Of a DNA stretch of 64,000 nucleotides, positions 1-64,000 are shown in pieces; position 1 is the stretch's first letter, and each line of letters opens with the position of its first letter. Made by a program: the position numbers and the translations under genes. The stretch is from contig CAWJWJ010000002.1 of the NCBI GenBank assembly GCA_963846575.1, forward strand, positions 2,400,001 through 2,464,000. Reading direction: 5' to 3'. This DNA is from an uncultured Nitrospiraceae bacterium (GTDB lineage: Bacteria > Nitrospirota > Nitrospiria > Nitrospirales > Nitrospiraceae). The notes under the pieces were generated by a model, which saw nothing but the letters and a program-made list of their open reading frames with translations, was not told the origin of the DNA and ran no database searches.

Positions 1-2
1 TT

Positions 3-308
3 TTGTTGGGCGGAACCATCGTGAGCGTCTCGACCTATCTGGGCTCTCAGGGACGTTCATTTCTCGCGGCTTTCGCCAGCACCTTTCCCGCCATGACCGG
101 CGCCACCTTCATCCTCATTTACCTGAATGGCGGGAGCGACCATCTCGTGACCTACGCCAAGAATCTTCTGTGGTTCGTCCCACCCTGGCTGGTCTACGTC
201 GGCTGCATGATCTACGGAGTGGAACGCGTCGGATTCTGGCTCTCGATGATCGGCTCGCTGCTCCTCTACATGGTGTGCGTGGGGCTGGTGAAATTCCTGG
301 CGCGCTAA
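3..308 (+). CDS. Small membrane protein, DUF3147-like (5' truncated by the window edge)
   Basis: Hydrophobic ORF with several TM segments (LAAFASTFP, LLWFVPPWLVY); family assigned from memory of the motif. Confidence 0.6.
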   Translation: MLGGTIVSVSTYLGSQGRSFLAAFASTFPAMTGATFILIYLNGGSDHLVTYAKNLLWFVPPWLVYVGCMIYGVERVGFWLSMIGSLLLYMVCVGLVKFLAR

Positions 309-1119
309 CGAATCCGGTGAGAGTGCGTCGCACGATGTACCACGGGACGACTTGCCCGCCCGTCCAGAGCAAGTCTACGCTCGATAGTCCCTGAGGCACA
401 GTGGCCGGTCCGTGGCTGAGTACCCGGCATGCAGAAGGGACAGTCCCCCGCACGACAGGGTTGAGGAGATGGCTTCACACCTGCCATGGCGCATCGCAAC
501 CCTACGAAGAGCAGTCTCCAATAACTTCAAGTATCTGCTGAGATAGCAATGGCTCCGCAGGTAAACTCGCCCAGCCACAAGTTAAAGTGATGGCTGATTG
601 TTCACCTGAACAGCCTTTATTCATAGGCCTTCAGAGCATTAGACTAAAACCGACATCCCACAAATCCAGATGACATCCTGGCTGAGGAGGCAAGGAATGC
701 CTGATCCGGCCGGCGGCAGCCAGGGTCCTCCCGCGACCGCTATCCGAGTCATCCATCCGTCGCGGCAATCGGCATGTCCGCCCCTGCGGACAGTTGAACG
801 AGCTCCCGCACCCCGGGAAGAACCGGCTGCCGGAATCGTCTAGCAATGGTCGCCTGCGTTCGACCAGATCACCCTCTCTATCAGGCTCAGACCGATCCAT
901 CATCGGCAGGTCCCATCAAGTGTCCAGAGCTCTCACGTCCGAAGCGTCTGCGCCTGACCTGGCCCACTCGCGGCCTCCCCTTCTGACAGCATTTCTTCCC
1001 AAACGGCGATTGTGATCGATCCATGAGGCGGTCGCCCACGTCCATTCCCTCATCACACATTGCAGGCGCTCCCCGCACTTGCTACCATGCCCGGTCTTTC
1101 CCTTGAAGGAGCCGTCAGG

Positions 1120-3954
1120 GTGGCGAACCGTATTCCTCCAGATAGAACCTCGCATGATCTGATTGTCGAAGGCGCACGCCAGAACAATTTAAAAAATATC
1201 TCATTGGGGATTCCTCACAATCACATTACCGCCATCACCGGCCTCTCGGGCTCCGGCAAATCCTCGTTGGCCTTCGATACGCTGTTTGCGGAGGGACAAT
1301 GGCGCTACGTGGAGTCTCTGTCGACCTACGCCCGAATGTTCCTCGACAAGGTGAACCGCCCTGACGTCGATCGCATGGTCAACATTCGCCCGGCCATTGC
1401 GATTGAGCAAAAGAACCCGATCCGCACCGCTCGCTCAACGGTGGGGACTGCCACGGAGCTCGCCGATCTCCTGCGTCTCCTGTTCGCCAAAATCGGGAAG
1501 CCGGTCTGCCCCGATTGCCACCAGGAAGCGCGAGGTTATCATCCGGGTTCACTGGCTGAGGAGTTGCTGGCTCAATTCCCTGACGCGCGCGCGATGATTC
1601 TGTTTCCCATCAAAGACCTCGGTCCCGGTCATGACCGGTCGCTGCTGGACTCCCTTCTGAAACGAGGTTTTACCAGGCTGCGCTGTGGTGAGGAACTATT
1701 GGACCTCCATGATCAGGCGGCGCTCCCCCAGACTCGAGACTCGGGCATCCACGTGGTCCTCGACCGTCTCATCCTCCGGGCTGACAATCGCCATCGGCTG
1801 ATCGAAGCGATCGAGGTCGCGTTTCACGAAGCCGAGGGCATCTGCCAGGTCGAGGTGATCGGCCATGGCCTCAGGACCTATAGCACTCACTTTCGCTGCC
1901 AGGGCTGCGGACGAACGTTCGAACCCTTACGGCCGCTGCTGTTTTCATTCAACCACCCGCTGGGGGCCTGTCCTGAGTGCAAGGGATTCGGGAACATCCT
2001 GCGCTACGACCAGGACCTGGTCATCCCGGATCGCGGCAAGTCCCTCGCCGGTGGTGTGATTGAGCCCTGGAGCAAACCCGGCTCCGACTGGTGGCAGAAG
2101 CAGCTCTTGCTCGCGATGAAAAAACAGGGCATCGATCTGACGGTCCCCTTTCAGGACCTGTCCGCCGAGGTACAGCAGCTTGTCTGGGAAGGGAGCGACC
2201 AGGTTGAGGGTGTCCGGCAATACTTCGACTATCTGGAAACCAAACGCTACAAGCTGCATGTGCGGGTGCTCTTGAGCCGGTACCGTAGCCCCGCCGCCTG
2301 CCCGACCTGCCATGGCAGTCGCCTGAAACCGGCCAGCCGGTTCGTCAAGGTGGCCGGCCATGATTATGTGCAACTCAATGAACTCACCATTGAGGCAGCC
2401 GACGCCTGGTTCCAGCGCCTGGCCCTGCCTGCCTTCGACGCAGAAATCGCTAAAGATATCCTGCGTCAGCTGCAGGCCAAACTGAGTTTTCTGCTCCGCG
2501 TCGGCCTCAGCTACTTGACCCTTTCACGCCAGACGAAAACCTTGTCCGGCGGAGAAGCGCAACGTATCGCCCTGGCCAATCAGCTGGGCTCCCGCCTGGT
2601 CGGCACGCTGTACGTATTGGACGAGCCGACGATCGGACTCCATGCACGCGACACCGCCACCCTGGCCGGCATTCTTCGTGACCTGGCCGACCACGGCAAC
2701 ACCGTGGTCGTGGTGGAACACGACCCGATGATGATACGGGCGGCCGACCACATCGTCGAACTGGGTCCCGGGTCGGGAGAACAGGGCGGCCATATTGTCT
2801 GCGCGGCCCCCCGCCGGCAATTCCTGGCCCACCCGACATCACTCACCGCGCGCTACCTGCGAGGTGAAGAGCGCATTCCCCTTCCGAAAGCCCGCCGCTC
2901 CGGCAATGGTAAAGTGCTCAGCATCGCCGGCGCCCGGGAGCACAATCTGAAAAACCTGGTGGTGAAAATCCCGCTCCACATGTTGGTCTGCGTCACCGGC
3001 GTATCGGGATCAGGCAAAAGCACGCTGATCGAAAAGACGTTGTATCGTGCCGCCGCCAGAGCCTTTCGTGTCGACTCCTTACCAATGGGTAAATTTCAGG
3101 CGATCAAGGGACTCGAACATGTCAAAGGCGTGCGTCTGATCGACCAGCAACCGATCGGCCGGACACCCCGCTCGAACCCCATCACCTACCTGAAGGCATT
3201 TGACGAGATTCGCGCGCTGTTCGCCTCGGAGCGCGACGCCCTACGGCAGGGTCTGACTCCCGGGCACTTTTCCTTCAATTCCGCCGGTGGTCGGTGCGAC
3301 CGTTGCGAGGGAAACGGCTACGAAAAACTGGAAATGTATTTTTTTGAAGACATCTATGCCACCTGCGAGCAGTGCAGCGGCAAGCGCTTCAAACCGGACG
3401 TGCTCAGTATCCGCTATCGAGGGAAAAGCATTCATGATGTCTTGAGCCTGACCGTGACGGAAGCACAGGCGTTTTTCTCCGGATCTCCGAAGTTGACCGA
3501 AAAATTGTATCTGCTCTCCTCAATCGGGTTGGGGTACCTACGGCTGGGCCAAGCCGCCACCACCCTGTCCGGAGGAGAAGCACAGCGGCTGAAGATCGCC
3601 GCCGAATTGAAAGACCCGTCGGCGCACAATGTTCTGTATATTCTGGATGAGCCGACCACCGGCCTTCACCTCGACGACATCAAGAAACTCCTCGCCGTTC
3701 TGCAAAAATTAGTGGACGCCGGCAACACCCTTATCGTGGTCGAACACAATCTGGACGTGATTAAAACCGCCGACTGGGTGATCGACCTCGGTCCCGAGGG
3801 AGGCGAGGGAGGCGGGCACATCATCGCTGAGGGACGTCCTGAACAGGTAGCGAAGGTCGCAGAATCCCACACGGGACGTTTCTTGGCGAAAGTATTGGAA
3901 GAGGCGGCAGGAGCAGCCTCGGTCGGTGGCCCGGCACGGACGAAGGAGCGTTAG
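1120..3954 (+). CDS. uvrA: Excinuclease ABC subunit A (probably a second, divergent UvrA paralog)
   Basis: Two ABC cassettes (GLSGSGKS, GVSGSGKS; LSGGEAQR twice; LDEPT) and CxxC zinc modules. GTG at 1120 follows GAAGGAG. Confidence 0.93.
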   Translation: MANRIPPDRTSHDLIVEGARQNNLKNISLGIPHNHITAITGLSGSGKSSLAFDTLFAEGQWRYVESLSTYARMFLDKVNRPDVDRMVNIRPAIAIEQKNPIRTARSTVGTATELADLLRLLFAKIGKPVCPDCHQEARGYHPGSLAEELLAQFPDARAMILFPIKDLGPGHDRSLLDSLLKRGFTRLRCGEELLDLHDQAALPQTRDSGIHVVLDRLILRADNRHRLIEAIEVAFHEAEGICQVEVIGHGLRTYSTHFRCQGCGRTFEPLRPLLFSFNHPLGACPECKGFGNILRYDQDLVIPDRGKSLAGGVIEPWSKPGSDWWQKQLLLAMKKQGIDLTVPFQDLSAEVQQLVWEGSDQVEGVRQYFDYLETKRYKLHVRVLLSRYRSPAACPTCHGSRLKPASRFVKVAGHDYVQLNELTIEAADAWFQRLALPAFDAEIAKDILRQLQAKLSFLLRVGLSYLTLSRQTKTLSGGEAQRIALANQLGSRLVGTLYVLDEPTIGLHARDTATLAGILRDLADHGNTVVVVEHDPMMIRAADHIVELGPGSGEQGGHIVCAAPRRQFLAHPTSLTARYLRGEERIPLPKARRSGNGKVLSIAGAREHNLKNLVVKIPLHMLVCVTGVSGSGKSTLIEKTLYRAAARAFRVDSLPMGKFQAIKGLEHVKGVRLIDQQPIGRTPRSNPITYLKAFDEIRALFASERDALRQGLTPGHFSFNSAGGRCDRCEGNGYEKLEMYFFEDIYATCEQCSGKRFKPDVLSIRYRGKSIHDVLSLTVTEAQAFFSGSPKLTEKLYLLSSIGLGYLRLGQAATTLSGGEAQRLKIAAELKDPSAHNVLYILDEPTTGLHLDDIKKLLAVLQKLVDAGNTLIVVEHNLDVIKTADWVIDLGPEGGEGGGHIIAEGRPEQVAKVAESHTGRFLAKVLEEAAGAASVGGPARTKER

Positions 3955-4511
3955 TTAAACGAGGGGTCGAACGGCATATCGGCGTAGTGACGTGAGTCGT
4001 CGTCCAAGGACAGGAGAATATCGGACCAGATTTGGGTGGGATTCTTTTCGAATACGATCGAGGGATCTGCAGGCAGCGTGATCCAAGACCCTGTTTGCAT
4101 CTCCGATTCGAGCTGGCCCGGCCCCCAGCCTGAATAGCCCAGATATGCGCGGAAGGATTCCTTGTCTGGCTGCTGAGTCAAAATCCGCTCCATGATCTCC
4201 AAATCACCCCCCAGACAGACGCCATCGATCACCTGATGCGAATTCTCAGGGGTCTGGTTGATACGGTAGAGCATCATGACCTGGTTGGTCTGGACAGGTC
4301 CGCCCGCATAGAGCACGTGCGGCTGCCCTTCCAGGATCGGGACCTGGGGCAGTGCCTCGGAGATGGACATTCCGGTCGGCCGGTTGACGATCACCCCCAG
4401 GGCACCTTCCGGCCCGTGCTCGCACAGGAGCACGACCGCTTGTCGGAAATTAGGATCTTTTAAAGCGGGTGCCGCGACTAACAGGATGCCTTTCCCGAGC
4501 GGAGTCATCAT
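3951..4511 (-). CDS. YqgE/AlgH family protein (DUF179)
   Basis: DPNFRQAVVLLCEH, GGPV, GYSGWGPGQLESE motifs. Confidence 0.92.
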   Translation of the reverse strand: MMTPLGKGILLVAAPALKDPNFRQAVVLLCEHGPEGALGVIVNRPTGMSISEALPQVPILEGQPHVLYAGGPVQTNQVMMLYRINQTPENSHQVIDGVCLGGDLEIMERILTQQPDKESFRAYLGYSGWGPGQLESEMQTGSWITLPADPSIVFEKNPTQIWSDILLSLDDDSRHYADMPFDPSFN

Positions 4512-4575
4512 ACTTTATCCTACCTTGTGCCCGTAGACGACGCAAGGTGCGTCGCAAAACGGAGAGAGCGGAACA

Positions 4576-5367
4576 CTAGACATCGTAGAAACTGGGACGG
4601 CGGTCGCGCAGAAGGTCATTGTATGCATTGAGCGCTTTCGTTCTGGCTTCTGTAGGATCGATTTCAACAATGCTCAGTTCCTCACGTTCAGAGGAAGCGC
4701 GTTGCATAATGCGTCCCTTGGGAGTTACGACTTCGCTCATCCCGATAAACGTCAGCCGTTCCTTTCCCCCTCGGGCTTCGCTGCCGATTCGATTGGCCGT
4801 GATGCTGTAGACCCGGTTTTCCAGGCAGCGCGTCACCATCGAGTCGGGACAGTGCGGCAAGACGAGGTTTGAAGGATGCGCGATGATATCCGCGCCCTGA
4901 AGCGCCAGCGTGCGGGCCGCTTCCGGATAGAACCAGTCAAAACAAATCATGACCCCGACTCTGGCACCCCCAATATCCCACACGTGAAAGCCGCTATCTC
5001 CCGGGGTAAAAAAGCACGTTTCCTCGAAAAACAGATGGGTTTTACGATAACAGCCGATGAATCCCTGCGGCCCGACCACCACCGCTGAATTAAAACAATG
5101 CGCCCCGGCCCGTTCCGGCAACCCTGCCACAATGGTGACCCCACGCCGCCTGGCCAGGTCAGCCAGCCGTTTGGTCGTGGCCCCATCGGGAACCGGTTCC
5201 GCCAGCTTTTCCACCTCATCCTGGGACACAAACTGGTATCCGGTGGCAAACAGTTCCGGCAGGACGATCAGATCGGCTTCTACCGCCTCCAGTCTGGCCG
5301 TCACGAGATCAAGATTACGATCGACCTCGCCGAAGACCGGATTGAATTGGAAATACCCGACTCGCAT
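4576..5367 (-). CDS. Carbon-nitrogen hydrolase (nitrilase superfamily)
   Basis: E-K-C triad context: LPELF, YRKTHL, ICFDW. Confidence 0.9.
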   Translation of the reverse strand: MRVGYFQFNPVFGEVDRNLDLVTARLEAVEADLIVLPELFATGYQFVSQDEVEKLAEPVPDGATTKRLADLARRRGVTIVAGLPERAGAHCFNSAVVVGPQGFIGCYRKTHLFFEETCFFTPGDSGFHVWDIGGARVGVMICFDWFYPEAARTLALQGADIIAHPSNLVLPHCPDSMVTRCLENRVYSITANRIGSEARGGKERLTFIGMSEVVTPKGRIMQRASSEREELSIVEIDPTEARTKALNAYNDLLRDRRPSFYDV

Positions 5368-5384
5368 AGTGCTGCGTTCCAATC

Positions 5385-5419
5385 AAACAAAAGGCGGGCA
5401 GGGAGTCCCCTGCCCGCCT
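5385..5419 (-). terminator. Intrinsic terminator downstream of smbP
   Basis: AGGCGGGCAGGG-AGTC-CCCTGCCCGCCT 12-bp stem followed by a T-rich tract on the minus strand. Confidence 0.8.
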
Positions 5420-5450
5420 GACTTTGAGACCAGTGCCGCGCAAGAAATGC

Positions 5451-5807
5451 TTACATGCCCTCGGACAGATGAGGAATGGCGTTTTCAATCGCCTTGGTCG
5501 CAACATCGGCATGACCGGCCTTGCCGTGTTCGATTCCATCTTTCAGGCCCTTAATCCCTTCGGCGACGTGGGGATTCTTGGTTTCGGCCATTGCGCCATC
5601 GGCATGCTTCAGTGCCGTTTCCGCATGCTTCACCAGCGCATCCGCATGGCCTTGCTTCCCATGGACGACCGCTTCCTTCGCGTGCTCCACCGCTTCGGCC
5701 TGATGCTTATTTCCCGCCGCGAGAGCCACGCCGGCCACAATCGGCGCCCCCAGGAGCGCCAACATAATCCCCGCCGTCACGAGTCCTCGCCACTTAGCAG
5801 TCTGCAT
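5451..5807 (-). CDS. smbP: Small metal-binding periplasmic protein SmbP
   Basis: Signal peptide followed by His-heptad helices (HQAEAVEHAKEAVVHGKQGHADALVKHAETALKH). Confidence 0.88.
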   Translation of the reverse strand: MQTAKWRGLVTAGIMLALLGAPIVAGVALAAGNKHQAEAVEHAKEAVVHGKQGHADALVKHAETALKHADGAMAETKNPHVAEGIKGLKDGIEHGKAGHADVATKAIENAIPHLSEGM

Positions 5808-5885
5808 GGAACGCCTCCCTCTGTAAGTATGTGCACTGCATGATTGTATAACTTCAGTTCAGCATAAAGAGGGCTGCCGGTCCTG

Positions 5886-6779
5886 TCAAGACGGGCGCAT
5901 GCCGGTCGGAACCTTCGCCTCCGAGAGACCTAACAGCTTCTGCAACGCGACCAGATCCTTCTCGACCGGACAGGCAAAATCCCGGCTCCATTCCCACCAG
6001 GAACCTGGATAATTGCGCAGCTTCTCGTGGCCGACCAGCCGCAGTATGAAGTAGAGCCATCCTGCACGGACCCCTCCGGTGCAGTAACAGATGGTCTCAT
6101 GCGCCGGATCGAGCCCCTTCATATCCAGTTGCGCCTTGATGGTCTCCAGATCCTTGACCGTGGCATCGGGATTCAAAAACCCGCTCCAGGCCACATGCAC
6201 AGCGCCCGGAATATGTCCCGGGCGGGGGATACCGGAGACTTCTTTCCCGAGGTATTCTTCCAGGCTTCGGGCATCGACTATCGTCGTCGTCGGGTGCGGC
6301 TTCCTGACGATACCCTTCAGCTCGTCCTTCATGATGATCGCTGAGTCGACCGGATTCACCGTGAAATTCCCGGGCGTCGACCGCGCCGGCCCATGTTCGA
6401 AGGGACGACGTTCATCGATCCATTTGACCCATCCTCCGTCCAGCACCTTGACGTTTTTGTGACCGAAATATTCCAGCATCCAAAACATCCGGCCTTCATC
6501 GCCCCAGTTATCAAACGGGTTCGAATAGATCACGACCTCGCTGTCGTGATTGATGCCGAGCCCCTGCAGGCGCTGCTCGACCCGCTTGAGGTTCGGATCC
6601 AGCAACCCCTTGGCCACGGCATCGGGATCACTATAGTCATGCCAGGTGGTGTGAACGGCGCCGGGGATATGACCGCCGAATTCGTAGGCCGCTCTCCCCC
6701 GGACGTCAACGATCACCAGACCCGGTTGCCCCAGGCGCTCCTGGAGGCTGTTGCTATCGATCAATAATGGGTGTTGCAT
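5886..6779 (-). CDS. Two-domain sulfurtransferase (rhodanese)
   Basis: GHIPGA twice, VLDGG, active-site loop YCTGGVR, C-terminal YPGSWWEW. Confidence 0.92.
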   Translation of the reverse strand: MQHPLLIDSNSLQERLGQPGLVIVDVRGRAAYEFGGHIPGAVHTTWHDYSDPDAVAKGLLDPNLKRVEQRLQGLGINHDSEVVIYSNPFDNWGDEGRMFWMLEYFGHKNVKVLDGGWVKWIDERRPFEHGPARSTPGNFTVNPVDSAIIMKDELKGIVRKPHPTTTIVDARSLEEYLGKEVSGIPRPGHIPGAVHVAWSGFLNPDATVKDLETIKAQLDMKGLDPAHETICYCTGGVRAGWLYFILRLVGHEKLRNYPGSWWEWSRDFACPVEKDLVALQKLLGLSEAKVPTGMRPS

Positions 6780-6807
6780 GGGTTCCTCAATCTGGATCGG
6801 TGAATAC

Positions 6808-8082
6808 TTATCCCTTGGACGCCTCGGGACTCAAACAGGCCAAGGGTGGCGGCTCAGGCAAGGGATCGGTGAAGGCAGCTACCACTCTGTCATTAAACGG
6901 GACTTCCCGTTCATAGACCGTAAAGCTGTAGGGATCATCCGCCATCAAACCATACTTGGTTTGTAACATTTCGTGCTGCTTGTCGCTCAGGATGTGGTAC
7001 CGGACTCGGGCCGTCAACGTCAACCCCTTCGCGGCCTCGGGCAACTGATAGGCGAATTGATACTCCCGGCTGGCCAGCGGAAGCAACCGGTTATCGTACA
7101 ATTCCACGATGGCGGGCTGCCACATGATCCATCGCCCCATCGTGTGGCTTTTTTCAGCCAAAACCTGTTGACCCGCGTCTTTCACCGTGAACTCGACCGT
7201 AAAGTACCGGTCAGGGTCGCCCGTGGGAATCTTGTGGCCCGCTCCCGCATTCGAGAGCGTCAGGCTCACGGTCACCCGCTCACCAGGCTTCGGAGCGGGC
7301 GGATCGGCTTTCACTTGAATCGCAACCGCCCGCTTGACCATATCGGGATCATGCCCCCCCCGCCACAGGTGCCGGCGGCCCCGCCGGATCGGTCCGTTCT
7401 CGGCCACGGGACGGTCGACTTCCGGCATATGGCAGCTTTGACAGATGAAGCCCCGCTCCTGCATGAAATACTTGCCTTCATACTCGGCATAGGTCCCGCA
7501 AGGACCCACATTGTAGAACTGCGCCGGTCCCGACACGACGTTGTGGCAGCGGTAGCAAATTTGAGCCGTGCGAAAACTGGGGTCGAATTTTGTGGGGTGC
7601 GGCGCGGCCGAATCGTCGAACGGACCGAGCACCACCCCGTCGCGCACATGACAGGCGGCGCAGGTAATCGACTCTTTTCGCAAGTCAGCATCAAAGTGTG
7701 GATTGGGTTCCTGAATGGCCTTCTCGACGCGGCCTCGCGGAATGTCCTTGATCAGCGTGGGCTGCTGATTTTCCAGCGGCGTATGGCAATTCAAGCAGAC
7801 CCAGATCTGTTTGTCTTTTTTCCAATAGGCTTGGAAGAACGGATCTTCATAGGCCTGAGCATGGATGCTGGTCTTCCATTCCTCGTAGATCTCACGGTGG
7901 CACTGTCCGCAGGACTCGGCCTTCAGGCTGGTCAGCCCCTCCGGGATCTTCTGAAACGGAATGGCATGGGCATAGTCCGATCGAAGCCCAAAGATGACGA
8001 CCGGCTTCACCTCCGTATAATAGAGGTAGACGATCCCGACGATCGTCGCGAGGCCGAGGGGGATTTTCATCCAGAGACTCAT
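6808..8082 (-). CDS. Membrane-anchored pentaheme c-type cytochrome
   Basis: N-terminal TM helix; five CxxCH motifs (CGQCH, CLNCH, CAACH, CYRCH, CQSCH); GHKIPTG. Confidence 0.88.
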   Translation of the reverse strand: MSLWMKIPLGLATIVGIVYLYYTEVKPVVIFGLRSDYAHAIPFQKIPEGLTSLKAESCGQCHREIYEEWKTSIHAQAYEDPFFQAYWKKDKQIWVCLNCHTPLENQQPTLIKDIPRGRVEKAIQEPNPHFDADLRKESITCAACHVRDGVVLGPFDDSAAPHPTKFDPSFRTAQICYRCHNVVSGPAQFYNVGPCGTYAEYEGKYFMQERGFICQSCHMPEVDRPVAENGPIRRGRRHLWRGGHDPDMVKRAVAIQVKADPPAPKPGERVTVSLTLSNAGAGHKIPTGDPDRYFTVEFTVKDAGQQVLAEKSHTMGRWIMWQPAIVELYDNRLLPLASREYQFAYQLPEAAKGLTLTARVRYHILSDKQHEMLQTKYGLMADDPYSFTVYEREVPFNDRVVAAFTDPLPEPPPLACLSPEASKG

Positions 8083-9023
8083 GCCTCAACCAGAGCCTGA
8101 ACGTGCCGCTCAACCGACATCGCCAAGGCCGCCAGGTTGTACCCGCCCTCAAGCGAAGACAGGAGACGTCCCTGGCAATGCTTCCTGGCAAGCCCGGCCA
8201 CGATGGCGGTGAGATCGCCATACCCCTCCTCGGTCAGGCCCATGCTGGCTAACGGATCATCCCGGTGGGCGTCAAAGCCCGCGGAGATCAGCACGAAGTC
8301 AGGTTTGAAGGCATCTGCGGCCGGCACCAACACTTTCTGAAAGACTGCCCGATACTCCTCATCACCTTCCCCTGCGTCCATCGGCACATTGATCGTGTAA
8401 CCTTCGGCCGCACCGCTCCCGCGTTCTGTCGCGCGGCCGGTCCCGGGGTAGTGGGGATACTGATGGGTGCTGAAAAAGAGAACCGAAGGATCTCTCTCGA
8501 AGCTGTGCTGCGTGCCGTTCCCGTGATGCACATCCCAATCGACGATCAGCACCCTCTGAAGGCCATATCGTTTTTGGACATACCGCGCAGCGATTGCGAC
8601 ATTGTTGAACAGACAGAATCCCATCGCCCGATCGGCCTCCGCGTGATGCCCCGGCGGACGCACCGCACAAAAGGCATGTTGAACCCGGCCGCCCATGATC
8701 GCATCCACCCCGGCCAACGCTCCGCCTGCGGCGAGGTAGGCGGCCGTCAACGAGCCTGGCGAGAGTGAGGTATCGGCGTCCAGAGAGACCCGTCCGGTGG
8801 CGGGAGCCTGCTGGCTGAGGAGGGTCACGTAACTGGGGTGATGCACCAGCGTCAACCATTCGTCTTCGGCTCTTCGAGGTGCAATCATATCGAGCCTGGC
8901 AGCCAGGCCGCTCTGTTCGAGTCGCTGCATGATGACACGAAGCCGGTCGGGCGACTCCGGATGCCCGGCGCCCATGTCATGACCGAGGTAGCATGGATCG
9001 TAAATAAGGCCGGTTTTCCCCAT
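8079..9023 (-). CDS. Zn-dependent histone deacetylase family protein
   Basis: HPESPDRL, RPPGHHA, GFCLFNN, DWDVHHGNGTQ, SAGFDAH, LEGGY. Confidence 0.93.
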   Translation of the reverse strand: MGKTGLIYDPCYLGHDMGAGHPESPDRLRVIMQRLEQSGLAARLDMIAPRRAEDEWLTLVHHPSYVTLLSQQAPATGRVSLDADTSLSPGSLTAAYLAAGGALAGVDAIMGGRVQHAFCAVRPPGHHAEADRAMGFCLFNNVAIAARYVQKRYGLQRVLIVDWDVHHGNGTQHSFERDPSVLFFSTHQYPHYPGTGRATERGSGAAEGYTINVPMDAGEGDEEYRAVFQKVLVPAADAFKPDFVLISAGFDAHRDDPLASMGLTEEGYGDLTAIVAGLARKHCQGRLLSSLEGGYNLAALAMSVERHVQALVEA

Positions 9024-9166
9024 GACAGAATCCGTGAGAAATCGCCCGACACCATCAAGGCAGAAGGGCCATGGGTCAGACTAGCATGCAGGAATCGCGA
9101 TAGACAATGATCGGAAACGCGTGCTACGGTCTGCTCTTATCTCACCGTGTTACCCTGGAGAACTTG

Positions 9167-9484
9167 ATGCCGAATCCGAGAATTGAACCGCTGAAGAAAG
9201 TGCTGACGATCGACCCGAACGACGAGGTTGCCTGGTTCGGGCTGGGGAAGGCGTATATGGAGGATGCCAACTGGCAGGAAGCCGTCACCGCCCTGCAGGG
9301 CTGCATTAAGGTCAAACCCACCTATTCGGCGGCTTTTTATGCATTGGCGCAGTCGCTTCAGAAACTCGGCCGTTTCGACGAATGCCGGCAGGTGTCTGAC
9401 CAAGGAATTGCCGTCTCGACGAAAAATGGTGATGCGATGGTGACGAAGAACCTGGAAGCCCTGAAAACTACGCTCCCTGCCTGA
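9167..9484 (+). CDS. Tetratricopeptide repeat protein
   Basis: TPR pattern (DPNDEVAWFGLGKAY; PTYSAAFYALAQSL). Confidence 0.85.
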   Translation: MPNPRIEPLKKVLTIDPNDEVAWFGLGKAYMEDANWQEAVTALQGCIKVKPTYSAAFYALAQSLQKLGRFDECRQVSDQGIAVSTKNGDAMVTKNLEALKTTLPA

Positions 9485-9582
9485 GTCTCCGCCCACCGGA
9501 GGAACGATCCCATCCACGCCGGTCCGCGGAAACCTCCCGCCACTGCTTCCACAGACTAGGGTGGACGGGGCCATCGAAGGCC

Positions 9583-9912
9583 TTACGCTGATGCGGTGCC
9601 CGTCTCGTCATCATCCCCGGCCTTGGCCTCTCCTTCGCGCCGCTGCTCAAGTGTCGTGGCCACCTCATCGAGCCAGCGGCCGGCTCCGTCCAGCACTTCC
9701 CGTACCAGCGGTTCCGGATGGCCCGTGCGTTTCATCGTCCATTGGCACAGATAGCCCAAGAGATCTTCCCGCTCGAAGCGGCGCGTCGATTGGGTGGACA
9801 GCACGGATAGTTCCGACAGGCCGGTCCGGAGAATCTCCGCCACCGTGTCGCGCCCATAGGAGGTGGCGGCCGTCACATATTGAATCGCGCGGTTGATTTC
9901 CTGTTCAGTCAT
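9583..9912 (-). CDS. Hypothetical protein
   Basis: 109-aa ORF with RBS-like GGAAGG and an upstream sigma70-like promoter. Confidence 0.7.
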   Translation of the reverse strand: MTEQEINRAIQYVTAATSYGRDTVAEILRTGLSELSVLSTQSTRRFEREDLLGYLCQWTMKRTGHPEPLVREVLDGAGRWLDEVATTLEQRREGEAKAGDDDETGTASA

Positions 9913-9930
9913 GACCTTCCCCTGCGGCGG

Positions 9931-9958
9931 ATTGTAACATTCGAACCGCCCCTGTCAA
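9931..9958 (-). promoter_or_regulatory. Sigma70-type promoter
   Basis: TTGACA-16 bp-TACAAT with extended -10 TG. Confidence 0.6.
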
Positions 9959-10063
9959 CGGTGAGTGACGATGTCCGGGGACATGGTAAAATCTTCCAAC
10001 CTGCCGCATTCGACGATGGTATGATCCCTGGCATTGTTCACCCTTATCATCGGAGCCTCGACT

Positions 10064-11881
10064 ATGGCCGTTTCGCGCAAGAACGTTCCGCTTCGTCCAA
10101 CAGGCCGCTCACTCGCCGGTCGTGAGTTTGCCGATCGTTGGGACCTGTCCGATCTCGTCGCTGACCCGGTGAAGCAATTCGATCGCTATCTGAAAGATCT
10201 GACCACAAAGGTCGAGCGATTCCAGTCGTCCCGTGCGTCCCTGGTCGCATCCATGCCTGAACAGGCCTTTCTGGATCTGCTGACCTTGTCCGACGAGATC
10301 GCCAGAGACTCCGGCCGGCTCGGAGCCTACGCCTACCTGTGGTTTTCCGAGGATACGAAACACTTACAAGCCCGGTCGTTCAAGAGCAAAGTCGAGGAGC
10401 AACTCACCGCACTCCAGAACCATCTCCTGTTCTTCGATCTCTGGTGGCAAGGTGTCGATGAAGCGAATGCGGAGCGATTGATGGCCCGCAGCGGGGACTT
10501 CCGATACCACCTGGAGACCATCCGCCGCTTCAAGCCGCATACGCTCTCCGAGGCCGAAGAGAAAATCATCAACATCAAGAACATCACCGGCCAGAGCGCC
10601 GTCCACCAGCTGTACGATATCGTCACCAATGGCTTCACCTTCACGCTCCGCGTCGGAGGAAGGAAGAGGACCATGAATCGCGAAGCCCTGACGGCCTTCC
10701 TACGGAGTCCGAAAGCGGGTTTACGCGAGGCGGCCTATCAGGAAATGTACCGCGTGTATGATTCCCAACGGGACCTACTCGGGGAACTGTACAAGACATT
10801 GGTCAGCGACTGGAAGGCGGAGAATGTTCAACTGCGCCGGTTTGCGTCGCCGGTGGCCACCCGGAACCTCAGCAACGACATCCCCGATCAAGCCGTCGAT
10901 GCCCTCCTCTCCGTCTGCATGAAGAACGCCTCGATCTTTCAACACTATTTCAGATTAAAGGCGCGGCTCTGCAAGATCAAACACATGAACCGATACCATA
11001 TTTATGCCCCGCACCGGGCCGAGCAGAAAACCTACCGGTATGCGGATGCGGTGCGCATGGTGCTGGATGCGTACCATGGCTTTTCGCCGCGTCTCGCTGA
11101 ACTCGCGCAGCGTGTGTTCGCCGATCGCCACATCGATGCCCGCACGAAGACGGGGAAGCTGGGTGGGGCTTATTGCTACAGCGTGGCCCCCGGGCTGACA
11201 CCCTATGTGCTGTTGAATTTCACCGGCGAAGCGCGCGACATCGCCACGATGGCCCACGAATTAGGCCATGCCGTGCACGGGATGATGGCCGAGCAACACA
11301 ACGTCTTCACCTTTCACTCGACCCTGCCGCTGGCAGAAACGGCCTCGGTGTTCGGCGAACGCATTTTGTCTGACGCGTTGATGGCCTCGGAAACCAGCAA
11401 GCCGGTGAAACAGAGCCTCCTCGTCAACCAATTGGATGACATCTACGCCACGGTGATGCGCCAGGCCTATTTCGTCGCGTTTGAACGGACCGCCCACGAC
11501 ATGGTGGCGGGAGGTGCGACAACCACGGACTTGTCAAAGACCTACCTGGCCCTGCAGCGGCAGCAGTTCGGCAAATCGCTGCGGGTGCCGCAGGAATTTC
11601 AATGGGAGTGGCTCACGATCCCCCACATCTACGCGAGCCCCTTTTATTGTTATGCCTATAGCTTCGGCAACCTGCTGGTTTTGGCCCTGTACCGCATGTA
11701 CCAGGAGCAAGGCAGCGGGTTTGTGCCCCAATATCTGGAGCTTCTGGCGGCCGGCGGCTCCAAACCGCCACAGGAAATCCTGGCGCAGGTCGGAGTCGAC
11801 ATGAACTCGGAAGCCTTCTGGCAATCGGGATTCGATGCGATTTCAGGGATGGTGGATCAGCTGGAACAGACGATGCGATAA
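10064..11881 (+). CDS. pepF: M3 family oligoendopeptidase F
   Basis: N-terminal WDLSDL, HELGH zincin motif, LAETAS, IPHIYASPFYCYAY. Confidence 0.9.
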   Translation: MAVSRKNVPLRPTGRSLAGREFADRWDLSDLVADPVKQFDRYLKDLTTKVERFQSSRASLVASMPEQAFLDLLTLSDEIARDSGRLGAYAYLWFSEDTKHLQARSFKSKVEEQLTALQNHLLFFDLWWQGVDEANAERLMARSGDFRYHLETIRRFKPHTLSEAEEKIINIKNITGQSAVHQLYDIVTNGFTFTLRVGGRKRTMNREALTAFLRSPKAGLREAAYQEMYRVYDSQRDLLGELYKTLVSDWKAENVQLRRFASPVATRNLSNDIPDQAVDALLSVCMKNASIFQHYFRLKARLCKIKHMNRYHIYAPHRAEQKTYRYADAVRMVLDAYHGFSPRLAELAQRVFADRHIDARTKTGKLGGAYCYSVAPGLTPYVLLNFTGEARDIATMAHELGHAVHGMMAEQHNVFTFHSTLPLAETASVFGERILSDALMASETSKPVKQSLLVNQLDDIYATVMRQAYFVAFERTAHDMVAGGATTTDLSKTYLALQRQQFGKSLRVPQEFQWEWLTIPHIYASPFYCYAYSFGNLLVLALYRMYQEQGSGFVPQYLELLAAGGSKPPQEILAQVGVDMNSEAFWQSGFDAISGMVDQLEQTMR

Positions 11882-11933
11882 CGAATGGATGTCGCCCTCG
11901 GCCGCATGACAGCGTCGAGGGCGACGTCCTTCG

Positions 11934-12179
11934 TCAGATGTGTGCGGATGTTGTGTCGGAACCGTGCCCCTGCCGCAGGATTTCCCGCTCTGCGTCCAAC
12001 CAATCATGCAGGTGATTTCCGTCCAAACGGCCGCGTTGAACGTAGAACTCATGCGCCCGTGCCGCAATGCGGACCTGAACGTCCTGAACAGGCTCATGAC
12101 GATTCACCGGTACGGCTGAAACGGCCTCTTGTTTCGCCGGACGCGTGGCGGCCTTCGCCGGCCCCATCTTCTTCTTCAT
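11934..12179 (-). CDS. DUF2934 domain protein
   Basis: IAARAHEFYVQRGR...DWLDAEREI signature. Confidence 0.85.
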   Translation of the reverse strand: MKKKMGPAKAATRPAKQEAVSAVPVNRHEPVQDVQVRIAARAHEFYVQRGRLDGNHLHDWLDAEREILRQGHGSDTTSAHI

Positions 12180-12222
12180 GCTTCCCCCCTAGTACCCTGT
12201 TTCAGTCGCCGCCCCCGCACTC

Positions 12223-12413
12223 TCACGGGACCATCACGCGCGACTTCTGCCCGGACAATACCATATTCTGAGCGTTCTGATAACGCAGCAGAACCCTGCG
12301 TTCACGGCTCAGCCGATCCACGGCCAAGAACATTTGGTTCGCCGTAAAGCCGGGAGATTCCGGAACAGCTCCTCCAGGGGACAGACGCGCTGCTGAGGCA
12401 CATACTGCAACAT
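12223..12413 (-). pseudogene. Frameshifted small hypothetical gene (CPLEEL...NQMFLAVDRLSR type)
   Basis: MLQYVPQQRVCPLEELFRNLP in one frame continues as FTANQMFLAVDRLSRERRVLLRY in another frame; the break is near 12350. Confidence 0.5.
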
Positions 12414-12851
12414 GGCTGTTTTGCGTCGCTGCGAGCATTCAGGGGTTCCTGCTTCGTGACCACTGACTCGCGAGATTGGGACATCGACAGAAGCTGACAG
12501 CCCTCGAATCTCTCTTGATCCCTTGCAAATCCCGCTGCAACAACACTTGCGGGCGAACGGCTCGGACAGCCGGCGGCGGCGGCTTGAGTATTGAGCTCTG
12601 GCGGCATGTCCGTCAGATCGGCGGAGAGTGGCACCGCCCGAAGGTGGGGCCACAACCGCGGCTGAGAGGGAGGAGTCGCACTCCGCTGAGCCGAGACAAT
12701 CTGTGGCGGCCATGAGTCCGCGTGAAACGGCCAGGGCCGAAGGTTTCCGCCGGTAGCGCTCCACCAGAAAAACGTTGTGCGTGCTTTGGCCCTCTGGGTA
12801 TAATGCGCCGCTTTCTGCAGGTGCCTCACCACCCTGTTCAATGGAGGATCT

Positions 12852-13379
12852 ATGAAGAACCTAATTCGGCTGGTAGTGATCGGCGTCTTCGTTGTTTCGC
12901 AGGGCTCGCTCGGTGCCGCTATCGCCAAATCGCCGGGCACGTCTGACACTGGACCGGGCTGCGGATGGGGGAAAATTTGGTGGGCAAAGGATGCGGGGGC
13001 AAAAACCAAAGGCGTGCAGATCCTCATGGCGACGAGCAACGGCATGTTCGGGAACCAGACATTTGGTATCAGCAGCGGCACGCTGGGCTGCACGAATGAC
13101 GGGAAATGGTGGAGTCAGCAGAAAACCATTATGTTCGCCGAACTCAATTACGAAACTCTCACCCACGAAATTGCTCAAGGTCGTGGAGAACATCTCGCCT
13201 CCCTGGCCACGCTCATGGGGATCCCGGCTGAGCGGCATGCCGTGTTTTTTGCCTTGGCTCAGGAACGCTATGCATCCCTGGTTGAGCTGGGCGACCATTC
13301 GCCGGCCACTCTCGTGCATGAATTAAGCGAAGCCATCGAGACACGTCCTGATTCGGAAACAGTTGCCATGACCCGCTAG
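12852..13379 (+). CDS. DUF3015 family exported protein
   Basis: RBS GGAGG; signal peptide; GPGCGWG, NQTFGISSGTLGC, GRGEHLASLATLMG. Confidence 0.88.
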   Translation: MKNLIRLVVIGVFVVSQGSLGAAIAKSPGTSDTGPGCGWGKIWWAKDAGAKTKGVQILMATSNGMFGNQTFGISSGTLGCTNDGKWWSQQKTIMFAELNYETLTHEIAQGRGEHLASLATLMGIPAERHAVFFALAQERYASLVELGDHSPATLVHELSEAIETRPDSETVAMTR

Positions 13380-13866
13380 TGGTCCTCGGGAACTCGAGGG
13401 ACTTCTATTTAATTCCGAGCCCCGATCCCATGGTCGACGTGCGCACTCCGAGGACGGGGCGTCACGCCTGAAGTGCGTGGACGAGCTTACAAGAATGGTG
13501 CAGCGGCGCCTGGGATCGCGGCGCGTATCTCGGAGCGGTGCCTGTCGCGTCCGCTTCCCGGGGAGTCCGTGATCATGTCACTGCGTCGACAAGAGAGAAC
13601 CCCGCAGTCTATCCGCCCCTCGATCACCGCCAGTAACGTGAGCAACGCGAATGAATGGGGAGAAGCGGCATTCCGTCGTGTGACGGAATAGCCGTTTGGT
13701 CGGCAAGAGGCGTGACCTGCGAGGTTTCCAGGTCATAAAGAACGGAGAATTGAGAGGGTTTTGACGTGTATTGTGATGGTTCAGCGGAAGTCTGAACCGC
13801 CGATGTGAGAAATGTACTACGGACTCGTCGGTCCCGAACCGACTGCTCGCCAGGAGCCGCAATCCG

Positions 13867-13968
13867 TTAGCTGGTCAATCCCCAGGTGCTCCAGAGAGCG
13901 ACTGCGGCCACTGCCAACATGAACCACGCCAACTCACGATCTCCGATTTTCTTGATCATTCGTACCAT
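13867..13968 (-). CDS. 33-aa single-TM small protein (MVRMIKKIGDRELAWFMLAVAAVALWSTWGLTS), not in the ORF track
   Basis: AGGAGGTG Shine-Dalgarno directly before ATG; basic N-terminus then a hydrophobic helix; sigma54 promoter ~50 bp upstream. Confidence 0.72.
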   Translation of the reverse strand: MVRMIKKIGDRELAWFMLAVAAVALWSTWGLTS

Positions 13969-14017
13969 GAGTCACCTCCTCCCATCCCGCTGTTTGCACG
14001 ACGATACCTGCTGTATT

Positions 14018-14033
14018 AGCAAGGCACATGCCA
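14018..14033 (-). promoter_or_regulatory. Sigma54 -24/-12 promoter of the 33-aa ORF
   Basis: TGGCATGTGCCTTGCT, close to consensus TGGCAC-N5-TTGCW. Confidence 0.8.
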
Positions 14034-14086
14034 TTGCCATTAGGCTGGAATTCAGTCTTTTTCGCTGATGAGCGAGCGGAAATCGA

Positions 14087-14117
14087 GCGGATTCGCACGC
14101 CTCGCACTGTGCGAATC
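14087..14117. promoter_or_regulatory. Candidate upstream activator site
   Basis: GATTCGCAC-N10-GTGCGAATC inverted repeat; closely resembles 27974-28001. Confidence 0.55.
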
Positions 14118-14198
14118 ATCACAGCGAGGGACTCTCAGCGGGATGATGTTCGAAGGAACCGAAAAACCGGGAAGGCAGATCGAGGTTCAGAGGCTGGT

Positions 14199-14855
14199 TC
14201 AGGAGGCTATTTCGGCATCACGTCCAAGCAACCTCTTTTTCGGATTGCTGATGGCTCTGGTGAGATACACAGCAAGGATCACTCCAAGGCTTTCCAGAAA
14301 CAGCAGTTGCCACCGGGCCCGCTGCAGCCACGACTCATAGGTCACGGCTTCCAGCGGCACTTCCCGCTGAATCCGCACCTCAAACTCCCCGATGGCCTTT
14401 TCGACGGTCAGGAACAACGCGCGGCCATTCCCCGCTCGCACATATAAGCGGACCTGCTCCTGCTTTTCCGTCCCGACCGCCGCCACCAGCGCTCTCTTGC
14501 TCGCGATAAACTCCTTGAGACGAGCCGCAAGCACTCCTAATCCCGCTCGCAGGCCGGGAGTCGTCGCGGTCAGATCCGCCAGCTTGGCCATTCCGGCATC
14601 CAGACGACTCTCAGCCAGGTTGATCGGTTCGAGAAAGGATTGTTGCTCCGTGAGGAGATATCCACGAAAGTTCGTCTCCACGTCCATCACCAGACGCTGG
14701 AGACGCAACACCTCCTCAAGAATTTTTGAACGGTGGAGTTGCCGCTCCTGCTGCGCGCGCCATTGATCGAAGAGAAACAGGTGCCCGAAGAAGGAGAGGG
14801 CCAGCGCGGCCGTAACGACGAGGAAGAGTCCGATGAACCGGCCACGTATGTCCAT
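14199..14855 (-). CDS. Stand-alone CHASE3 sensor-domain membrane protein
   Basis: TM-CHASE3 (DVETNFRGYLLTEQQSFLEP)-TM with only a short cytoplasmic tail. Confidence 0.8.
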   Translation of the reverse strand: MDIRGRFIGLFLVVTAALALSFFGHLFLFDQWRAQQERQLHRSKILEEVLRLQRLVMDVETNFRGYLLTEQQSFLEPINLAESRLDAGMAKLADLTATTPGLRAGLGVLAARLKEFIASKRALVAAVGTEKQEQVRLYVRAGNGRALFLTVEKAIGEFEVRIQREVPLEAVTYESWLQRARWQLLFLESLGVILAVYLTRAISNPKKRLLGRDAEIAS

Positions 14856-15079
14856 GATTGCGTGCGATGCTTTCCAGTCTACTCGACGACGTGAAGGCAA
14901 CGCGCCCTATCAATTTAACCGGCGCCTTTCGCGAAGTCCTCACGTGCGGAGGCTGCGGAGGCCTACGAGACCGCGTCATCGAGCAGCGATAGTATCCCCT
15001 GAGACCGGCCGCTACGAGCGATCGGTTTCTTCAATCGCCTACAGCACGATTCAGGCCACAGGATGAGGATGTGGTGAGG

Positions 15080-15108
15080 GTCGGGAGGAGCATGAGGCTC
15101 CCCCCGAC
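15080..15108 (-). terminator. Stem-loop just downstream of nxrB (minus copy)
   Basis: GTCGGGAGGAGC-ATGAG-GCTCCCCCCGAC; no clear U tract. Confidence 0.5.
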
Positions 15109-15121
15109 GGTTCGCTGCTTG

Positions 15122-16411
15122 TTACAGCCAGTTCACGCGCTCGGCCGGCCGAATGTAGATCGGCTCTTCGACCTGCAGCCGCACCACTTCCTTGCCCGAC
15201 TTGTTGAAGCCCAACACCGTATCGTTGTACATCTCGAACCGCTTCCCGTGGATTTGGGTTTCAAACACTTTCGGACCCGGAATGACGTCGTACCGGAAGA
15301 CGATCTGCTGGCTGGCTCGCCAGAGCTGGAGCACCGCCAACAGTTCCCGGCTCGGCACGAGATACTTCTCAATCGCGTTGTCCACCCCCGGCCCGAACAT
15401 CTGCCGCGCATAGCCCCGCGGGCTGTGCCGCGGCGGAATGTAGAAGCCGTTGGGCTCCGTGCCCCATTGCGGATACAGCGGCAGCGCCACCTGCTCCACC
15501 CGAATGGCGTAGTACAGCGGATGCCAGCGATCTTCCGCCCACAGCCCGTCGTCGCCGATGCGCACCAGGCCCTGCAGCCGGATCTTGCCGACGCACGCCG
15601 CCATACACCGCGTTTCCATCGGCTCGCCGCCCGTCAGCGGGTCCTTGCCCTCGATCCGCGGATAGCAGGCAATACACTTCTCCGATACCCGCGTCGTGCC
15701 CCGGTACATCGGCTTCTTATACGGGCATTGCTCCACACACTTCTTGTACCCCCGGCAGCGGTTCTGGTCGATCAACACGATCCCGTCTTCCGGCCGCTTG
15801 TAGATGGCCTTCCGCGGACAGGCCGCCAGACAGCCCGGATAGGTGCAGTGGTTACAGATGCGTTGCAGATAGAAGAAGTACGTTTCATGCTCCGGCAAGC
15901 TGCTGCCGTGATCCTCCACGGTTCGTCCCGGCTAAAGCCGGTCTTGTCGATGCCCTCCACGATCGCCCGCATCGAGGTCGCCGTGTCTTCATAAATGTTC
16001 ACAAACCGCCATTCCTGGTCCGTCGGAATGTAGCCGATCGCCGCCTGGCCGACCTTGGCCCCCGCGTCGAAGATCGTCATCCCTTCGAACACCCCATACG
16101 GCGCATGGTGCTTGCGGCCCACCCGCACGTTCCACACCTGGCCGCCCGGATTCACTTGCTCGATCGAGCTGGGTGATCTTCACGTCGTAGAACTGCGGAT
16201 AGCCGCCGTACGGCTTGGTCTCCACGTTGTTCCACCACATGTATTCCTGCCCCTTCGAGAAGAGCCAGGTCGACTTGTCCGCCATCGAGCAGGTTTGACA
16301 CGCCAAACACCGGTTGATGTTGAAGACAAAGGCAAACTGCCACTTCGGATGCCGCTCCTCATACGGATACAGCATCTTCCGTCCTAGCTGCCAGTTATAG
16401 ACTTCAGGCAT
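15122..16411 (-). CDS. nxrB: Nitrite oxidoreductase beta subunit, copy 1; two frameshifts (+1 near 16164, -1 near 15908), likely sequence errors
   Basis: Three overlapping ORFs rebuild a protein nearly identical to 47510-48799 over the same 1290-nt span; Fe-S motifs CLACQTC, CNHCTYPGC, CIAC. Confidence 0.93.
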
Positions 16412-16454
16412 TGACTCTCTCCTTTCAGTCGCGAGTCGTCCCCGTCGGTCGACG

Positions 16455-16496
16455 TTCGTGAAGCGTTCGAGCTACCCTCCTCTTACGCTTCACGAA
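16455..16496. repeat. Inverted repeat in the nxrA-nxrB spacer
   Basis: TTCGTGAAGCGT-N18-ACGCTTCACGAA, perfect 12-bp arms. Confidence 0.75.
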
Positions 16497-16520
16497 GGAC
16501 GTTTCACGCGTCACATGGTC

Positions 16521-19500
16521 TTAGACTTTGATCTTGATATGTTCACCCTTGAGCCACTTGATCATGAACTCATTTTCCTGACCCGGCGTGAAACCGGTCC
16601 GGACCGGTTCCCACGGCCCACGCGCTCCGATGCCGCCGTCTTCCGCCTTGGTGATGCGGATCAGACATTCTTTCGGCACCGTGTTGACGGCATGGTGATC
16701 AATCTCAAAGCCCCATTTGAACTTCCATGCTATTGGCTTGCTTCCCGGGAAGCGAGTCGGTTTGGTGCATCGGCATGAGCCAACTGCTGGTAAATGACTG
16801 CTGCGCGCCATACCGGAAGTTCGACTGATAGCCGGTGTCCACCGCAATGGCGCGTCCGTCCGGCCGCGTCTCATGCCCCTTGACCGACTTCGGCGTCGAC
16901 ACATAGGGCGCATGCTTGGCCATCGTCACGTGGTACGGATACGCCGGGTTGTACTTCGCCCGGATCATCAGCCGCGCCACCTTGTAGTACGGGTCGGACG
17001 GCTTCCAGCCCCGATAGGGCCGGTCCACCGGGTTACCGTCCACGAAACAGTAGTCCCCGTCGTTGATGCCCCGGTCTTTCGCCGCCTGCGGGTTGATGTG
17101 GATCTGATGCTCGCCGACCCCCGGCGTCCGTTTGTCCATCCGGTAGGGATCGCCGAAGTTCGACTCGTAAATCTGCACCCAGTCGTTCACCGACCATTGG
17201 CTATGCACCCGGTGCCGGGTCTTCGGCGTCACGCAGTAGAACTGGTACCCCTTCTCCCACAACGGATTCGAACTCTGCTTGATTTCCTGCCACGGCAGCT
17301 TGATGTTGCGCACCGTCTTGTCGTCATGGTGCTGTGCCGTGATCGGAATCCCATAGTCCTCCGGCCGCACGTAGGGATTGGTCGTCATGATCGCATTCGG
17401 CAGATACGGGGTCGCCTCCGGCCCTTCCCGGTGCGAGATGAAGTTCTCCCCGTACTCGATCGCTTCCGGCTCGACACGGTAGGTCTCCAGCCGGCCCGAT
17501 CGCGTCCAATGCGGCTTCGACTCGTTGGTTTCTTCCCAGAGCGGATGCCGCGGATAGGTCCGGCACATCACCATCCAGCCCTTTTCCGACTTGAGCATCA
17601 CGTCGGCGCTGTAGCCGAAGAACGTGCTCGATGCATCGAGAATCCGTTGCACGTAAATGTCCACACGGTTCTCATACACGAACTTGTAGGTATCAGTCAT
17701 GCGTTGCTCACCGGTCATCTCCTTCAGTTTCACCGCCACACCGGCAAAACTATCGAGATCGTTTCTGGTGTCATACAACGGCCGGATGCCGCCCTTCCAG
17801 ATCTGCACCCACGGGTTTGACACGGTGGCCGTCATTTCCGGATAGGTGAACTCCATCCACGAATTCACCGCAAACGCCACGTCCGCATGGTTGACGTCCG
17901 AGGTCATCTCGATGTCCTGCGTGACCAGCATCTCGATGTTCGGATCGACGTTTTTGACCATGTCGTAGTGATGCTTGGCATTGTTGAGAATATTGACGTT
18001 CACGACCCAACGGATTTTGCTCGGGCTCGGCATGTGCGTCTTGCCGGTGAACACCTTGCGTCCGTACTTCGGCGTATTGACGATCAAGGCCTTGTCGCCG
18101 TGATTCCAATAGCCCGGCTCCTCGCCGTAGTAGTACTTGCGATACTTGATTTCCTTGCCGTGGACATTCTGATTGAGGTTCAGATTCCAGGGATCTTCGC
18201 CGAGATACACGCTGGCGCCCGCACCAGACCAGGGCGCCGCCTGCCAGATGCCGACCTTGTAATTCCCGGACCAGGTATGGCACCCGGTGCCGAATTTCCC
18301 GATATTGCCCGTCAGCATCATCACCAAGGCCGCCGCTCGTCCCATCGACGTCATATGGAAATAGTGACAGACACCTTCGCCGTTATGAATGGCCGCCGGC
18401 TTCACCGTGCCACAATCCCGCGCCCATCGCACGATGAGGTCTTTCGGCGCGCGGTTGACCTGATGCACCGTGTCGAGGTCGTAGTCCTGCAGGTGAATCG
18501 TATACATTTGATAAATCGGCATCACGTCGACTTCACGTCCGTTGAGCAGTTTCACCCGATAGGTGCCGGTCAGGGCCGGATCGATCCCGCTCTGGGCCAT
18601 GTGATAGCCGACTTGCTCCCGATGCAGCGGAACGGCATGCCCCTTGGCCAGATCCCAGACCATCATGCCCCCGAGCCGCTGGATGTTCTCCTTGCTCAGT
18701 CCCTGCACCCTGCCCGAATAGGATTTTGAGAAATCGGGCAAGTGATAGTCCTTCACTACCTCGTGCGGATCGAGATACTGCAAGGTATCCGTCCGGACCA
18801 GCAGAGGCATGTCGGTAAATTCCTTAATGAAATTGATATCCTGGAAATTCTCATCGAGGAGAATCTTACAGGCGCCGAGAAACAGCGCTCCGTCCGTCTC
18901 GGGGCGAACCGGAATCCAATAGTCGGCCCGGCTGGCCGTGGGATTGTATTCCGGGGTGATCACGACGAGCCGCGCCCCGCGTTCCATGCTCTCCAGTTTC
19001 CAGTGCGCTTCCGGCATTTTGTTTTCGACGAAGTTTTTGCCCCAACTGGTGTTGAGCTTCGTGAAGCGCATGTCGGAGAGGTCGACGTCGCAGTTCTGCG
19101 TCCCGTTCCACCAGGGCTGAGAAGGGTCTTGATCGCCGTGCCACGTATAGTTGTTCCAATACCGGCCGCCTTGCGCCTGATCCGGACTGACTTTGCGGAT
19201 CCAGCTATCCAACAGGGGCAGCACACAATTGTTGAATCGGGTATTGGCGTGCTTGCCCATCATCCCGAGGATCGGCATGCCCGCGCGATGCTTGAACGTC
19301 CGCACGCCCGCGCCCTTCATCATCTCGATCATTTCCGGAGCATACCCCTGCTCGCGGAGACGACGCGCGCCGGCTTCGCCGCTATAACGGGTCCCGATCA
19401 CGACCAGCCCTTTGGCCACGTAAGTAAAGGCCGTGTCCCAGGACACCCGGACCATATCGTCCAGGAACCGGGCGTCGAATTTGTACTTCCGTTTGTTGTC

Positions 19501-19962
19501 CGACGTCAGTTCCGGAGAGCCGTCATCCATCCACTGCTTCCAGCCTTTGCGCATCAACGGACCCTTCAACCGGTAGGGACCGTACACGCGCCGGTGGAAC
19601 GTGAAGCCCTTCAGGCACATACGAGGGTTATGGGCGAACGAGCCCCGGTTGCCGTAGAGGTCTTCATAAGTTTGGTGGTCATAGTTCTGCTCGACGCGCA
19701 TGACGACGCCGTTCCGGACGAACGCCCGGATGCGGCAGGCATGCGTATCGTTCGGTGAGCAGACCCAGGTGAAGGATGAGTCATACCGATATTGATCGTG
19801 ATAGACACGCTCCCACGACCGGTCGGGATATTCGCCTAACGGATTGTCGACCTCGACGACGGGCTGCAACGCGGTCAGTGCCAAGGCCCTGTCGGCAATG
19901 GCTGCCACCGCGACCGTCCCCGCCGAGACCTTTAAAAACTGCCTGCGGGATAACTGCATCAT
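16521..19962 (-). CDS. nxrA: Nitrite oxidoreductase alpha subunit (Mo-bisPGD), copy 1; one +1 frameshift near 16732
   Basis: Tat motif SRRQFLK, CSPNDTHAC FS0 motif, TWHGDQ. The C-terminus (WKFKWG...HIKIKV) lies in the neighbouring frame. Confidence 0.95.
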
Positions 19963-20201
19963 GAAATATACCTCCTCAAATGAAGACAGGACACTCTAGG
20001 CGCCACAGTCCATGGCGCCGCACACGACTTCATCAATGACCGGAGCAGGCCGATGAGTACACAACCCCCTTCCAGGCGCACGGTTCTTCCGCCACACGAG
20101 TGGCCGGTCACCCAGCGATGCCGCGGCGCGCAAGCCTCTGCGCAAAGAACGATGCTCCCCGTTAAAAGAGTAGGAGAATAAAAAATCACGAGGACCCCCT
20201 G

Positions 20202-20217
20202 TGCAGCTCACATGCCA
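20202..20217 (-). promoter_or_regulatory. Sigma54 promoter of nxrAB copy 1
   Basis: TGGCATGTGAGCTGCA (GG-N10-GC). Confidence 0.72.
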
Positions 20218-20279
20218 CGAGACTGTCCCAGGGCGCCGACGTCTATGTGATTGAAATCACGCGCAGTTGGAATCGGTCA

Positions 20280-20359
20280 CCGATAAACCTCGTGGGCGCG
20301 GCGAATGGACCACGAAATTGCGTGGTGGGATATCACGGTTCCACCACGAAATGTCGTGG
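20280..20359. promoter_or_regulatory. Candidate enhancer sites CCACG-N6-CGTGG
   Basis: Perfect copies at 20310-20325 and 20344-20359; degenerate copy at 20280-20295. Confidence 0.65.
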
Positions 20360-20415
20360 GGCTCCGTGATCAGACCGGACGGGCGGGCAATGACAAGGGA
20401 TCTGGATAGAAGGAT

Positions 20416-21936
20416 CTACCGACGGGAAGGACGACAAATACCGAGCTTGTGCAATTTGCTGCGAAGCGTACTTGGCGCCAGCCCCAATCGCTCCGCCGCA
20501 CCTCCGGACCCTTCGACTCGCCACTCGAGTAACGTCAGCGTCTGAAGGATGTGCCGGCGCTCTTCGTCTTGCAACGTGCGTCGGGGCGTTGAATCGGCAA
20601 CCGGGCGCATATTCATCAGGGCGGGATCGATCCGTAACATCGGCTCATGGCACAGGATCAGTCCCCGCTCAATGATGTTCTCCAATTCCCGCACGTTGCC
20701 AGGCCAGGCATAGCGCACCAGTCGCTCCATCGTCGGCCCATCAAAGTCCTGACACGACCGTTTGAGACGCTGGGCATGAAACCGGAGAAAATGACGGGCG
20801 AGAATCGGGATGTCTTCGGGTCGCTCCCTGAGTGGAGGCATATGGATGGGAAACACATTCAGCCGATAGTACAAATCGCTGCGGAACCGCCCCTGCTCGA
20901 TAGCCGTATGCAAATTGGCGTTGGTCGCGGCGATGACACGGACGTCGACGGGAACGGCCTTCGCCCCGCCGACCCTGTCGACCAGGCCGTCCTGCAGCAC
21001 GCGCAGAAGTTTGACCTGCGCATCAAGCGGCATCTCGCCGATCTCATCGAGAAACAAGGTCCCGCCGTCGGCAAGTTCGAATCGTCCGACACGTTGCTGA
21101 TCGGCTCCGGTAAACGCTCCCCGCTCGTGGCCGAACAGTTCGCTTTCAATCAACCCGGATGGAAGCGCCGCGCAATTGAGCCGGACGAAGGCCCGGTCCC
21201 GCCGCAGGCTCCGCTCATGAATGGCACGGGCCAGCACCTCCTTGCCCGTCCCCGTTTCCCCCGTCACCAGGACGGTCGCCGTGGTCGGAGCCGCCTGCCT
21301 GGCGAGGGTCAGCACTTGCTCGAAGGCCTGGCTCCGTCCTACGACGATCCCATGATCCTGCGTGGCCTTGAGTTCCTCCGCCAGATACACGTTCTCCTGC
21401 GCCAATTGGTCACGCAGGCGGTTGATCTCCTCATAGGCATTGACGTGGGCAATGGCAAAACCGATCTGCGTGGCGACCTGCTGAAGAAAATCCACATCGC
21501 CCGGATCGGGATGACCGGCTTCGATGCTGCCGATATTTAAGGTTCCGAGGCACGCCTCCTGAACCATCATCGGCAAGTTGATCATCCGCCCCAGTCCCTC
21601 TTGCAAGTAACAGTGATCTTCGACGAACAGTTGTTCCTTTTGAAGATGGGGCCGCACATGAACCCGCTGGTGGTCGTACACCCAGCCCACCGCACTGCGC
21701 TCCCGAGGGATCATGGCGTCGCTGCGCAGCACGACTTTCGGCAGATTGGTCTCGACCGCATAGAAACGAAACGCGTCCGATTGCAGATCGTAAACGGTGA
21801 TCCCCGCCCGTTCCCAACGAACCACCTTTGCCAACTGATCGGTGACGGCACGAAACAGGCTGTGCCGGTTGCGCTGGGAATTCAGCACGTTGGTGACTGA
21901 CAGCAGGGTGCGATAATTGAGGTCGACGTTTTGCAC
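20416..21936 (-). CDS. GAF-domain sigma54 enhancer-binding protein (FhlA/NifA-like)
   Basis: N-terminal [35 protein letters not shown]-terminal HTH. Confidence 0.92.
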
Positions 21937-22213
21937 GACGAGCTTCTCCCCTCGAGAGATGATCCGCAGAGAGGCGACTCAATGGACCGTACGCGCTGGA
22001 GCAGGACCCCGCCAGGAGAGACAGATGCGAGAACAGCCCTACGGAAAAGCCTCGCTCGTCGCGGTTGCTTGATGCGCTGTTGGCATCATAAGGGGGGACC
22101 GATTCTGGATTCCAGCCGCTTTCCCGATCTTCATCGAAAAATAATCTTCAGCGCCCCGTGCCTCTAAGCCTGAGCTTCGAGAAGCTGAGTCGGCAGCCGG
22201 CCGGCACCGCCGC

Positions 22214-23761
22214 TTAATGCCGGCCGGTGCCCGGTGTGCGGCGACCCTCATCGATTCCCGGACCGGAGCGACGGCGGGAAAAGCTGCGTCCCGCTTCAGG
22301 GCCCAGCGACTCCGACCCGGGGCCGATCGACGGGTTGAGGGGGCGCGTCGTCAATCCCAGGTCAGGACTCCTTCGTGGAACGAACGAACCCGGCATGCGA
22401 TCCTGCCGCTCTCGGGTCCGGTCGACGTGCGGCGAGCTTCGCCTTCCGGAAGGTGGTCCGGCAGCCCCCTTCTTCGGAACGGCCTGCTCCATGTCTTCCT
22501 CGTCTTCAAGAAAGGAATCGATCGGTTCCTCAGCCCCGTTGACCGCCAGGTTCGTCGCCATGACTTCCTTCGCCATGGACTCCGCCATAGGCAACTCATC
22601 GGCATAGACGTCGGTCTCATATTCCGCCGTGGAGGGGGTGGCGAGCGAGGTCCAGACGGATTGCCCGGACTCGGTGATATTGATGCTCGTCACGGTCGAC
22701 AGGCCGGGCCTGATGGGGTGTTCCCGCAGTTCATCGGCCGGTAATGCGATACGCACCGGCACGCGCTCGACGATATGAATGAAGTTGCCCGTGGAATTGT
22801 CCGGGGGAAGAAGGGCAAAGGCGCTCCCACTCCCCGGCACGAGCCCCTCGACGGTGCCATGGAAGGTTTGTTTGGATCCGTACAGGCTCACGTTCACCAA
22901 CGCCGGCTGCCCGGGACGCACATGTTGGAGTTCGGTTTCGCGCAGGTTGGCTTCGACCCACAAATGATCCAGCGGCACGATCGTCATCAGGAGGGCGCCG
23001 GGCTGGACGCGATCTCCCACTTGCGCCTTGCGTTTGGCGACATAGCCGGAAATCGGAGCACGGATTTGTTGCCTCGCATATTCCAGGTGCGCCTCAATCA
23101 GCTGATGTTTGGCCAAATCGACGGCCGGATGTTCCCTGACCGTCGTCCCCCCGATCTGCGCGTCGAGCGAGTCCAACTCCGCCTGCGTCTCCCGCACTTC
23201 CGCTTCCAGACTCGCAATCTTATCCGCCGTGTTCTGCAGAATCTGTTTGGAAATCGCCCCGCTCGGAGACGCCTGCCGGTACCGCTCCATGTCATGATCG
23301 GCCAGCTCCAATCGCGCCGTGCGCGATCGTAACTTTTCCCCCAATTGCTTCCGATTGATAAACAGTGAGGCGATACGACGGACTTCCTCTCCCAATCGCC
23401 CCCTCGCCCGACCCAGGGCGGCATAGGCCTGGTGCTCATCAAGGCGAATCATCAGATCGCCCCGATTCACGAATTGTGTCTCTTCCGCCAGGACCTGCGT
23501 AATGATGCCCGAGGCCTGCGCCGCCACCGGGACAAGGTTGCCGGTGACATAGGCGTTATCGGTCCGTATCCAAAACCGGTCGTGGGTCCACCAGTAGATG
23601 AGATATCCGACAGTGGCCATCAGCACCAGCCCGGCCACCATCAGCAGGCGTCGGTTGCGGCGCGCACGAATGGCCTTCGGATGGATGCGGTAGGAGGTTG
23701 GCGGCGGAGTCCCACCCGGGGACTGAGGACCAGAGGACATATCTGCAGTTGTCGTCGTCAT
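22214..23761 (-). CDS. emrA: EmrA/HlyD-family periplasmic adaptor with a long C-terminal tail
   Basis: TDNAYVTGN, WVEANLRETEL, FALLPPDNSTGNFIHIVERVPVRI. Confidence 0.88.
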   Translation of the reverse strand: MTTTTADMSSGPQSPGGTPPPTSYRIHPKAIRARRNRRLLMVAGLVLMATVGYLIYWWTHDRFWIRTDNAYVTGNLVPVAAQASGIITQVLAEETQFVNRGDLMIRLDEHQAYAALGRARGRLGEEVRRIASLFINRKQLGEKLRSRTARLELADHDMERYRQASPSGAISKQILQNTADKIASLEAEVRETQAELDSLDAQIGGTTVREHPAVDLAKHQLIEAHLEYARQQIRAPISGYVAKRKAQVGDRVQPGALLMTIVPLDHLWVEANLRETELQHVRPGQPALVNVSLYGSKQTFHGTVEGLVPGSGSAFALLPPDNSTGNFIHIVERVPVRIALPADELREHPIRPGLSTVTSINITESGQSVWTSLATPSTAEYETDVYADELPMAESMAKEVMATNLAVNGAEEPIDSFLEDEEDMEQAVPKKGAAGPPSGRRSSPHVDRTRERQDRMPGSFVPRRSPDLGLTTRPLNPSIGPGSESLGPEAGRSFSRRRSGPGIDEGRRTPGTGRH

Positions 23762-23765
23762 TGAT

Positions 23766-25274
23766 TTAGCTCGGATTTTGTTTCGGTCGTTTTTCAATAT
23801 CGGGATTGTGATAACCGCCGCCCAACGATTCGATCAGATCGACGGCCGCCACGAGTTGATCGCTCTCCAATGCTCTCAACGCATATTCCTGCTCCAGGAC
23901 CGGATATCGGTGCCGCAACACCTCGCGGTCATCGTCGAGACCGTTTACGAGTCGTATCTTCGCCAGCCGCCAGTCATCCCCGAGAGACGCCACCAGCCGT
24001 TTGTGCGAGGCCATGATCTCGCTGGTCGTTTGCCAGGCGCTCAAGCTATCGGCAACTTCCCGCATAGCGTCCAACAAGGTCTCGTTGTATAGTTCCACCG
24101 CCGCATCATATTCCGCCCGTTGCGCGCCCAGTTCCCCCCGCAGCCGTCCGCCCTCGAACCAAGGCATCCGTAAACCGGGCGCCAGTCCATAGCTGAAGCT
24201 TTGGCCGCTGAAGAGAAAATTGGCGAGCTTGTCGGTGCCCTTCGCCAGCGTCAACGCATTGAATCCCACAAACCCCGTCAGGTCGATCGTGGGATAGAAC
24301 TGAGTGGTCGCCACCCTGACCATTCGCGAGGCGGCGTGAGCCCGATAGAGGGCCGCCGCCAGGTCCGGCCGATGGACCAGCAGGCTCATCGACAAATGAT
24401 CCGGTGCCGCAATGTGACTGGGCACTATCACCTTCGGCCTGGCAAACAGATGCGCCGCTTCGTCAGGCCCCCTGCCGGCCAACCGCGCCAGCAAATGCCG
24501 CTGCACATCCAGCTGATCGCGGATTGCCGCCTGCCGCTTGAACGCCGCTTCATAGTCGGCCACCGCCATTTTCACCGGTTGATCATTGTCCAGGCCGAGC
24601 CGGAATCGGGTTTCCGCCAGGGTTTTGAGATCACGACGAATACCGACAATGGTTTTCACAATGGTGAGTTGCTGCTGAAGAGCCTGTCCCCGGAAGTAGG
24701 CGCGCGCAATGCCGGTCGTCAACCGTAACCGCACTTCGGCAGTTTCCGCCTCCTCTGCCGCCGCATGCCCCAGGGATGCCTCCAGCATCGCCCGGTTCTT
24801 TCCCCAAAAATCGAACTCATACCGGAAGCTCAACGGGTTGATGATCCCATACATGATCCGGATGCCCGCCACTTCCGGATTGAGGGCGGCAAACACGCCG
24901 CGTTGCGAGATGCGCTCATAGGTCAATGAGGCATCGGCTTCCAGAAACGGCAGGAGCCGCGCGCCTTCTACCTTCACGAGCGATTGCGCCTGCCGCAGCC
25001 TGGCGGAGGCCATCTTCAACCCGGGGTTGTCCTTGAGCGCCTGGTCGATCAGTCCATTCAATTCCGGATTACCGAACTGTTCCCACCACCGGTCCTCCGG
25101 CCACTTCTGGAGCCGGCTCGTCACTTCCGCTAACGTTTCCGTCATCTCCGGCGGTTCGAGATACTGCGCGGGTGGATCACCCTTCGGAATCCAGGCACAG
25201 CTGGCGAAGCTGAGCGCGCAGCCGATACCGACACAGAGTTGCAACCGGTGCGCGGCCGTTGAACGCGAACTCAT
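23766..25274 (-). CDS. NodT/TolC-family outer membrane efflux lipoprotein
   Basis: Lipobox-like FASC, WWEQFGNPELNGLI, RPDL, SLGGG. Confidence 0.9.
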   Translation of the reverse strand: MSSRSTAAHRLQLCVGIGCALSFASCAWIPKGDPPAQYLEPPEMTETLAEVTSRLQKWPEDRWWEQFGNPELNGLIDQALKDNPGLKMASARLRQAQSLVKVEGARLLPFLEADASLTYERISQRGVFAALNPEVAGIRIMYGIINPLSFRYEFDFWGKNRAMLEASLGHAAAEEAETAEVRLRLTTGIARAYFRGQALQQQLTIVKTIVGIRRDLKTLAETRFRLGLDNDQPVKMAVADYEAAFKRQAAIRDQLDVQRHLLARLAGRGPDEAAHLFARPKVIVPSHIAAPDHLSMSLLVHRPDLAAALYRAHAASRMVRVATTQFYPTIDLTGFVGFNALTLAKGTDKLANFLFSGQSFSYGLAPGLRMPWFEGGRLRGELGAQRAEYDAAVELYNETLLDAMREVADSLSAWQTTSEIMASHKRLVASLGDDWRLAKIRLVNGLDDDREVLRHRYPVLEQEYALRALESDQLVAAVDLIESLGGGYHNPDIEKRPKQNPS

Positions 25275-26869
25275 GGCACCTCCTCAATTAATTCTTCGGC
25301 ACGCCGGCGCCGCAAATCCTCGGCCTGGGTCGGCGCCAAGCGCAAGTGCGTCGGGTGAGCGAACCACACGAGAATTCCCAGTGCCACAAACATGAAGCTG
25401 GCCACAAGAAACGCATCGTTGAGGCCCAGGATTGCCGCTTCCTGCCTGATCAGGAGTGCGAGTTTGCCCTGGACTTCCGCCGGCGACAGCCCCGCAGCGC
25501 CCAATTTTGCCGACAATTGCGCCATCGGATCGAAGGATATCGACTGCCGTCCCCCGAAATGATCGGCTAAATGAAGTTGATGGAAGTGGGTGCGGCGAAA
25601 CAGGACGATCCCCTGGAACGTGATCCCGAACGCGCCGGCGGCCACGCGTAACAGGTTGGCGACCTCCGCCGCCCGCATGACCAACGGACCGGACAGGCCA
25701 TGCAAGGTCAACACGGTCACCGGCGTAAAGAAGGATCCCAGGAACACCCCCTCCACCACCATCGGCCAGAACAGTTGCTCATAGGACTGAGGATCGTCGT
25801 ACAGACCCAACCAATAGAAAGTCCAGGCAAATCCCAGACTGTTCAAACAGATCAACCAGCGGGCATCGATATATTTGCAGAGCGAATGCATGACTGCGAT
25901 GGCCGGTGCGCCCAGCAAGACCAGGGGGAGCAACGCCATCCCCGCCAGTTTCGATGAGTAGCCCAGAATGAGTTGAATCTGCACGATCAAGAGTGACAAC
26001 AGCCCTTGGATCGAAAAAAATCCGAGGGTCAGGCTGATCAGGCCGATCACAAAATTGCGATGCATGAAGAGTCGCAAGTCGAGTGTCGGATGGCGCTCTC
26101 CCAGTTCCCAAATAACGAAACAGGGAAAGGCAATCACCAGGACCACTGCAATGACCTGAAGCAAGGGGGAGTCCAGCCAGTCGAAATCGTTGCCCATGTT
26201 GAGCAACGTTTGAAGGCCCAGGAGCAAACCAGCCAGCAGCACAAACCCGACCAGATCAAAACGGGCGTACCGGCGGTGAAAGCCCCGGCCGTACAACAGG
26301 GCCCCGAGCGTCCCGACAATCACGAGGGTCAGCACAAAATCCAGGTAGAAGAGAAACCTCCATCCCAGCACATAGGCGATGTACCCCCCCACCGGCATGC
26401 CGATGGTGAAGGGGGTAATGCTGAACAATCCCCAGACCGTCAGCGCGACCGCCTTCAACCGTTTCGGGTATTCGTTGAGTAACATCGATTGGGCCAGCGG
26501 CAGGGTAATGCCCCCGGCAATGCCCTGCACGATCCGCGCTGGCACGAACTGGGCGAGCGTCTGACTGTCGCCGCAGAGAAAGGAGGCCACGCTGTAGACC
26601 CCGAACGCCGCGATCAAGAGACGGTAGTCGCCGATCCGGCCCGACAAGTATCGCGCGAGGGGAAAACCCAGGGCCAACCCGACCATAAAGTCGGTTTGCG
26701 CCCAGGTGAGAAAACTCGGCAGCACGCCGCCCAGATCTCCCGACACGTGTGGCAGCAGCGCGATATAGGACCCGGCGTTGAACAGCACGACGATGTGCGC
26801 CAAGCCGAGTACGGCATTGAAGAGCACGAATCGCCAGCCATGTAATCGCCGGAAATACACAGTCGCCAT
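25271..26869 (-). CDS. emrB: DHA2/EmrB-type MFS efflux permease
   Basis: Multi-TM protein; ARIVQGIAGG, WRFLF, DLRLF; located next to emrA and tolC-type genes. Confidence 0.85.
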   Translation of the reverse strand: MATVYFRRLHGWRFVLFNAVLGLAHIVVLFNAGSYIALLPHVSGDLGGVLPSFLTWAQTDFMVGLALGFPLARYLSGRIGDYRLLIAAFGVYSVASFLCGDSQTLAQFVPARIVQGIAGGITLPLAQSMLLNEYPKRLKAVALTVWGLFSITPFTIGMPVGGYIAYVLGWRFLFYLDFVLTLVIVGTLGALLYGRGFHRRYARFDLVGFVLLAGLLLGLQTLLNMGNDFDWLDSPLLQVIAVVLVIAFPCFVIWELGERHPTLDLRLFMHRNFVIGLISLTLGFFSIQGLLSLLIVQIQLILGYSSKLAGMALLPLVLLGAPAIAVMHSLCKYIDARWLICLNSLGFAWTFYWLGLYDDPQSYEQLFWPMVVEGVFLGSFFTPVTVLTLHGLSGPLVMRAAEVANLLRVAAGAFGITFQGIVLFRRTHFHQLHLADHFGGRQSISFDPMAQLSAKLGAAGLSPAEVQGKLALLIRQEAAILGLNDAFLVASFMFVALGILVWFAHPTHLRLAPTQAEDLRRRRAEELIEEVP

Positions 26870-26885
26870 GCTTCAGCTCCACCAC

Positions 26886-27767
26886 TCAATACGACGGAGA
26901 GTAGCCCGGGTGGTCGGCCCGGGACTGCCCCGGTTCAGCTTGGACTGCCGCCTGGGCGGATGGCCCCGAGGACGCCGTGGCGCCGCTATGGGCGGCGTAA
27001 ATCGCCAATCCCGTAAACACCATACCCCCGACCAGATTTCCCGCCGTCACGGGAATCTGGTTCCACAGCCACCAGGTCGAGACGCTCACATTCGCCCCCA
27101 GGATCATCCCGACGGGAATGAGAAACATGTTTACGACCGCATGTTCGAAGCCCTGAGAAAAGAACAACAGGGTCGGACCCCAGATGGCGAGAATCTTTCC
27201 GGAAAAGGACGTGGACATAAAGGCTGCCACGACCGCCAGGCTGACCATCCAGTTACACAGCATGCCCTTGGTGAAGGCGGCCAGAAGCCCGGACGTGCCG
27301 TGGGAGGCATAGTAGTTGGTTTTTGCTTCGGCGATCGTGATGAGTTTGGTACCGACGGCATTGAGCTGGGCGTCTCCCGCAGTCGTCAGGGCAATCGCAA
27401 ACAACCCCGCGTAGAGCGTGCTGCCCAACAGATTGCCCAGGAACACCCAGCCCCAGTTTGAGAAGACGTGGCGAAGACCGGCGTTCTTGTGGCCGGCGAC
27501 GGCCGCGCAGGGCAGGAGTGCAAAGCTGCCGGTGATGATCTCCGCCCCGAGCAGAATAGCCAGTGCCAGGCCGAACGGAAAGAGGAGACTCCCGAGGATC
27601 CAGTACCCCGTTTCAACTGCCACCGTCACGGCCATGCTCGTCCCGATGCCCAGATAGGCGCCGGCCAGCATACCGCGCAGGAGCAGTTGTCGAGGCGGCA
27701 ACCTCAGTTTCAACGCTCCGCTGGCCAGCATACTATCCACTACACCGTGTGGCTTCACATAGTCCAT
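26886..27767 (-). CDS. Formate/nitrite transporter (FNT) family channel
   Basis: GNLLG, KGMLCNWMV, GFEHAVVNMF, GNLVGG. Confidence 0.92.
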   Translation of the reverse strand: MDYVKPHGVVDSMLASGALKLRLPPRQLLLRGMLAGAYLGIGTSMAVTVAVETGYWILGSLLFPFGLALAILLGAEIITGSFALLPCAAVAGHKNAGLRHVFSNWGWVFLGNLLGSTLYAGLFAIALTTAGDAQLNAVGTKLITIAEAKTNYYASHGTSGLLAAFTKGMLCNWMVSLAVVAAFMSTSFSGKILAIWGPTLLFFSQGFEHAVVNMFLIPVGMILGANVSVSTWWLWNQIPVTAGNLVGGMVFTGLAIYAAHSGATASSGPSAQAAVQAEPGQSRADHPGYSPSY

Positions 27768-27848
27768 CGCATCCTCCCTGTGAACCGTTCAAGGCACACT
27801 CTGCGATCCGACAGTGCTGCCGGATAACACTCCCGCTACCCAGGCCCT

Positions 27849-27864
27849 AGCAATCCACATGCCT
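27849..27864 (-). promoter_or_regulatory. Sigma54 promoter of the FNT-emr operon
   Basis: AGGCATGTGGATTGCT (GG-N10-GC, TTGCT). Confidence 0.75.
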
Positions 27865-27973
27865 CCGGTCATTCACAGTTCGGTCCGCGTCGAGTTTTGT
27901 CGTGGCGCTGCCATCGAGTGTCCCAGAGCGACCATACTAATCAAGCTAGGGTTTCTTCCAGGGGGGAAATAGG

Positions 27974-28001
27974 GCGGGATCGCACTCGCGCACGGTGCGA
28001 A
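27974..28001. promoter_or_regulatory. Candidate upstream activator site
   Basis: GCGGGATCGCACTCGCGCACGGTGCGAA, similar to 14087-14115. Confidence 0.55.
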
Positions 28002-28164
28002 ATCGCTCGAAAACAGAATACACCTGGAGGATAAGCGGGATACGCATGCGTTGGGATCCCCTCCGGGAGGTCCGACTCAGCCCGGCTCCAGCACTCGCCT
28101 CTGTCAACCAGGTTGCACAACGACGGCGCCGAAGACTACGATACTCTCGGAGACTAAAGGCCCC

Positions 28165-30120
28165 GTGAGCGACCTCCTAAGCAATTTACCCATCGCGCGT
28201 AAGCTGTTTCTTGCGTCGGTTATTCCTGCCCTGACAGTCCTTATCCTCAGTATATTGACCTACCGAAGCGTCGAGACATTTTCCGACGACGAAGGGCAAT
28301 TGAACGACATCTATTATTCCCAGCGGCTGGCCTCCGAATACCTCCGGCTTATCGTGGATCTCGAAACCGGATTCAGAGGCTTCGTATTGACGAACCAGGA
28401 ACACTATCTGTTTCCCTATCGAACCGCCCAAGATCACGTCTTGAACCTGGGCCGGACGCTGGAAGCGAAAGTCTATCAATATGATGACCAGCGGGCGCTG
28501 ATTGACTCCATCCAGAAATTGGTCAGACAGTTTATCGAGGAAAAGGAACAGCTGATCGAGGCGGTGAAAGCCGACCACACGAACGAGGCGCGACTCTATA
28601 TCGAGGAAGGCAAGGGGCGGGCGTTAATGCTGAAAATCCGCCAGGAGATGGGCCAGTTCGAGCATCTGGCGCAAGCCGCCCTGAACAACCGGCTGGTGAA
28701 ACTCGCTCAGGACCGCGACACCATGCTGATGACCATCTTGGGGGGCGGCCTCTTCGCGTTGATCTGTATGGTGGGAGTGCTGCACCTCATTGCCCACTCC
28801 ATCACCACGCCAATCGAACGGTTGGCCAAAGCCGTCGTCGCATCCGATAGTAATCCGGTTCCTCAAGTCCCCATTCTACCGGGCACGGATGAGATCGGAA
28901 ATCTCTCCCGGGTGATGCACGCCATGAGTTCGGCCATTCATTCCCACATTGCGACGGTCGAAGAATCGGAAGCGAACTTACGGCAATTGAACCAGGACCT
29001 GGCGGCATCGGAAGGTAAATATCGCAGTATCGTCGATCATGCGCCCTTCGGCATTTTTACCACGCGCGGCATGACCCTCGTCTTCAGCAACCGGTACAAC
29101 AGCACGCTCGCGGGACTCGACCCCAGGGAAGAGAAGAATCCGGACGCCGTCCGGCACGCCATTCACCCGGATGACCGGGAACGGGTCATCATGGAATTTT
29201 CCGAGGCAGTGGCCGAAGGGCGGCCGTACGAAACCGTCTTCCGGTTTCTCCATGCGGACGGGACCGTCCGTAAAGTCCTGAGCCGCCGCATCCCGATTCG
29301 AGACCAGGCCGGGCAAGTGGTGATGTATCAAGGATTCAATGTGGATATCACCGCGCTCGACCTGATGCAAACGCGCCTGCGCCGGGCGGAACGCCTCGCC
29401 ACCCTGGGACAGGTCGCCGCGGGCATCGCGCATGAAATCAGAAATCCGCTCGTCGGCATCGGCTCGACCACGTCGCTGCTGCTGGACGACATCGACCCCG
29501 GTGACGGGCGCCGCGCCGATCTGGAGGTCATTCTTCAGGAGACCAAACGTCTGGACCGTATCGTGAATCAAATCATCGACTATGCCCGTCCTCGTGAAAT
29601 CGTGGCGCTCGGTTTCGACATGGTACAGCTTGTGCACGAGGTTACGAAGCTCCTGGATGAACCGCTCGTGCGCAAGCAATCGACTATCCGCCTCTCTGCG
29701 CCGGCCGGTGCCTACACCGTTCAAGCAGACCGTGATCAATTGAAACAAGTGCTGCTCAATATTATTCAAAATGCGATCGAAGCCACTCCGCCGGGACATC
29801 CCATTACCGTGTCCCTGGCTCAGCTCGCGCACGGAGTCGAGTCAGGATTGGAGATTGTCGTTACCGACAGAGGCAGCGGAATCAGCCCTGCCCACCTGCC
29901 GCATGTGTTCGAGCCGTTCTTCACCAGCGGCAAACCGAGGGGCACGGGCCTGGGACTGGCGATTTGCAGAAACATTCTCGATGCGCACGGCGGAGACATG
30001 ACCCTGGAAAGCCGGTTAGGCGGCGGCACGACCGTTCGCATCTGGTGCCCGTTACGCCAACAGCCACAGCGAATGCAGGAAGAGGATACCCATGCGGGCC
30101 ACGATTTACGTCACGGATGA
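28165..30120 (+). CDS. CHASE3-HAMP-PAS sensor histidine kinase (NtrB-like)
   Basis: DLETGFRGF, AHEIRNPL H-box, QVLLNIIQNA, GTGLGL. Confidence 0.92.
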   Translation: MSDLLSNLPIARKLFLASVIPALTVLILSILTYRSVETFSDDEGQLNDIYYSQRLASEYLRLIVDLETGFRGFVLTNQEHYLFPYRTAQDHVLNLGRTLEAKVYQYDDQRALIDSIQKLVRQFIEEKEQLIEAVKADHTNEARLYIEEGKGRALMLKIRQEMGQFEHLAQAALNNRLVKLAQDRDTMLMTILGGGLFALICMVGVLHLIAHSITTPIERLAKAVVASDSNPVPQVPILPGTDEIGNLSRVMHAMSSAIHSHIATVEESEANLRQLNQDLAASEGKYRSIVDHAPFGIFTTRGMTLVFSNRYNSTLAGLDPREEKNPDAVRHAIHPDDRERVIMEFSEAVAEGRPYETVFRFLHADGTVRKVLSRRIPIRDQAGQVVMYQGFNVDITALDLMQTRLRRAERLATLGQVAAGIAHEIRNPLVGIGSTTSLLLDDIDPGDGRRADLEVILQETKRLDRIVNQIIDYARPREIVALGFDMVQLVHEVTKLLDEPLVRKQSTIRLSAPAGAYTVQADRDQLKQVLLNIIQNAIEATPPGHPITVSLAQLAHGVESGLEIVVTDRGSGISPAHLPHVFEPFFTSGKPRGTGLGLAICRNILDAHGGDMTLESRLGGGTTVRIWCPLRQQPQRMQEEDTHAGHDLRHG

Positions 30121-31483
30121 CGAACCAGCCATTCGCAGCGCCGTTGTGAAACGCCTCTCGCGGCGTCACCACACCGTCACCGGCTTCGAGTCGGGAGAGG
30201 ACCTCATCAGGGCTGTGTCGCAGCATCTGCCCGACCTGGTTCTGCTGGACCTCAAGATGCCGGGCATGGGAGGGCTTGAGACGCTCCGGCAACTCCGCCC
30301 CCTTGCCCCGCAGACGCTCATCATCATGCTGACCGCGTATGGCACGGTCGAGGATGCGGTCGAAGCGATGCGGCTGGGCGCCTATGACTTTTTGATCAAA
30401 TCGGTGGATTTGTCCGCCGTCGATCCCGTGGTCGATCGAGCCCTCGAGTTTCTCGCGCTTCGCCAGCGCCTGGAGTTCTCGCTTGAAGATCAAAACAGCC
30501 CTTACGCCCTCTCCAACGTCGATGCGCGCAGTCCCGCCATGCAATTGTTGTTAGGGCAGGTTCGAGACGTGGCGCAGAATGCCAAATCGAGCGTCCTCCT
30601 CCAGGGTGAAACCGGGACGGGCAAGGAATTCCTCGCACGCGTCATTCACTGCAACAGCCCGCGGGCCACGGGCCCCTTCGTCGCCGTCAATTGCACGGCC
30701 ATTCCCAAGGAGCTCTTCGAAAGCGAACTGTTCGGCTTCGAACGGGGTGCTTTTACCGGCGCGCACCAACGCAAACGAGGACTGTTGGAAAAAGCCGAGG
30801 GCGGCAGCCTGTTTCTCGACGAAATCGGCGACCTGGACCCTGTCATGCAAGCCAAACTACTCCGGGTCCTGCAGGAACGAACGTTCCGGCGCTTAGGGGG
30901 CATGGAAGACCTGTCAGTGGATTTCCGCTTGATGACCGCGACCAATCGGGACCTCAAGCGGGAGACGGCGCGGGGCACCTTTCGCGAGGATCTCTATTTC
31001 CGGCTCAACGTCGTCACGTTCGAACTTCCCCCGCTGCGGGTCCGCACCGAGGATGTCCTTCCCCTCTGCAGGCAGGCCCTGCTGCGATTCGGAAAAGAGT
31101 TCGGCAAGGAGGTGGTGGATATCGAACCCGAGGCGCAAGACCTCCTCCAACGCTACAGCTATCCCGGCAATATCCGCGAACTCCAAAACATCATCGAGCG
31201 CGCCATGATCCTCTGTCATGACAAGACTCTGACCGCCGGCTGCCTGCCGAAAGAACTGCGTGACCAGACTCCGCAAATCGCGGTCGCTACGGCCCAGGGC
31301 GACCACCCCGCGTTACGGATCGAGATGGTGCTCGGCCAGCAAACGCTGGCGGATATCGAGTCGGCCCTGATCGAGGAAGTCGTGCGTCTCTCGGACCACA
31401 ACAAGACTCTGGCAGCCAAACACCTCGGGCTGACACGATTCGCCCTGGATCGCCGCCTCAAAAAACAGATGGAACACGATTGA
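30092..31483 (+). CDS. Sigma54 response regulator (NtrC/AtoC type)
   Basis: Receiver (LLDLKMPG), [17 protein letters not shown]; overlaps the kinase gene. Confidence 0.93.
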   Translation: MRATIYVTDDEPAIRSAVVKRLSRRHHTVTGFESGEDLIRAVSQHLPDLVLLDLKMPGMGGLETLRQLRPLAPQTLIIMLTAYGTVEDAVEAMRLGAYDFLIKSVDLSAVDPVVDRALEFLALRQRLEFSLEDQNSPYALSNVDARSPAMQLLLGQVRDVAQNAKSSVLLQGETGTGKEFLARVIHCNSPRATGPFVAVNCTAIPKELFESELFGFERGAFTGAHQRKRGLLEKAEGGSLFLDEIGDLDPVMQAKLLRVLQERTFRRLGGMEDLSVDFRLMTATNRDLKRETARGTFREDLYFRLNVVTFELPPLRVRTEDVLPLCRQALLRFGKEFGKEVVDIEPEAQDLLQRYSYPGNIRELQNIIERAMILCHDKTLTAGCLPKELRDQTPQIAVATAQGDHPALRIEMVLGQQTLADIESALIEEVVRLSDHNKTLAAKHLGLTRFALDRRLKKQMEHD

Positions 31484-31569
31484 CTGCAGTGGCACGGCGC
31501 TCTCGTCATTCCCGTCTTGTACTGGAGCGATGCGGGGCGGATAATGCGTCGATGGTACAGGAGTCCGTC

Positions 31570-32709
31570 ATGACTCGTCATAACCGATGGGTTCTGCCGA
31601 TCGTCGCCGGAATCAGCTGCGGGCTTCTTGCCCTCGATTTATTCATGCCGCTGGGAGTGGCTATCGGCGTCCTGTATGCGGGGATTGTCCTCTTCGCCTC
31701 CTCCTCGTCCAATCCTCGTCTCCCCTTGATCACTGCCGTCTGTGCCACCGGACTCCTCGTCATCGGAGCGGTGCTGGGGCCGCGCCTGAGCAGCATTCCG
31801 GTCTGGGTGGGCGTGACGAATTGCAGCCTCGGATTGATCATTGTCTGGATCTCGGCCATCCTGCTCCACCAACGGCATCAGGCGGAAATTCACCTTCGCC
31901 AGGCCAAGGAGGAGTTGGAGGACCGGGTCGCCGCCCGCACGAAGGAACTGGCAGACGTGAACCGGTCGCTGATGAACGAAATCTCAGAACACATTGAAAC
32001 GGAGCAGTCGCTTCGCCAGAGCGAGCAGGCGCTCGCGACCAGCCGGCAGGAGCTGCAGGATTTAGCCGCCCGGCTGCTGACCGCTCAGGAAGAAGAACGC
32101 CGTCGAATCTCCAGGGATCTGCACGACGACATCAACCAGCGCCTGGCCATGCTGGTCGTCCAGGTCGAATCGTTGGACAGCAATCTGCCGCCCTCCGCCG
32201 GGAGCTGTAGCAAGGAGTTGCGCTCGATCCAGGATCGCCTGACGGAGCTGTCGGATGATGTCCGCCATTTGGCCTACCAGTTTCATCCTTCCATTCTCGA
32301 TGACCTGGGGCTTCCCGTCGCACTGCAGCGTCTCGTTGATGACTGTGCCGGCCGTACCACCCTCGGCGGCATATTTGAAGCGTCTCCCTTACCCCGACCG
32401 CTCCCGCAGAAAATCGCGACCTGCCTCTATCGCATCGCCCAGGAATGCCTGGCCAATGTCGTGAAACATGCGCGAGCCACGCAGGTGAAGGTGATGCTTT
32501 CGTCGAATACCGAGAGCGTCACACTTAGCGTGGAGGATGACGGCGTGGGGTTCGATTCCCAGAATGTCATCGACGGCCACCGCGGCCTCGGGCTCATCAG
32601 CATGACGGAACGCGTACGATTGGTTGAGGGTTCCGTGACCATCGAATCACCCGCCCAACAAGGCACCTGCATACGCATCAGCGTCCCACTCGGGGAGGTT
32701 TCCGTATGA
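31570..32709 (+). CDS. Membrane sensor histidine kinase, HisKA_3 (NarX/UhpB type)
   Basis: N-terminal TM helices; EEERRRISRDLHDD; RIAQECLANVVKHA; DDGVGF. Confidence 0.9.
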   Translation: MTRHNRWVLPIVAGISCGLLALDLFMPLGVAIGVLYAGIVLFASSSSNPRLPLITAVCATGLLVIGAVLGPRLSSIPVWVGVTNCSLGLIIVWISAILLHQRHQAEIHLRQAKEELEDRVAARTKELADVNRSLMNEISEHIETEQSLRQSEQALATSRQELQDLAARLLTAQEEERRRISRDLHDDINQRLAMLVVQVESLDSNLPPSAGSCSKELRSIQDRLTELSDDVRHLAYQFHPSILDDLGLPVALQRLVDDCAGRTTLGGIFEASPLPRPLPQKIATCLYRIAQECLANVVKHARATQVKVMLSSNTESVTLSVEDDGVGFDSQNVIDGHRGLGLISMTERVRLVEGSVTIESPAQQGTCIRISVPLGEVSV

Positions 32710-33347
32710 CGATACCCCGCGTGTTGCTCGCTGACGACCATACGCTCGTGCTGGAGGGCTTCCGCCGTATCGTTGAGCAACGTTGCGAAGTCGTGGGAGC
32801 AGTCGAAGACGGGCGTGCGTTGCTGGAAGCTTCGATGCGGTTGCGACCGGATCTGATTCTGCTGGATATCTCGATGCCGCTGCTGAACGGCATCGATGCG
32901 GCGCGGCAGATCAAAAAGACACAGCCCGACGTCAAACTAGTGTTTGTCACCATGCATGCCGATCCCGCCTATGTGAGCGAAGCGTTTAAGGTCGGCGCGT
33001 CGGCATACCTGCTCAAGCGTTCCGCTGCCCGGGAACTGGACCAGGCCATCGACTCGGTCCTGAAGGGCGAGTTCTTTGTGACAGCCCTGCTGACCAGAGA
33101 CCTGGTCACTTCCCTGTCAGAAGACCATGCCACGCTGTTCGCGAAACGCCAGGACTTGACGCCTCGCCAGCGGGAGGTGTTACAGCTTGTGGCGGAAGGA
33201 CGCACCATCAAGGAAATTGCCGCCATGCTCAATATCAGTCCCAAGACAGTGGAGTTTCACAAGGCTCAGATCATGTTTCATCTCGACCTCCATACTACGG
33301 CCGAACTCACCAAGTACGCCCTGGCACATGGCCTCACGTCGGCGTGA
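32706..33347 (+). CDS. NarL/LuxR-family response regulator
   Basis: ADDH, LLDISMP, LTPRQREVLQLVAEG, ISPKTVEFH. Confidence 0.93.
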   Translation: MTIPRVLLADDHTLVLEGFRRIVEQRCEVVGAVEDGRALLEASMRLRPDLILLDISMPLLNGIDAARQIKKTQPDVKLVFVTMHADPAYVSEAFKVGASAYLLKRSAARELDQAIDSVLKGEFFVTALLTRDLVTSLSEDHATLFAKRQDLTPRQREVLQLVAEGRTIKEIAAMLNISPKTVEFHKAQIMFHLDLHTTAELTKYALAHGLTSA

Positions 33348-33545
33348 ACTGTTCCCCGCAACTCCGAAACATTGTGCACCGTCCCCCACCCTGCCGAGCC
33401 GCCCGCAATATTTTGCAGTCAACCTAGGATGTTGCCTAGTTGCTAGTCGTTCACTCATGTGGGTACTGTTCTAGGCAAGTCGCAGCACAGAATCAGCAGT
33501 TCATCGGGTCGTTCTGTCCGGGCATGTGAAGGGGAGGTCAAGGCA

Positions 33546-33749
33546 ATGGATTCCCCAGCCACACAATGTCAGTTTTGCTGGCGTGTTCGAGATGACGGAG
33601 CGACGAGGCCGCTCGCCACGGTCTGGGCCGATCTACCGGCTTTTCTGCAGAAATATGATGTGAAGCCCCATGATCTCACCTTTTCCGAAGGTTATTGCCC
33701 AGACTGTGACCGATTTTACGGCCAACTCACCCAGAATCTTTGGTCGTGA
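33546..33749 (+). CDS. Small CxxC...CxxC protein (putative Zn-binding)
   Basis: RBS GGGGAGG; CQFC and CPDC pairs; 67 aa. Confidence 0.72.
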   Translation: MDSPATQCQFCWRVRDDGATRPLATVWADLPAFLQKYDVKPHDLTFSEGYCPDCDRFYGQLTQNLWS

Positions 33750-34354
33750 CAGGCTGCGCTCTGAGGCCATCCAACAGGTACACAGGCGAGACAAGGGCAT
33801 ATCCTCCGCGCCGCGGCTTCTTCTTATCGAAGAACCTTTACATCGCGCCGTAGTCCGGTCCCAAGCCTTTCAGTCTTTTGGGGTGGCGGGATCTAACCTC
33901 TGGCGGCATCGTCGTAAATTCATGGGTTGGCCCACACCAAGGGACGCGTCCGAACTCTTCTTTGCATGGGGCACGAGCTTTCAAACCGCTGCGCCCTTGC
34001 GGCTAGGCGTCACGACGTCCTGCGAAGGGCTCCCGCTAAGGATTCCGTCATATCGCAGCCCCCCGTCGGCATGTACTGCTGCAGGACGAGAATCGCGTGA
34101 CCGCGCCCGATGTCTTGCGTGATGTCGTCAGATCAGCCACTCTAACGGATCAGTCCTGGCTTCGCTTCGGTAGAGCGCGTGGGATGCTCCATCCCGCCTT
34201 AGAAAGACTATGTGCTCGGCAACAGGGCCCGGCTGCTACGTTGGTTTCTGTATGGAAAGCTGCCATCATGACAGGTGTCTCGTAAATTTTCACAGGTGCT
34301 ATGCTGCGTAGCCCGATCATGCTGACAGGACGTTGTGGATGGAGGGATGCGCCG

Positions 34355-35770
34355 ATGACAGGTATGAACCGACAACGACCTCAGACGAGTCGGCATCCGC
34401 AGACGGGAGCCGGTTTCAACCGCAGTGCCGTTTGGTCCGGGGTGCTTGCAGTGGTTCGGCCGCGCCGCGGTTCCTGGAGGCAGGGACTCACAGCATTCGC
34501 TCGAGGTCTGGTGTTGTGTGCACTGCTCTCAGTTCCAGCCCTCGAATCGGCCGCTTCACCAGTCGACACCGGATCTCCCGGCACACCTCAACATTCCTTT
34601 TCGCTCGAGACCGTCCTGGAGTTGGCATTAGCCAACAACCCGACGGTCGCCAGCGCCGAGGGGACCATCGAACAAAACCGCGGGCATCAAGTCGCCGCCT
34701 ATACCTATCTCAATCCGTCAGTCAGCGCGAACAGTGGCCGAGGCAGGATGCGAGATCTGGGATTGTTCGATCCCTCCGTACGGGAAACGGTGACCGAATT
34801 CAATCTGACCGTGGGGCAACCGATCGAATGGCCGTCGAAACGTGCGGCCCGCCAACGGGCAACCGAAGCCGGCGTGGCAAGTGCCTCGGCCGGTTTGGCG
34901 GAAACGCGGTTGAACCTGGTGGCGGACGTCAAAGTCGCCTTTTATGACCTGCTTCTCGCTCAGCGGGCCCTGATCCTGGCACAACAGAACCTGGCGACCG
35001 TGGAAGATGTGGACAAGGCGGTACGAACCAGAGTCCGCCTGGGAGAAAGCCCGCAATTCGAAGCCATTCGATCCGGGGTGGAGGTCCTGAAAGCCAACCA
35101 ATCAGTCACAAGAGCAGCCAACCGGGTGCGTGTCAATCGGGTGATGCTCGATACCTTGACGGCCGGCTCGCTGGGTCCCTCCTATGCCATCGACGGCCAG
35201 CTTCACCGCGTCGGGCCCGGCTTTGGCATCGATATTCTGACCGAACGCGCGCTCACCCAGCACCCGACGATCCTCCGGCTGAGGAAATTCGTTGAACAGG
35301 CAGACCATAGGTTGGAGTTCGAGCGTCAAGCCAGGATCCCGAACGTGACAATCGGGGGCAGCTACTGGCGGGAGATCGGTCGAGAAGCCTTTACCGGCGG
35401 TGTCTCCTTCCCGACCCCCGTGTGGGATAGACGACAGGGTGAGATCATCTCGGCATTCGGCAGTAAACGAACGGGCGAAGCGGAATTCCTCCGCGCGCGG
35501 AATGAACTGATCCGCAATGTCAGTCAACACTTTCAGGACGCGAAAACCACTGCCGATATGATCGAGGTCTATGAAAAGGGTCTACTGAAACAGGCGGATG
35601 AAGCCCTGCGGATCGCCAAGTTCAGCTTCCAGCAGGGCGCCTCCAGCCTCATCGAGGTGCTGGATGCCCAGCGCGTGCAACGCCAGATTTTGCTAGACTA
35701 TGCTCAGGCGCAGTTTGACCTATCGATGTCACTCGCACTCTTGGAACGCGCCGTGGGAGGCGCAATATGA
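34355..35770 (+). CDS. TolC/CzcC-family outer membrane protein
   Basis: LELALANNP, PVWDRRQGEI, GASSLIEVLDAQR; first gene of the RND operon. Start uncertain. Confidence 0.88.
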   Translation: MTGMNRQRPQTSRHPQTGAGFNRSAVWSGVLAVVRPRRGSWRQGLTAFARGLVLCALLSVPALESAASPVDTGSPGTPQHSFSLETVLELALANNPTVASAEGTIEQNRGHQVAAYTYLNPSVSANSGRGRMRDLGLFDPSVRETVTEFNLTVGQPIEWPSKRAARQRATEAGVASASAGLAETRLNLVADVKVAFYDLLLAQRALILAQQNLATVEDVDKAVRTRVRLGESPQFEAIRSGVEVLKANQSVTRAANRVRVNRVMLDTLTAGSLGPSYAIDGQLHRVGPGFGIDILTERALTQHPTILRLRKFVEQADHRLEFERQARIPNVTIGGSYWREIGREAFTGGVSFPTPVWDRRQGEIISAFGSKRTGEAEFLRARNELIRNVSQHFQDAKTTADMIEVYEKGLLKQADEALRIAKFSFQQGASSLIEVLDAQRVQRQILLDYAQAQFDLSMSLALLERAVGGAI

Positions 35771-37011
35771 TGTCTCGGATCTCAGCGATGTTCATTCCTT
35801 CACGTTCACCGTCGTCCGCCACGCGTCGGACGGACACCCCTAATTTCGTTTATATACTGCTCGGCCTCGTGGTCTTGCTCGCCGGCTACGGGTGCGATGG
35901 GCCGCCCCCGAATGCCACCGGCGCCAATCCGCTTCCACCGGATCCCGGCAAGGGTCTGGTCTATCTAAGTGCCGAAGAGATCCAGACGGCCAATCTCCTG
36001 GTCCACCCCGTCGCGCGTGGGGAATTTCGTACCACCCGTGATTTTCCTGGCACCGTCGAACCGAACGAACATGCCTTGGCCGAGATCACCACACTGGTCC
36101 GTGGCCGGGTCATCGATGTGTATGCGGACCTGGGCCGGGAGGTCAAGGCCGGGACGCTGCTCGCGTTACTCTACAGCAGTGAACTCGGGATGGCACAATC
36201 CGCCTATCTGAAAGCGACCGCCAAGCTGAATGTCGCTGACCGGGCCTTCCGGAGGGCGGAATTGTTGCTGAGAGAAAAGGTCATCGGACTGGCGGAATCT
36301 CAGCGGCGTGAGGGGGAAATGCTCAGCCTGCGGGCCGAGCGACAGGAAGCACGGGATCGGCTGCTCCTCCTAGGCCTCACGGAAGAAGACTTGAGAAATC
36401 TGGATCGAAACCATACGATCCGTTCGCACGTTCCCGTCATGGCTCCCTTCGACGGCCGGGTGATCGCCCGCAACCTGACCAAGGGCGAGGTCGTGGAGAC
36501 CACCGAAAAACTTTTCGTGGTTGCGGATCTCTCGAACGTCTGGGTGACAGCCGTCATTCCCGAAAAGGATATCCCTTTCATCCGTCCCGACCTGACCGGA
36601 ACGGGTCAGACAGTGGAGGTGCATGTCGCCGCCTATCCCGGGGAGGTATTCCACGGACGGATCACCTACGTTGGGGATGTACTGGACCCGGCGACCCGCA
36701 CCATGCGTTTACGACTCGAACTCCCAAATACCGAACGCAAACTTAAACCCGCCATGTATGCCTCGGTCCGTGTCTATTCCGAACCGGAACCCGGTGTCCT
36801 GCTGATTCCCGAAGCCGCCGTTCAACGCGACCGCGACCGACAATTTGTTTTTGTCCAGCGTGAGTCCACCGTATTTGAGGCGCGCGACGTCAAACTGGGC
36901 CCTTCAAACGGCCATGACATCAAAGTGCTGGATGGACTGCTGGAGGGAGAAACGATCGTGACGAACGGAGCCTTTGTGTTGAAGTCCGAGTTGCTCGGGG
37001 AACAAATCTAG
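35767..37011 (+). CDS. RND periplasmic adaptor (CzcB/CusB-like)
   Basis: APFDGRVI, ADLSNVWV, LDPATRT, LKPAMY, GAFVLKSE. Confidence 0.9.
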   Translation: MMSRISAMFIPSRSPSSATRRTDTPNFVYILLGLVVLLAGYGCDGPPPNATGANPLPPDPGKGLVYLSAEEIQTANLLVHPVARGEFRTTRDFPGTVEPNEHALAEITTLVRGRVIDVYADLGREVKAGTLLALLYSSELGMAQSAYLKATAKLNVADRAFRRAELLLREKVIGLAESQRREGEMLSLRAERQEARDRLLLLGLTEEDLRNLDRNHTIRSHVPVMAPFDGRVIARNLTKGEVVETTEKLFVVADLSNVWVTAVIPEKDIPFIRPDLTGTGQTVEVHVAAYPGEVFHGRITYVGDVLDPATRTMRLRLELPNTERKLKPAMYASVRVYSEPEPGVLLIPEAAVQRDRDRQFVFVQRESTVFEARDVKLGPSNGHDIKVLDGLLEGETIVTNGAFVLKSELLGEQI

Positions 37012-37015
37012 CCTG

Positions 37016-40000
37016 ATGCTCGCCTCTTTTCTGGCATTCGCCCTGCGACAGCGCATCCTCGTCGTCGTCATGGCGTGTATCCTTGCCGCCGGGGGCATCT
37101 ATGCCTTCCGGACCATTGCCATCGACGCCTTCCCCGACGTCACCACTGTGCTGGTTCAGGTCGTCACCAAAGTCCCCGGAATGTCTCCCGCCGAAGTGGA
37201 ACGGTTCGTCACATTTCCCATGGAGCTGCAGTTGATGGGCGCGCCCGGCCTGACGGATATCCGCTCCTTCTCCAAAGTCGGGCTGTCGATGATTACCGTC
37301 GTCTTCACGGATGACATCGATATTTATCTGGCTCGCCAAGTGGTGCTCGAACGGGTACTGGAAGTCCAGGAGCTGTTGCCGCCCGGCTCCGTCTCTCAGC
37401 TCGTACCCAACACAACCGGACTGGGGGAGGTCTTTCAGTTTTATCTGGAAGGGCCTCACGACAATGACAAAGACTTTGTCATGAGCGACACGGATCTGAT
37501 GGAACGCCGGACGCTGGAGGATTGGGTGATCCGGCCCCTGCTGAAGGGTCTGCCCGATGTCGTCGATGTGAATTCGCTGGGGGGATTCGTCAAACAGTAC
37601 CAGGTGTTGGTGGAGCCTGGCTTGCTGCGGAAGTACGGCCTCGCGCTTCACGAGATCTTTGATGCCGTCGCTAAAAACAACGCCAATGCCGGTGGAAATA
37701 TTCTGGAGAAGGACGACGAAAAGTACGTGGTGCGCGGCGTTGGGTTGATTAAGACGCTGGAGGATATCGAACATATCGTCGTCAAGGAGGTAGCCGGGAC
37801 GCCGGTCTACGTGCGGGATGTCGCGGAAGTCCGAATCGGCCATGCCGTCCGCCATGGCGCGGCCGTGGTGAACGGCAAGCACGAGGTGATCACCGGCATT
37901 GTGTTGATGCTGCGCGGTGGCAATGCCCGGGAAGTCGTGCAGTCCATCAAGCACAAGATCGATGAGATTCACCAGAAGCGACTCCTGCCTGATGGTCTAC
38001 GAATCGTTCCGTTCTATGACCGGATCGAGTTAATTACGGCCGCCCTCGACACCGTGTATAAGGCCCTGCTGGAAGGCATTGTCCTGGTGGTGGTCATCCT
38101 CTTCCTGTTTCTCGGAAATGTGCGCAGCGCCCTCATCGTGACGGCCACCCTTATCGTGACGCCCCTCGTCACATTCATCATCATGGACCACATCGGGCTG
38201 ACGGCCAACCTCATGTCGCTTGGCGGATTGGTGATCGCCATCGGCATGATGGTCGATGGCTCAGTCGTGGTGGTTGAGAATGTCTACCGGCATCTTGCCG
38301 AACAACGGGATGACCGATTCAATAAGACCGCGGTCATCATGCACGCCGTCACCGAAGTCGGGCAGCCGGTGATCTTCGGCATTCTGATCATTATTCTCGT
38401 ATTCCTTCCGATCCTGACGCTTCAGGGGATGGAAGGAAAAATGTTTCAGCCTCTGGCTAACACGATCATTATCGCGCTGGTCGTCTCGCTGGTCCTCTCT
38501 CTGACGTTATCTCCGGTGCTCTGTGCTCTGGCGTTGAAGCGAGGGACCGAGGAGGACACGTTTCTCCTCCGCTGGGCCAAACGTGCCTACCTTCCGACCT
38601 TGCAGTGGGCAATGGGCCATCGAGTCATGGTGCTGGCGATCGCTCTGGGCCTCCTGGGAGCCAGCCTGTCGCTCTTTCCGTTTCTGGGGGGAGAATTCAT
38701 CCCCATCCTCAATGAGGGAACGATCTCGCCCCAGACCATTCGTTATCCAAGCATCGCGCTGGAGAAATCGATCGAGATCGAAAAAGAAATGCAGCGTGCC
38801 GTCATGGAGTTTCCCGAAGTGCGCCTGGTGGTATCCAAAATCGGGCGGTCGGAAATGGGGAACGACCCTCAGGAGCCCAATGCCAGCGACCCGGTCGTCA
38901 GCCTTCGCCCCATGGACGAATGGACCACCGCCGAGACGAAATCGGCCCTCGACGATGCCATTCGCAAGCGCATTGAAAAAGTCCCTGGGGCCAACTTTCT
39001 GTTTAGCCAACCGATTCAGCAACGGGTAGATGAACTGCTGTCCGGTGTCCGATCTGAGGCGACCATCAAAATCCTCGGCGAGGATCTCGAGGTATTGCGG
39101 AGTACCGCCGAAAAGATTCAGGGGATCATGACCTCGGTCAAGGGAGTGGGCGATGTGCGAGTGGAGCAGCTCTTCGGACAGACCTATCTCACGATTGACA
39201 TCGATCGCGGCAAGATCTCGCGATACGGCATTAATGTCGCGCACATTCAGGAAATCATTACCACTGCGATCGGGCAGGAAGCGGCAACCCGTGTCTATGA
39301 AGGGAACAAGCGATTTGACCTGACTTTTCGGTACCCTGAACAATATAGAAACAGCGTGGACACCATCAAGAATATCCTCCTGACCACTCCCACCGGCGCC
39401 CTGATCCCACTCGGCGATCTCGCCACGGTCGAGCTGCGTGAGGGACCGTCTCTGATCAGTCGGGAAGGCTTGCAGCGAAGAATCTATGTCGGATTCAACA
39501 CGCTGGGCCGGGATATTGAAAGCGTCGTCGCCGAAGCTCAGGCCAAAATCGACAAACAAATCCAGCTTCCTGCCGGTTATCACTTCGTCTGGGGCGGGTC
39601 TTTCGAAAACATGCAGCGCGCGATGGCGCGTTTGAAAATCATCCTGCCAATCACGATCGGCTTGATCTTTATTCTGTTGTTTGCCTCCTTCAATTCAGTC
39701 CGGCATGCGGCGCTGATCATTATGAACCTGCCGTTTGCGATGATCGGTGGAATCGTAGCCCTCTGGCTGACCGGCGAATATCTCAGCGTGCCGGCGTCCG
39801 TGGGGTTCATCAATTTATTCGGAGTGGCAGTCCTCAACGGGATCGTGTTGGTCTCCTACTTCAACAAACTACGCAAGGACGGCCTTCAAGGCGAGGACGC
39901 GATTATCAAAGGGTGCCTGCTTCGGCTCAGACCCGTCCTTATGACTGCGCTGGTCGCCTTGCTCGGTCTCATCCCTCTGGCATTCGCCCACGGCATCGGA

Positions 40001-40147
40001 TCGGAAGTGCAACGTCCTCTGGCCGTCGTCGTGATCGGAGGGCTAGTCAGTTCCACGCTCCTTACCCTGATCGTGTTGCCGGTGCTCTACCGATGGCTTG
40101 ACCCCCCTGATAAACCGGCCCCCAGTCAGGAGCACGCCGAGACCTGA
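37016..40147 (+). CDS. CusA/CzcA-family heavy-metal RND permease
   Basis: IDAFPDVT, NLMSLGG...VDGSVVVVEN, RLRPVLMTA, GSEVQRPLA. Confidence 0.93.
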   Translation: MLASFLAFALRQRILVVVMACILAAGGIYAFRTIAIDAFPDVTTVLVQVVTKVPGMSPAEVERFVTFPMELQLMGAPGLTDIRSFSKVGLSMITVVFTDDIDIYLARQVVLERVLEVQELLPPGSVSQLVPNTTGLGEVFQFYLEGPHDNDKDFVMSDTDLMERRTLEDWVIRPLLKGLPDVVDVNSLGGFVKQYQVLVEPGLLRKYGLALHEIFDAVAKNNANAGGNILEKDDEKYVVRGVGLIKTLEDIEHIVVKEVAGTPVYVRDVAEVRIGHAVRHGAAVVNGKHEVITGIVLMLRGGNAREVVQSIKHKIDEIHQKRLLPDGLRIVPFYDRIELITAALDTVYKALLEGIVLVVVILFLFLGNVRSALIVTATLIVTPLVTFIIMDHIGLTANLMSLGGLVIAIGMMVDGSVVVVENVYRHLAEQRDDRFNKTAVIMHAVTEVGQPVIFGILIIILVFLPILTLQGMEGKMFQPLANTIIIALVVSLVLSLTLSPVLCALALKRGTEEDTFLLRWAKRAYLPTLQWAMGHRVMVLAIALGLLGASLSLFPFLGGEFIPILNEGTISPQTIRYPSIALEKSIEIEKEMQRAVMEFPEVRLVVSKIGRSEMGNDPQEPNASDPVVSLRPMDEWTTAETKSALDDAIRKRIEKVPGANFLFSQPIQQRVDELLSGVRSEATIKILGEDLEVLRSTAEKIQGIMTSVKGVGDVRVEQLFGQTYLTIDIDRGKISRYGINVAHIQEIITTAIGQEAATRVYEGNKRFDLTFRYPEQYRNSVDTIKNILLTTPTGALIPLGDLATVELREGPSLISREGLQRRIYVGFNTLGRDIESVVAEAQAKIDKQIQLPAGYHFVWGGSFENMQRAMARLKIILPITIGLIFILLFASFNSVRHAALIIMNLPFAMIGGIVALWLTGEYLSVPASVGFINLFGVAVLNGIVLVSYFNKLRKDGLQGEDAIIKGCLLRLRPVLMTALVALLGLIPLAFAHGIGSEVQRPLAVVVIGGLVSSTLLTLIVLPVLYRWLDPPDKPAPSQEHAET

Positions 40148-40439
40148 CCCGTTGACCGGGAACTGCCGCCACCTATGGTCCCTAGTGACCTGCCGAGGTT
40201 TACCTCTGCCGGGGCATCCTGTATGTTGCACGCAGAGAAATCGTTGGGTTTGATCTGGACCGGCTTTAAGTTGTCCTTCTTCCATGCGTCGTCATGGACA
40301 CCATAGGGCCAACGGGCAATACCCGAGTGATGCTCCCTCACACGAATCCCAGCTAGAAAGCTCCTTCCGCTGAATGTTGCCTTTGCCGCCGCCCGATCCT
40401 GACAATTCCTCGCCGCTCCGGTTCCCGCATCGCAAAACC

Positions 40440-41561
40440 ATGCCTCGCCGCGAGTGGGCTTTGGGAGAATGGGTGCTGCTCATCCCCATGGGAACGGCCC
40501 TCCTCTTCCTGCTGTACGGACATCAGTGGTTGCATGACCTCTCCAATCCTGCCTGGTTAGGCACCATGCTTGGTTCGCTCTTGCTGGTGATCGCCCTGTC
40601 TGCCTTCGCCGTACTCCGTCATGCGGAAGTGCTCGCCGCCCGTCTCGGCGAACCCATGGGAACGGTGATCCTCACGTTGTCCGTCACCGGCATTGAAGTC
40701 ATGATGATCGCCGCCTTTATGTTTAGCGGCCCGGGTAATACCACCTTGGCGCGAGATGCCATGTTTGCGGTGGTGATGATCGTTCTGAACGGAATGGTCG
40801 GCCTCTCCTTGCTGCTGGGTGGCTTGCGGTATCACGAACAGGCTTACAACCTACAAGGGGCAAACGCCTTCCTGGCGGTCATCGTTCCTTTGGCAGTCCT
40901 GGGACTGGTCATGCCGAACTATACGATATCCTCGCCAGGTCCCACCTACTCCCCCCATCAATCCGTCTTCCTGATCATCATGTCCTTAGGGCTGTATGGA
41001 GTGTTTCTCGCAATCCAAAATCTACGACACCGCGACTATTTTGAAGCACCCCGCGGGCAGGGCAAACGCAAGGTCGCCCAACTCCCCATCCATACCGCCC
41101 ATGGCGATGCCTCCGTCTGGTATCACACCATTCTTCTACTTGCGTACTTGCTTCCCCTCGTTGTCCTCTCTGAACATGTGGCCTCGCCGATCAATTACAC
41201 GCTCCAGTTATGGCAGGCCCCTACCGCACTCGGCGGGGTACTGGTGGCGGCCCTTGTCCTGGCGCCCGAATCTCTCGGCGCAGTCCGGGCCGCCCTGGCC
41301 AACCAATTGCAGCGCTCTGTCAATATTCTGATGGGGTCGGTGCTGGCCAGTATCAGCCTGACCATTCCGGCCGTACTCGGCATCGGGTTCGTTACGGAAA
41401 CGACCATTGTTCTCGGCCTGGACACCGTCGATACAATCCTATTGGCCCTGACGTTCCTGATCAGTATGTTGACCTTTACCATCAGACGCACCAATGTCCT
41501 TCTCGGGGCAGTCCATCTGCTCTTATTCCTGGCTTACCTCATGCTGATTTTCGAGAAGTGA
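40440..41561 (+). CDS. chaA: Ca2+/H+ antiporter, ChaA type
   Basis: HAEVLAARLGEPMGTVILTLSVTGIEV; LAPE; NQLQRSVNI. Confidence 0.85.
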   Translation: MPRREWALGEWVLLIPMGTALLFLLYGHQWLHDLSNPAWLGTMLGSLLLVIALSAFAVLRHAEVLAARLGEPMGTVILTLSVTGIEVMMIAAFMFSGPGNTTLARDAMFAVVMIVLNGMVGLSLLLGGLRYHEQAYNLQGANAFLAVIVPLAVLGLVMPNYTISSPGPTYSPHQSVFLIIMSLGLYGVFLAIQNLRHRDYFEAPRGQGKRKVAQLPIHTAHGDASVWYHTILLLAYLLPLVVLSEHVASPINYTLQLWQAPTALGGVLVAALVLAPESLGAVRAALANQLQRSVNILMGSVLASISLTIPAVLGIGFVTETTIVLGLDTVDTILLALTFLISMLTFTIRRTNVLLGAVHLLLFLAYLMLIFEK

Positions 41562-41668
41562 TTGGGCCAGGGCCGCTACCATTGCCGCACGCTCTTATCC
41601 ATTGGGCAACCACTGACCTTCCCAGGTTGCCACAGCCCGGGGGCTTCGCCGATAAAAGGCCTGACCGG

Positions 41669-41697
41669 TTGACTCACAAAATTGATTCGCAAATAAT
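41669..41697 (+). promoter_or_regulatory. Possible sigma70 promoter for the downstream regulator
   Basis: TTGACT-17 bp-AATAAT in an AT-rich patch. Confidence 0.45.
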
Positions 41698-42054
41698 TCT
41701 CAGCCTAAAATGTGAGTCTTTGGGCGATGAATGTATCCTGAACGGCCGAGCGGTCCCGTCGTTTAATCCCTGGGAAAGGTGCTCGCCTGTTCGCACGTGA
41801 GGAACACTTCGATCTTCTCTGAACAGAAGCACAGCAGAGAGTACGGAACTGTCCGTTACCTCCATAACAACTGGTTTCCGAGACATCCGGCATGTCAAAC
41901 TGAGTCACGCTCGGAGCCCTCATGGACCGAGGCAGAAACTGTTCATAGGATGCCCCCAATGTTTGGTGCTGCACAGCCAGGATTTCGCTTTGCATGTGAA
42001 TAGGGGAAACCGGACTGTATCCATGGGAGTCAACGTTTGCTGAAAGAACCGAAG

Positions 42055-43476
42055 ATGTCTGGACACCACCCCAAAACATTCACCGTCCTGCTCGTCGATG
42101 ACAATGCCGGGGACGTGGACATGTTTTTGCGGACCGTTGAACACGAACTGCCCCGCCATGAAGACGAGCGTGTGGACGTCGTCATCAATGCCACCGCGGA
42201 GGGTGCTCTGGAACGCCTGCAGCATCAACCGGTTGACCTCATTATTGCCGATGTCCGCCTGCCCGGGATGAGTGGGATTGAGTTGCTCCGGAGGGTGCAG
42301 GACATCAACCGACGAATTCCCGTCATCATCGTCAGCTGGGTCAATGCAACCGACACGGTGATTGACGCGATCCGTCATGGTGCCTTCGACTACATCGTGA
42401 AGCCGTATGACACCATGGATGTATCGGCTCGCATTCATCGGGCCATGCGCATGTCCGAAATTCTTTCGCAGGCTTCACCCGATGAGCCAGCCACCCCTCA
42501 CATTCCCTTTAAGAACCTGGTAGGCGTGAGTTCCCCCATTCGAAAGGTCATGGCGATGATCGAAGCCATCGCCCGGGTGCCATCGACGACTCTGATCATC
42601 GGAGAGACTGGTACGGGCAAAGAACTGATTGCTAAAGCGATTCACGAGCGAAGTCTCGATTGCGACGGTCCGTTTCAAGTCGTCGACTGCACGACCTTTT
42701 CAGAGGGCACAGTGGAGAGCGAACTATTCGGCCATGTCCGTGGCGCGTTCACCGGGGCAGTTGCTGACAAGACCGGCTTGATCGAATCCGGAAGTCACGG
42801 CACCGTCTTTCTGGACGAGATCGGGGATCTGCCCGCCAGTCTTCAAGCGAAACTGCTACGAGTGCTGGAGGCAGGCGAGGTCCGTGCCGTAGGTAGCACG
42901 CAGCAACGGAAGGTCAATGTGCGGTTCATTGCCGCCACGAACCAGGACCTGGCGGAGAAAGTGAAACGCAACGAATTCAGAAAGGACCTCTACTTTCGGC
43001 TCAATGTCATGGTGATCCGCGTGCCCCCATTGCGGGAGAGGACAGAAGATATTCCCGTGCTGGCACGTCACTTCATGGCCCGCTATGCCAAAGAATTTAC
43101 AAAACATGTGGAAGACCTTCATCCGTCGGCCGTCACCGAACTTGTCGCGTACCCATGGCCTGGTAACGTGCGAGAGTTGCGCAATGTGATGGAACGCGCC
43201 GTCATGTTAGCTAAAGGTGATCGCATCGGCATCAGTGATGTGGCTGGTCTTTTGGCGGTCCCAGATGACCGGCAGCGAGACGCTGGGGATGAAGACTATC
43301 TCCATCTGCCCTACGCCAAAGCAAAAGAAATGGTGCTGGAGGCATTTAACCGACGATACATATCAACCAAACTTACTATCCATCAGGGCAATGTCACGCA
43401 TGCCGCTCAAGACGCCGGACTTCCCCGTTCCTACTTTCACGAAATTATGCGCCGGTTCACCAGGGACGAAAAATGA
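42055..43476 (+). CDS. Orphan sigma54 response regulator upstream of nxrA copy 2
   Basis: Receiver (IADVRLPG), [26 protein letters not shown]. Confidence 0.92.
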   Translation: MSGHHPKTFTVLLVDDNAGDVDMFLRTVEHELPRHEDERVDVVINATAEGALERLQHQPVDLIIADVRLPGMSGIELLRRVQDINRRIPVIIVSWVNATDTVIDAIRHGAFDYIVKPYDTMDVSARIHRAMRMSEILSQASPDEPATPHIPFKNLVGVSSPIRKVMAMIEAIARVPSTTLIIGETGTGKELIAKAIHERSLDCDGPFQVVDCTTFSEGTVESELFGHVRGAFTGAVADKTGLIESGSHGTVFLDEIGDLPASLQAKLLRVLEAGEVRAVGSTQQRKVNVRFIAATNQDLAEKVKRNEFRKDLYFRLNVMVIRVPPLRERTEDIPVLARHFMARYAKEFTKHVEDLHPSAVTELVAYPWPGNVRELRNVMERAVMLAKGDRIGISDVAGLLAVPDDRQRDAGDEDYLHLPYAKAKEMVLEAFNRRYISTKLTIHQGNVTHAAQDAGLPRSYFHEIMRRFTRDEK

Positions 43477-43642
43477 CTGTCAGCAAATCATGACAGTCAG
43501 CCATGCCAGTCATGACTAAGTCATTGTTTTATATTGAGTTTCACTAGAAATCACGGGTAGTCAGGTTTTACGAACATGACATATCATTGTATTATCAATC
43601 ACTTAAGGCATTGCTCCTCGACAGTAGTCAGTAGTTCCTGAC
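43474..43642. promoter_or_regulatory. Candidate enhancer palindromes GTCA-N8-TGAC and an IHF site
   Basis: TGACTGTCA-N8-TGACAGTCA (43474-43499), GTCA-N8-TGAC (43627-43642), TATCAATCACTTA (43593-43605) matching WATCAANNNNTTR. Confidence 0.6.
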
Positions 43643-43765
43643 CCACCTCCCCTCCTTGCATTCGAACCCACTTATCATGACTTTCGGTTCATCTATAAGC
43701 CTTTGTTTTTAAGCTTCATTTTGTCAACCGCTGCGGATCATTCAGATTTCAACAAACGGCCCATG

Positions 43766-43781
43766 AGGCATGCGACTTGTA
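43766..43781 (+). promoter_or_regulatory. Sigma54-like promoter of nxrAB copy 2 (non-canonical -12)
   Basis: AGGCATGCGACTTGTA: GG-N10-GT instead of GC. Confidence 0.6.
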
Positions 43782-43956
43782 ATACTCCTACTACGCGAGC
43801 GAATGTCCGCTCACATTTTTCGAATTGCGAGTGACGAATGTTTCCAATTCGACACAAGGAAAGGAGGTGTACAGCTAGATTGCATCCGGAAAGCGCAGTG
43901 AAGGTGTACGAACAGGTGCATGAGGGACTCATGTGCCTCACAAGGAGGTAGCTATT

Positions 43957-46900
43957 ATGCAGGTTTCCGTTTCACGGAGACAGTTTCTCAAAATCTCGGC
44001 GGGAACCGTCGCGGCAGTGGCCGTGGCGGACAAAGTCCTCGCGCTGACCGCGCTGCAGCCGGTCATCGAGGTTGGAAACCCGCTGGGTGAGTACCCCGAT
44101 CGGTCCTGGGAACGTGTGTATCACGACCAGTACCGGTACGACTCATCCTTTACCTGGTGCTGCTCACCGAACGACACTCACGGCTGTCGGATCCGGGCCT
44201 TTGTCCGGAACGGCGTCGTCATGCGCGTCGAGCAGAACTATGACCACCAAACCTATGAAGACCTCTACGGTAACCGAGGCACATTCGCCCATAACCCGCG
44301 CATGTGCTTGAAGGGCTTCACGTTCCACCGACGTGTATACGGTCCCTATCGATTGAAGGGTCCGTTGATGCGGAAGGGCTGGAAGCAGTGGATGGACGAC
44401 GGCTCCCCCGAGCTGACCCCAGATGTGAAGCGCAAGTATAAATTCGACAGCCGGTTCCTGGACGACCTCAACCGAGTATCGTGGGATACCGCCTTCACCT
44501 ATGTGGCAAAAGGCTGCGTGCTCATCGCCACGCGGTACAGCGGCGAAGCAGGCGCGCGTCGTCTCCGCGAGCAGGGGTATGCTCCGGAAATGATCGAGAT
44601 GATGAAGGGTGCCGGCGTGCGGACCTTCAAACATCGAGCCGGTATGCCGGTCCTCGGCATCATTGGCAAGATGATGAACACCCGCTTCAACGGTGGATGC
44701 CTGCCGTTGCTGGACTCCTGGATTCGCAAAGTCGATGCCGATAGAGCGCAAGGTGGAAAGTACTACTCCAACTATACGTGGCACGGCGACCAAGATCCGT
44801 CCCATCCGTTCTGGAACGGGACCCAGAACTGCGATATCGACCTCTCCGACATGCGCTTCTCCAAGCTGAACACCAGCTGGGGAAAGAACTTTGTCGAGAA
44901 CAAGATGCCGGAAGCGCACTGGAAGCTCGAGTCGATCGAGCGCGGTGCCCGCATCGTCGTGATCACTCCGGAATACAACCCAACGGCATACCGCGCCGAT
45001 TACTGGATTCCTCTTCGGCCGGAAACCGATGGCGCGAACTTCCTGGGTGCCGCGAAGATCATCTTCGACGAAAATCTCCAGGACATCGACTACATTAAGG
45101 AATTTACCGACCTGCCGTTGCTCGTACGGACGGATACGCTCCAGTACCTCGATCCGCGCGACGTGATTGCAGATTACAAGTTCCCTGATTTTTCAAAGAG
45201 CTACACGGGCCGTATCCAATCCTTGAAACCCGAGCAAATCGAACGGCTCGGCGGCATGATGGTCTGGGACCTGGCCAAGGGGAAAGCGGTTCCTCTACAC
45301 CGGGAACAGGTCGGCTTCCACTTCAAGGAAAGCGGCATTGATCCAGCCTTGACCGGTACCCATCGAGTCAAACTGCTCAATGGTCGTGAGATCGACGTCA
45401 TGTCGATTTACCAGATGTATCAAGTCCACCTCCAGGACTATGACCTGGATACCACGCACCAAATCACCCGTGCGCCGAAAGACCTGTTGGTCCGTTGGGC
45501 GCGTGATTCGGGCACGATTAAGCCGGCGGCGATGCATAACGGCGAAGGCGTTTGTCACTATTTCCACATGACGGAAATGGGTCGGGCGGCTGCGTTCATC
45601 ATGACCATCACCGGCAACATTGGCAAGTTCGGCACGGGCTGCCATACCTGGTCTGGTAACTACAAGGCCGGTATCTGGAACGCCGTTCCCTGGTCAGGCG
45701 CGGGACTCGCGGTGCACACCGGTGAGGATCCGTTCAATCTGACGTTGGATCCGAACGCCCACGGCAAGGAGATCAAGACCCGATCGTATTACTACGGTGA
45801 AGAAGTCGGATACTGGAACCACGGTGATACGGCCTTGATCGTCAACACGCCGAAGTACGGACGCAAGGTGTTCACCGGCAAGACCCACATGCCGAGCCCC
45901 AGCAAAGTCCGCTGGGTCACGAACGTGAACATCCTCAACAATGCCAAGCACCACTACGACATGGTGAAGAACGTCGACCCGAACATCGAGATGATCGTGA
46001 CGCAAGACATCGAGATGACCTCGGACGTCAACCATGCCGACGTGGCGTTTGCGTGTAACTCGTGGATGGAGTTCACCTATCCAGAAATGACAGGCACGGT
46101 CTCCAATCCGTGGATTCAAATCTGGAAGGGTGGCATTCGTCCGTTGTACGATACCCGCAACGACGCGGACACCTTCGCTGGCGTCGCAGCCAAATTGGCT
46201 GAAATGACCGGTGATGCACGCTTCCGCGGCGTGTTCCACTTCGTGTACATGAACCGCGTCGATGTCTATCCACAGCGGATGCTGGATGCCAGCGCGACCT
46301 GCTACGGATACAGCGCCGACGTCATGTTGAAGTCGGAAAAGGGTTGGATGGTCATGGGTCGGACCTATCCGCGTCATCCGCTCTGGGAAGAGACGAACGA
46401 GTCCAAGCCCCAGTGGACGCGGTCGGGACGCATTGAGACCTACCGTATCGAACCGGAAGCGATCGAGTACGGGGAAAACTTCATCGTACACCGGGAAGGC
46501 CCGGAGTGTACCCCGTATCTGCCGAATGCGATTTTCTCAAACAATCCATTCATTCGGCCGGACGATTACGGTATTCCGATCACGGCGCAGCACCATGATG
46601 ACAAGCATGTGCGAAACATCAAGCTGCCGTGGCAGGAAATCAAGCGACATCCGAACCCGTTGTGGGAGAAGGGCTACCAGTTCTACTGCGTGACGCCCAA
46701 GACCCGGCACCGGGTGCATAGCCAATGGTCGGTGAACGACTGGGTGCAGATTTACGAGTCGAACTTCGGCGATCCGTATCGGATGGACAAACGGACACCA
46801 GGTGTCGGCGAGCACCAATTGCACATCAACCCGCAAGCGGCGAAAGACCGCGGCATCAACGACGGCGACTACGTCTTTGTCGACGGTAACCCGGTGGACC

Positions 46901-47400
46901 GGCCCTATCGTGGCTGGAAGCCGTCGGACCCGTTCTACAAGGTCTCCCGGTTGATGATTCGTGCCAAGTACAATCCGGCCTATCCGTACCACGTCACGAT
47001 GGCAAAACATGCCCCGTATGTGGCAACGGCCAAGTCGGTGAAAGGCCACGAGACGCGGCCGGACGGACGCGCCATTGCGGTGGACACCGGCTATCAGTCC
47101 AACTTCCGGTACGGCGCACAACAGTCGTTTACCAGAAGCTGGTTGATGCCGATGCACCAAACCGACTCGCTCCCCGGCAAACATACGGTTGCCTGGAAGT
47201 TCAAGTGGGGCTATGCCATCGATCACCATGGCGTCAACACGACTCCGAAGGAGTGCCTGATCCGCATCACCAAGGCGGAAGACGGCGGCATCGGAGCCCG
47301 TGGGCCGTGGGAACCAGTCCGGACCGGTTTCACGCCGGGTCAGGAAAACGAGTTCATGATTAAGTGGCTCAAGGGGGAACATATCAAGATCAAGGTCTAG
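43957..47400 (+). CDS. nxrA: Nitrite oxidoreductase alpha subunit, copy 2 (intact)
   Basis: RBS AGGAGG; Tat SRRQFLK; CCSPNDTHGC; TWHGDQ. Confidence 0.97.
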   Translation: MQVSVSRRQFLKISAGTVAAVAVADKVLALTALQPVIEVGNPLGEYPDRSWERVYHDQYRYDSSFTWCCSPNDTHGCRIRAFVRNGVVMRVEQNYDHQTYEDLYGNRGTFAHNPRMCLKGFTFHRRVYGPYRLKGPLMRKGWKQWMDDGSPELTPDVKRKYKFDSRFLDDLNRVSWDTAFTYVAKGCVLIATRYSGEAGARRLREQGYAPEMIEMMKGAGVRTFKHRAGMPVLGIIGKMMNTRFNGGCLPLLDSWIRKVDADRAQGGKYYSNYTWHGDQDPSHPFWNGTQNCDIDLSDMRFSKLNTSWGKNFVENKMPEAHWKLESIERGARIVVITPEYNPTAYRADYWIPLRPETDGANFLGAAKIIFDENLQDIDYIKEFTDLPLLVRTDTLQYLDPRDVIADYKFPDFSKSYTGRIQSLKPEQIERLGGMMVWDLAKGKAVPLHREQVGFHFKESGIDPALTGTHRVKLLNGREIDVMSIYQMYQVHLQDYDLDTTHQITRAPKDLLVRWARDSGTIKPAAMHNGEGVCHYFHMTEMGRAAAFIMTITGNIGKFGTGCHTWSGNYKAGIWNAVPWSGAGLAVHTGEDPFNLTLDPNAHGKEIKTRSYYYGEEVGYWNHGDTALIVNTPKYGRKVFTGKTHMPSPSKVRWVTNVNILNNAKHHYDMVKNVDPNIEMIVTQDIEMTSDVNHADVAFACNSWMEFTYPEMTGTVSNPWIQIWKGGIRPLYDTRNDADTFAGVAAKLAEMTGDARFRGVFHFVYMNRVDVYPQRMLDASATCYGYSADVMLKSEKGWMVMGRTYPRHPLWEETNESKPQWTRSGRIETYRIEPEAIEYGENFIVHREGPECTPYLPNAIFSNNPFIRPDDYGIPITAQHHDDKHVRNIKLPWQEIKRHPNPLWEKGYQFYCVTPKTRHRVHSQWSVNDWVQIYESNFGDPYRMDKRTPGVGEHQLHINPQAAKDRGINDGDYVFVDGNPVDRPYRGWKPSDPFYKVSRLMIRAKYNPAYPYHVTMAKHAPYVATAKSVKGHETRPDGRAIAVDTGYQSNFRYGAQQSFTRSWLMPMHQTDSLPGKHTVAWKFKWGYAIDHHGVNTTPKECLIRITKAEDGGIGARGPWEPVRTGFTPGQENEFMIKWLKGEHIKIKV

Positions 47401-47415
47401 GGATCGATGGTCACG

Positions 47416-47437
47416 CCTAAGAGGACTGCCTCTTAGG
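47416..47437. repeat. Stem-loop in the nxrA-nxrB spacer
   Basis: CCTAAGAGG-ACTG-CCTCTTAGG. Confidence 0.7.
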
Positions 47438-47509
47438 GACGTCGTTCTCAGGACTTGAAACGAATGCGAACCATTAACCACATAATCATGTTCAGAAGGA
47501 GGATTCACA

Positions 47510-48799
47510 ATGCCAGAAGTCTATAACTGGCAACTGGGACGGAAGATGCTGTATCCCTACGAGGAGCGGCATCCGAAGTGGCAGTTTGCCTTTGTGTTCA
47601 ACATCAATCGCTGTTTGGCTTGTCAGACCTGTTCGATGGCCGACAAGTCGACCTGGCTCTTCTCGAAGGGGCAGGAATACATGTGGTGGAACAACGTGGA
47701 GACCAAGCCGTACGGCGGGTATCCGCAGTTCTACGACGTGAAGATCACCCAGCTCGTCGAGCAAGTGAACCCGGGTGGCCAGGTGTGGAACGTCCGGGTG
47801 GGACGCAAGCACCATGCGCCGTACGGGGTGTTCGAAGGCATGACCATTTTCGACGCGGGCGCCAAGGTGGGCCAGGCGGCGATCGGGTATATTCCGACGG
47901 ACCAGGAATGGCGGTTCGTGAACATTTACGAAGACACGGCGACTTCGATGCGGGCCATTGTCGAGAACATCGACAAGTCCGGCTTTACGCGCGACGAACC
48001 GTGGCGGCTCTCCGGCAGCAGCTTGCCGGAACATGAGACGTATTTCTTCTATCTGCAGCGGATCTGTAACCACTGCACCTATCCGGGCTGTCTGGCAGCC
48101 TGTCCGCGGAAGGCGATCTACAAGCGGCCGGAAGACGGCATTGTGTTGATCGACCAGAACCGCTGCCGCGGGTACAAGAAGTGCGTGGAACAGTGTCCCT
48201 ACAAGAAGCCGATGTACCGGGGCACGACCCGGGTATCGGAGAAGTGTATTGCCTGTTATCCGCGCATCGAAGGCAAGGACCCGCTGACGGGCGGCGAGCC
48301 GATGGAAACGCGTTGTATGGCCGCCTGCGTCGGCAAGATCCGGATGCAGAGCCTGATGCGCATCGGCGACGACGGTCTGTGGGCGGAAGATCGATGGCAC
48401 CCGCTGTACTACACGATTCGTGTGGAGCAGGTGGCGCTGCCGTTGTATCCGCAGTGGGGCACCGAGCCCAACGGCTACTACATTCCGCCACGGCACAGCC
48501 CGCGAGGGTATGCGCGGCAGATGTTCGGGCCGGGCGTGGACAACGCCATTGAGAAGTATCTCGTTCCGAGCCGGGAACTGTTGGCGGTCCTCCAACTCTG
48601 GAGAGCCAGCCAGCAGATCATCTTCCGGTACGACGTCATTCCGGGTCCGAAAGTGTTCGAAACCCAAATCCACGGGAAGCGGTTCGACATGTACAACGAT
48701 ACCGTGTTGGGCTTCAACAAGTCGGGCAAGGAAGTGGCGCGTATTCAGGTCGAAGAGCCGATCTACATTCGGCCGGCCGAGCGCGTGAACTGGCTGTAA
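47510..48799 (+). CDS. nxrB: Nitrite oxidoreductase beta subunit, copy 2 (intact)
   Basis: 429 aa; Fe-S Cys groups; RBS AGGAGG. Confidence 0.97.
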   Translation: MPEVYNWQLGRKMLYPYEERHPKWQFAFVFNINRCLACQTCSMADKSTWLFSKGQEYMWWNNVETKPYGGYPQFYDVKITQLVEQVNPGGQVWNVRVGRKHHAPYGVFEGMTIFDAGAKVGQAAIGYIPTDQEWRFVNIYEDTATSMRAIVENIDKSGFTRDEPWRLSGSSLPEHETYFFYLQRICNHCTYPGCLAACPRKAIYKRPEDGIVLIDQNRCRGYKKCVEQCPYKKPMYRGTTRVSEKCIACYPRIEGKDPLTGGEPMETRCMAACVGKIRMQSLMRIGDDGLWAEDRWHPLYYTIRVEQVALPLYPQWGTEPNGYYIPPRHSPRGYARQMFGPGVDNAIEKYLVPSRELLAVLQLWRASQQIIFRYDVIPGPKVFETQIHGKRFDMYNDTVLGFNKSGKEVARIQVEEPIYIRPAERVNWL

Positions 48800-48853
48800 T
48801 ACTCATACGGGGGAGAACGGTATTCCTCTCTCCCCAGTAACGAGCTTGCACCA

Positions 48854-48898
48854 ACGAAGGCAGGAAGTTCACAGGAGCTTCCTGCCTTCGTGTTTTTT
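48854..48898 (+). terminator. Intrinsic terminator after nxrB copy 2
   Basis: ACGAAGGCAGGAAGTTC-ACAG-GAGCTTCCTGCCTTCGT followed by a T run. Confidence 0.8.
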
Positions 48899-49159
48899 GC
48901 CACTCCTGCGAACTAGGAGGCGTGCTGCGCGGACACTCATTCTGGGTCATTCGTGGGGTTGGAAGTATGAGCGCGTCCTTTCCAATGAGCATATGACAAA
49001 CCTTTTCGGACGCGGTCTGTAACAATCTGCATCGACTTTTCTCTCTCCTCCGATCTGTCACTGTATAGGGGCAATGAACCTCGTTCATGCGATTCATACC
49101 TATTTCTGCCAGTCAGCCGGCCGCACTCTGATCTTAATGGCATTTATATCCTGCAGTTC

Positions 49160-49212
49160 TTGACAGGCTTCCTTTTTGAAGCTATACTCCCCCTAGTTGA
49201 TAACGGTTATCA
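49160..49212 (+). promoter_or_regulatory. Sigma70 promoter with an adjacent Fur-like box
   Basis: TTGACA-17 bp-TATACT (49160-49188), then the 7-1-7 palindrome TGATAAC-G-GTTATCA (49198-49212). Confidence 0.78.
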
Positions 49213-49270
49213 GTATCGAGACAATGCACTCTTCGCGCGGATCATCAATCATCAGTGGGAGATGCCACTC

Positions 49271-49477
49271 ATGTATGTCTGCTTGTGTAAGGGCTTGACG
49301 GAATCAGATGTGCGGGAAGCCGGCCGCCAGGGATGCCTGACAACCCGGCAAATTATTGCTGAGTTCGGCCTGCGGGAGAATGGGTGCTGCGGACGTTGCG
49401 CGAAAAATATCCATGAACTCGTTACACTGGCAAAAGGGCAGTTGGAAAGTGCTCGCTCAAACCCAGTACCTTCTTAA
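49271..49477 (+). CDS. bfd: Bacterioferritin-associated ferredoxin-like [2Fe-2S] protein
   Basis: MYVCLC...CCGRC motif. Confidence 0.85.
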   Translation: MYVCLCKGLTESDVREAGRQGCLTTRQIIAEFGLRENGCCGRCAKNIHELVTLAKGQLESARSNPVPS

Positions 49478-49528
49478 TTCCCAAGTGTCGGGAGCACCGC
49501 GTTCCCGTTATCGTATCGATAGAATCCC

Positions 49529-50161
49529 TCACTGCCCCCTCTCGGAAGATTGTCTCATTTGCAGTTCAAAACCTTTTCTAACGACAACGGCTATCTCCGT
49601 TACCCGTTGCCCTAGATCCCGCGCCGCCGCCAGTTCTTGTTCATCGATACCCTGACTACTACCTTCTGTCGTAGCGGAAGCGCCAAAGGCCCCACCCCCA
49701 CTGACGACTATCATGTAATTTCCCAGCATGGCCGACAGCATCGAGAGTAGGGTCAGTTCTTTTCCACTCGAAACTTGGCCCCCCGTGGCAAATGCCCCGC
49801 CGACCTTATTCTTGAGTTTAAACTCTGGAAAAACCCCGAACTTAAATTGCCAGTCGTCAATGAAAGCTTTGACTTCTCCGGCCATATTGGACCAGTAGAC
49901 CGGAGAACCCAGGATGATGGCATCTGCAGTGAACAACTCCTCGGCCGTCACCTGCCCTACCCGCTTCATTGTCACATGGGCGGAAGGAACCTTCCCGGCT
50001 CCTTCCGCCACCGCCTTGGCCATCTGCTCGGTATGCCCGGAAAGGGAGTGATAGGCGACCAGCACGTGAATGGTCGAGAGGTTGTCAGCAGGATGCGCAT
50101 TGTGCGATGCGACCACCAGCCCAGCAATGCACAACAGCAGGACACGCAACAATTGAATCAT
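49529..50161 (-). CDS. WrbA-like flavodoxin-fold protein with a signal peptide
   Basis: YHSLSGHTEQMA, GSPVYW, KVGGAFATGG. Confidence 0.85.
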   Translation of the reverse strand: MIQLLRVLLLCIAGLVVASHNAHPADNLSTIHVLVAYHSLSGHTEQMAKAVAEGAGKVPSAHVTMKRVGQVTAEELFTADAIILGSPVYWSNMAGEVKAFIDDWQFKFGVFPEFKLKNKVGGAFATGGQVSSGKELTLLSMLSAMLGNYMIVVSGGGAFGASATTEGSSQGIDEQELAAARDLGQRVTEIAVVVRKGFELQMRQSSERGQ

Positions 50162-50296
50162 CGGACACCCACTTGACAGCGAGAGAAGGATTGGAAGCCG
50201 ACGGGCCAGACTATCACAGGCCTCGCAGACGACCTGGCCCTCTGCAGAAGAGAAGGGGAAGGGTCTGAACAGTACTCGCCGCGAAACGCCCGCTTC

Positions 50297-50482
50297 CTAC
50301 CGGCGAACTGTTTCCTCATCCATGTGCTCTTCAACGGACACTTGGGTCAAGGTTCCGCGATAGTCACATTTATGGCAGCGGATCCTAAATTCCTCAATCC
50401 ATTTTTCCTGCACATACGATTGCCTGCATTTCGGGCACACAAAAACGCCTCTCATATAGAGCACGCGCCGAGTTTCCTTCAT
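50297..50482 (-). CDS. Small zinc-ribbon-like protein
   Basis: RBS GAGGAGG; CPKC and CHKC pairs. Confidence 0.7.
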   Translation of the reverse strand: MKETRRVLYMRGVFVCPKCRQSYVQEKWIEEFRIRCHKCDYRGTLTQVSVEEHMDEETVRR

Positions 50483-50617
50483 CAACAACCTCCTCGCAGG
50501 TCAACAATGACCTGAGGATGGCATAGGCGCCGACGGAATTGCAAGACAGAGAAAACTACAGCATCGCCATGGCTTGCGTCAGCTTGACGACCCATCAAGA
50601 GCCCGTTAGGATGCGGC

Positions 50618-51130
50618 ATGTTCAGCGATCCTGCGCTCCCGTTTGAGAAGCGACCCGCCTCAGTCGCACGAGCTTTCATGACGCTCTCTCTCTGGGTAAT
50701 GGCACTGTGTCTCATGACGGAGTCATCTATGGCTGCCGACCCTCCACCGGAAACTGTTATTATGGTGAAGACGCCGCAAGGCACATTAATCCAAGCCGAA
50801 CTTGCGGATACGGCACTCAAACGTGCCCAGGGTCTGATGTTCCGAGAAAAACTCCCGGACGATCGCGGCATGTTGTTCATTTTTGGGGATGCTCAACCTT
50901 GGACATTTTGGATGAAAAACACCAAGATACCGCTGGATATAATCTGGATGGATGGGAAAAAAACCATCGTCCATATTGAGCGTAACGTCCCCATTTGTAC
51001 GAGACACGACGATGGTTGTCCGCAATACCGTTCGGAGGAAGGCGCGGTATATGTCCTAGAACTCGGCGCAGGCAGGGCTGAGGCGCTCCACCTGCAGCGA
51101 GGCATGCGGCTGAGCTTTAAGCAGCCCTAA
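50618..51130 (+). CDS. DUF192 family protein (start may be 50678)
   Basis: RAQGLMFR, GMLFIF, FWMKNTKIPLDI, YVLEL. Confidence 0.9.
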   Translation: MFSDPALPFEKRPASVARAFMTLSLWVMALCLMTESSMAADPPPETVIMVKTPQGTLIQAELADTALKRAQGLMFREKLPDDRGMLFIFGDAQPWTFWMKNTKIPLDIIWMDGKKTIVHIERNVPICTRHDDGCPQYRSEEGAVYVLELGAGRAEALHLQRGMRLSFKQP

Positions 51131-51143
51131 CCGAGTTTTGCCA

Positions 51144-52658
51144 TCAGAGCCGAGATTTACGGCCACCCCAAAAAAAATTCTGAATGCGTTCGATGAGGGG
51201 GCGCGTGTGGGTCACTGTCGAGAGCCCCGCCGCGTCTTTACATAATTGAGTCTTAGCTGCTGCCGTCGCTGCCTGGCGTTTGGCCACGACTTCGCCGATC
51301 CGCTCCAGTAACCGTCGATCGTCCTGCACTACTCGCATCAAAGCATTTTTACTCACGGCAATGACCAACAATTCGGTTACCGCCAACACCGTGGCCGACC
51401 TCGGTTCACCTGTCAGCAAGGACATCTCGCCAAAAAAATGCCCGGCCTTCAGCGTCGTCACGATAGAAGAGAGCCCTCCCTGCTGTAATCGCACGTCAGC
51501 GGTTCCTGAAGCGATGACATAAAGCGCCTCGCCAGACTCACCTTGACGCACGACCTGCTCGCCGGGCAAGTAAGACTCCCATCGCGCTTCCTGGGCAAGC
51601 AGCTCGATTTGCTTCGTGTCCAGCATCGCAAGAAAATCGACCGCCGCCAACTGAGCGACGATCTCCTCGACAGTCCGCGTCTTCGGTGCACCCTCCGCAT
51701 CCACGTCCTTACGAACCACCCGCTGCGGGAACGGAATTTCGATGGCCTTTCTGGCAAAGGCGTGCCAGATGTACGTTCGCATCGTGCTCTCGATCACGTC
51801 GCGTTGGGCAAAATCTCCGATAGGAAACTTGATCCGATACTGAATGCCCGATTCATTGAATGCCGTCACCAGGGCAGTGGGCTTGGGCTCCGGCAGTACC
51901 CCTGATACAGCGGAGGCTGCAGCGAGCAGCGTCGCGCAGACCTGCTCCGGGGGCGTGCGATAGGCCGCCTCAACAAACACATTGCAAAAATGAGTCGTCG
52001 TCGGCCGGCTGAAATTTGTCACACCGCTCTGAATCACCAAATCATTCGCCAACGACACGCAATCATGGGTGCGAGTGTGGAGTGTGACATGTTCCATTCC
52101 GATGTGTGCCACCATGCCTTCTCGATCGAGCACGGTGATCCAGTCGCCCACCTTGACGATCTTTCCCAATTCGATGCCGGCAAAAAATCGCGTCAGCGTA
52201 TCCTTCAACGCGACGCCCACCATCGCTGCCGCCACAGTGGGCAACGCGACCAGCGCCACCAGATTTACCCCGGTGACCAGCCACAGAATCAGCACCCCCG
52301 CCGCCACGACCTCCGCGCCGATCAGAAGATGCCGGACAACGTCGGGGATATAGCGGTTCCCTCGTCCGATTAACCATTCGCCGATCACCAGAACATCGAG
52401 AATCGTGAAAAGGAAAAAAGACGCGCCGAGCCATGCCACAACATCCAGTCCAGACTGAATCAGGGTTGGAGCCTGACTCGCTAGACCGCTACGCGCGGCC
52501 AGTGCCGCGAGGACAAGGAACAGGCTTGCGCCGCCAGCGTAGAATGGCAGGGAGGGTACCGGGCGACCGCGCCGGGAAAAGAGGACGTTCAACCCGATCA
52601 ACATCGCAGCCACGACGACGATCGCGACTGCCATGCCGGCCAGAATCGTGAGATTCAT
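51144..52658 (-). CDS. MscS-family channel with a cyclic-nucleotide-binding domain
   Basis: TM region, VKVGDWI, C-terminal FFGEMSLLTGEPRSATV. Confidence 0.88.
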   Translation of the reverse strand: MNLTILAGMAVAIVVVAAMLIGLNVLFSRRGRPVPSLPFYAGGASLFLVLAALAARSGLASQAPTLIQSGLDVVAWLGASFFLFTILDVLVIGEWLIGRGNRYIPDVVRHLLIGAEVVAAGVLILWLVTGVNLVALVALPTVAAAMVGVALKDTLTRFFAGIELGKIVKVGDWITVLDREGMVAHIGMEHVTLHTRTHDCVSLANDLVIQSGVTNFSRPTTTHFCNVFVEAAYRTPPEQVCATLLAAASAVSGVLPEPKPTALVTAFNESGIQYRIKFPIGDFAQRDVIESTMRTYIWHAFARKAIEIPFPQRVVRKDVDAEGAPKTRTVEEIVAQLAAVDFLAMLDTKQIELLAQEARWESYLPGEQVVRQGESGEALYVIASGTADVRLQQGGLSSIVTTLKAGHFFGEMSLLTGEPRSATVLAVTELLVIAVSKNALMRVVQDDRRLLERIGEVVAKRQAATAAAKTQLCKDAAGLSTVTHTRPLIERIQNFFWGGRKSRL

Positions 52659-52706
52659 ATGCCGATCACCGGACCTGATGGGGAGCACATGCGAACACGT
52701 CTCTGA

Positions 52707-54890
52707 TTAGGGCCGTTCCTGCCATGAGCGAACCCGACGCACGGTAATCACGCCATCAACCTTCTCAATGGCCTTCAGGACCCGCCCCACATGTGCGGTG
52801 TCCAGGACTTCCACGATGAAGTCCAACATCGCCTTTCGATCCTCTCGGGTCGTAATTTCAGCGCGGCTGATGTTGGCTTGGCATTCCGAAATGGCCGTCG
52901 AGACATGCGCCAGCACGCCGGTCTTGTCCACCGCAATGACCGAGATCTTTACGGCATGGGTGCTGGGGGTGGAGTGATCCCATTCCACCTCGACTAGCCT
53001 GTTTTTGTCGTAATCCAACGCTTCCAAATTTGGACAATCAACGGTATGGATTGTGAGCCCGCGACCGCGGGTAATGTAGCCCAAAATACGATCACCCGGC
53101 ACGGGGTTGCAGCAGCGCGACAACTGCATCAAGAGATCCCGTGCACCCTTCACCTGTACCCCCGTGTCGTCCGTTCGGCCGGGTGGTGTTTTTGGTATCG
53201 CGGGTATTTCAGGAACCACGGCAGGGCTTGGCGCCGGCACCGCGGGAACAAGCTTGCTCATCACCTGAGAGGTCGGGAGGTTCCCAAAGCCGACGGCCGC
53301 CGCCAGCTCGTCGGTCGTTTCATGCCCAGCCTGCTTGGCCACCGCGAGGAGTTGATCCGAGCGCAACATTTGAGCCGGCGCCAGGCCATGCCGGCGAAAC
53401 TCGGCTTCCAGCAGACGTTTGCCAATCTCGATGCTGCGGGCCTGCTCCTCAGCCTTGATCCAGTGCTTGATCTTGGTTTTCGCGCGGGACGTCCGCACGA
53501 ACTTCAACCAATCGCGGTGAGGTGTCTGGTTGGCCGCAGTCAGAATCTCCACCATATCCCCGCTCTCCATATTATGTTTCAGCGGGACAATCTTACCGTT
53601 GACCTTGGCCCCCACACAGTGGTCCCCGATCTCCGTATGAACGGAATACGCGAAATCCACCGGTGTGGAGCCTTTGGGGAGTTCCTTCACCATCCCTTGC
53701 GGGGTAAAGACATATACGACGTCATGGAAGAGGTCCAGCTTGACCGAATCCATGAACTGGCGATTGTCCGGCAGATCCTGATTCCACTCCATAAACTGCC
53801 GCAGCCAACTGAAGACTTTTCCATCTTTTTCATCGATGCGGCCATGTTCCTTGTATTTCCAATGCGCAGCAATGCCCTGCTCCGATACCCGGTGCATCTC
53901 CTCCGTCCGGATCTGAAACTCCACATGCTCCCCTTTGGGACCCACGACAGTGGTATGCAGCGACTGATACAGGTTGGACTTGGGAATCGCGATGTAATCC
54001 TTAAACCGGCCGGGCAAAGGTCGCCATACCGAATGGATGACGCCCAGGAGGGCGTAACAGTTCATCTTGATGTCGGTAATGATGCGGAGCGCGGCAAGAT
54101 CGTACACCTCTTCGAAGGAAATCGACTGCTTTTCCATTTTTTGATAAATGCCATACAGGTGTTTTGGCCGGCCGGATACTTCACCCTGCAATCCCGCCTC
54201 TGCCATAGCCGCCTTCACCACGTCGATGACTTCCAGAATATATTGCTGCCGGTCATCATCCCGCTTCGCCACGCGAACCCGTAACGATTCATAGACGTCC
54301 GGCTTGAGATGCTTCAGACAAAGGTCTTCAAGTTCGTTTTTGATCCAGCCAATCCCCAGCCGGTTGGCAAGGGGAGCATAGATTTCCAGAGTTTCCTGGG
54401 CAATCTCCTGCCGTTTCTGCTCACTGAGGTATTCCAGGGTCCGCATGTTGTGCAGTCGGTCGGCGAGCTTGATCAATACCACACGAATGTCATCCGCCAT
54501 GGACAGCAGCATCTTGCGGAAATTCTCTGCCTGCTTTTCCTCATAATTCCGAAACGTAATCTTGCCGATCTTGGTCACACCATCAACTAAATGTACGACA
54601 TCCTTCCCGAATCGCTGCTCCAGTTCCATGGGCGTCGCCAGGGTATCTTCGAGCGTGTCGTGGAGTAGTCCGGCGACAATGGCCGTTACATCGGTCTTGA
54701 GATGCGTCAATAACCCGGCAACGGCAAGCGGATGCCGGAGGTAGGGTTCACCCGACCGTCGCGTCTGTCCTTCGTGGGCTTTAGCGGAAAAATCATATGC
54801 TCGACGCAGGAGATCCAGGTCGGCCTCGACGTTATAGCTTCTCACCCGCTCGATTAGCTCATCGAGCTCTGTTACCGTCTCGTGCGGCAT
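52707..54890 (-). CDS. rel: Bifunctional (p)ppGpp synthetase/hydrolase (RelA/SpoT homolog)
   Basis: LHDTLED HD motif, KLADRLHNMRTL, YQSLHT, TGS and ACT domains. Confidence 0.96.
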   Translation of the reverse strand: MPHETVTELDELIERVRSYNVEADLDLLRRAYDFSAKAHEGQTRRSGEPYLRHPLAVAGLLTHLKTDVTAIVAGLLHDTLEDTLATPMELEQRFGKDVVHLVDGVTKIGKITFRNYEEKQAENFRKMLLSMADDIRVVLIKLADRLHNMRTLEYLSEQKRQEIAQETLEIYAPLANRLGIGWIKNELEDLCLKHLKPDVYESLRVRVAKRDDDRQQYILEVIDVVKAAMAEAGLQGEVSGRPKHLYGIYQKMEKQSISFEEVYDLAALRIITDIKMNCYALLGVIHSVWRPLPGRFKDYIAIPKSNLYQSLHTTVVGPKGEHVEFQIRTEEMHRVSEQGIAAHWKYKEHGRIDEKDGKVFSWLRQFMEWNQDLPDNRQFMDSVKLDLFHDVVYVFTPQGMVKELPKGSTPVDFAYSVHTEIGDHCVGAKVNGKIVPLKHNMESGDMVEILTAANQTPHRDWLKFVRTSRAKTKIKHWIKAEEQARSIEIGKRLLEAEFRRHGLAPAQMLRSDQLLAVAKQAGHETTDELAAAVGFGNLPTSQVMSKLVPAVPAPSPAVVPEIPAIPKTPPGRTDDTGVQVKGARDLLMQLSRCCNPVPGDRILGYITRGRGLTIHTVDCPNLEALDYDKNRLVEVEWDHSTPSTHAVKISVIAVDKTGVLAHVSTAISECQANISRAEITTREDRKAMLDFIVEVLDTAHVGRVLKAIEKVDGVITVRRVRSWQERP

Positions 54891-54892
54891 GC

Positions 54893-56599
54893 TTATGATA
54901 CCTCACCACTCATACGCAGAGCCTTGATGCGCAGCTGCAAACGGTCTTGACCATTCCAATGATTGCGTTCCGGACTGAAGGCTAAATCAAGCGGGCGACC
55001 AGCCCTGAGCCCCAGATCTTCCAAGGATCCCATGCGAAACCCGATACTATCGAAAATATACGACCGGCCTTGCCGCACACGAAGCTTGAGATGATTCTCA
55101 CCGACTACTCGAGCGTCGATCACATCCAGGCCCCGGATGGCCAGGGTTGGTTCTGGGTTGCCGGCTCCGAAGGGATGCAGGGATTCAAATTCCTGGATCA
55201 ATCCAAGATTGACGTCCGTGAGCCGCACCTCAGCATCCACGTGTAACGTCGGGACAGCGCGAGAGGCAGTGGTCCATTGGGCGACCACCTCGCAAAATCT
55301 GCGCCGAAACTGCTCGAGATTTGATTCCTTGATGGTCAAACCCGCAGCGCTTGGATGGCCTCCGAATGCCTCCAGAAGATCCCGGCAGGCAGACAAACCC
55401 TGGTACAGATCGAATCCGTCTACTGTTCGAGCCGACCCCTTCCCCATCCCCTCACCGTCCACGGCGATGACGATGCTCGGACGATGGAACCGATCCACCA
55501 ACCGGGCAGCAACAATCCCGACGACCCCCAGATGCCAGTTGCGGGAACCCAGTACAATTGCGGTCGTGAGGCTGTCTGCAGTCAGGAATCCAGTCGCCTC
55601 ACTGGTAATCTCGGCTTCGATTTGCTGGCGCTGCCGATTGAACTGCTCTAATTGTTCAGCTATCTGCATGGCCTCCTGGTCAGATTCAGTCGTCAAGAGC
55701 CGCACACAGGACATCGCATGGTCTAGGCGCCCCGCCGCATTCAAACGTGGGCCAAGGCGAAAACCGATGGTTTCACTCGTACAGGGCTTCGTGATGCCGG
55801 CCACATGCTTCAGTGCGCGAACACCGCAGCGGTCTCCCCGGGTCAGCTGCATAAGTCCTTCGCGAACAAGAAGGCGGTTTTCATCCTGAAGGGGCACGAT
55901 GTCTGCCACCGTCGCCAACGCCACGAGGTCCAAGCAAGATTCCGGGTCCACATCACCGGATCCGTATCGCTGCTGGTAGGCCGATACCACTTTGTAAGCG
56001 AGACCAGCCGAACAGAGTCCCTTGAAAGGATAGATGGCGTCACACCGGTGGGGATTCAACACCGCCAGCGCTGAGGGCATCGTGGCATCGGTCTGGTGGT
56101 GGTCTGTAACCACTACATCCATGCCGAGTTGGGTCGCGACCGCAATTTCATGGTGCGACGTGGTCCCGCAATCGGAGGTCACCAACAGCGTAATGCCTTC
56201 TTGCGCCAGTTGTCGAATCGCCCTCTCATTCAATCCGTAGCCTTCTCGTAGACGGTGCGGAATATAGCCCTGAGCCGTTCCGCCCAAACCACGATAGAAC
56301 GACAAATAGAGACTGGTGGCTGAGATTCCATCGACATCGTAGTCTCCATAGAAACAGACACGCTCCTGCCGAGACAGGGCCTGGTGCAGGCGCTCGACCG
56401 CTCGCTCCATATCGGGAATCAGGAAAGGATCGTGGAGATGGTCCCGAGTCGTAGACAACCATCGGCTCGCCTCGACGGCAGTCGTCACACCCCTGGCCAC
56501 CAGGACCGATGCTGTGACGGATGAGATCGACAGGAGGCGCGACAAATTATTCTGTAGCGAGACATCCGACGGTCGGAACACCCACAGTCTTTCCTGCAT
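54893..56599 (-). CDS. recJ: Single-stranded DNA exonuclease RecJ
   Basis: GDYDVDG, DCG, TDHH, GPRLNAAGRL, FGGHPSAAG, PFGAGNPEP. Confidence 0.96.
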   Translation of the reverse strand: MQERLWVFRPSDVSLQNNLSRLLSISSVTASVLVARGVTTAVEASRWLSTTRDHLHDPFLIPDMERAVERLHQALSRQERVCFYGDYDVDGISATSLYLSFYRGLGGTAQGYIPHRLREGYGLNERAIRQLAQEGITLLVTSDCGTTSHHEIAVATQLGMDVVVTDHHQTDATMPSALAVLNPHRCDAIYPFKGLCSAGLAYKVVSAYQQRYGSGDVDPESCLDLVALATVADIVPLQDENRLLVREGLMQLTRGDRCGVRALKHVAGITKPCTSETIGFRLGPRLNAAGRLDHAMSCVRLLTTESDQEAMQIAEQLEQFNRQRQQIEAEITSEATGFLTADSLTTAIVLGSRNWHLGVVGIVAARLVDRFHRPSIVIAVDGEGMGKGSARTVDGFDLYQGLSACRDLLEAFGGHPSAAGLTIKESNLEQFRRRFCEVVAQWTTASRAVPTLHVDAEVRLTDVNLGLIQEFESLHPFGAGNPEPTLAIRGLDVIDARVVGENHLKLRVRQGRSYIFDSIGFRMGSLEDLGLRAGRPLDLAFSPERNHWNGQDRLQLRIKALRMSGEVS

Positions 56600-56651
56600 G
56601 AAGCCTCTATTTCTATCTGAAATATTCGGAAGTTACTGAGAAGTAAGGGGA

Positions 56652-56680
56652 ATGGTATCGACTCACCCCACCTTTGTCAA
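56652..56680 (-). promoter_or_regulatory. Sigma70 promoter of recJ-rel
   Basis: TTGACA-17 bp-TACCAT. Confidence 0.62.
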
Positions 56681-56802
56681 ACGAGACCCCGTCTCGATTG
56701 AAGCGAGCATACGACAGGAATCCTATTCCGGTGGTGGACTGGATGAAACTTAAGACAAAAGGAAGGAGTTGTCCGCTAGCGCCCAATAAAAAAAGGAGGA
56801 GA

Positions 56803-57000
56803 CTATTCCCCTCCTTTTTGTACGTAGTTTTTGACGAACTCTTCGGCATTTTTTTCGAGCACGTCGTCGATTTCATCAACCAGTTTGTCGATGTCCTCTT
56901 TCATCTTTTTCCCGGACTCGACAACCTTGGGATTCGGCTTGACCTCTTCCTTGCTCTGGGATTCTTTCCTGGATTCCGGTCTCCTCTCCTGTTTCTCCAT
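56803..57000 (-). CDS. pup: Prokaryotic ubiquitin-like protein Pup (GGE type)
   Basis: LVDEIDDVLEKNAEEFVKNYVQKGGE C-terminus; charged, likely disordered N-terminus; RBS GGAGG. Confidence 0.9.
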   Translation of the reverse strand: MEKQERRPESRKESQSKEEVKPNPKVVESGKKMKEDIDKLVDEIDDVLEKNAEEFVKNYVQKGGE

Positions 57001-57111
57001 CGGAGCACCTCCAGTCAGTCAGATACTGTCCAGGTCAACGATATAGTGTCACCTTACTCCAGGGCCGTCGAACCCGTCAAGCCGAACGCCATCAAAATGA
57101 AACGGGACCGG

Positions 57112-59176
57112 CTATTTCACAATCAGAGACACAATAAGAAGCGCCACGATGTTGATGACCTTGATCATCGGATTGATCGCCGGACCGGCCGTGTCCTTGT
57201 AAGGATCACCGACCGTATCACCCGTGACGGCCGCCTTGTGTGTATCGGTTCCCTTTAACCCCTGCTCTTCAATGTACTTTTTGGCATTATCCCACGCACC
57301 GCCGCCACTCGTCATGGAAATCGCGACGAACAAGCCCGTCACGATACTGCCGACTAGCACCCCGCCGAGTGCCTGCGGGCCAAGAACCACACCAACCAGA
57401 ATCGGAGCGAGCACGGGGATCAGCCCGGGAATCATCATTTTCTTGAATGGCCGCCTGGGTCACAATGTCCACGCAGGTTCCGTACTCAGGCTTTCCAGTC
57501 CCTTCCATGATGCCCTTGATGGTACGAAACTGCCGCCGCACTTCCTCGACCACCAGGCCGGCCGCCTGCCCGACCGCCTTCATGCAGAGCGCACCAAAGA
57601 TAAAGGGCAACATGCCACCAAGGAACAGCCCAACCAGTACCGATGGATTGGAGAGATCAAACGCGCTCGAGGTGCCTGGAGAACTCCCTTTTGCCACTTC
57701 GCGGGCAAATTCGGCAAATAAAACCACTGCCGCGAGTGCAGCCGACCCGATCGCGTACCCTTTGGTGACGGCCTTCGTCGTATTCCCGACCGCATCGAGC
57801 GGATCCGTGATGTCACGCACTTCCTTACCCAAGTGCGCCATTTCGGCGATTCCCCCGGCATTGTCAGTAATCGGGCCGAAGGCATCGATGGCTACCACGA
57901 TCCCTGCCATGGAGAGCATCGACACTGCTGCCACCGCCACCCCGTAAAGCCCGCCCGACTCCGCTCCGCCACAGATCCAGTAGCTGCCGAGAATCGCCGC
58001 GCCGATGACGAGCACCGGAGCGGACGTCGACTGCATGCCCACCGCCAGACCGGCAATAATGTTGGTCGCATGACCCGTTTCACTGGCCTTGGCAATATCC
58101 TTGACCGGCGCATATTCTTTGGACGTGTAGTAGTCGGTAATGAATACCAATGCGAGCGTCACTCCCAGCCCCATCAATGCCGCCAGGTAATAGCTAATTC
58201 CACTGACGCCACCGACATTGTCCATGATTTTCGTCGTAATCGGGAAGAAGGCCAGGGCTGCCAGGCCACCAGCCACAAACAGTCCCTTGTACAAGGCCGG
58301 CATGATTTCCCCGCCAGGGCTGACCTTCACAAATAGAATGCCGATAATCGTCGCGAAGATCGTTACCCCACCCAGCGCGAGCGGATACAGGATCGGCGCG
58401 CTCACACCCTTGAAGAGGGTGAATGCCAGCACCATCGCTGCTACTGTGGTGACTGCATAGGTCTCGAAGAGGTCCGCCGCCATACCCGCGCAATCGCCCA
58501 CATTATCACCCACATTGTCTGCGATGACTGCGGGATTTCGAGGATCGTCTTCCGGTATCCCAGCTTCGACCTTGCCGACCAAGTCCGCGCCCACGTCTGC
58601 GGCCTTCGTGTAGATGCCGCCGCCTACACGCGCAAACACCGAAATCAAGCTGCCGCCGAAGCCGAGGCTGAGCAAGGCATGGATCGCTTTTTCCTGTCCC
58701 GCGAATTGAGCGGCCAGGGTGTAGAAGCCTGTAATGGCCAGTAGTCCCAACCCGATCAATAGTAAGCCGGTCACCGCACCGCCCCGGAAGGCGACGGTCA
58801 AGGCCGCGTTCAGGCCGTTGTGCGCGGCTTGCGCCGTTCGCACGTTCGCCCGAACCGCGATGATCATACCCACATAACCTGCAAGGGCTGAAGCACCGGC
58901 TCCGATCAAGAAACCAAGGGCGGTCAGCATCCCGAACTTATCTGAAAACGCGCCTGCCCCCCACAACAGGACGAACAATATCACTGCCACCACGCCGACA
59001 GTCCGATACTGCCGGTTCATATAGGCGCTGGCCCCTTCTTGAATGGCCTTGGCAATCTCCTGCATCTTCGCGTTACCTGCATCCAACTTGAAGACCCACA
59101 TGGCGAGATAGAGACCATAGGCAATACCGGCTACGGCTGCAATCAGAGCAAAGGTCACAATCGCTGAGTCGCTCAC
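57112..59176 (-). CDS. hppA: Membrane-bound H+-translocating pyrophosphatase; one +1 frameshift near 57444
   Basis: [26 protein letters not shown]. The C-terminal GGAWDNAKK and [10 protein letters not shown] motifs are in the second ORF, 57112-57438. Confidence 0.93.
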
Positions 59177-59279
59177 AGTGTTCTCCTCCTGTTAACAGAA
59201 TGGTGAAACTGAGAATCCAGCTGAACCATCTCGTGAAATACCCCGCCTCCCGAACGCTAACTAGCTGAAAATTCGCGTC

Positions 59280-59308
59280 ATTCTATAGATGTGCTACGGA
59301 CGGATCAA
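59280..59308 (-). promoter_or_regulatory. Sigma70 promoter of hppA
   Basis: TTGATC-17 bp-TAGAAT. Confidence 0.55.
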
Positions 59309-59546
59309 GGTGAAAGTGCGTAGTCGACCACCCTCGCATCATCTTGATCCACTTACCGCGACACATCCGTGTGTGGACAATGTCCTGATCCATACGAGGG
59401 CGTCGACTGATCAGCAGGATACATTCACCTGCTTATGGTATTCGTGGATTCTAAACGAAGCCCGGTCCGTTCCCCAAAGGGGGCATTCCGAAGTTTGCGG
59501 AGCGGAGGGGACTTTGTTATAGTGCGCCCGGACTGAGGAGGAATCG

Positions 59547-59801
59547 ATGGGACTTGCGCCGGACTATATCCTGGTGGATCAGCAAAAATTCAGCAAGGTC
59601 AGGTTGTCGCTCGACAATCACGTGTACAAGAATTGCGAGATGGACGACTGTGACATTTATTACAGCGGCGGACAATATGAGTTGATCGATACCCATATCA
59701 CGAACTCGCGGCTTATCCTCAACCACCCTGCCAAGAGCATCTACAGTGCAATTCAAATTTTCAAGATGAAATCCCCTGGATCCCGCGTCGTCTCCGAGTA
59801 A
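59547..59801 (+). CDS. Hypothetical protein (84 aa)
   Basis: Strong RBS GAGGAGG; LDNHVYKNCEMDDCDIYYSGG suggests short beta repeats. Confidence 0.75.
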   Translation: MGLAPDYILVDQQKFSKVRLSLDNHVYKNCEMDDCDIYYSGGQYELIDTHITNSRLILNHPAKSIYSAIQIFKMKSPGSRVVSE

Positions 59802-59879
59802 AACCCTTCGCATCACGCAACGTGAGGGTGCCTCCTCCGGTCAGGCACCGCGTCCGTGCATGACGCGTCACACAGGGCG

Positions 59880-61136
59880 TCACTTCGAGATGGGAATATT
59901 TTCGGTGAACTTGACGATAGGGATGGATTGAAACACGGCGTCTTGCGCACCTTTGGGAGACTCGGCCTCGATCCGCTGCATGAATGCGGCCGGACCTGTC
60001 ACGGGAGCGTAACTCAGGGTAGCCTCGACGTCGAAGGTCCTTGTATCTTTTGGCGTGGGAAACGAAAAGGTTTCAATCCGCTTTTCCTCCGGCTTGAGGA
60101 TTGTTTCGTCAAGAACCTTGACAGCCTCAAAATCGAACACGGTTTTTTGCCCCTTTGCATCCGCGTAAGTCCGTCCATACACGCGCTTATCGCTAAAAAC
60201 CGTCCTGAGATTCTTACCTTTTACTTCCAAGCCTAACACGACACTCGCCCAGCCGGGATGCGTCGTCGGCAGATTGTGAGGCACCAGGCTCTGCACCGCT
60301 ACGGTCACAGTGGTCTTTTCTCCCTCGATCTTCGTCGAGACCTCGAGCTTGGCTGCTTCCTGCCTGAGCTGACCAATCCTCCCCGGAAACGTATGGTTGG
60401 CCACCTTTCGCTTGGCTTCCCCATTGGCAGATTCCCCAACCTGTTCCGGCATATGACATGTCTGGCATTCTTTTCCTGCCTTCACTGATTTACTCTGATC
60501 CCAGTTACCCAAAAGATCGTTGCTCTTTCCCAACTCCGCCGCCGCCGGCACCACCTGGTGACAATTCAGACAGAGATCCGACTTCCGGAAGAGGCCAAGA
60601 TCCATCGATTGATGAGCGAGGTTTTGTGCAAAGTCCTTATATGGCCCGTACATAATCTTACTTCCGAGATCGTACGTGGGTTCCGGTGGCTGCTTCGTCC
60701 GATCTACCTGCTTGATGAGGTGACATTGTACGCAGGCCACACCGTCCAACGACGGGTCGCCGGACTGAGCTTGGGTCACAAACAATTGGACATGATCGGC
60801 AAACTCGCGTACATGCGGAGCATGACACCGAAAGCACATCGCTTTATCTTTGCCGGAGGAGGAATTGAGATAGGCATCGAGCGCGGCCCGGAAGGTCGGC
60901 GTATGAATCGATTTCGAAAGCGGCGAAGTTTCCCATTCTTCAAAGACTCGCTCATGACAACGCTTGCACTTGCTGGAACTGGGAAAGGCTTTCTCGATGG
61001 TTGCCTGAGCTTTGGCATCCTGTGCAAGCGCCTGCTGCACACCGTAGCTTGCCAGGGCCACAGCAAGCAATACTGCACCGATTACAATCCTCTGTCGGAA
61101 CCCTCGTCGATTCTTCACCGTTGGCATATCCTCCAC
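59880..61136 (-). CDS. Exported pentaheme c-type cytochrome
   Basis: Signal peptide; CKRCH, CFRCH, CVQCH, CLNCH, CQTCH. Confidence 0.88.
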   Translation of the reverse strand: MEDMPTVKNRRGFRQRIVIGAVLLAVALASYGVQQALAQDAKAQATIEKAFPSSSKCKRCHERVFEEWETSPLSKSIHTPTFRAALDAYLNSSSGKDKAMCFRCHAPHVREFADHVQLFVTQAQSGDPSLDGVACVQCHLIKQVDRTKQPPEPTYDLGSKIMYGPYKDFAQNLAHQSMDLGLFRKSDLCLNCHQVVPAAAELGKSNDLLGNWDQSKSVKAGKECQTCHMPEQVGESANGEAKRKVANHTFPGRIGQLRQEAAKLEVSTKIEGEKTTVTVAVQSLVPHNLPTTHPGWASVVLGLEVKGKNLRTVFSDKRVYGRTYADAKGQKTVFDFEAVKVLDETILKPEEKRIETFSFPTPKDTRTFDVEATLSYAPVTGPAAFMQRIEAESPKGAQDAVFQSIPIVKFTENIPISK

Positions 61137-61183
61137 ACATCGTGCGTCCCTCGGTACCGTGCGCTCACCATCAACACGGCGCC

Positions 61184-62491
61184 CTAGAGTGACTTGGCCC
61201 GGTACGTCAGCATGCGAGGCTTGAGGTATTCTTCGATCACCGTGTTCGCGGTGGTTCGTTCCTGGTCGTTGGCCAGGGTCGCCAGATATTTGTCTTTGAG
61301 TTCTCCATTCGGCTCCGGGATTAAGGCATAGCTCAACACCACTTCGATATTCGCCGGTTCCCCACCGGCTGTCACAGCCTGAGAAAACGGTACACGGCGG
61401 GTATTCCCGCCCTTAATAAAGGGATCCGGGATCGGTCCCCGCAAAATCTTCTCGTAGGAAAGACCGAACCGCTTCGTTTCCTCACCCAGCACATGACCCT
61501 GGGCATCTTTGATGGTGATTGACAGAAAAAATTGCTTCAACACAGGGTCTCCGTCGGGGAAGCTATGGGGGAGACTTCCAACCTTTACCAGCACGGTGCC
61601 CTCTACGCCTGCCCCGGACTTTGTAGCCTCCACCTCGATACGCGGCATCCATTCCGCCTGGAGATTCCGATTTTTTAACAAGGTCCCAGGAATGACGACG
61701 CCGCGGAACCAATGTCGGCCGATCGCCCGGGTCATGGACCCGCGCTTCGACGTGGAGCTGCCGGTGGACGGCTCCATGTGACAATCCTGGCATATCGTGC
61801 CTTGCAGAATTTCGCCCGGCAAGTCCTTCTGGGTAACGTCCTTCACCTTGTCGAAATGGCATGACGCGCAATAATTTGCACCACGGTACAGCGGCATCTG
61901 CGTGGCAGGATGCACCAGATTCTCTTGCGGATCGGCATAGGGTCCGTAGAGCATTTCTCCCGGCTGCACTTTGTAAGTCGGAGGTGGCTGCGGCGTAGAT
62001 TCCACAGCATTGATGAGGTGACATGATGTACAGCCGATCCCCTCCACTTGCGGCTTGCCAGACAGGATCTGCGCCGTGATTTTTTCGACATGCTGGGGAA
62101 ATACCATCACGGCCGGAGCATGGCAGGAGAGGCACCGCTGACGCTCTTGCACGGTGGGATTAGTCTGCATCCACAGTCCCAGTACGGTCCGGAACACCGG
62201 AGACTCGAAAGAGGTGCCATGTAGCAACGCGGCGTCGACCCGACCGAATGATTTGAGGTCCGGAGTCTGCTCCCGTATCCCCTTCCATTCTTCGTAATGC
62301 CGATCGTGGCACTGCTTGCACTCTTCCGACCGGATAAATATCTTTTCGATCTCAGCGACCCAGTCAGGCGAAGCCTGACCATCAGGCTTCTGGGCAATCG
62401 CCCGCTCATGCAACGTGACATTCAGCAATGCCATGAGCAGCAGAAGCCCGCCCACTGCCAGTTTCTGGATCAACCGTCCCTTATCGCTCAC
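61184..62491 (-). CDS. Exported pentaheme c-type cytochrome
   Basis: Signal peptide; CKQCH, CLSCH, CTSCH, CASCH, CQDCH. Start uncertain (62491 GTG or 62524). Confidence 0.88.
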   Translation of the reverse strand: MSDKGRLIQKLAVGGLLLLMALLNVTLHERAIAQKPDGQASPDWVAEIEKIFIRSEECKQCHDRHYEEWKGIREQTPDLKSFGRVDAALLHGTSFESPVFRTVLGLWMQTNPTVQERQRCLSCHAPAVMVFPQHVEKITAQILSGKPQVEGIGCTSCHLINAVESTPQPPPTYKVQPGEMLYGPYADPQENLVHPATQMPLYRGANYCASCHFDKVKDVTQKDLPGEILQGTICQDCHMEPSTGSSTSKRGSMTRAIGRHWFRGVVIPGTLLKNRNLQAEWMPRIEVEATKSGAGVEGTVLVKVGSLPHSFPDGDPVLKQFFLSITIKDAQGHVLGEETKRFGLSYEKILRGPIPDPFIKGGNTRRVPFSQAVTAGGEPANIEVVLSYALIPEPNGELKDKYLATLANDQERTTANTVIEEYLKPRMLTYRAKSL

Positions 62492-62508
62492 TAGAGGTGC
62501 ATCCTGCC

Positions 62509-62997
62509 TTAATCTCGTCTGCATCCAACAAAATGAAAGTTGACTCCCCAGCCGACCGGATCGCCAGGGTCGGCCGGTTCATAGGTTCCAATCGTGAAAT
62601 TACACTCCTGAAGCGAGGCCTTAATGGCATTCCCGAAATCAATCAGTGTGCGGACTTCTTTTTTATCAATCTCCTTGATGACCGATCGCACCTTGATGCC
62701 GGCGTAGTCCGCACGAGAATTGCCGATCACTTCAAACACCGCCACGCCTTCTGGCCGCTGCAACTTCAGTATCTTCTGAATCTCTTCGTCGACTTCGCCG
62801 ACAGCGATCCCGAACTCTTCTCCGAGTTGAATGGCTTCCTCCGCCGTCATCTCGCCGTTAGTGGTGGCGCCTGTGTCCGCTCCGACTGATCCGAATCCTT
62901 CCGCCACAAAGAGCACAACTCCACACACACAAAAAGCCCTTCCGAGGGAAAGGGCTTTTCCGAAAAGCAACCAGACTTTCTTTGATTGTTCCTCCAA
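62509..62997 (-). CDS. Small exported PDZ-like protein
   Basis: GVAVFEVIGNSRADYAGIKVRSVIKEIDKKEV resembles a DegP-type PDZ domain. Confidence 0.7.
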   Translation of the reverse strand: MEEQSKKVWLLFGKALSLGRAFCVCGVVLFVAEGFGSVGADTGATTNGEMTAEEAIQLGEEFGIAVGEVDEEIQKILKLQRPEGVAVFEVIGNSRADYAGIKVRSVIKEIDKKEVRTLIDFGNAIKASLQECNFTIGTYEPADPGDPVGWGVNFHFVGCRRD

Positions 62998-63069
62998 CGG
63001 CTGCCCCTCATTAGCGCGATGTGATCGGCCCAGATGCAGCTACCTGACCTGTCATCCTACCAGGAATCA

Positions 63070-63912
63070 TCACATTTTTGTGACGGGGTCCAGTGACAGC
63101 TGAAACCAAGGCGCAATCGCTTTTTGCCCATTGCGCTCTTTATTCTCCCCGTTCCACACCGCGAAGGAGACCGCTTGAATATGCCCGGGCATCAATCTAG
63201 CCTCATTTTCCTGCTCCTCACTGGACAGCGGCCGACGCATCACCACCCGCCACATGCCATCCTTCCAGGTAGCTTTTCCTTGAATACGACCCTGCTTTTC
63301 CTTGGTCGTTAGAGTACTGAATCCGCCACCAATCAGATCTTCCACCGAAGAGGCTCGCCGAGGTATGACCTCAAACCGTCGCGGTTCCCCGCTGACAGCC
63401 CGATCTTTGTCTGGTGTCCTTGCGGCACGACGGTCAATATCGCTCTGCCAATCGGCTTTCCAGTGCCAAATATTGATGTAATGATCCAGTTGCCCCATGC
63501 AAAAAAAGGCAGGTGCGTCTCCAAGCGGCAAGCCCAACGCCACTCCATCGCGGAAGGTGCCCGGGGTGAGCCGATCATTTTTCGTATTGTCCTGCCATTC
63601 AAGCAGAAATGCGATGTCGATCCCGTTATGTACGGCGCGAACGGCCAGCGCATGGGCTGTCGGCTCTGGCCACACCGGTCGCGTAATGATCTGTCCACTA
63701 AGGGGCAGGGTCATGGGAGCGATTTTTTGCCAGAGTGGGTCCTCAGGCGCGACGGGGATGTCTCCCGCGACCGCCTGAGCACGAATGATCATACCTTCCG
63801 AACTGACTATGGGGATACCGAGACCGCCCAGAATGAGCGCGAAAAGAAGGAGACTAGAAAGGAAATACAAGAGCTTAGTACGGGATGTGTGAACCGATGT
63901 CATTCGCCTCAT
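63070..63912 (-). CDS. Ethylbenzene/DMSO-reductase type II gamma-like heme b protein (NxrC candidate)
   Basis: N-terminal TM/signal; LEWQD, FCMG (Met), INIWHWKA, FAVWNG..ERNGQK (Lys). Confidence 0.8.
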   Translation of the reverse strand: MRRMTSVHTSRTKLLYFLSSLLLFALILGGLGIPIVSSEGMIIRAQAVAGDIPVAPEDPLWQKIAPMTLPLSGQIITRPVWPEPTAHALAVRAVHNGIDIAFLLEWQDNTKNDRLTPGTFRDGVALGLPLGDAPAFFCMGQLDHYINIWHWKADWQSDIDRRAARTPDKDRAVSGEPRRFEVIPRRASSVEDLIGGGFSTLTTKEKQGRIQGKATWKDGMWRVVMRRPLSSEEQENEARLMPGHIQAVSFAVWNGENKERNGQKAIAPWFQLSLDPVTKM

Positions 63913-64000
63913 GTCCCGGCACGACGTCCTAGCCGTGAAATCTCATACTCACACTTCGCAACTGCGAGCGGTGAAACCTCGACCTGTTCCTACCACAGCT

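Follow-up and report, generated by a model that had tools for sequence, protein, structure and literature searches.

What does a 33-codon open reading frame (ORF) with its own sigma54 promoter do beside nxrAB, and where did it come from? We addressed this in the window, i.e., the whole stretch of 64,000 nucleotides analysed here, in the rest of its genome and in related genomes. The first-pass annotation had located a promoter, a Shine-Dalgarno sequence and the ORF on the minus strand and had read them as a regulated single-transmembrane (TM) microprotein. All three were found where it had placed them (Table 1), and this reading was supported. The promoter was kept in all 30 loci fetched, that of the window's own genome included. 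The predicted 33-residue product has a basic N-terminus, a G9-D10-R11-E12-x-x-W15 motif and one predicted TM helix, which coincides with a single hydrophobic stretch of 19 residues at 13-31 (mean KD 1.72). Four K/R residues precede this stretch and none follows it; only two residues come after it, and the protein has no cysteine. All 29 rows of the family profile likewise showed a single hydrophobic stretch, with K/R residues confined to the part preceding it, so that an N-in/C-out orientation is predicted. Only G9 and W15 were invariant, with D10 and A19 nearly so.

Codon-level comparison indicated that the 33-codon ORF is a real gene under purifying selection. It was recovered at E<1e-10 in 31 of 36 genomes of the same genus, and the ATG, the 33 codons, the stop and the sigma54 promoter were kept in 30/30 loci; the conservation of ORF and promoter that the first-pass annotation had proposed to check was thus confirmed. 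Across the 30 loci, mean pairwise differences at codon positions 1, 2 and 3 were 0.09, 0.04 and 0.39, respectively. The pN/pS ratio was 0.11 over all pairs, with synonymous divergence near 1 in the genus, and the corrected dN/dS over the 354 pairs not near saturation was 0.06. In four of the five other frames pN/pS was 1.7-5.6. The antisense frame that shares third positions was open in all 30 loci with a pN/pS of 0.29, as expected because its wobble positions are shared with the microprotein ORF. The distance from promoter to ATG ranged from 54 to 79 nt, and the spacer sequence diverged.

A search with the 29-row profile found the microprotein in 98 of the 371 genomes of the family, belonging to 11 of 39 genera, and ORF, promoter and upstream element were conserved jointly across 11 genera. 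The copies in relatives are annotated at NCBI only as hypothetical proteins of Nitrospira sp. No family in Pfam or NCBIfam matched the microprotein, the Atlas gave only nameless matches (<0.9), and no paralogue was found in its own genome. A profile search over 1.84 billion representatives returned 42 matches, comprising 41 family members and one repeat artefact. In small samples of sister-family genomes the microprotein was not found, neither in one set of five nor, at E<0.2, in one of 24. Members of 80-156 aa in one homologue cluster were considered as microprotein fusions and rejected as unrelated proteins. A leader-peptide or dual-function RNA reading was also dropped, because the 3' flank is unconserved and the single Rfam match at the locus is at chance level. 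Neither a sigma70 site nor a minus-strand terminator was found at the locus.

The -24 and -12 dinucleotides of the promoter are conserved at the canonical 10-nt distance, and the start site predicted from the -12 position lies near 14007. A search for the strict sigma54 pattern gave a single site in the window and, with both strands counted, 14 sites in the 4.2-Mb genome. At 80 bp above the promoter, a 29-bp element stands out as conserved amid divergent DNA; the first-pass annotation, correct on gene and promoter, had missed this putative enhancer as well as the regulon and the signal-peptide origin described below. The element was found in 70 of 76 distinct loci, and 66 of these 70 copies sit 78-83 nt from the promoter. 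In a held-out test, a matrix built from the window's genus alone scored 15 of 17 loci at 25-45 bits, the background maximum being 3.5. The usual distance of sigma54 enhancers, as given in PMC4987338, is 80-150 bp upstream; the position of the element fits this distance, consistent with a predicted upstream activating sequence (UAS).

Two side observations concern this region. Conserved T- and A-tracts lie between element and promoter (window about 14060-14075) and possibly form a DNA bend standing in for IHF. Three genomes of genus g39 (loci L069, L070 and L090) have the element inverted and further upstream, with no good sigma54 site after it, and their peptides have E12 changed to G.

Table 1. 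Positions of the microprotein gene, its control sequences and the genes of its predicted regulon in the window.
Feature	Position	Strand	Remark
Microprotein gene, 33 codons, ATG to TAA	13867..13968	minus	Basis: ORF check, homologue search, alignment, topology
Shine-Dalgarno sequence	13973..13980	minus	Purine-rich core conserved in alignment
Sigma54 -24/-12 promoter, 16 nt	14018..14033	minus	Pattern match; kept in 30/30 loci
29-bp element composed of pentamers, repeated and inverted; predicted UAS for a sigma54 activator	14085..14113	minus	Basis: conservation, held-out test
EmrA-like periplasmic adaptor	22214..23797	minus	Immediate upstream neighbour of the peptide in four other genera
Outer-membrane factor (OMF) of the pump	23766..25274	minus	
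EmrB-like DHA2 MFS transporter	25271..26869	minus	Second candidate target; co-inherited with the window's peptide class
Formate/nitrite transporter (FNT) family protein, first gene of the co-regulated operon	26886..27767	minus	
Sigma54-type promoter of the FNT-Emr operon	27849..27864	minus	Below the related element
Element related to the 29-bp one, spacer one base shorter	27970..28001	minus	27.5 bits; above the FNT-EmrB-OMF-EmrA operon
CHASE3-HAMP-PAS histidine kinase, probable start near 28162	28051..30120	plus	Presumed sensor of the regulon; leading candidate target
Sigma54-dependent response regulator, AtoC/NtrC/ZraR-like	30092..31483	plus	Presumed binder of the element

Further matches to the element outlined a predicted regulon, whose extent is that seen in the fetched loci and the window's own genome. 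The related element of Table 1 occupies the gap between fnt and the divergent kinase, and the corresponding background had a 99th percentile of 1.9 and a maximum of 19.4 bits. Among pump loci with the type I EmrB-like protein (see below), 15 of 16 had a forward element above fnt, at 21.6-42 bits; in type II loci the copy was weaker and inverted, or absent. The second-best match in the whole genome (18 bits, G000:C2:159043-159066) lies between an RND efflux operon and a ModA-like gene. Genes for RND efflux and a ModA-like binding protein also adjoin the peptide in many relatives.

The window encodes two activators of the sigma54 type, the response regulator of Table 1 and a GAF-domain activator (20416-21936). 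The GAF-domain activator is an alternative candidate for the element; however, it precedes nxrA, whose upstream region has no element. We take the response regulator as the predicted binder because it adjoins the sites and because in one genome, G094 (95% complete, 20 contigs), kinase and regulator orthologues were undetected and the element is gone, with peptide and promoter intact (L078). The assignment thus draws on position and co-loss. Kinase and regulator score best on the AtoS/ZraS and AtoC/NtrC/ZraR models, respectively, below the cut-offs. Taken together, it is probable that the CHASE3 kinase would phosphorylate the neighbouring sigma54 regulator, which would bind the 29-bp element and co-induce the peptide, the FNT-EmrB-OMF-EmrA operon and the RND/ModA-like locus.

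The proximity to nxrAB, which the first-pass annotation had singled out, did not prove to be a special link. No element was found upstream of either nxrA copy in the window's own genome, and in genera g12, g19, g40 and g41 the peptide comes directly after emrA, with no nxrAB between. Among the fetched loci, a block of activator and nxrAB after emrA was present only in g1 and g24. Since the other genera lack this block between emrA and the peptide, the link to nxrAB is positional and recent. Note that, compared with the intact copy at 43933-48799, the nxrAB copy at 15122-19962 (minus strand) carries three single-base indels; they lie near 16739, 16164 and 15910, interrupt nxrA close to its end and break nxrB into three pieces. 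The copy is mostly intact in relatives, and these indels are an assembly error or mark a pseudogene.

The origin of the peptide became apparent from longer ORFs. In six genomes (G083, G132, G133, G139, G271 and G317), the same peptide opens an ORF of 188-199 aa under the same element and promoter as the microprotein, and a seventh (G136) has a long ORF that starts with the peptide in degenerate form. The N-terminus of these long forms is built like a Sec signal peptide, with a basic n-region, a hydrophobic h-region, a c-region, small residues at -3/-1, a nearly invariant Ala32 and a predicted folded domain following, a call made by eye and alignment. The mature part has a predicted structure with a pLDDT of 86. 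Foldseek placed YjgB, BLIP-like proteins, BamE and OsmE at the top of its matches, PF04355 is listed on 2 of 51 long-form homologues, and the sequence had no match in the PDB. With a best E of 0.003 at 13% identity, the model thus resembles BLIP/BamE-type tandem domains at modest significance. The mature domain occurred in 17 of 371 genomes, but neither in the window's own genome nor in any of 38 of its genus.

About half of 47 aligned long-form homologues carry ordinary, variable signal peptides. Five of these plain-signal forms keep the same element (27-44 bits) and promoter, four of them within about 9 kb of the kinase, and because of this shared element, promoter and proximity we regard them as the same gene in an older state. 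In a tree of the mature domain, 20 motif-bearing rows fell in one clade of 22 (99/94), plain forms lying outside it and as outgroups; one sequence counted as motif-positive in this analysis, P0087, was wrongly labelled so, its match lying in the mature part. Two further motif rows stood at the unresolved base, with five label changes on the tree, and therefore one or two origins of the motif are possible. At 75-85% identity of the mature domain, signal-peptide identity was 54% for motif-bearing and 25% for plain forms (0.54 vs. 0.25), i.e., motif-bearing signal peptides are about twice as conserved at equal mature-domain divergence. Function has evidently moved into the peptide. In long forms such as P0087 and P0092, the start of the mature domain, immediately behind the cleavage site, resembles the peptide motif and the first TM residues. 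A short internal duplication may have given rise to the motif, a claim for which this likeness (profile alignment P 0.013, probability 3%) is too weak.

How the exported domain was lost can be seen in intermediate loci. In the scan of 89 loci, L071 showed the peptide closed by a stop and followed by a frameshifted remnant of the domain (E 8e-8), and P0123, among 42 representatives, showed the same (E 2e-8). The short classes differ in where they stop and in their nearest long form, to which most are 57-82% identical; the window's class is about 40% identical to its nearest long-form signal peptide. These differing ends and nearest long forms point to several independent losses, that of the window's class being old. 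Furthermore, of the long and the short copy in G136 (L097 and L117), only the short one has retained the invariant Trp, a pattern that looks like subfunctionalisation after duplication.

The existence of truly decayed intermediates, together with the variable stop positions, might suggest that the short ORFs are themselves nothing but functionless, decaying remnants of a secreted-protein gene. This is barely credible and is already largely refuted by the signal of selection: pN/pS was 0.06-0.40, i.e., <0.41, in all eight short classes tested, it was as low as 0.11 at the synonymous divergence of the window's genus, and enhancer, promoter and Shine-Dalgarno sequence were preserved as spacers diverged. 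A second possibility is the reverse direction of change, namely that a free peptide was fused onto a secreted domain. Fusion is possible; however, it leaves unexplained both the plain forms in the same cassette and the decayed remnants. The homology between microprotein and signal peptide is plain from the alignments, and from it and the intermediates we infer the direction. Very probably, then, the ancestral gene encoded a secreted two-domain protein, its signal peptide gained the G-D-R-E-x-x-W motif, and several losses of the exported domain followed, with the peptide remaining under selection. The microprotein is most likely an orphaned signal peptide.

What, then, would the free peptide act on? 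The first-pass annotation had named the CHASE3 kinase and the FNT/Emr pump as partners. Both survived the analysis as putative physical partners, and the FNT-Emr operon shares the element. Of the 98 peptide genomes, 89 had the kinase and 75 the EmrB-like pump, and 31 of the 41 tested for it had the RND adaptor; these counts are drawn from related, partly fragmented genomes and are non-independent. In G109, where the pump operon is gone, peptide and kinase are immediate divergent neighbours. As no single pump is required by the family, the kinase is favoured as the target, as with MgrB. Note that co-occurrence with the kinase is itself uninformative on the target, because the gene would need the kinase for its expression anyway. 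In addition, 105 of 194 kinase-bearing genomes had no detected peptide, 9 of 98 peptide genomes had no detected kinase (G094, with its intact peptide, among them), and the window's peptide class is scattered on the kinase tree, with six changes, at least four of them forced.

MgrB (47 aa), the feedback inhibitor of PhoQ, offers the closest model. According to two reports (10.1101/438515, PMC12648545), it is oriented N-in/C-out, relies on a TM tryptophan and on lysines in the cytoplasm, and is a member of its kinase's own regulon. The microprotein resembles it as a small single-TM protein with a basic cytoplasmic N-terminus, the same (predicted) orientation, conserved TM tryptophans and, within a predicted two-component regulon, a promoter of its own. 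However, MgrB also requires its periplasmic part and cysteines (10.1101/438515), and this argues against the kinase as target: MgrB has a periplasmic domain and a cysteine pair, whereas the microprotein has neither and is almost without a periplasmic part. It also differs in matching no family (Pfam, and no MgrB match in NCBIfam among 29 members), in its sigma54/enhancer control, in the CHASE3 type of the kinase it putatively binds, and in its traceable descent from a signal peptide. We tentatively propose that the free peptide would insert N-in/C-out into the inner membrane and bind the membrane region of the CHASE3 kinase, modulating by feedback the kinase that would switch it on, in the manner of MgrB and PhoQ. 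For the full explanation, a signal-peptide descendant in the inner membrane that damps its own CHASE3 kinase, we estimate a probability of about 0.4.

A different target, given the same gene, regulon and origin, would be the co-regulated EmrB-like (or RND) efflux pump, of which the peptide would be an accessory subunit tuning assembly or substrate range. AcrZ (49 aa), an accessory of AcrB, is likewise a small membrane protein co-regulated with an efflux pump, as described in PMC12648545. In support of such a role, the type I EmrB-like protein was found in 55 of the 60 genomes with the window's peptide class, and the class in 55 of 57 type I genomes. The 20 tested genomes of this class grouped as a single clade in the trees of both EmrB (support 100) and EmrA (96), and class-diagnostic residues numbered 37 in EmrB, 7 in EmrA and 0 in both FNT and OMF. 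The common element and the position directly after emrA in four genera point the same way. Nevertheless, block transfer of adjacent genes explains the matching trees equally well, and the peptide persists without the pump. Of 38 genomes with only a divergent peptide, 18 lacked an EmrB-like MFS protein, some of them 99-100% complete; the FNT orthologue was absent in 5/5 tested of these pump-less genomes; the RND adaptor was missing in 10 of 41 tested, closed genomes included; and the G-D-R-E-x-x-W motif was kept with or without a pump. AcrZ itself differs from the microprotein in that no family match links the two, and the pump tracked here is an EmrB-like MFS protein. The orientation of AcrZ is opposite to the predicted N-in/C-out. 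We thus regard a pump-accessory role as unlikely, if still a serious contender. As an observation on the pump itself, the EmrB-like protein comes in two types (74-93% and 55-67% identity), and most of the 37 substitutions diagnostic of type I lie in residues 54-333, which suggests a shift of substrate or partner.

Two further targets are compatible with the invariance or the origin of the peptide. Signal peptides already contact the translocon and signal peptidase, and the peptide descends from such a sequence; it might therefore act, under the stress to which the regulon responds, on a housekeeping membrane target such as Sec/YidC, signal peptidase or FtsH together with the island's SPFH protein. 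The motif does not vary with the partner, and one frequent neighbour is an SPFH/band-7 gene that carries the same element. The SPFH orthologue is, however, missing from the window's genome (best match 28%), and we consider this target improbable. Alternatively, the peptide may be the precursor of a released signal, cut in the membrane to a fragment that the CHASE3 domain would sense in an autoinduction loop. Enterococcal pheromones, which are derived from signal peptides, are a precedent, and the strong promoter of its own within the kinase's presumed regulon, the signal-peptide origin and the constant N-terminal motif with class-specific C-termini would suit such a loop. Signal and receptor should co-vary, though, and the peptide class does not follow the kinase tree; moreover, the predicted topology puts the conserved motif on the cytoplasmic side, and pheromone-type loops of signal peptides are known mainly from Gram-positive bacteria. 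A released signal is accordingly the least plausible of the targets weighed here, and very improbable.

Compared with known systems, the peptide likely works like MgrB or AcrZ, as a member of neither family. The ancestral long form is reminiscent of ZraP, the secreted periplasmic protein that the sigma54 two-component system ZraSR drives from its own promoter, as stated in PMC4987338, and kinase and regulator come closest to the AtoS/ZraS and AtoC/NtrC/ZraR models, if below the cut-offs. Unlike ZraP, the long form has a predicted BLIP/BamE-like fold, and most lineages kept the signal peptide only. Likeness to BLIP, BamE (SmpA_OmlA) and DUF4309 tandem-domain proteins, the top matches of the long-form model, is limited by the modest scores above and by the absence of the domain from 38/38 genomes of the window's genus. 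Enterococcal pheromones and the yeast K2 signal sequence are signal sequences with a function of their own, carried on living precursor genes; in contrast, the Nitrospira gene was cut down to its signal peptide in several lineages. Searches of open-access full text gave no description of the gene, of the regulon or of any bacterial microprotein that descends from a signal peptide. Small membrane proteins under regulation are a known kind of molecule, and it is the descent from a signal peptide, with surviving intermediates, that appears to be new.

That the signal peptide assumed the job of its protein in the membrane, that the exported domain was then dropped independently in at least four lineages, and that the peptide now feeds back on the CHASE3 kinase is, as one combined claim, possible rather than probable. 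If it holds, a CHASE3 kinase under peptide feedback would control nitrite-channel and efflux genes in nitrite oxidisers. The predicted sigma54 regulon, previously undescribed and with a precisely predicted enhancer, would connect a CHASE3 sensor with a formate/nitrite channel and with two efflux pumps in Nitrospira, which in soils and treatment plants are the main nitrite oxidisers. To the question of how small membrane proteins originate in bacteria, this family offers one route, the truncation of a secreted protein to its signal peptide, and the intermediates can be compared: living genomes still contain plain and motif-bearing signal peptides, the decaying domain, the free peptide and an apparently subfunctionalised duplicate. 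It also suggests a genome-wide search for further signal-peptide-derived microproteins.

Finally, several minor features were noted. In 23 of 32 loci of the window's genus, the peptide is immediately preceded by a gene for a TM-CHASE3-TM protein without kinase domains (14199-14900 in the window, minus strand); this protein is 33% identical to the sensor domain of the kinase and could be a decoy or co-sensor. A 122-bp stretch at 13505-13626 has an 87% identical copy at G000:C2:1265319-1265441 and no match in Rfam. Elsewhere in the genome, a second strict sigma54 site (G000:C1:1098696, minus strand) is followed by a Shine-Dalgarno sequence and a hydrophobic ORF of 41 codons, possibly a second microprotein.

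What the first reader, a model, noticed from the sequence alone, without database searches (positions are those of the whole stretch)
20416..31483. Candidate undescribed system: sigma54-driven FNT channel plus tripartite Emr pump feeding a GAF activator and nxrAB
Seen: FNT, emrB, tolC-type and emrA are packed as an operon (gaps 16, -4 and 4 bp) behind a sigma54 promoter. The operon is divergent from a CHASE3 kinase/regulator pair and is followed on the same strand by a GAF activator and nxrAB. Known: FNTs conduct nitrite, formate or hydrosulfide; FhlA senses formate through GAF domains; some Nitrospira reduce nitrate with formate. Inference: a cascade in which a periplasmic signal switches on an anion channel and a trans-envelope exporter, and the anion then activates this nxr copy. 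The pump may export nitrite, nitrate or a related anion rather than drugs. The substrates cannot be read from sequence.
Basis: partly seen in the sequence, partly recalled or inferred. Interest (0 to 1): 0.8.

Follow-up and report, generated by a model that had tools for sequence, protein, structure and literature searches.

The report
Nitrite channel plus rewired efflux pump
Many nitrite-oxidising Nitrospira carry a conserved operon joining a nitrite-type anion channel to an unusual three-part efflux pump, which likely protects the cell from nitrite and nitric-oxide damage; the neighbouring nitrite-oxidase genes appear to be regulated separately.

Summary
In detail: FNT-emrB-OMF-emrA (gaps 16, -4, 4) behind a sigma54 site, divergent CHASE3 kinase/regulator, then GAF activator and nxrAB. 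The four-gene module is widespread: 64 of 201 Nitrospiraceae genomes have FNT beside emrB, and 0 of 38 amoA-positive genomes have this pump. The cascade and formate readings are not supported. This genome lacks the fds-focA cluster. The operon and nxrA carry different enhancer palindromes. The GAF-nxrAB block splits the module from a co-regulated 33-residue membrane peptide that follows emrA in other genera. The FNT's nearest relatives sit in nitrite/cyanate-assimilation loci. EmrB lacks E. coli's Asp29 in 60 of 60 sequences and has a new conserved polar site. Methylotroph homologues lie beside NO-defence genes (13 of 13 long loci of one type), four behind NorR with predicted NorR boxes. Best reading (0.5): an inducible nitrite/NO-stress module in which the channel vents nitrite to periplasmic NXR and the pump expels nitrosated by-products. 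A bolder reading (0.17) is that the pump exports nitrite or nitrate itself. The substrate is untested. I found no description in ten literature searches.

The parts
26886..27767 (-). FNT-family anion channel, 293 aa, NasH/NAR1-like; likely nitrite
   Evidence: PF01226; Thr79, Lys149, Glu208, His209 kept; sister sequences beside cynS/nirA/glnA; 42% to the FNT between nirB and nitrate reductase in P. denitrificans
25271..26869 (-). EmrB-like 14-helix DHA2 MFS transporter, 532 aa, with Asp29->Asn31 and a conserved polar site (H25, Y35, Q58, D60, R112, Q288, R408)
23766..25274 (-). NodT/TolC-type outer-membrane factor lipoprotein, 502 aa
   Evidence: TIGR01845 306.8 bits against a cut-off of 210
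22214..23761 (-). EmrA-like periplasmic adaptor with a low-complexity C-terminal tail
   Evidence: best NCBIfam hit EmrA, 303.8 bits, below its cut-off of 563; start checked
27849..27864 (-). predicted sigma54 -24/-12 promoter of the operon
   Evidence: 27 of 27 loci with divergent kinase
27988..28000 (.). UAS1 palindrome TCGCAC-N-GTGCG(A), predicted enhancer of the CHASE3-system regulator
   Evidence: 25 of 27 loci at up to 2 mismatches; 1.2% of shuffles
28165..30120 (+). CHASE3-HAMP-PAS histidine kinase; signal unknown
   Evidence: a homologue in 125 of 201 genomes
30092..31483 (+). REC-AAA+-HTH sigma54 response regulator, inferred UAS1 binder
13867..13968 (-). conserved 33-aa membrane peptide, predicted member of the same regulon
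   Evidence: 70 of 201 genomes; none of the 38 amoA-positive ones
14018..14114 (-). second UAS1 (14102-14114) and sigma54 site (14033-14018) in front of the peptide
20416..21936 (-). GAF-AAA+-HTH sigma54 activator (NifA-like architecture), part of a separately regulated cassette
20202..20359 (-). UAS2 pair CCACGA-N4-TCGTGG (20310-20325, 20344-20359) and sigma54 site (20217-20202) of nxrA1
15122..19962 (-). nxrA1-nxrB1 with single-base indels near 16739, 16164 and 15909; neighbouring cassette, not part of the operon
14199..14900 (-). stand-alone membrane CHASE3 protein at the far end of the GAF-nxrAB block

Best explanation
The four genes and a 33-residue membrane peptide form a conserved module of canonical nitrite-oxidising Nitrospira that likely acts as an inducible defence against nitrite and nitric-oxide stress, with the FNT channel predicted to vent cytoplasmic nitrite to the periplasm and the rewired Emr-type pump predicted to expel nitrosated small molecules past both membranes. 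Shown: gene order, conservation, promoter motifs, residue changes, distribution and gene neighbourhoods. Inferred steps: (1) the CHASE3 kinase phosphorylates its regulator, which binds UAS1 and opens the sigma54 promoters of the operon and the peptide; (2) nitrous acid diffuses in and dissociates, and the inside-negative potential drives nitrite out through the channel to periplasmic NXR, in the way fluoride channels relieve HF (an analogy from established knowledge); (3) the pump removes nitroso/nitro by-products, as MdtEF does in E. coli. The GAF activator binds UAS2 and controls nxrAB1 separately. That block was probably inserted into the module in the ancestor of genera g1 and g12, so pump and nxr share a context but do not form a relay.
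For: FNT lies directly upstream of emrB in 64 of 75 FNT-clade hits, and 64 of 72 genomes with this emrB subfamily have the pair. 0 of 38 amoA-positive genomes carry the pump; within genus g10 it is in 8 of 10 amoA-negative and 0 of 20 amoA-positive genomes. Pump-linked FNTs form one clade (SH-aLRT 100, quick tree) next to FNTs from cynS/nirA/glnA loci. Proteobacterial homologues preceded by a conserved lipoprotein gene have NorR, qNor, Hcp, an Rrf2 regulator or a truncated globin nearby in 13 of 13 loci of 11 kb or more. In four of them NorR (over the cut-off in the two tested) is divergent, and the intergenic DNA has a sigma54 site (shuffle p 0.003 or less) and 1-2 GT-N7-AC boxes (p 0.002-0.085). 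NnrS lies near the pump in M. trichosporium OB3b and N. moscoviensis. A Crp/Fnr gene and a NirK-like gene precede it in 11 of 17 fetched g2 loci. Separate EmrB clades sit directly behind nxrB in other Nitrospirales (L132, L135, L137, L138, L141, L152; L150). The Nitrococcus mobilis copy nests among Nitrospirales sequences beside an IS1634 transposase. The likely orthologues are near silent (7-9 RPKM) in an unstressed chemostat. Precedent for efflux against nitrosative damage: PMC4790292 (passages), PMC8562477 (abstract).
Against: No transport, expression or binding data exist for this module. The Nitrospira regulator is not a known NO sensor, and the CHASE3 and GAF ligands could not be read. 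The kinase is more widespread than the pump (125 against 72 of 201 genomes), so it is not dedicated to it. In 8 of 8 loci with the kinase downstream there is no sigma54 site or UAS1 before FNT. Only 4 of 23 long alphaproteobacterial-type loci have an NO-defence neighbour, and one lies beside a DUF2309/NuoL-like pair. The 13 lipoprotein-type loci are kin, and comammox absence reflects only about two lineages. The pump persists without an intact FNT in N. moscoviensis, methylotrophs and most nxrB-linked loci, so the channel is dispensable to it. The closest solved FNT is the algal protein LCIA, which I recall as a bicarbonate channel.
Confidence: 0.5

Rival explanations
1. The pump itself exports nitrite or nitrate from the cytoplasm across both membranes; the rewired polar site is an oxyanion site.
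For: Asp29 is lost in 60 of 60 sequences, while two Arg, one His, two Gln and a Tyr are invariant. The pump is co-transcribed with an anion channel and has landed beside nxrAB in at least two EmrB clades. It appears to have moved into Nitrococcus.
Against: The fold is that of EmrB (TM 0.80), and no NarK-family model matched. An Asp (D60) reappears next to the Arg112 position in 54 of 60. NXR is periplasmic, whereas Emr pumps take substrate from the cytoplasm or inner leaflet (PMC13139468, passages), so bulk nitrate would bypass it. Near silence in a nitrite-oxidising chemostat argues against a core flux role.
Confidence: 0.17
2. It is a general efflux pump for organic acids, uncouplers or fatty acids, and the FNT and nitrogen genes are neighbours by history.
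For: The nearest characterised relatives are EmrB and FarB. E. coli D29N/D221N still showed antiport in vesicles (PMC13139468, passages). Many alphaproteobacterial loci have unrelated neighbours.
Against: FNT-emrB adjacency survives at least three different arrangements of the regulators. NorR-linked promoters. Absence from amoA-positive genomes. D29N abolishes E. coli drug resistance in vivo (PMC13139468).
Confidence: 0.18
3. One reading: a periplasmic signal switches on channel and pump, and the imported anion (formate or nitrite) activates the GAF protein and this nxr copy.
For: The full order is conserved in 19 of 20 fetched g1 loci and in g12. In L078 and L067 a related GAF activator with UAS2 stands upstream of the pump operon itself, so both targets can answer the same kind of signal.
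Against: No FDH or focA in G000. Different enhancers. 0 of 37 loci from other genera show nxr. The peptide's position marks GAF-nxrAB as a separable block. The activator is not FhlA.
Confidence: 0.07
4. The FNT is a bicarbonate channel and the module serves inorganic-carbon or pH balance.
For: The best solved match is LCIA (E 4e-31, against about 1e-18 for FocA/HSC). One Methylocystis pump lies beside a DUF2309/NuoL-like pair. Na+/H+ exchangers are frequent neighbours in Methylocystis.
Against: Much closer bacterial relatives (57-64% identity) sit in nitrite/cyanate-assimilation loci. LCIA belongs to the NAR1 nitrite-channel group (recalled). An inside-negative potential would drive bicarbonate out through a passive channel.
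Confidence: 0.06

Closest known systems
E. coli EmrAB-TolC (DHA2 MFS tripartite pump; PDB 8ZAL/8ZAR; PMC13139468, passages)
   Same: 14-helix fold (TM 0.80, 28% identity), EmrA-type adaptor, outer-membrane factor, Arg109 and Arg406 equivalents kept.
   Different: Asp29 is Asn/Gly/Ser in 60 of 60; Ser57 is Asp in 54 of 60; invariant His25 and Gln58; dedicated OMF inside the operon; fused to an FNT operon; sigma54 control instead of EmrR.
FNT of the Paracoccus denitrificans nas cluster (NasH; name recalled) and Nitrospira NirC-type FNTs beside cynS/nirA
   Same: FNT family with pore residues kept; 42% and 57-64% identity.
   Different: Here it heads an efflux operon with no reductase or cyanase nearby; the genome keeps a separate FNT beside glnA-cynS.
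E. coli MdtEF (PMC4790292, passages)
   Same: Proposed role: an efflux pump that removes nitrosated by-products.
   Different: RND family, ArcA-controlled, no linked anion channel; unrelated in sequence.
NifA-like regulator beside nxrAB in N. moscoviensis and N. defluvii (PMC6606698, passages)
   Same: A GAF sigma54 activator directly upstream of one nxrAB copy; already described.
   Different: The passages I read give no enhancer motif, no link to a pump and no peptide.
NorR regulons (norVW, norAB, hmp; recalled)
   Same: Methylotroph homologues of the pump occupy the position of a NorR target.
   Different: An efflux pump rather than an NO reductase; Nitrospira uses a CHASE3 two-component system or a GAF activator that is not NorR.

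Membership tests
EmrAB-TolC-type tripartite MFS pump | 14-helix DHA2 transporter of EmrB fold | tested here: met
   Foldseek top hit 8zal_J, TM 0.80; TIGR00711 229.8 against a cut-off of 230.2
EmrAB-TolC-type tripartite MFS pump | EmrA-type adaptor and outer-membrane factor encoded with it | tested here: met
   best hit EmrA (below the equivalog cut-off) and TIGR01845 above the cut-off
EmrB proper (multidrug/H+ antiporter) | Asp29-Arg109-Gln112 triad | tested here: not met
   Asp in 0 of 60, Arg in 60 of 60, Gln in 17 of 60; EmrB model 269.9 against 925
EmrB proper (multidrug/H+ antiporter) | confers drug or uncoupler resistance | not testable with these tools
   needs expression assays
FNT channels | PF01226 domain with Thr/His pore residues | tested here: met
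   210.6 bits against 34.6; T79, K149, E208, H209 aligned
FocA formate channel | equivalog score and formate-metabolism context | tested here: not met
   107.9 against 290.1; no fds cluster in G000
Enterobacterial NirC | equivalog score | tested here: not met
   65.7 against 293; closer to NasH/NAR1-like FNTs
Nitrite-conducting FNTs | nitrite conductance | not testable with these tools
   inferred from the neighbourhoods of sister sequences only
NarK/NNP nitrate-nitrite porters | match to the NarK family model | tested here: not met
   no NarK model among the 12 families matching the MFS protein at E 1e-8
FhlA formate sensor | two GAF domains, about 690 aa, equivalog score | tested here: not met
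   506 aa, one GAF stretch, 409 against 830
NorR | equivalog score (window's GAF activator) | tested here: not met
   347.7 against 476; by contrast the methylotroph neighbours score 647-718
AcrZ-like small pump accessories | peptide binds the inner-membrane transporter | tested here: inconclusive
   complex prediction gave no answer

The most novel reading that the evidence does not exclude
A tripartite MFS pump has been rewired to export nitrite or nitrate, paired with a nitrite channel and a small membrane peptide. It was recruited beside nxrAB more than once, passed between unrelated nitrite oxidisers, and is missing from comammox. It would be an inorganic-oxyanion exporter spanning both membranes and a genetic determinant of nitrite tolerance in nitrifiers.
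Probability: 0.17. Interest if true: 0.85.

Novelty: new variant of a known kind. Interest (0 to 1): 0.62.

Why it matters
How canonical Nitrospira tolerate their own toxic substrate, and why they differ from comammox and from each other in sensitivity to nitrite and free nitrous acid, is an open question with direct use in wastewater treatment, where nitrite oxidisers are suppressed on purpose. This module gives a concrete candidate with predicted promoters, two new enhancer motifs, a marker residue change and homologues in genetically tractable methanotrophs. The UAS2 motif also makes the long-noted differential control of nxrAB copies testable. If the pump moves the oxyanion itself, it would extend the chemistry known for DHA2 tripartite pumps.

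Tried and rejected
The EmrB + peptide complex prediction gave no answer (score 0.00, controls not folded). The Atlas search with the peptide gave only unnamed clusters under 0.9, and the methylotroph lipoprotein matched unnamed lipoproteins. PDB searches with the GAF and CHASE3 domains gave weak structural-genomics hits and no ligand. The sigma70/terminator scan was at chance level and showed no terminator between emrA and the GAF gene, so read-through is not excluded. The careful FNT tree did not finish; the quick tree was used, and the EmrB tree is FastTree only. The N. marina proteome tables show an FNT up 2.9-fold at low oxygen, but it lies beside nirA and is not this module. Supplements of PMC9381531 held no rows for the pump locus tags. 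Two look-ups in earlier findings returned nothing. The 2010 N. defluvii genome paper was not held. Rows dropped before counts: 2 genomes with only 24% identity MFS hits (G005, G157), giving 72 instead of 74; weak second hits in G150, G161 and G181; 5 of 18 lipoprotein-type loci shorter than 11 kb. Formate was rejected on genome content, FhlA and NorR identity on scores, and a single regulatory relay on the enhancer motifs.
Full report
Setting. The window comes from a near-complete Nitrospira genome (G000, 4.2 Mb, 2 contigs, 99.9% complete). It has two nxrAB copies, both in the window, and no amoA. Its EmrB is 92% identical to that of N. defluvii (L111), so I treat genus g1 as lineage I (label recalled).

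Observation. All genes, strands and gaps are as reported. The sigma54-type site upstream of FNT is weak on its own but conserved in 27 of 27 relative loci with the divergent kinase, against 1.2% of shuffles.

Distribution. In 201 Nitrospiraceae genomes the MFS protein matched 74, 72 after dropping two generic 24% hits. The FNT matched 75, and in 64 it lies within 400 bp upstream of emrB. Of the other 11, two are split over contig ends and nine are a 57-64% identical group without the pump. None of the 38 amoA-positive genomes has the pump; within genus g10 it is in 8 of 10 amoA-negative and 0 of 20 amoA-positive genomes. These genomes are kin, so this is about two independent absences. Across 301 genomes of the phylum the FNT clade is almost confined to this family. 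Outside it, the pump without FNT occurs in Nitrococcus mobilis, Methylobacter, Methylocaldum, Methylococcus, Methylocystis and Methylosinus.

Link to nxr. I fetched 60 loci from the genomes. The GAF activator follows emrA in 19 of 20 g1 loci (nxrA visible in 17; two end at contig ends) and in g12. None of 37 loci from other genera shows an nxr gene; in single-contig genomes such as G001, G024 and G040 the listed nxrA copies lie more than 0.7 Mb away. In a second EmrB clade the pump lies directly behind nxrB (L132, L135, L137, L138, L141, L152), with the FNT intact only in L141, and L150 is a further case in a third clade. The association with nxr therefore arose more than once, but it is not obligatory.

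Two regulons. A palindrome TCGCAC-N-GTGCG(A) (UAS1) precedes the FNT promoter in 25 of 27 divergent-kinase loci. In G000, 2 of 11 matches are followed by a sigma54 site: the FNT operon and a small ORF at 13968-13867. That ORF encodes a conserved 33-aa membrane peptide, found in 70 of 201 genomes and in none of the amoA-positive ones (24 of the 70 have only weak, mostly partial hits). In g8, g10, g25 and g37 it follows emrA within 0.2-0.8 kb. It does so too in G136, a g1 genome without the GAF-nxrAB1 block. A different palindrome, CCACGA-N4-TCGTGG (UAS2), usually paired 34 bp apart, follows the GAF gene whatever lies next: nxrA in g1, emrB in L078, a Crp gene and the FNT operon in L067. It was not found at one mismatch in L050 or L059. 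I infer that the CHASE3 regulator binds UAS1, that the GAF activator binds UAS2, and that GAF-nxrAB1 plus the stand-alone CHASE3 gene was inserted into the module. Binding is untested. In 8 of 8 loci with the kinase downstream neither motif precedes FNT, and the kinase is present in 125 of 201 genomes, so it has other targets.

Formate. G000 has no FDH over the cut-off. The fdsGBA-focA cluster of G055 is missing between conserved flanking genes. The only other FNT lies between glnA and cynS. 24 of 64 module genomes lack an FDH hit over the cut-off, and 51 of 96 FDH genomes lack the pump. Divergent FDHs such as that of N. marina (PMC12342949, passages) were not tested.

The channel. The pore residues are kept. 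Pump-linked FNTs form one clade beside sequences from cynS, nirA and glnA loci. The P. denitrificans homologue (42%) lies between nirB and an assimilatory nitrate reductase. Nitrite is the likeliest substrate, with cyanate possible. The best solved match is algal LCIA.

The pump. The model (pLDDT 78.7) matches E. coli EmrB best (TM 0.80). E. coli Asp29 aligns to Asn31. Among 60 of the 120 listed homologues that I aligned, this position is N in 49, G in 10 and S in 1. Ser57 aligns to Asp60 (54 of 60), and H25, Y35, Q58, R112, Q288 and R408 are invariant. In E. coli, D29N abolishes drug resistance in vivo, although vesicle antiport persisted in a D29N/D221N mutant (PMC13139468, passages). The site is thus rewired, but its substrate cannot be read.

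Neighbourhoods elsewhere. Proteobacterial loci in which a conserved lipoprotein gene precedes emrB have NorR, qNor, Hcp, Rrf2 or a truncated globin nearby in 13 of 13 cases of 11 kb or more. In L140, L143, L193 and L212 a NorR-type gene is divergent (647 and 672 bits against 476 in the two tested), and the intergenic DNA has a sigma54 site and GT-N7-AC boxes (consensus recalled). NorR is a dedicated NO sensor (established knowledge). Alphaproteobacterial-type loci show such neighbours in only 4 of 23. In g2 a Crp/Fnr gene and a NirK-like gene (198 bits against 296) lie upstream in 11 of 17 loci. In N. moscoviensis, NITMOv2_3226-3228 match the pump by order and length (orthology not tested by sequence), have NnrS six genes upstream, lack the FNT and were at 7-9 RPKM (supplement rows). 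The NifA-like nxr regulator ranked 14th in the same study. The Nitrococcus EmrB nests among Nitrospirales sequences (FastTree 100) with an IS1634 transposase nearby, which suggests transfer; no clade test was run.

Mechanism. I commit to a nitrite/NO-stress module (0.5). Nitrous acid enters by diffusion, the channel lets the membrane potential return nitrite to the periplasm where NXR consumes it, and the pump removes nitrosated compounds in one step past the periplasm. Every functional step is inferred.

Literature. Ten searches found no description of an FNT-Emr operon in nitrifiers; searches returned no papers. I read passages of PMC12342949, PMC6606698, PMC12542776, PMC12516955, PMC13139468, PMC5665590, PMC5767232, PMC4790292 and PMC12998223; passages and section 16 of PMC8115632; the abstract of PMC8562477; and supplement rows or searches for PMC6606698, PMC8115632, PMC9381531, PMC12998223 and PMC12342949. 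PMC12342949 notes that NirC proteins outside cynS loci may have another function. Its Fig. S14, Fig. S12 of PMC12998223 and the 2010 N. defluvii genome paper could not be seen and may draw this neighbourhood. Most subscription papers were not searchable.

Verdict. A real, apparently undescribed module built from known parts, with a distinct transporter subfamily, a new small protein and two new enhancer motifs. New variant of a known kind; interest 0.62.

Noticed in passing
window 15122-19962 (-): nxrA1 has a +1 indel near 16739 and nxrB1 a +1 near 16164 and a -1 near 15909 relative to the intact copy. Similar breaks occur in nxrA of G172, G196 and L119 and in a large multicopper oxidase of G000. 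They may be assembly errors; untested.
   Followed up: partly
window 14199-14900 (-): Stand-alone membrane CHASE3 protein without a kinase domain, 32% identical to the kinase's sensor; a possible modulator.
   Followed up: no
window 31480-40147 (+): A second kinase (HisKA_3) and LuxR-type regulator conserved with the module in g1, followed by an RND triple (OMF, MFP, AcrB/CzcA-type).
   Followed up: no
window 42037-48799 (+): Second, intact nxrAB behind a REC sigma54 regulator, with neither UAS1 nor UAS2 upstream and an AT-richer promoter region.
   Followed up: partly
window 22214-22550 (-): EmrA ends in a roughly 110-residue Pro/Arg/Ser-rich tail that is absent from methylotroph and nxrB-linked homologues.
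   Followed up: no
G000:C2:715522-717078: A 60% identical paralogue of the GAF activator with no UAS2 match at one mismatch; such paralogues are common in the family.
   Followed up: partly
L132, L135, L137, L138, L139, L141, L152: The pump is followed by a 1632-aa multicopper-oxidase-like gene; FNT survives only as fragments in most of these loci.
   Followed up: partly
L144:9001-15449: The Nitrococcus mobilis pump groups with Nitrospirales sequences and has an IS1634 transposase nearby; possible transfer between nitrite oxidisers.
   Followed up: partly
L146:8093-9004 and 17 similar loci: An unnamed lipoprotein of about 300 aa takes the FNT's place before emrB in methylotroph-type loci.
   Followed up: partly
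G069:C16:246-4859: In one amoA-positive genome a homologue of the CHASE3 kinase lies about 3 kb from amoA.
   Followed up: no
L036, L042, L054: Second, FNT-less copies of the pump form their own clade in three Nitrospira genomes.
   Followed up: no
window 6808-8082, 59880-62524, 57287-59176: Three multiheme cytochrome genes, and an H+-pyrophosphatase ORF that covers only 541 of 645 profile positions.
   Followed up: no
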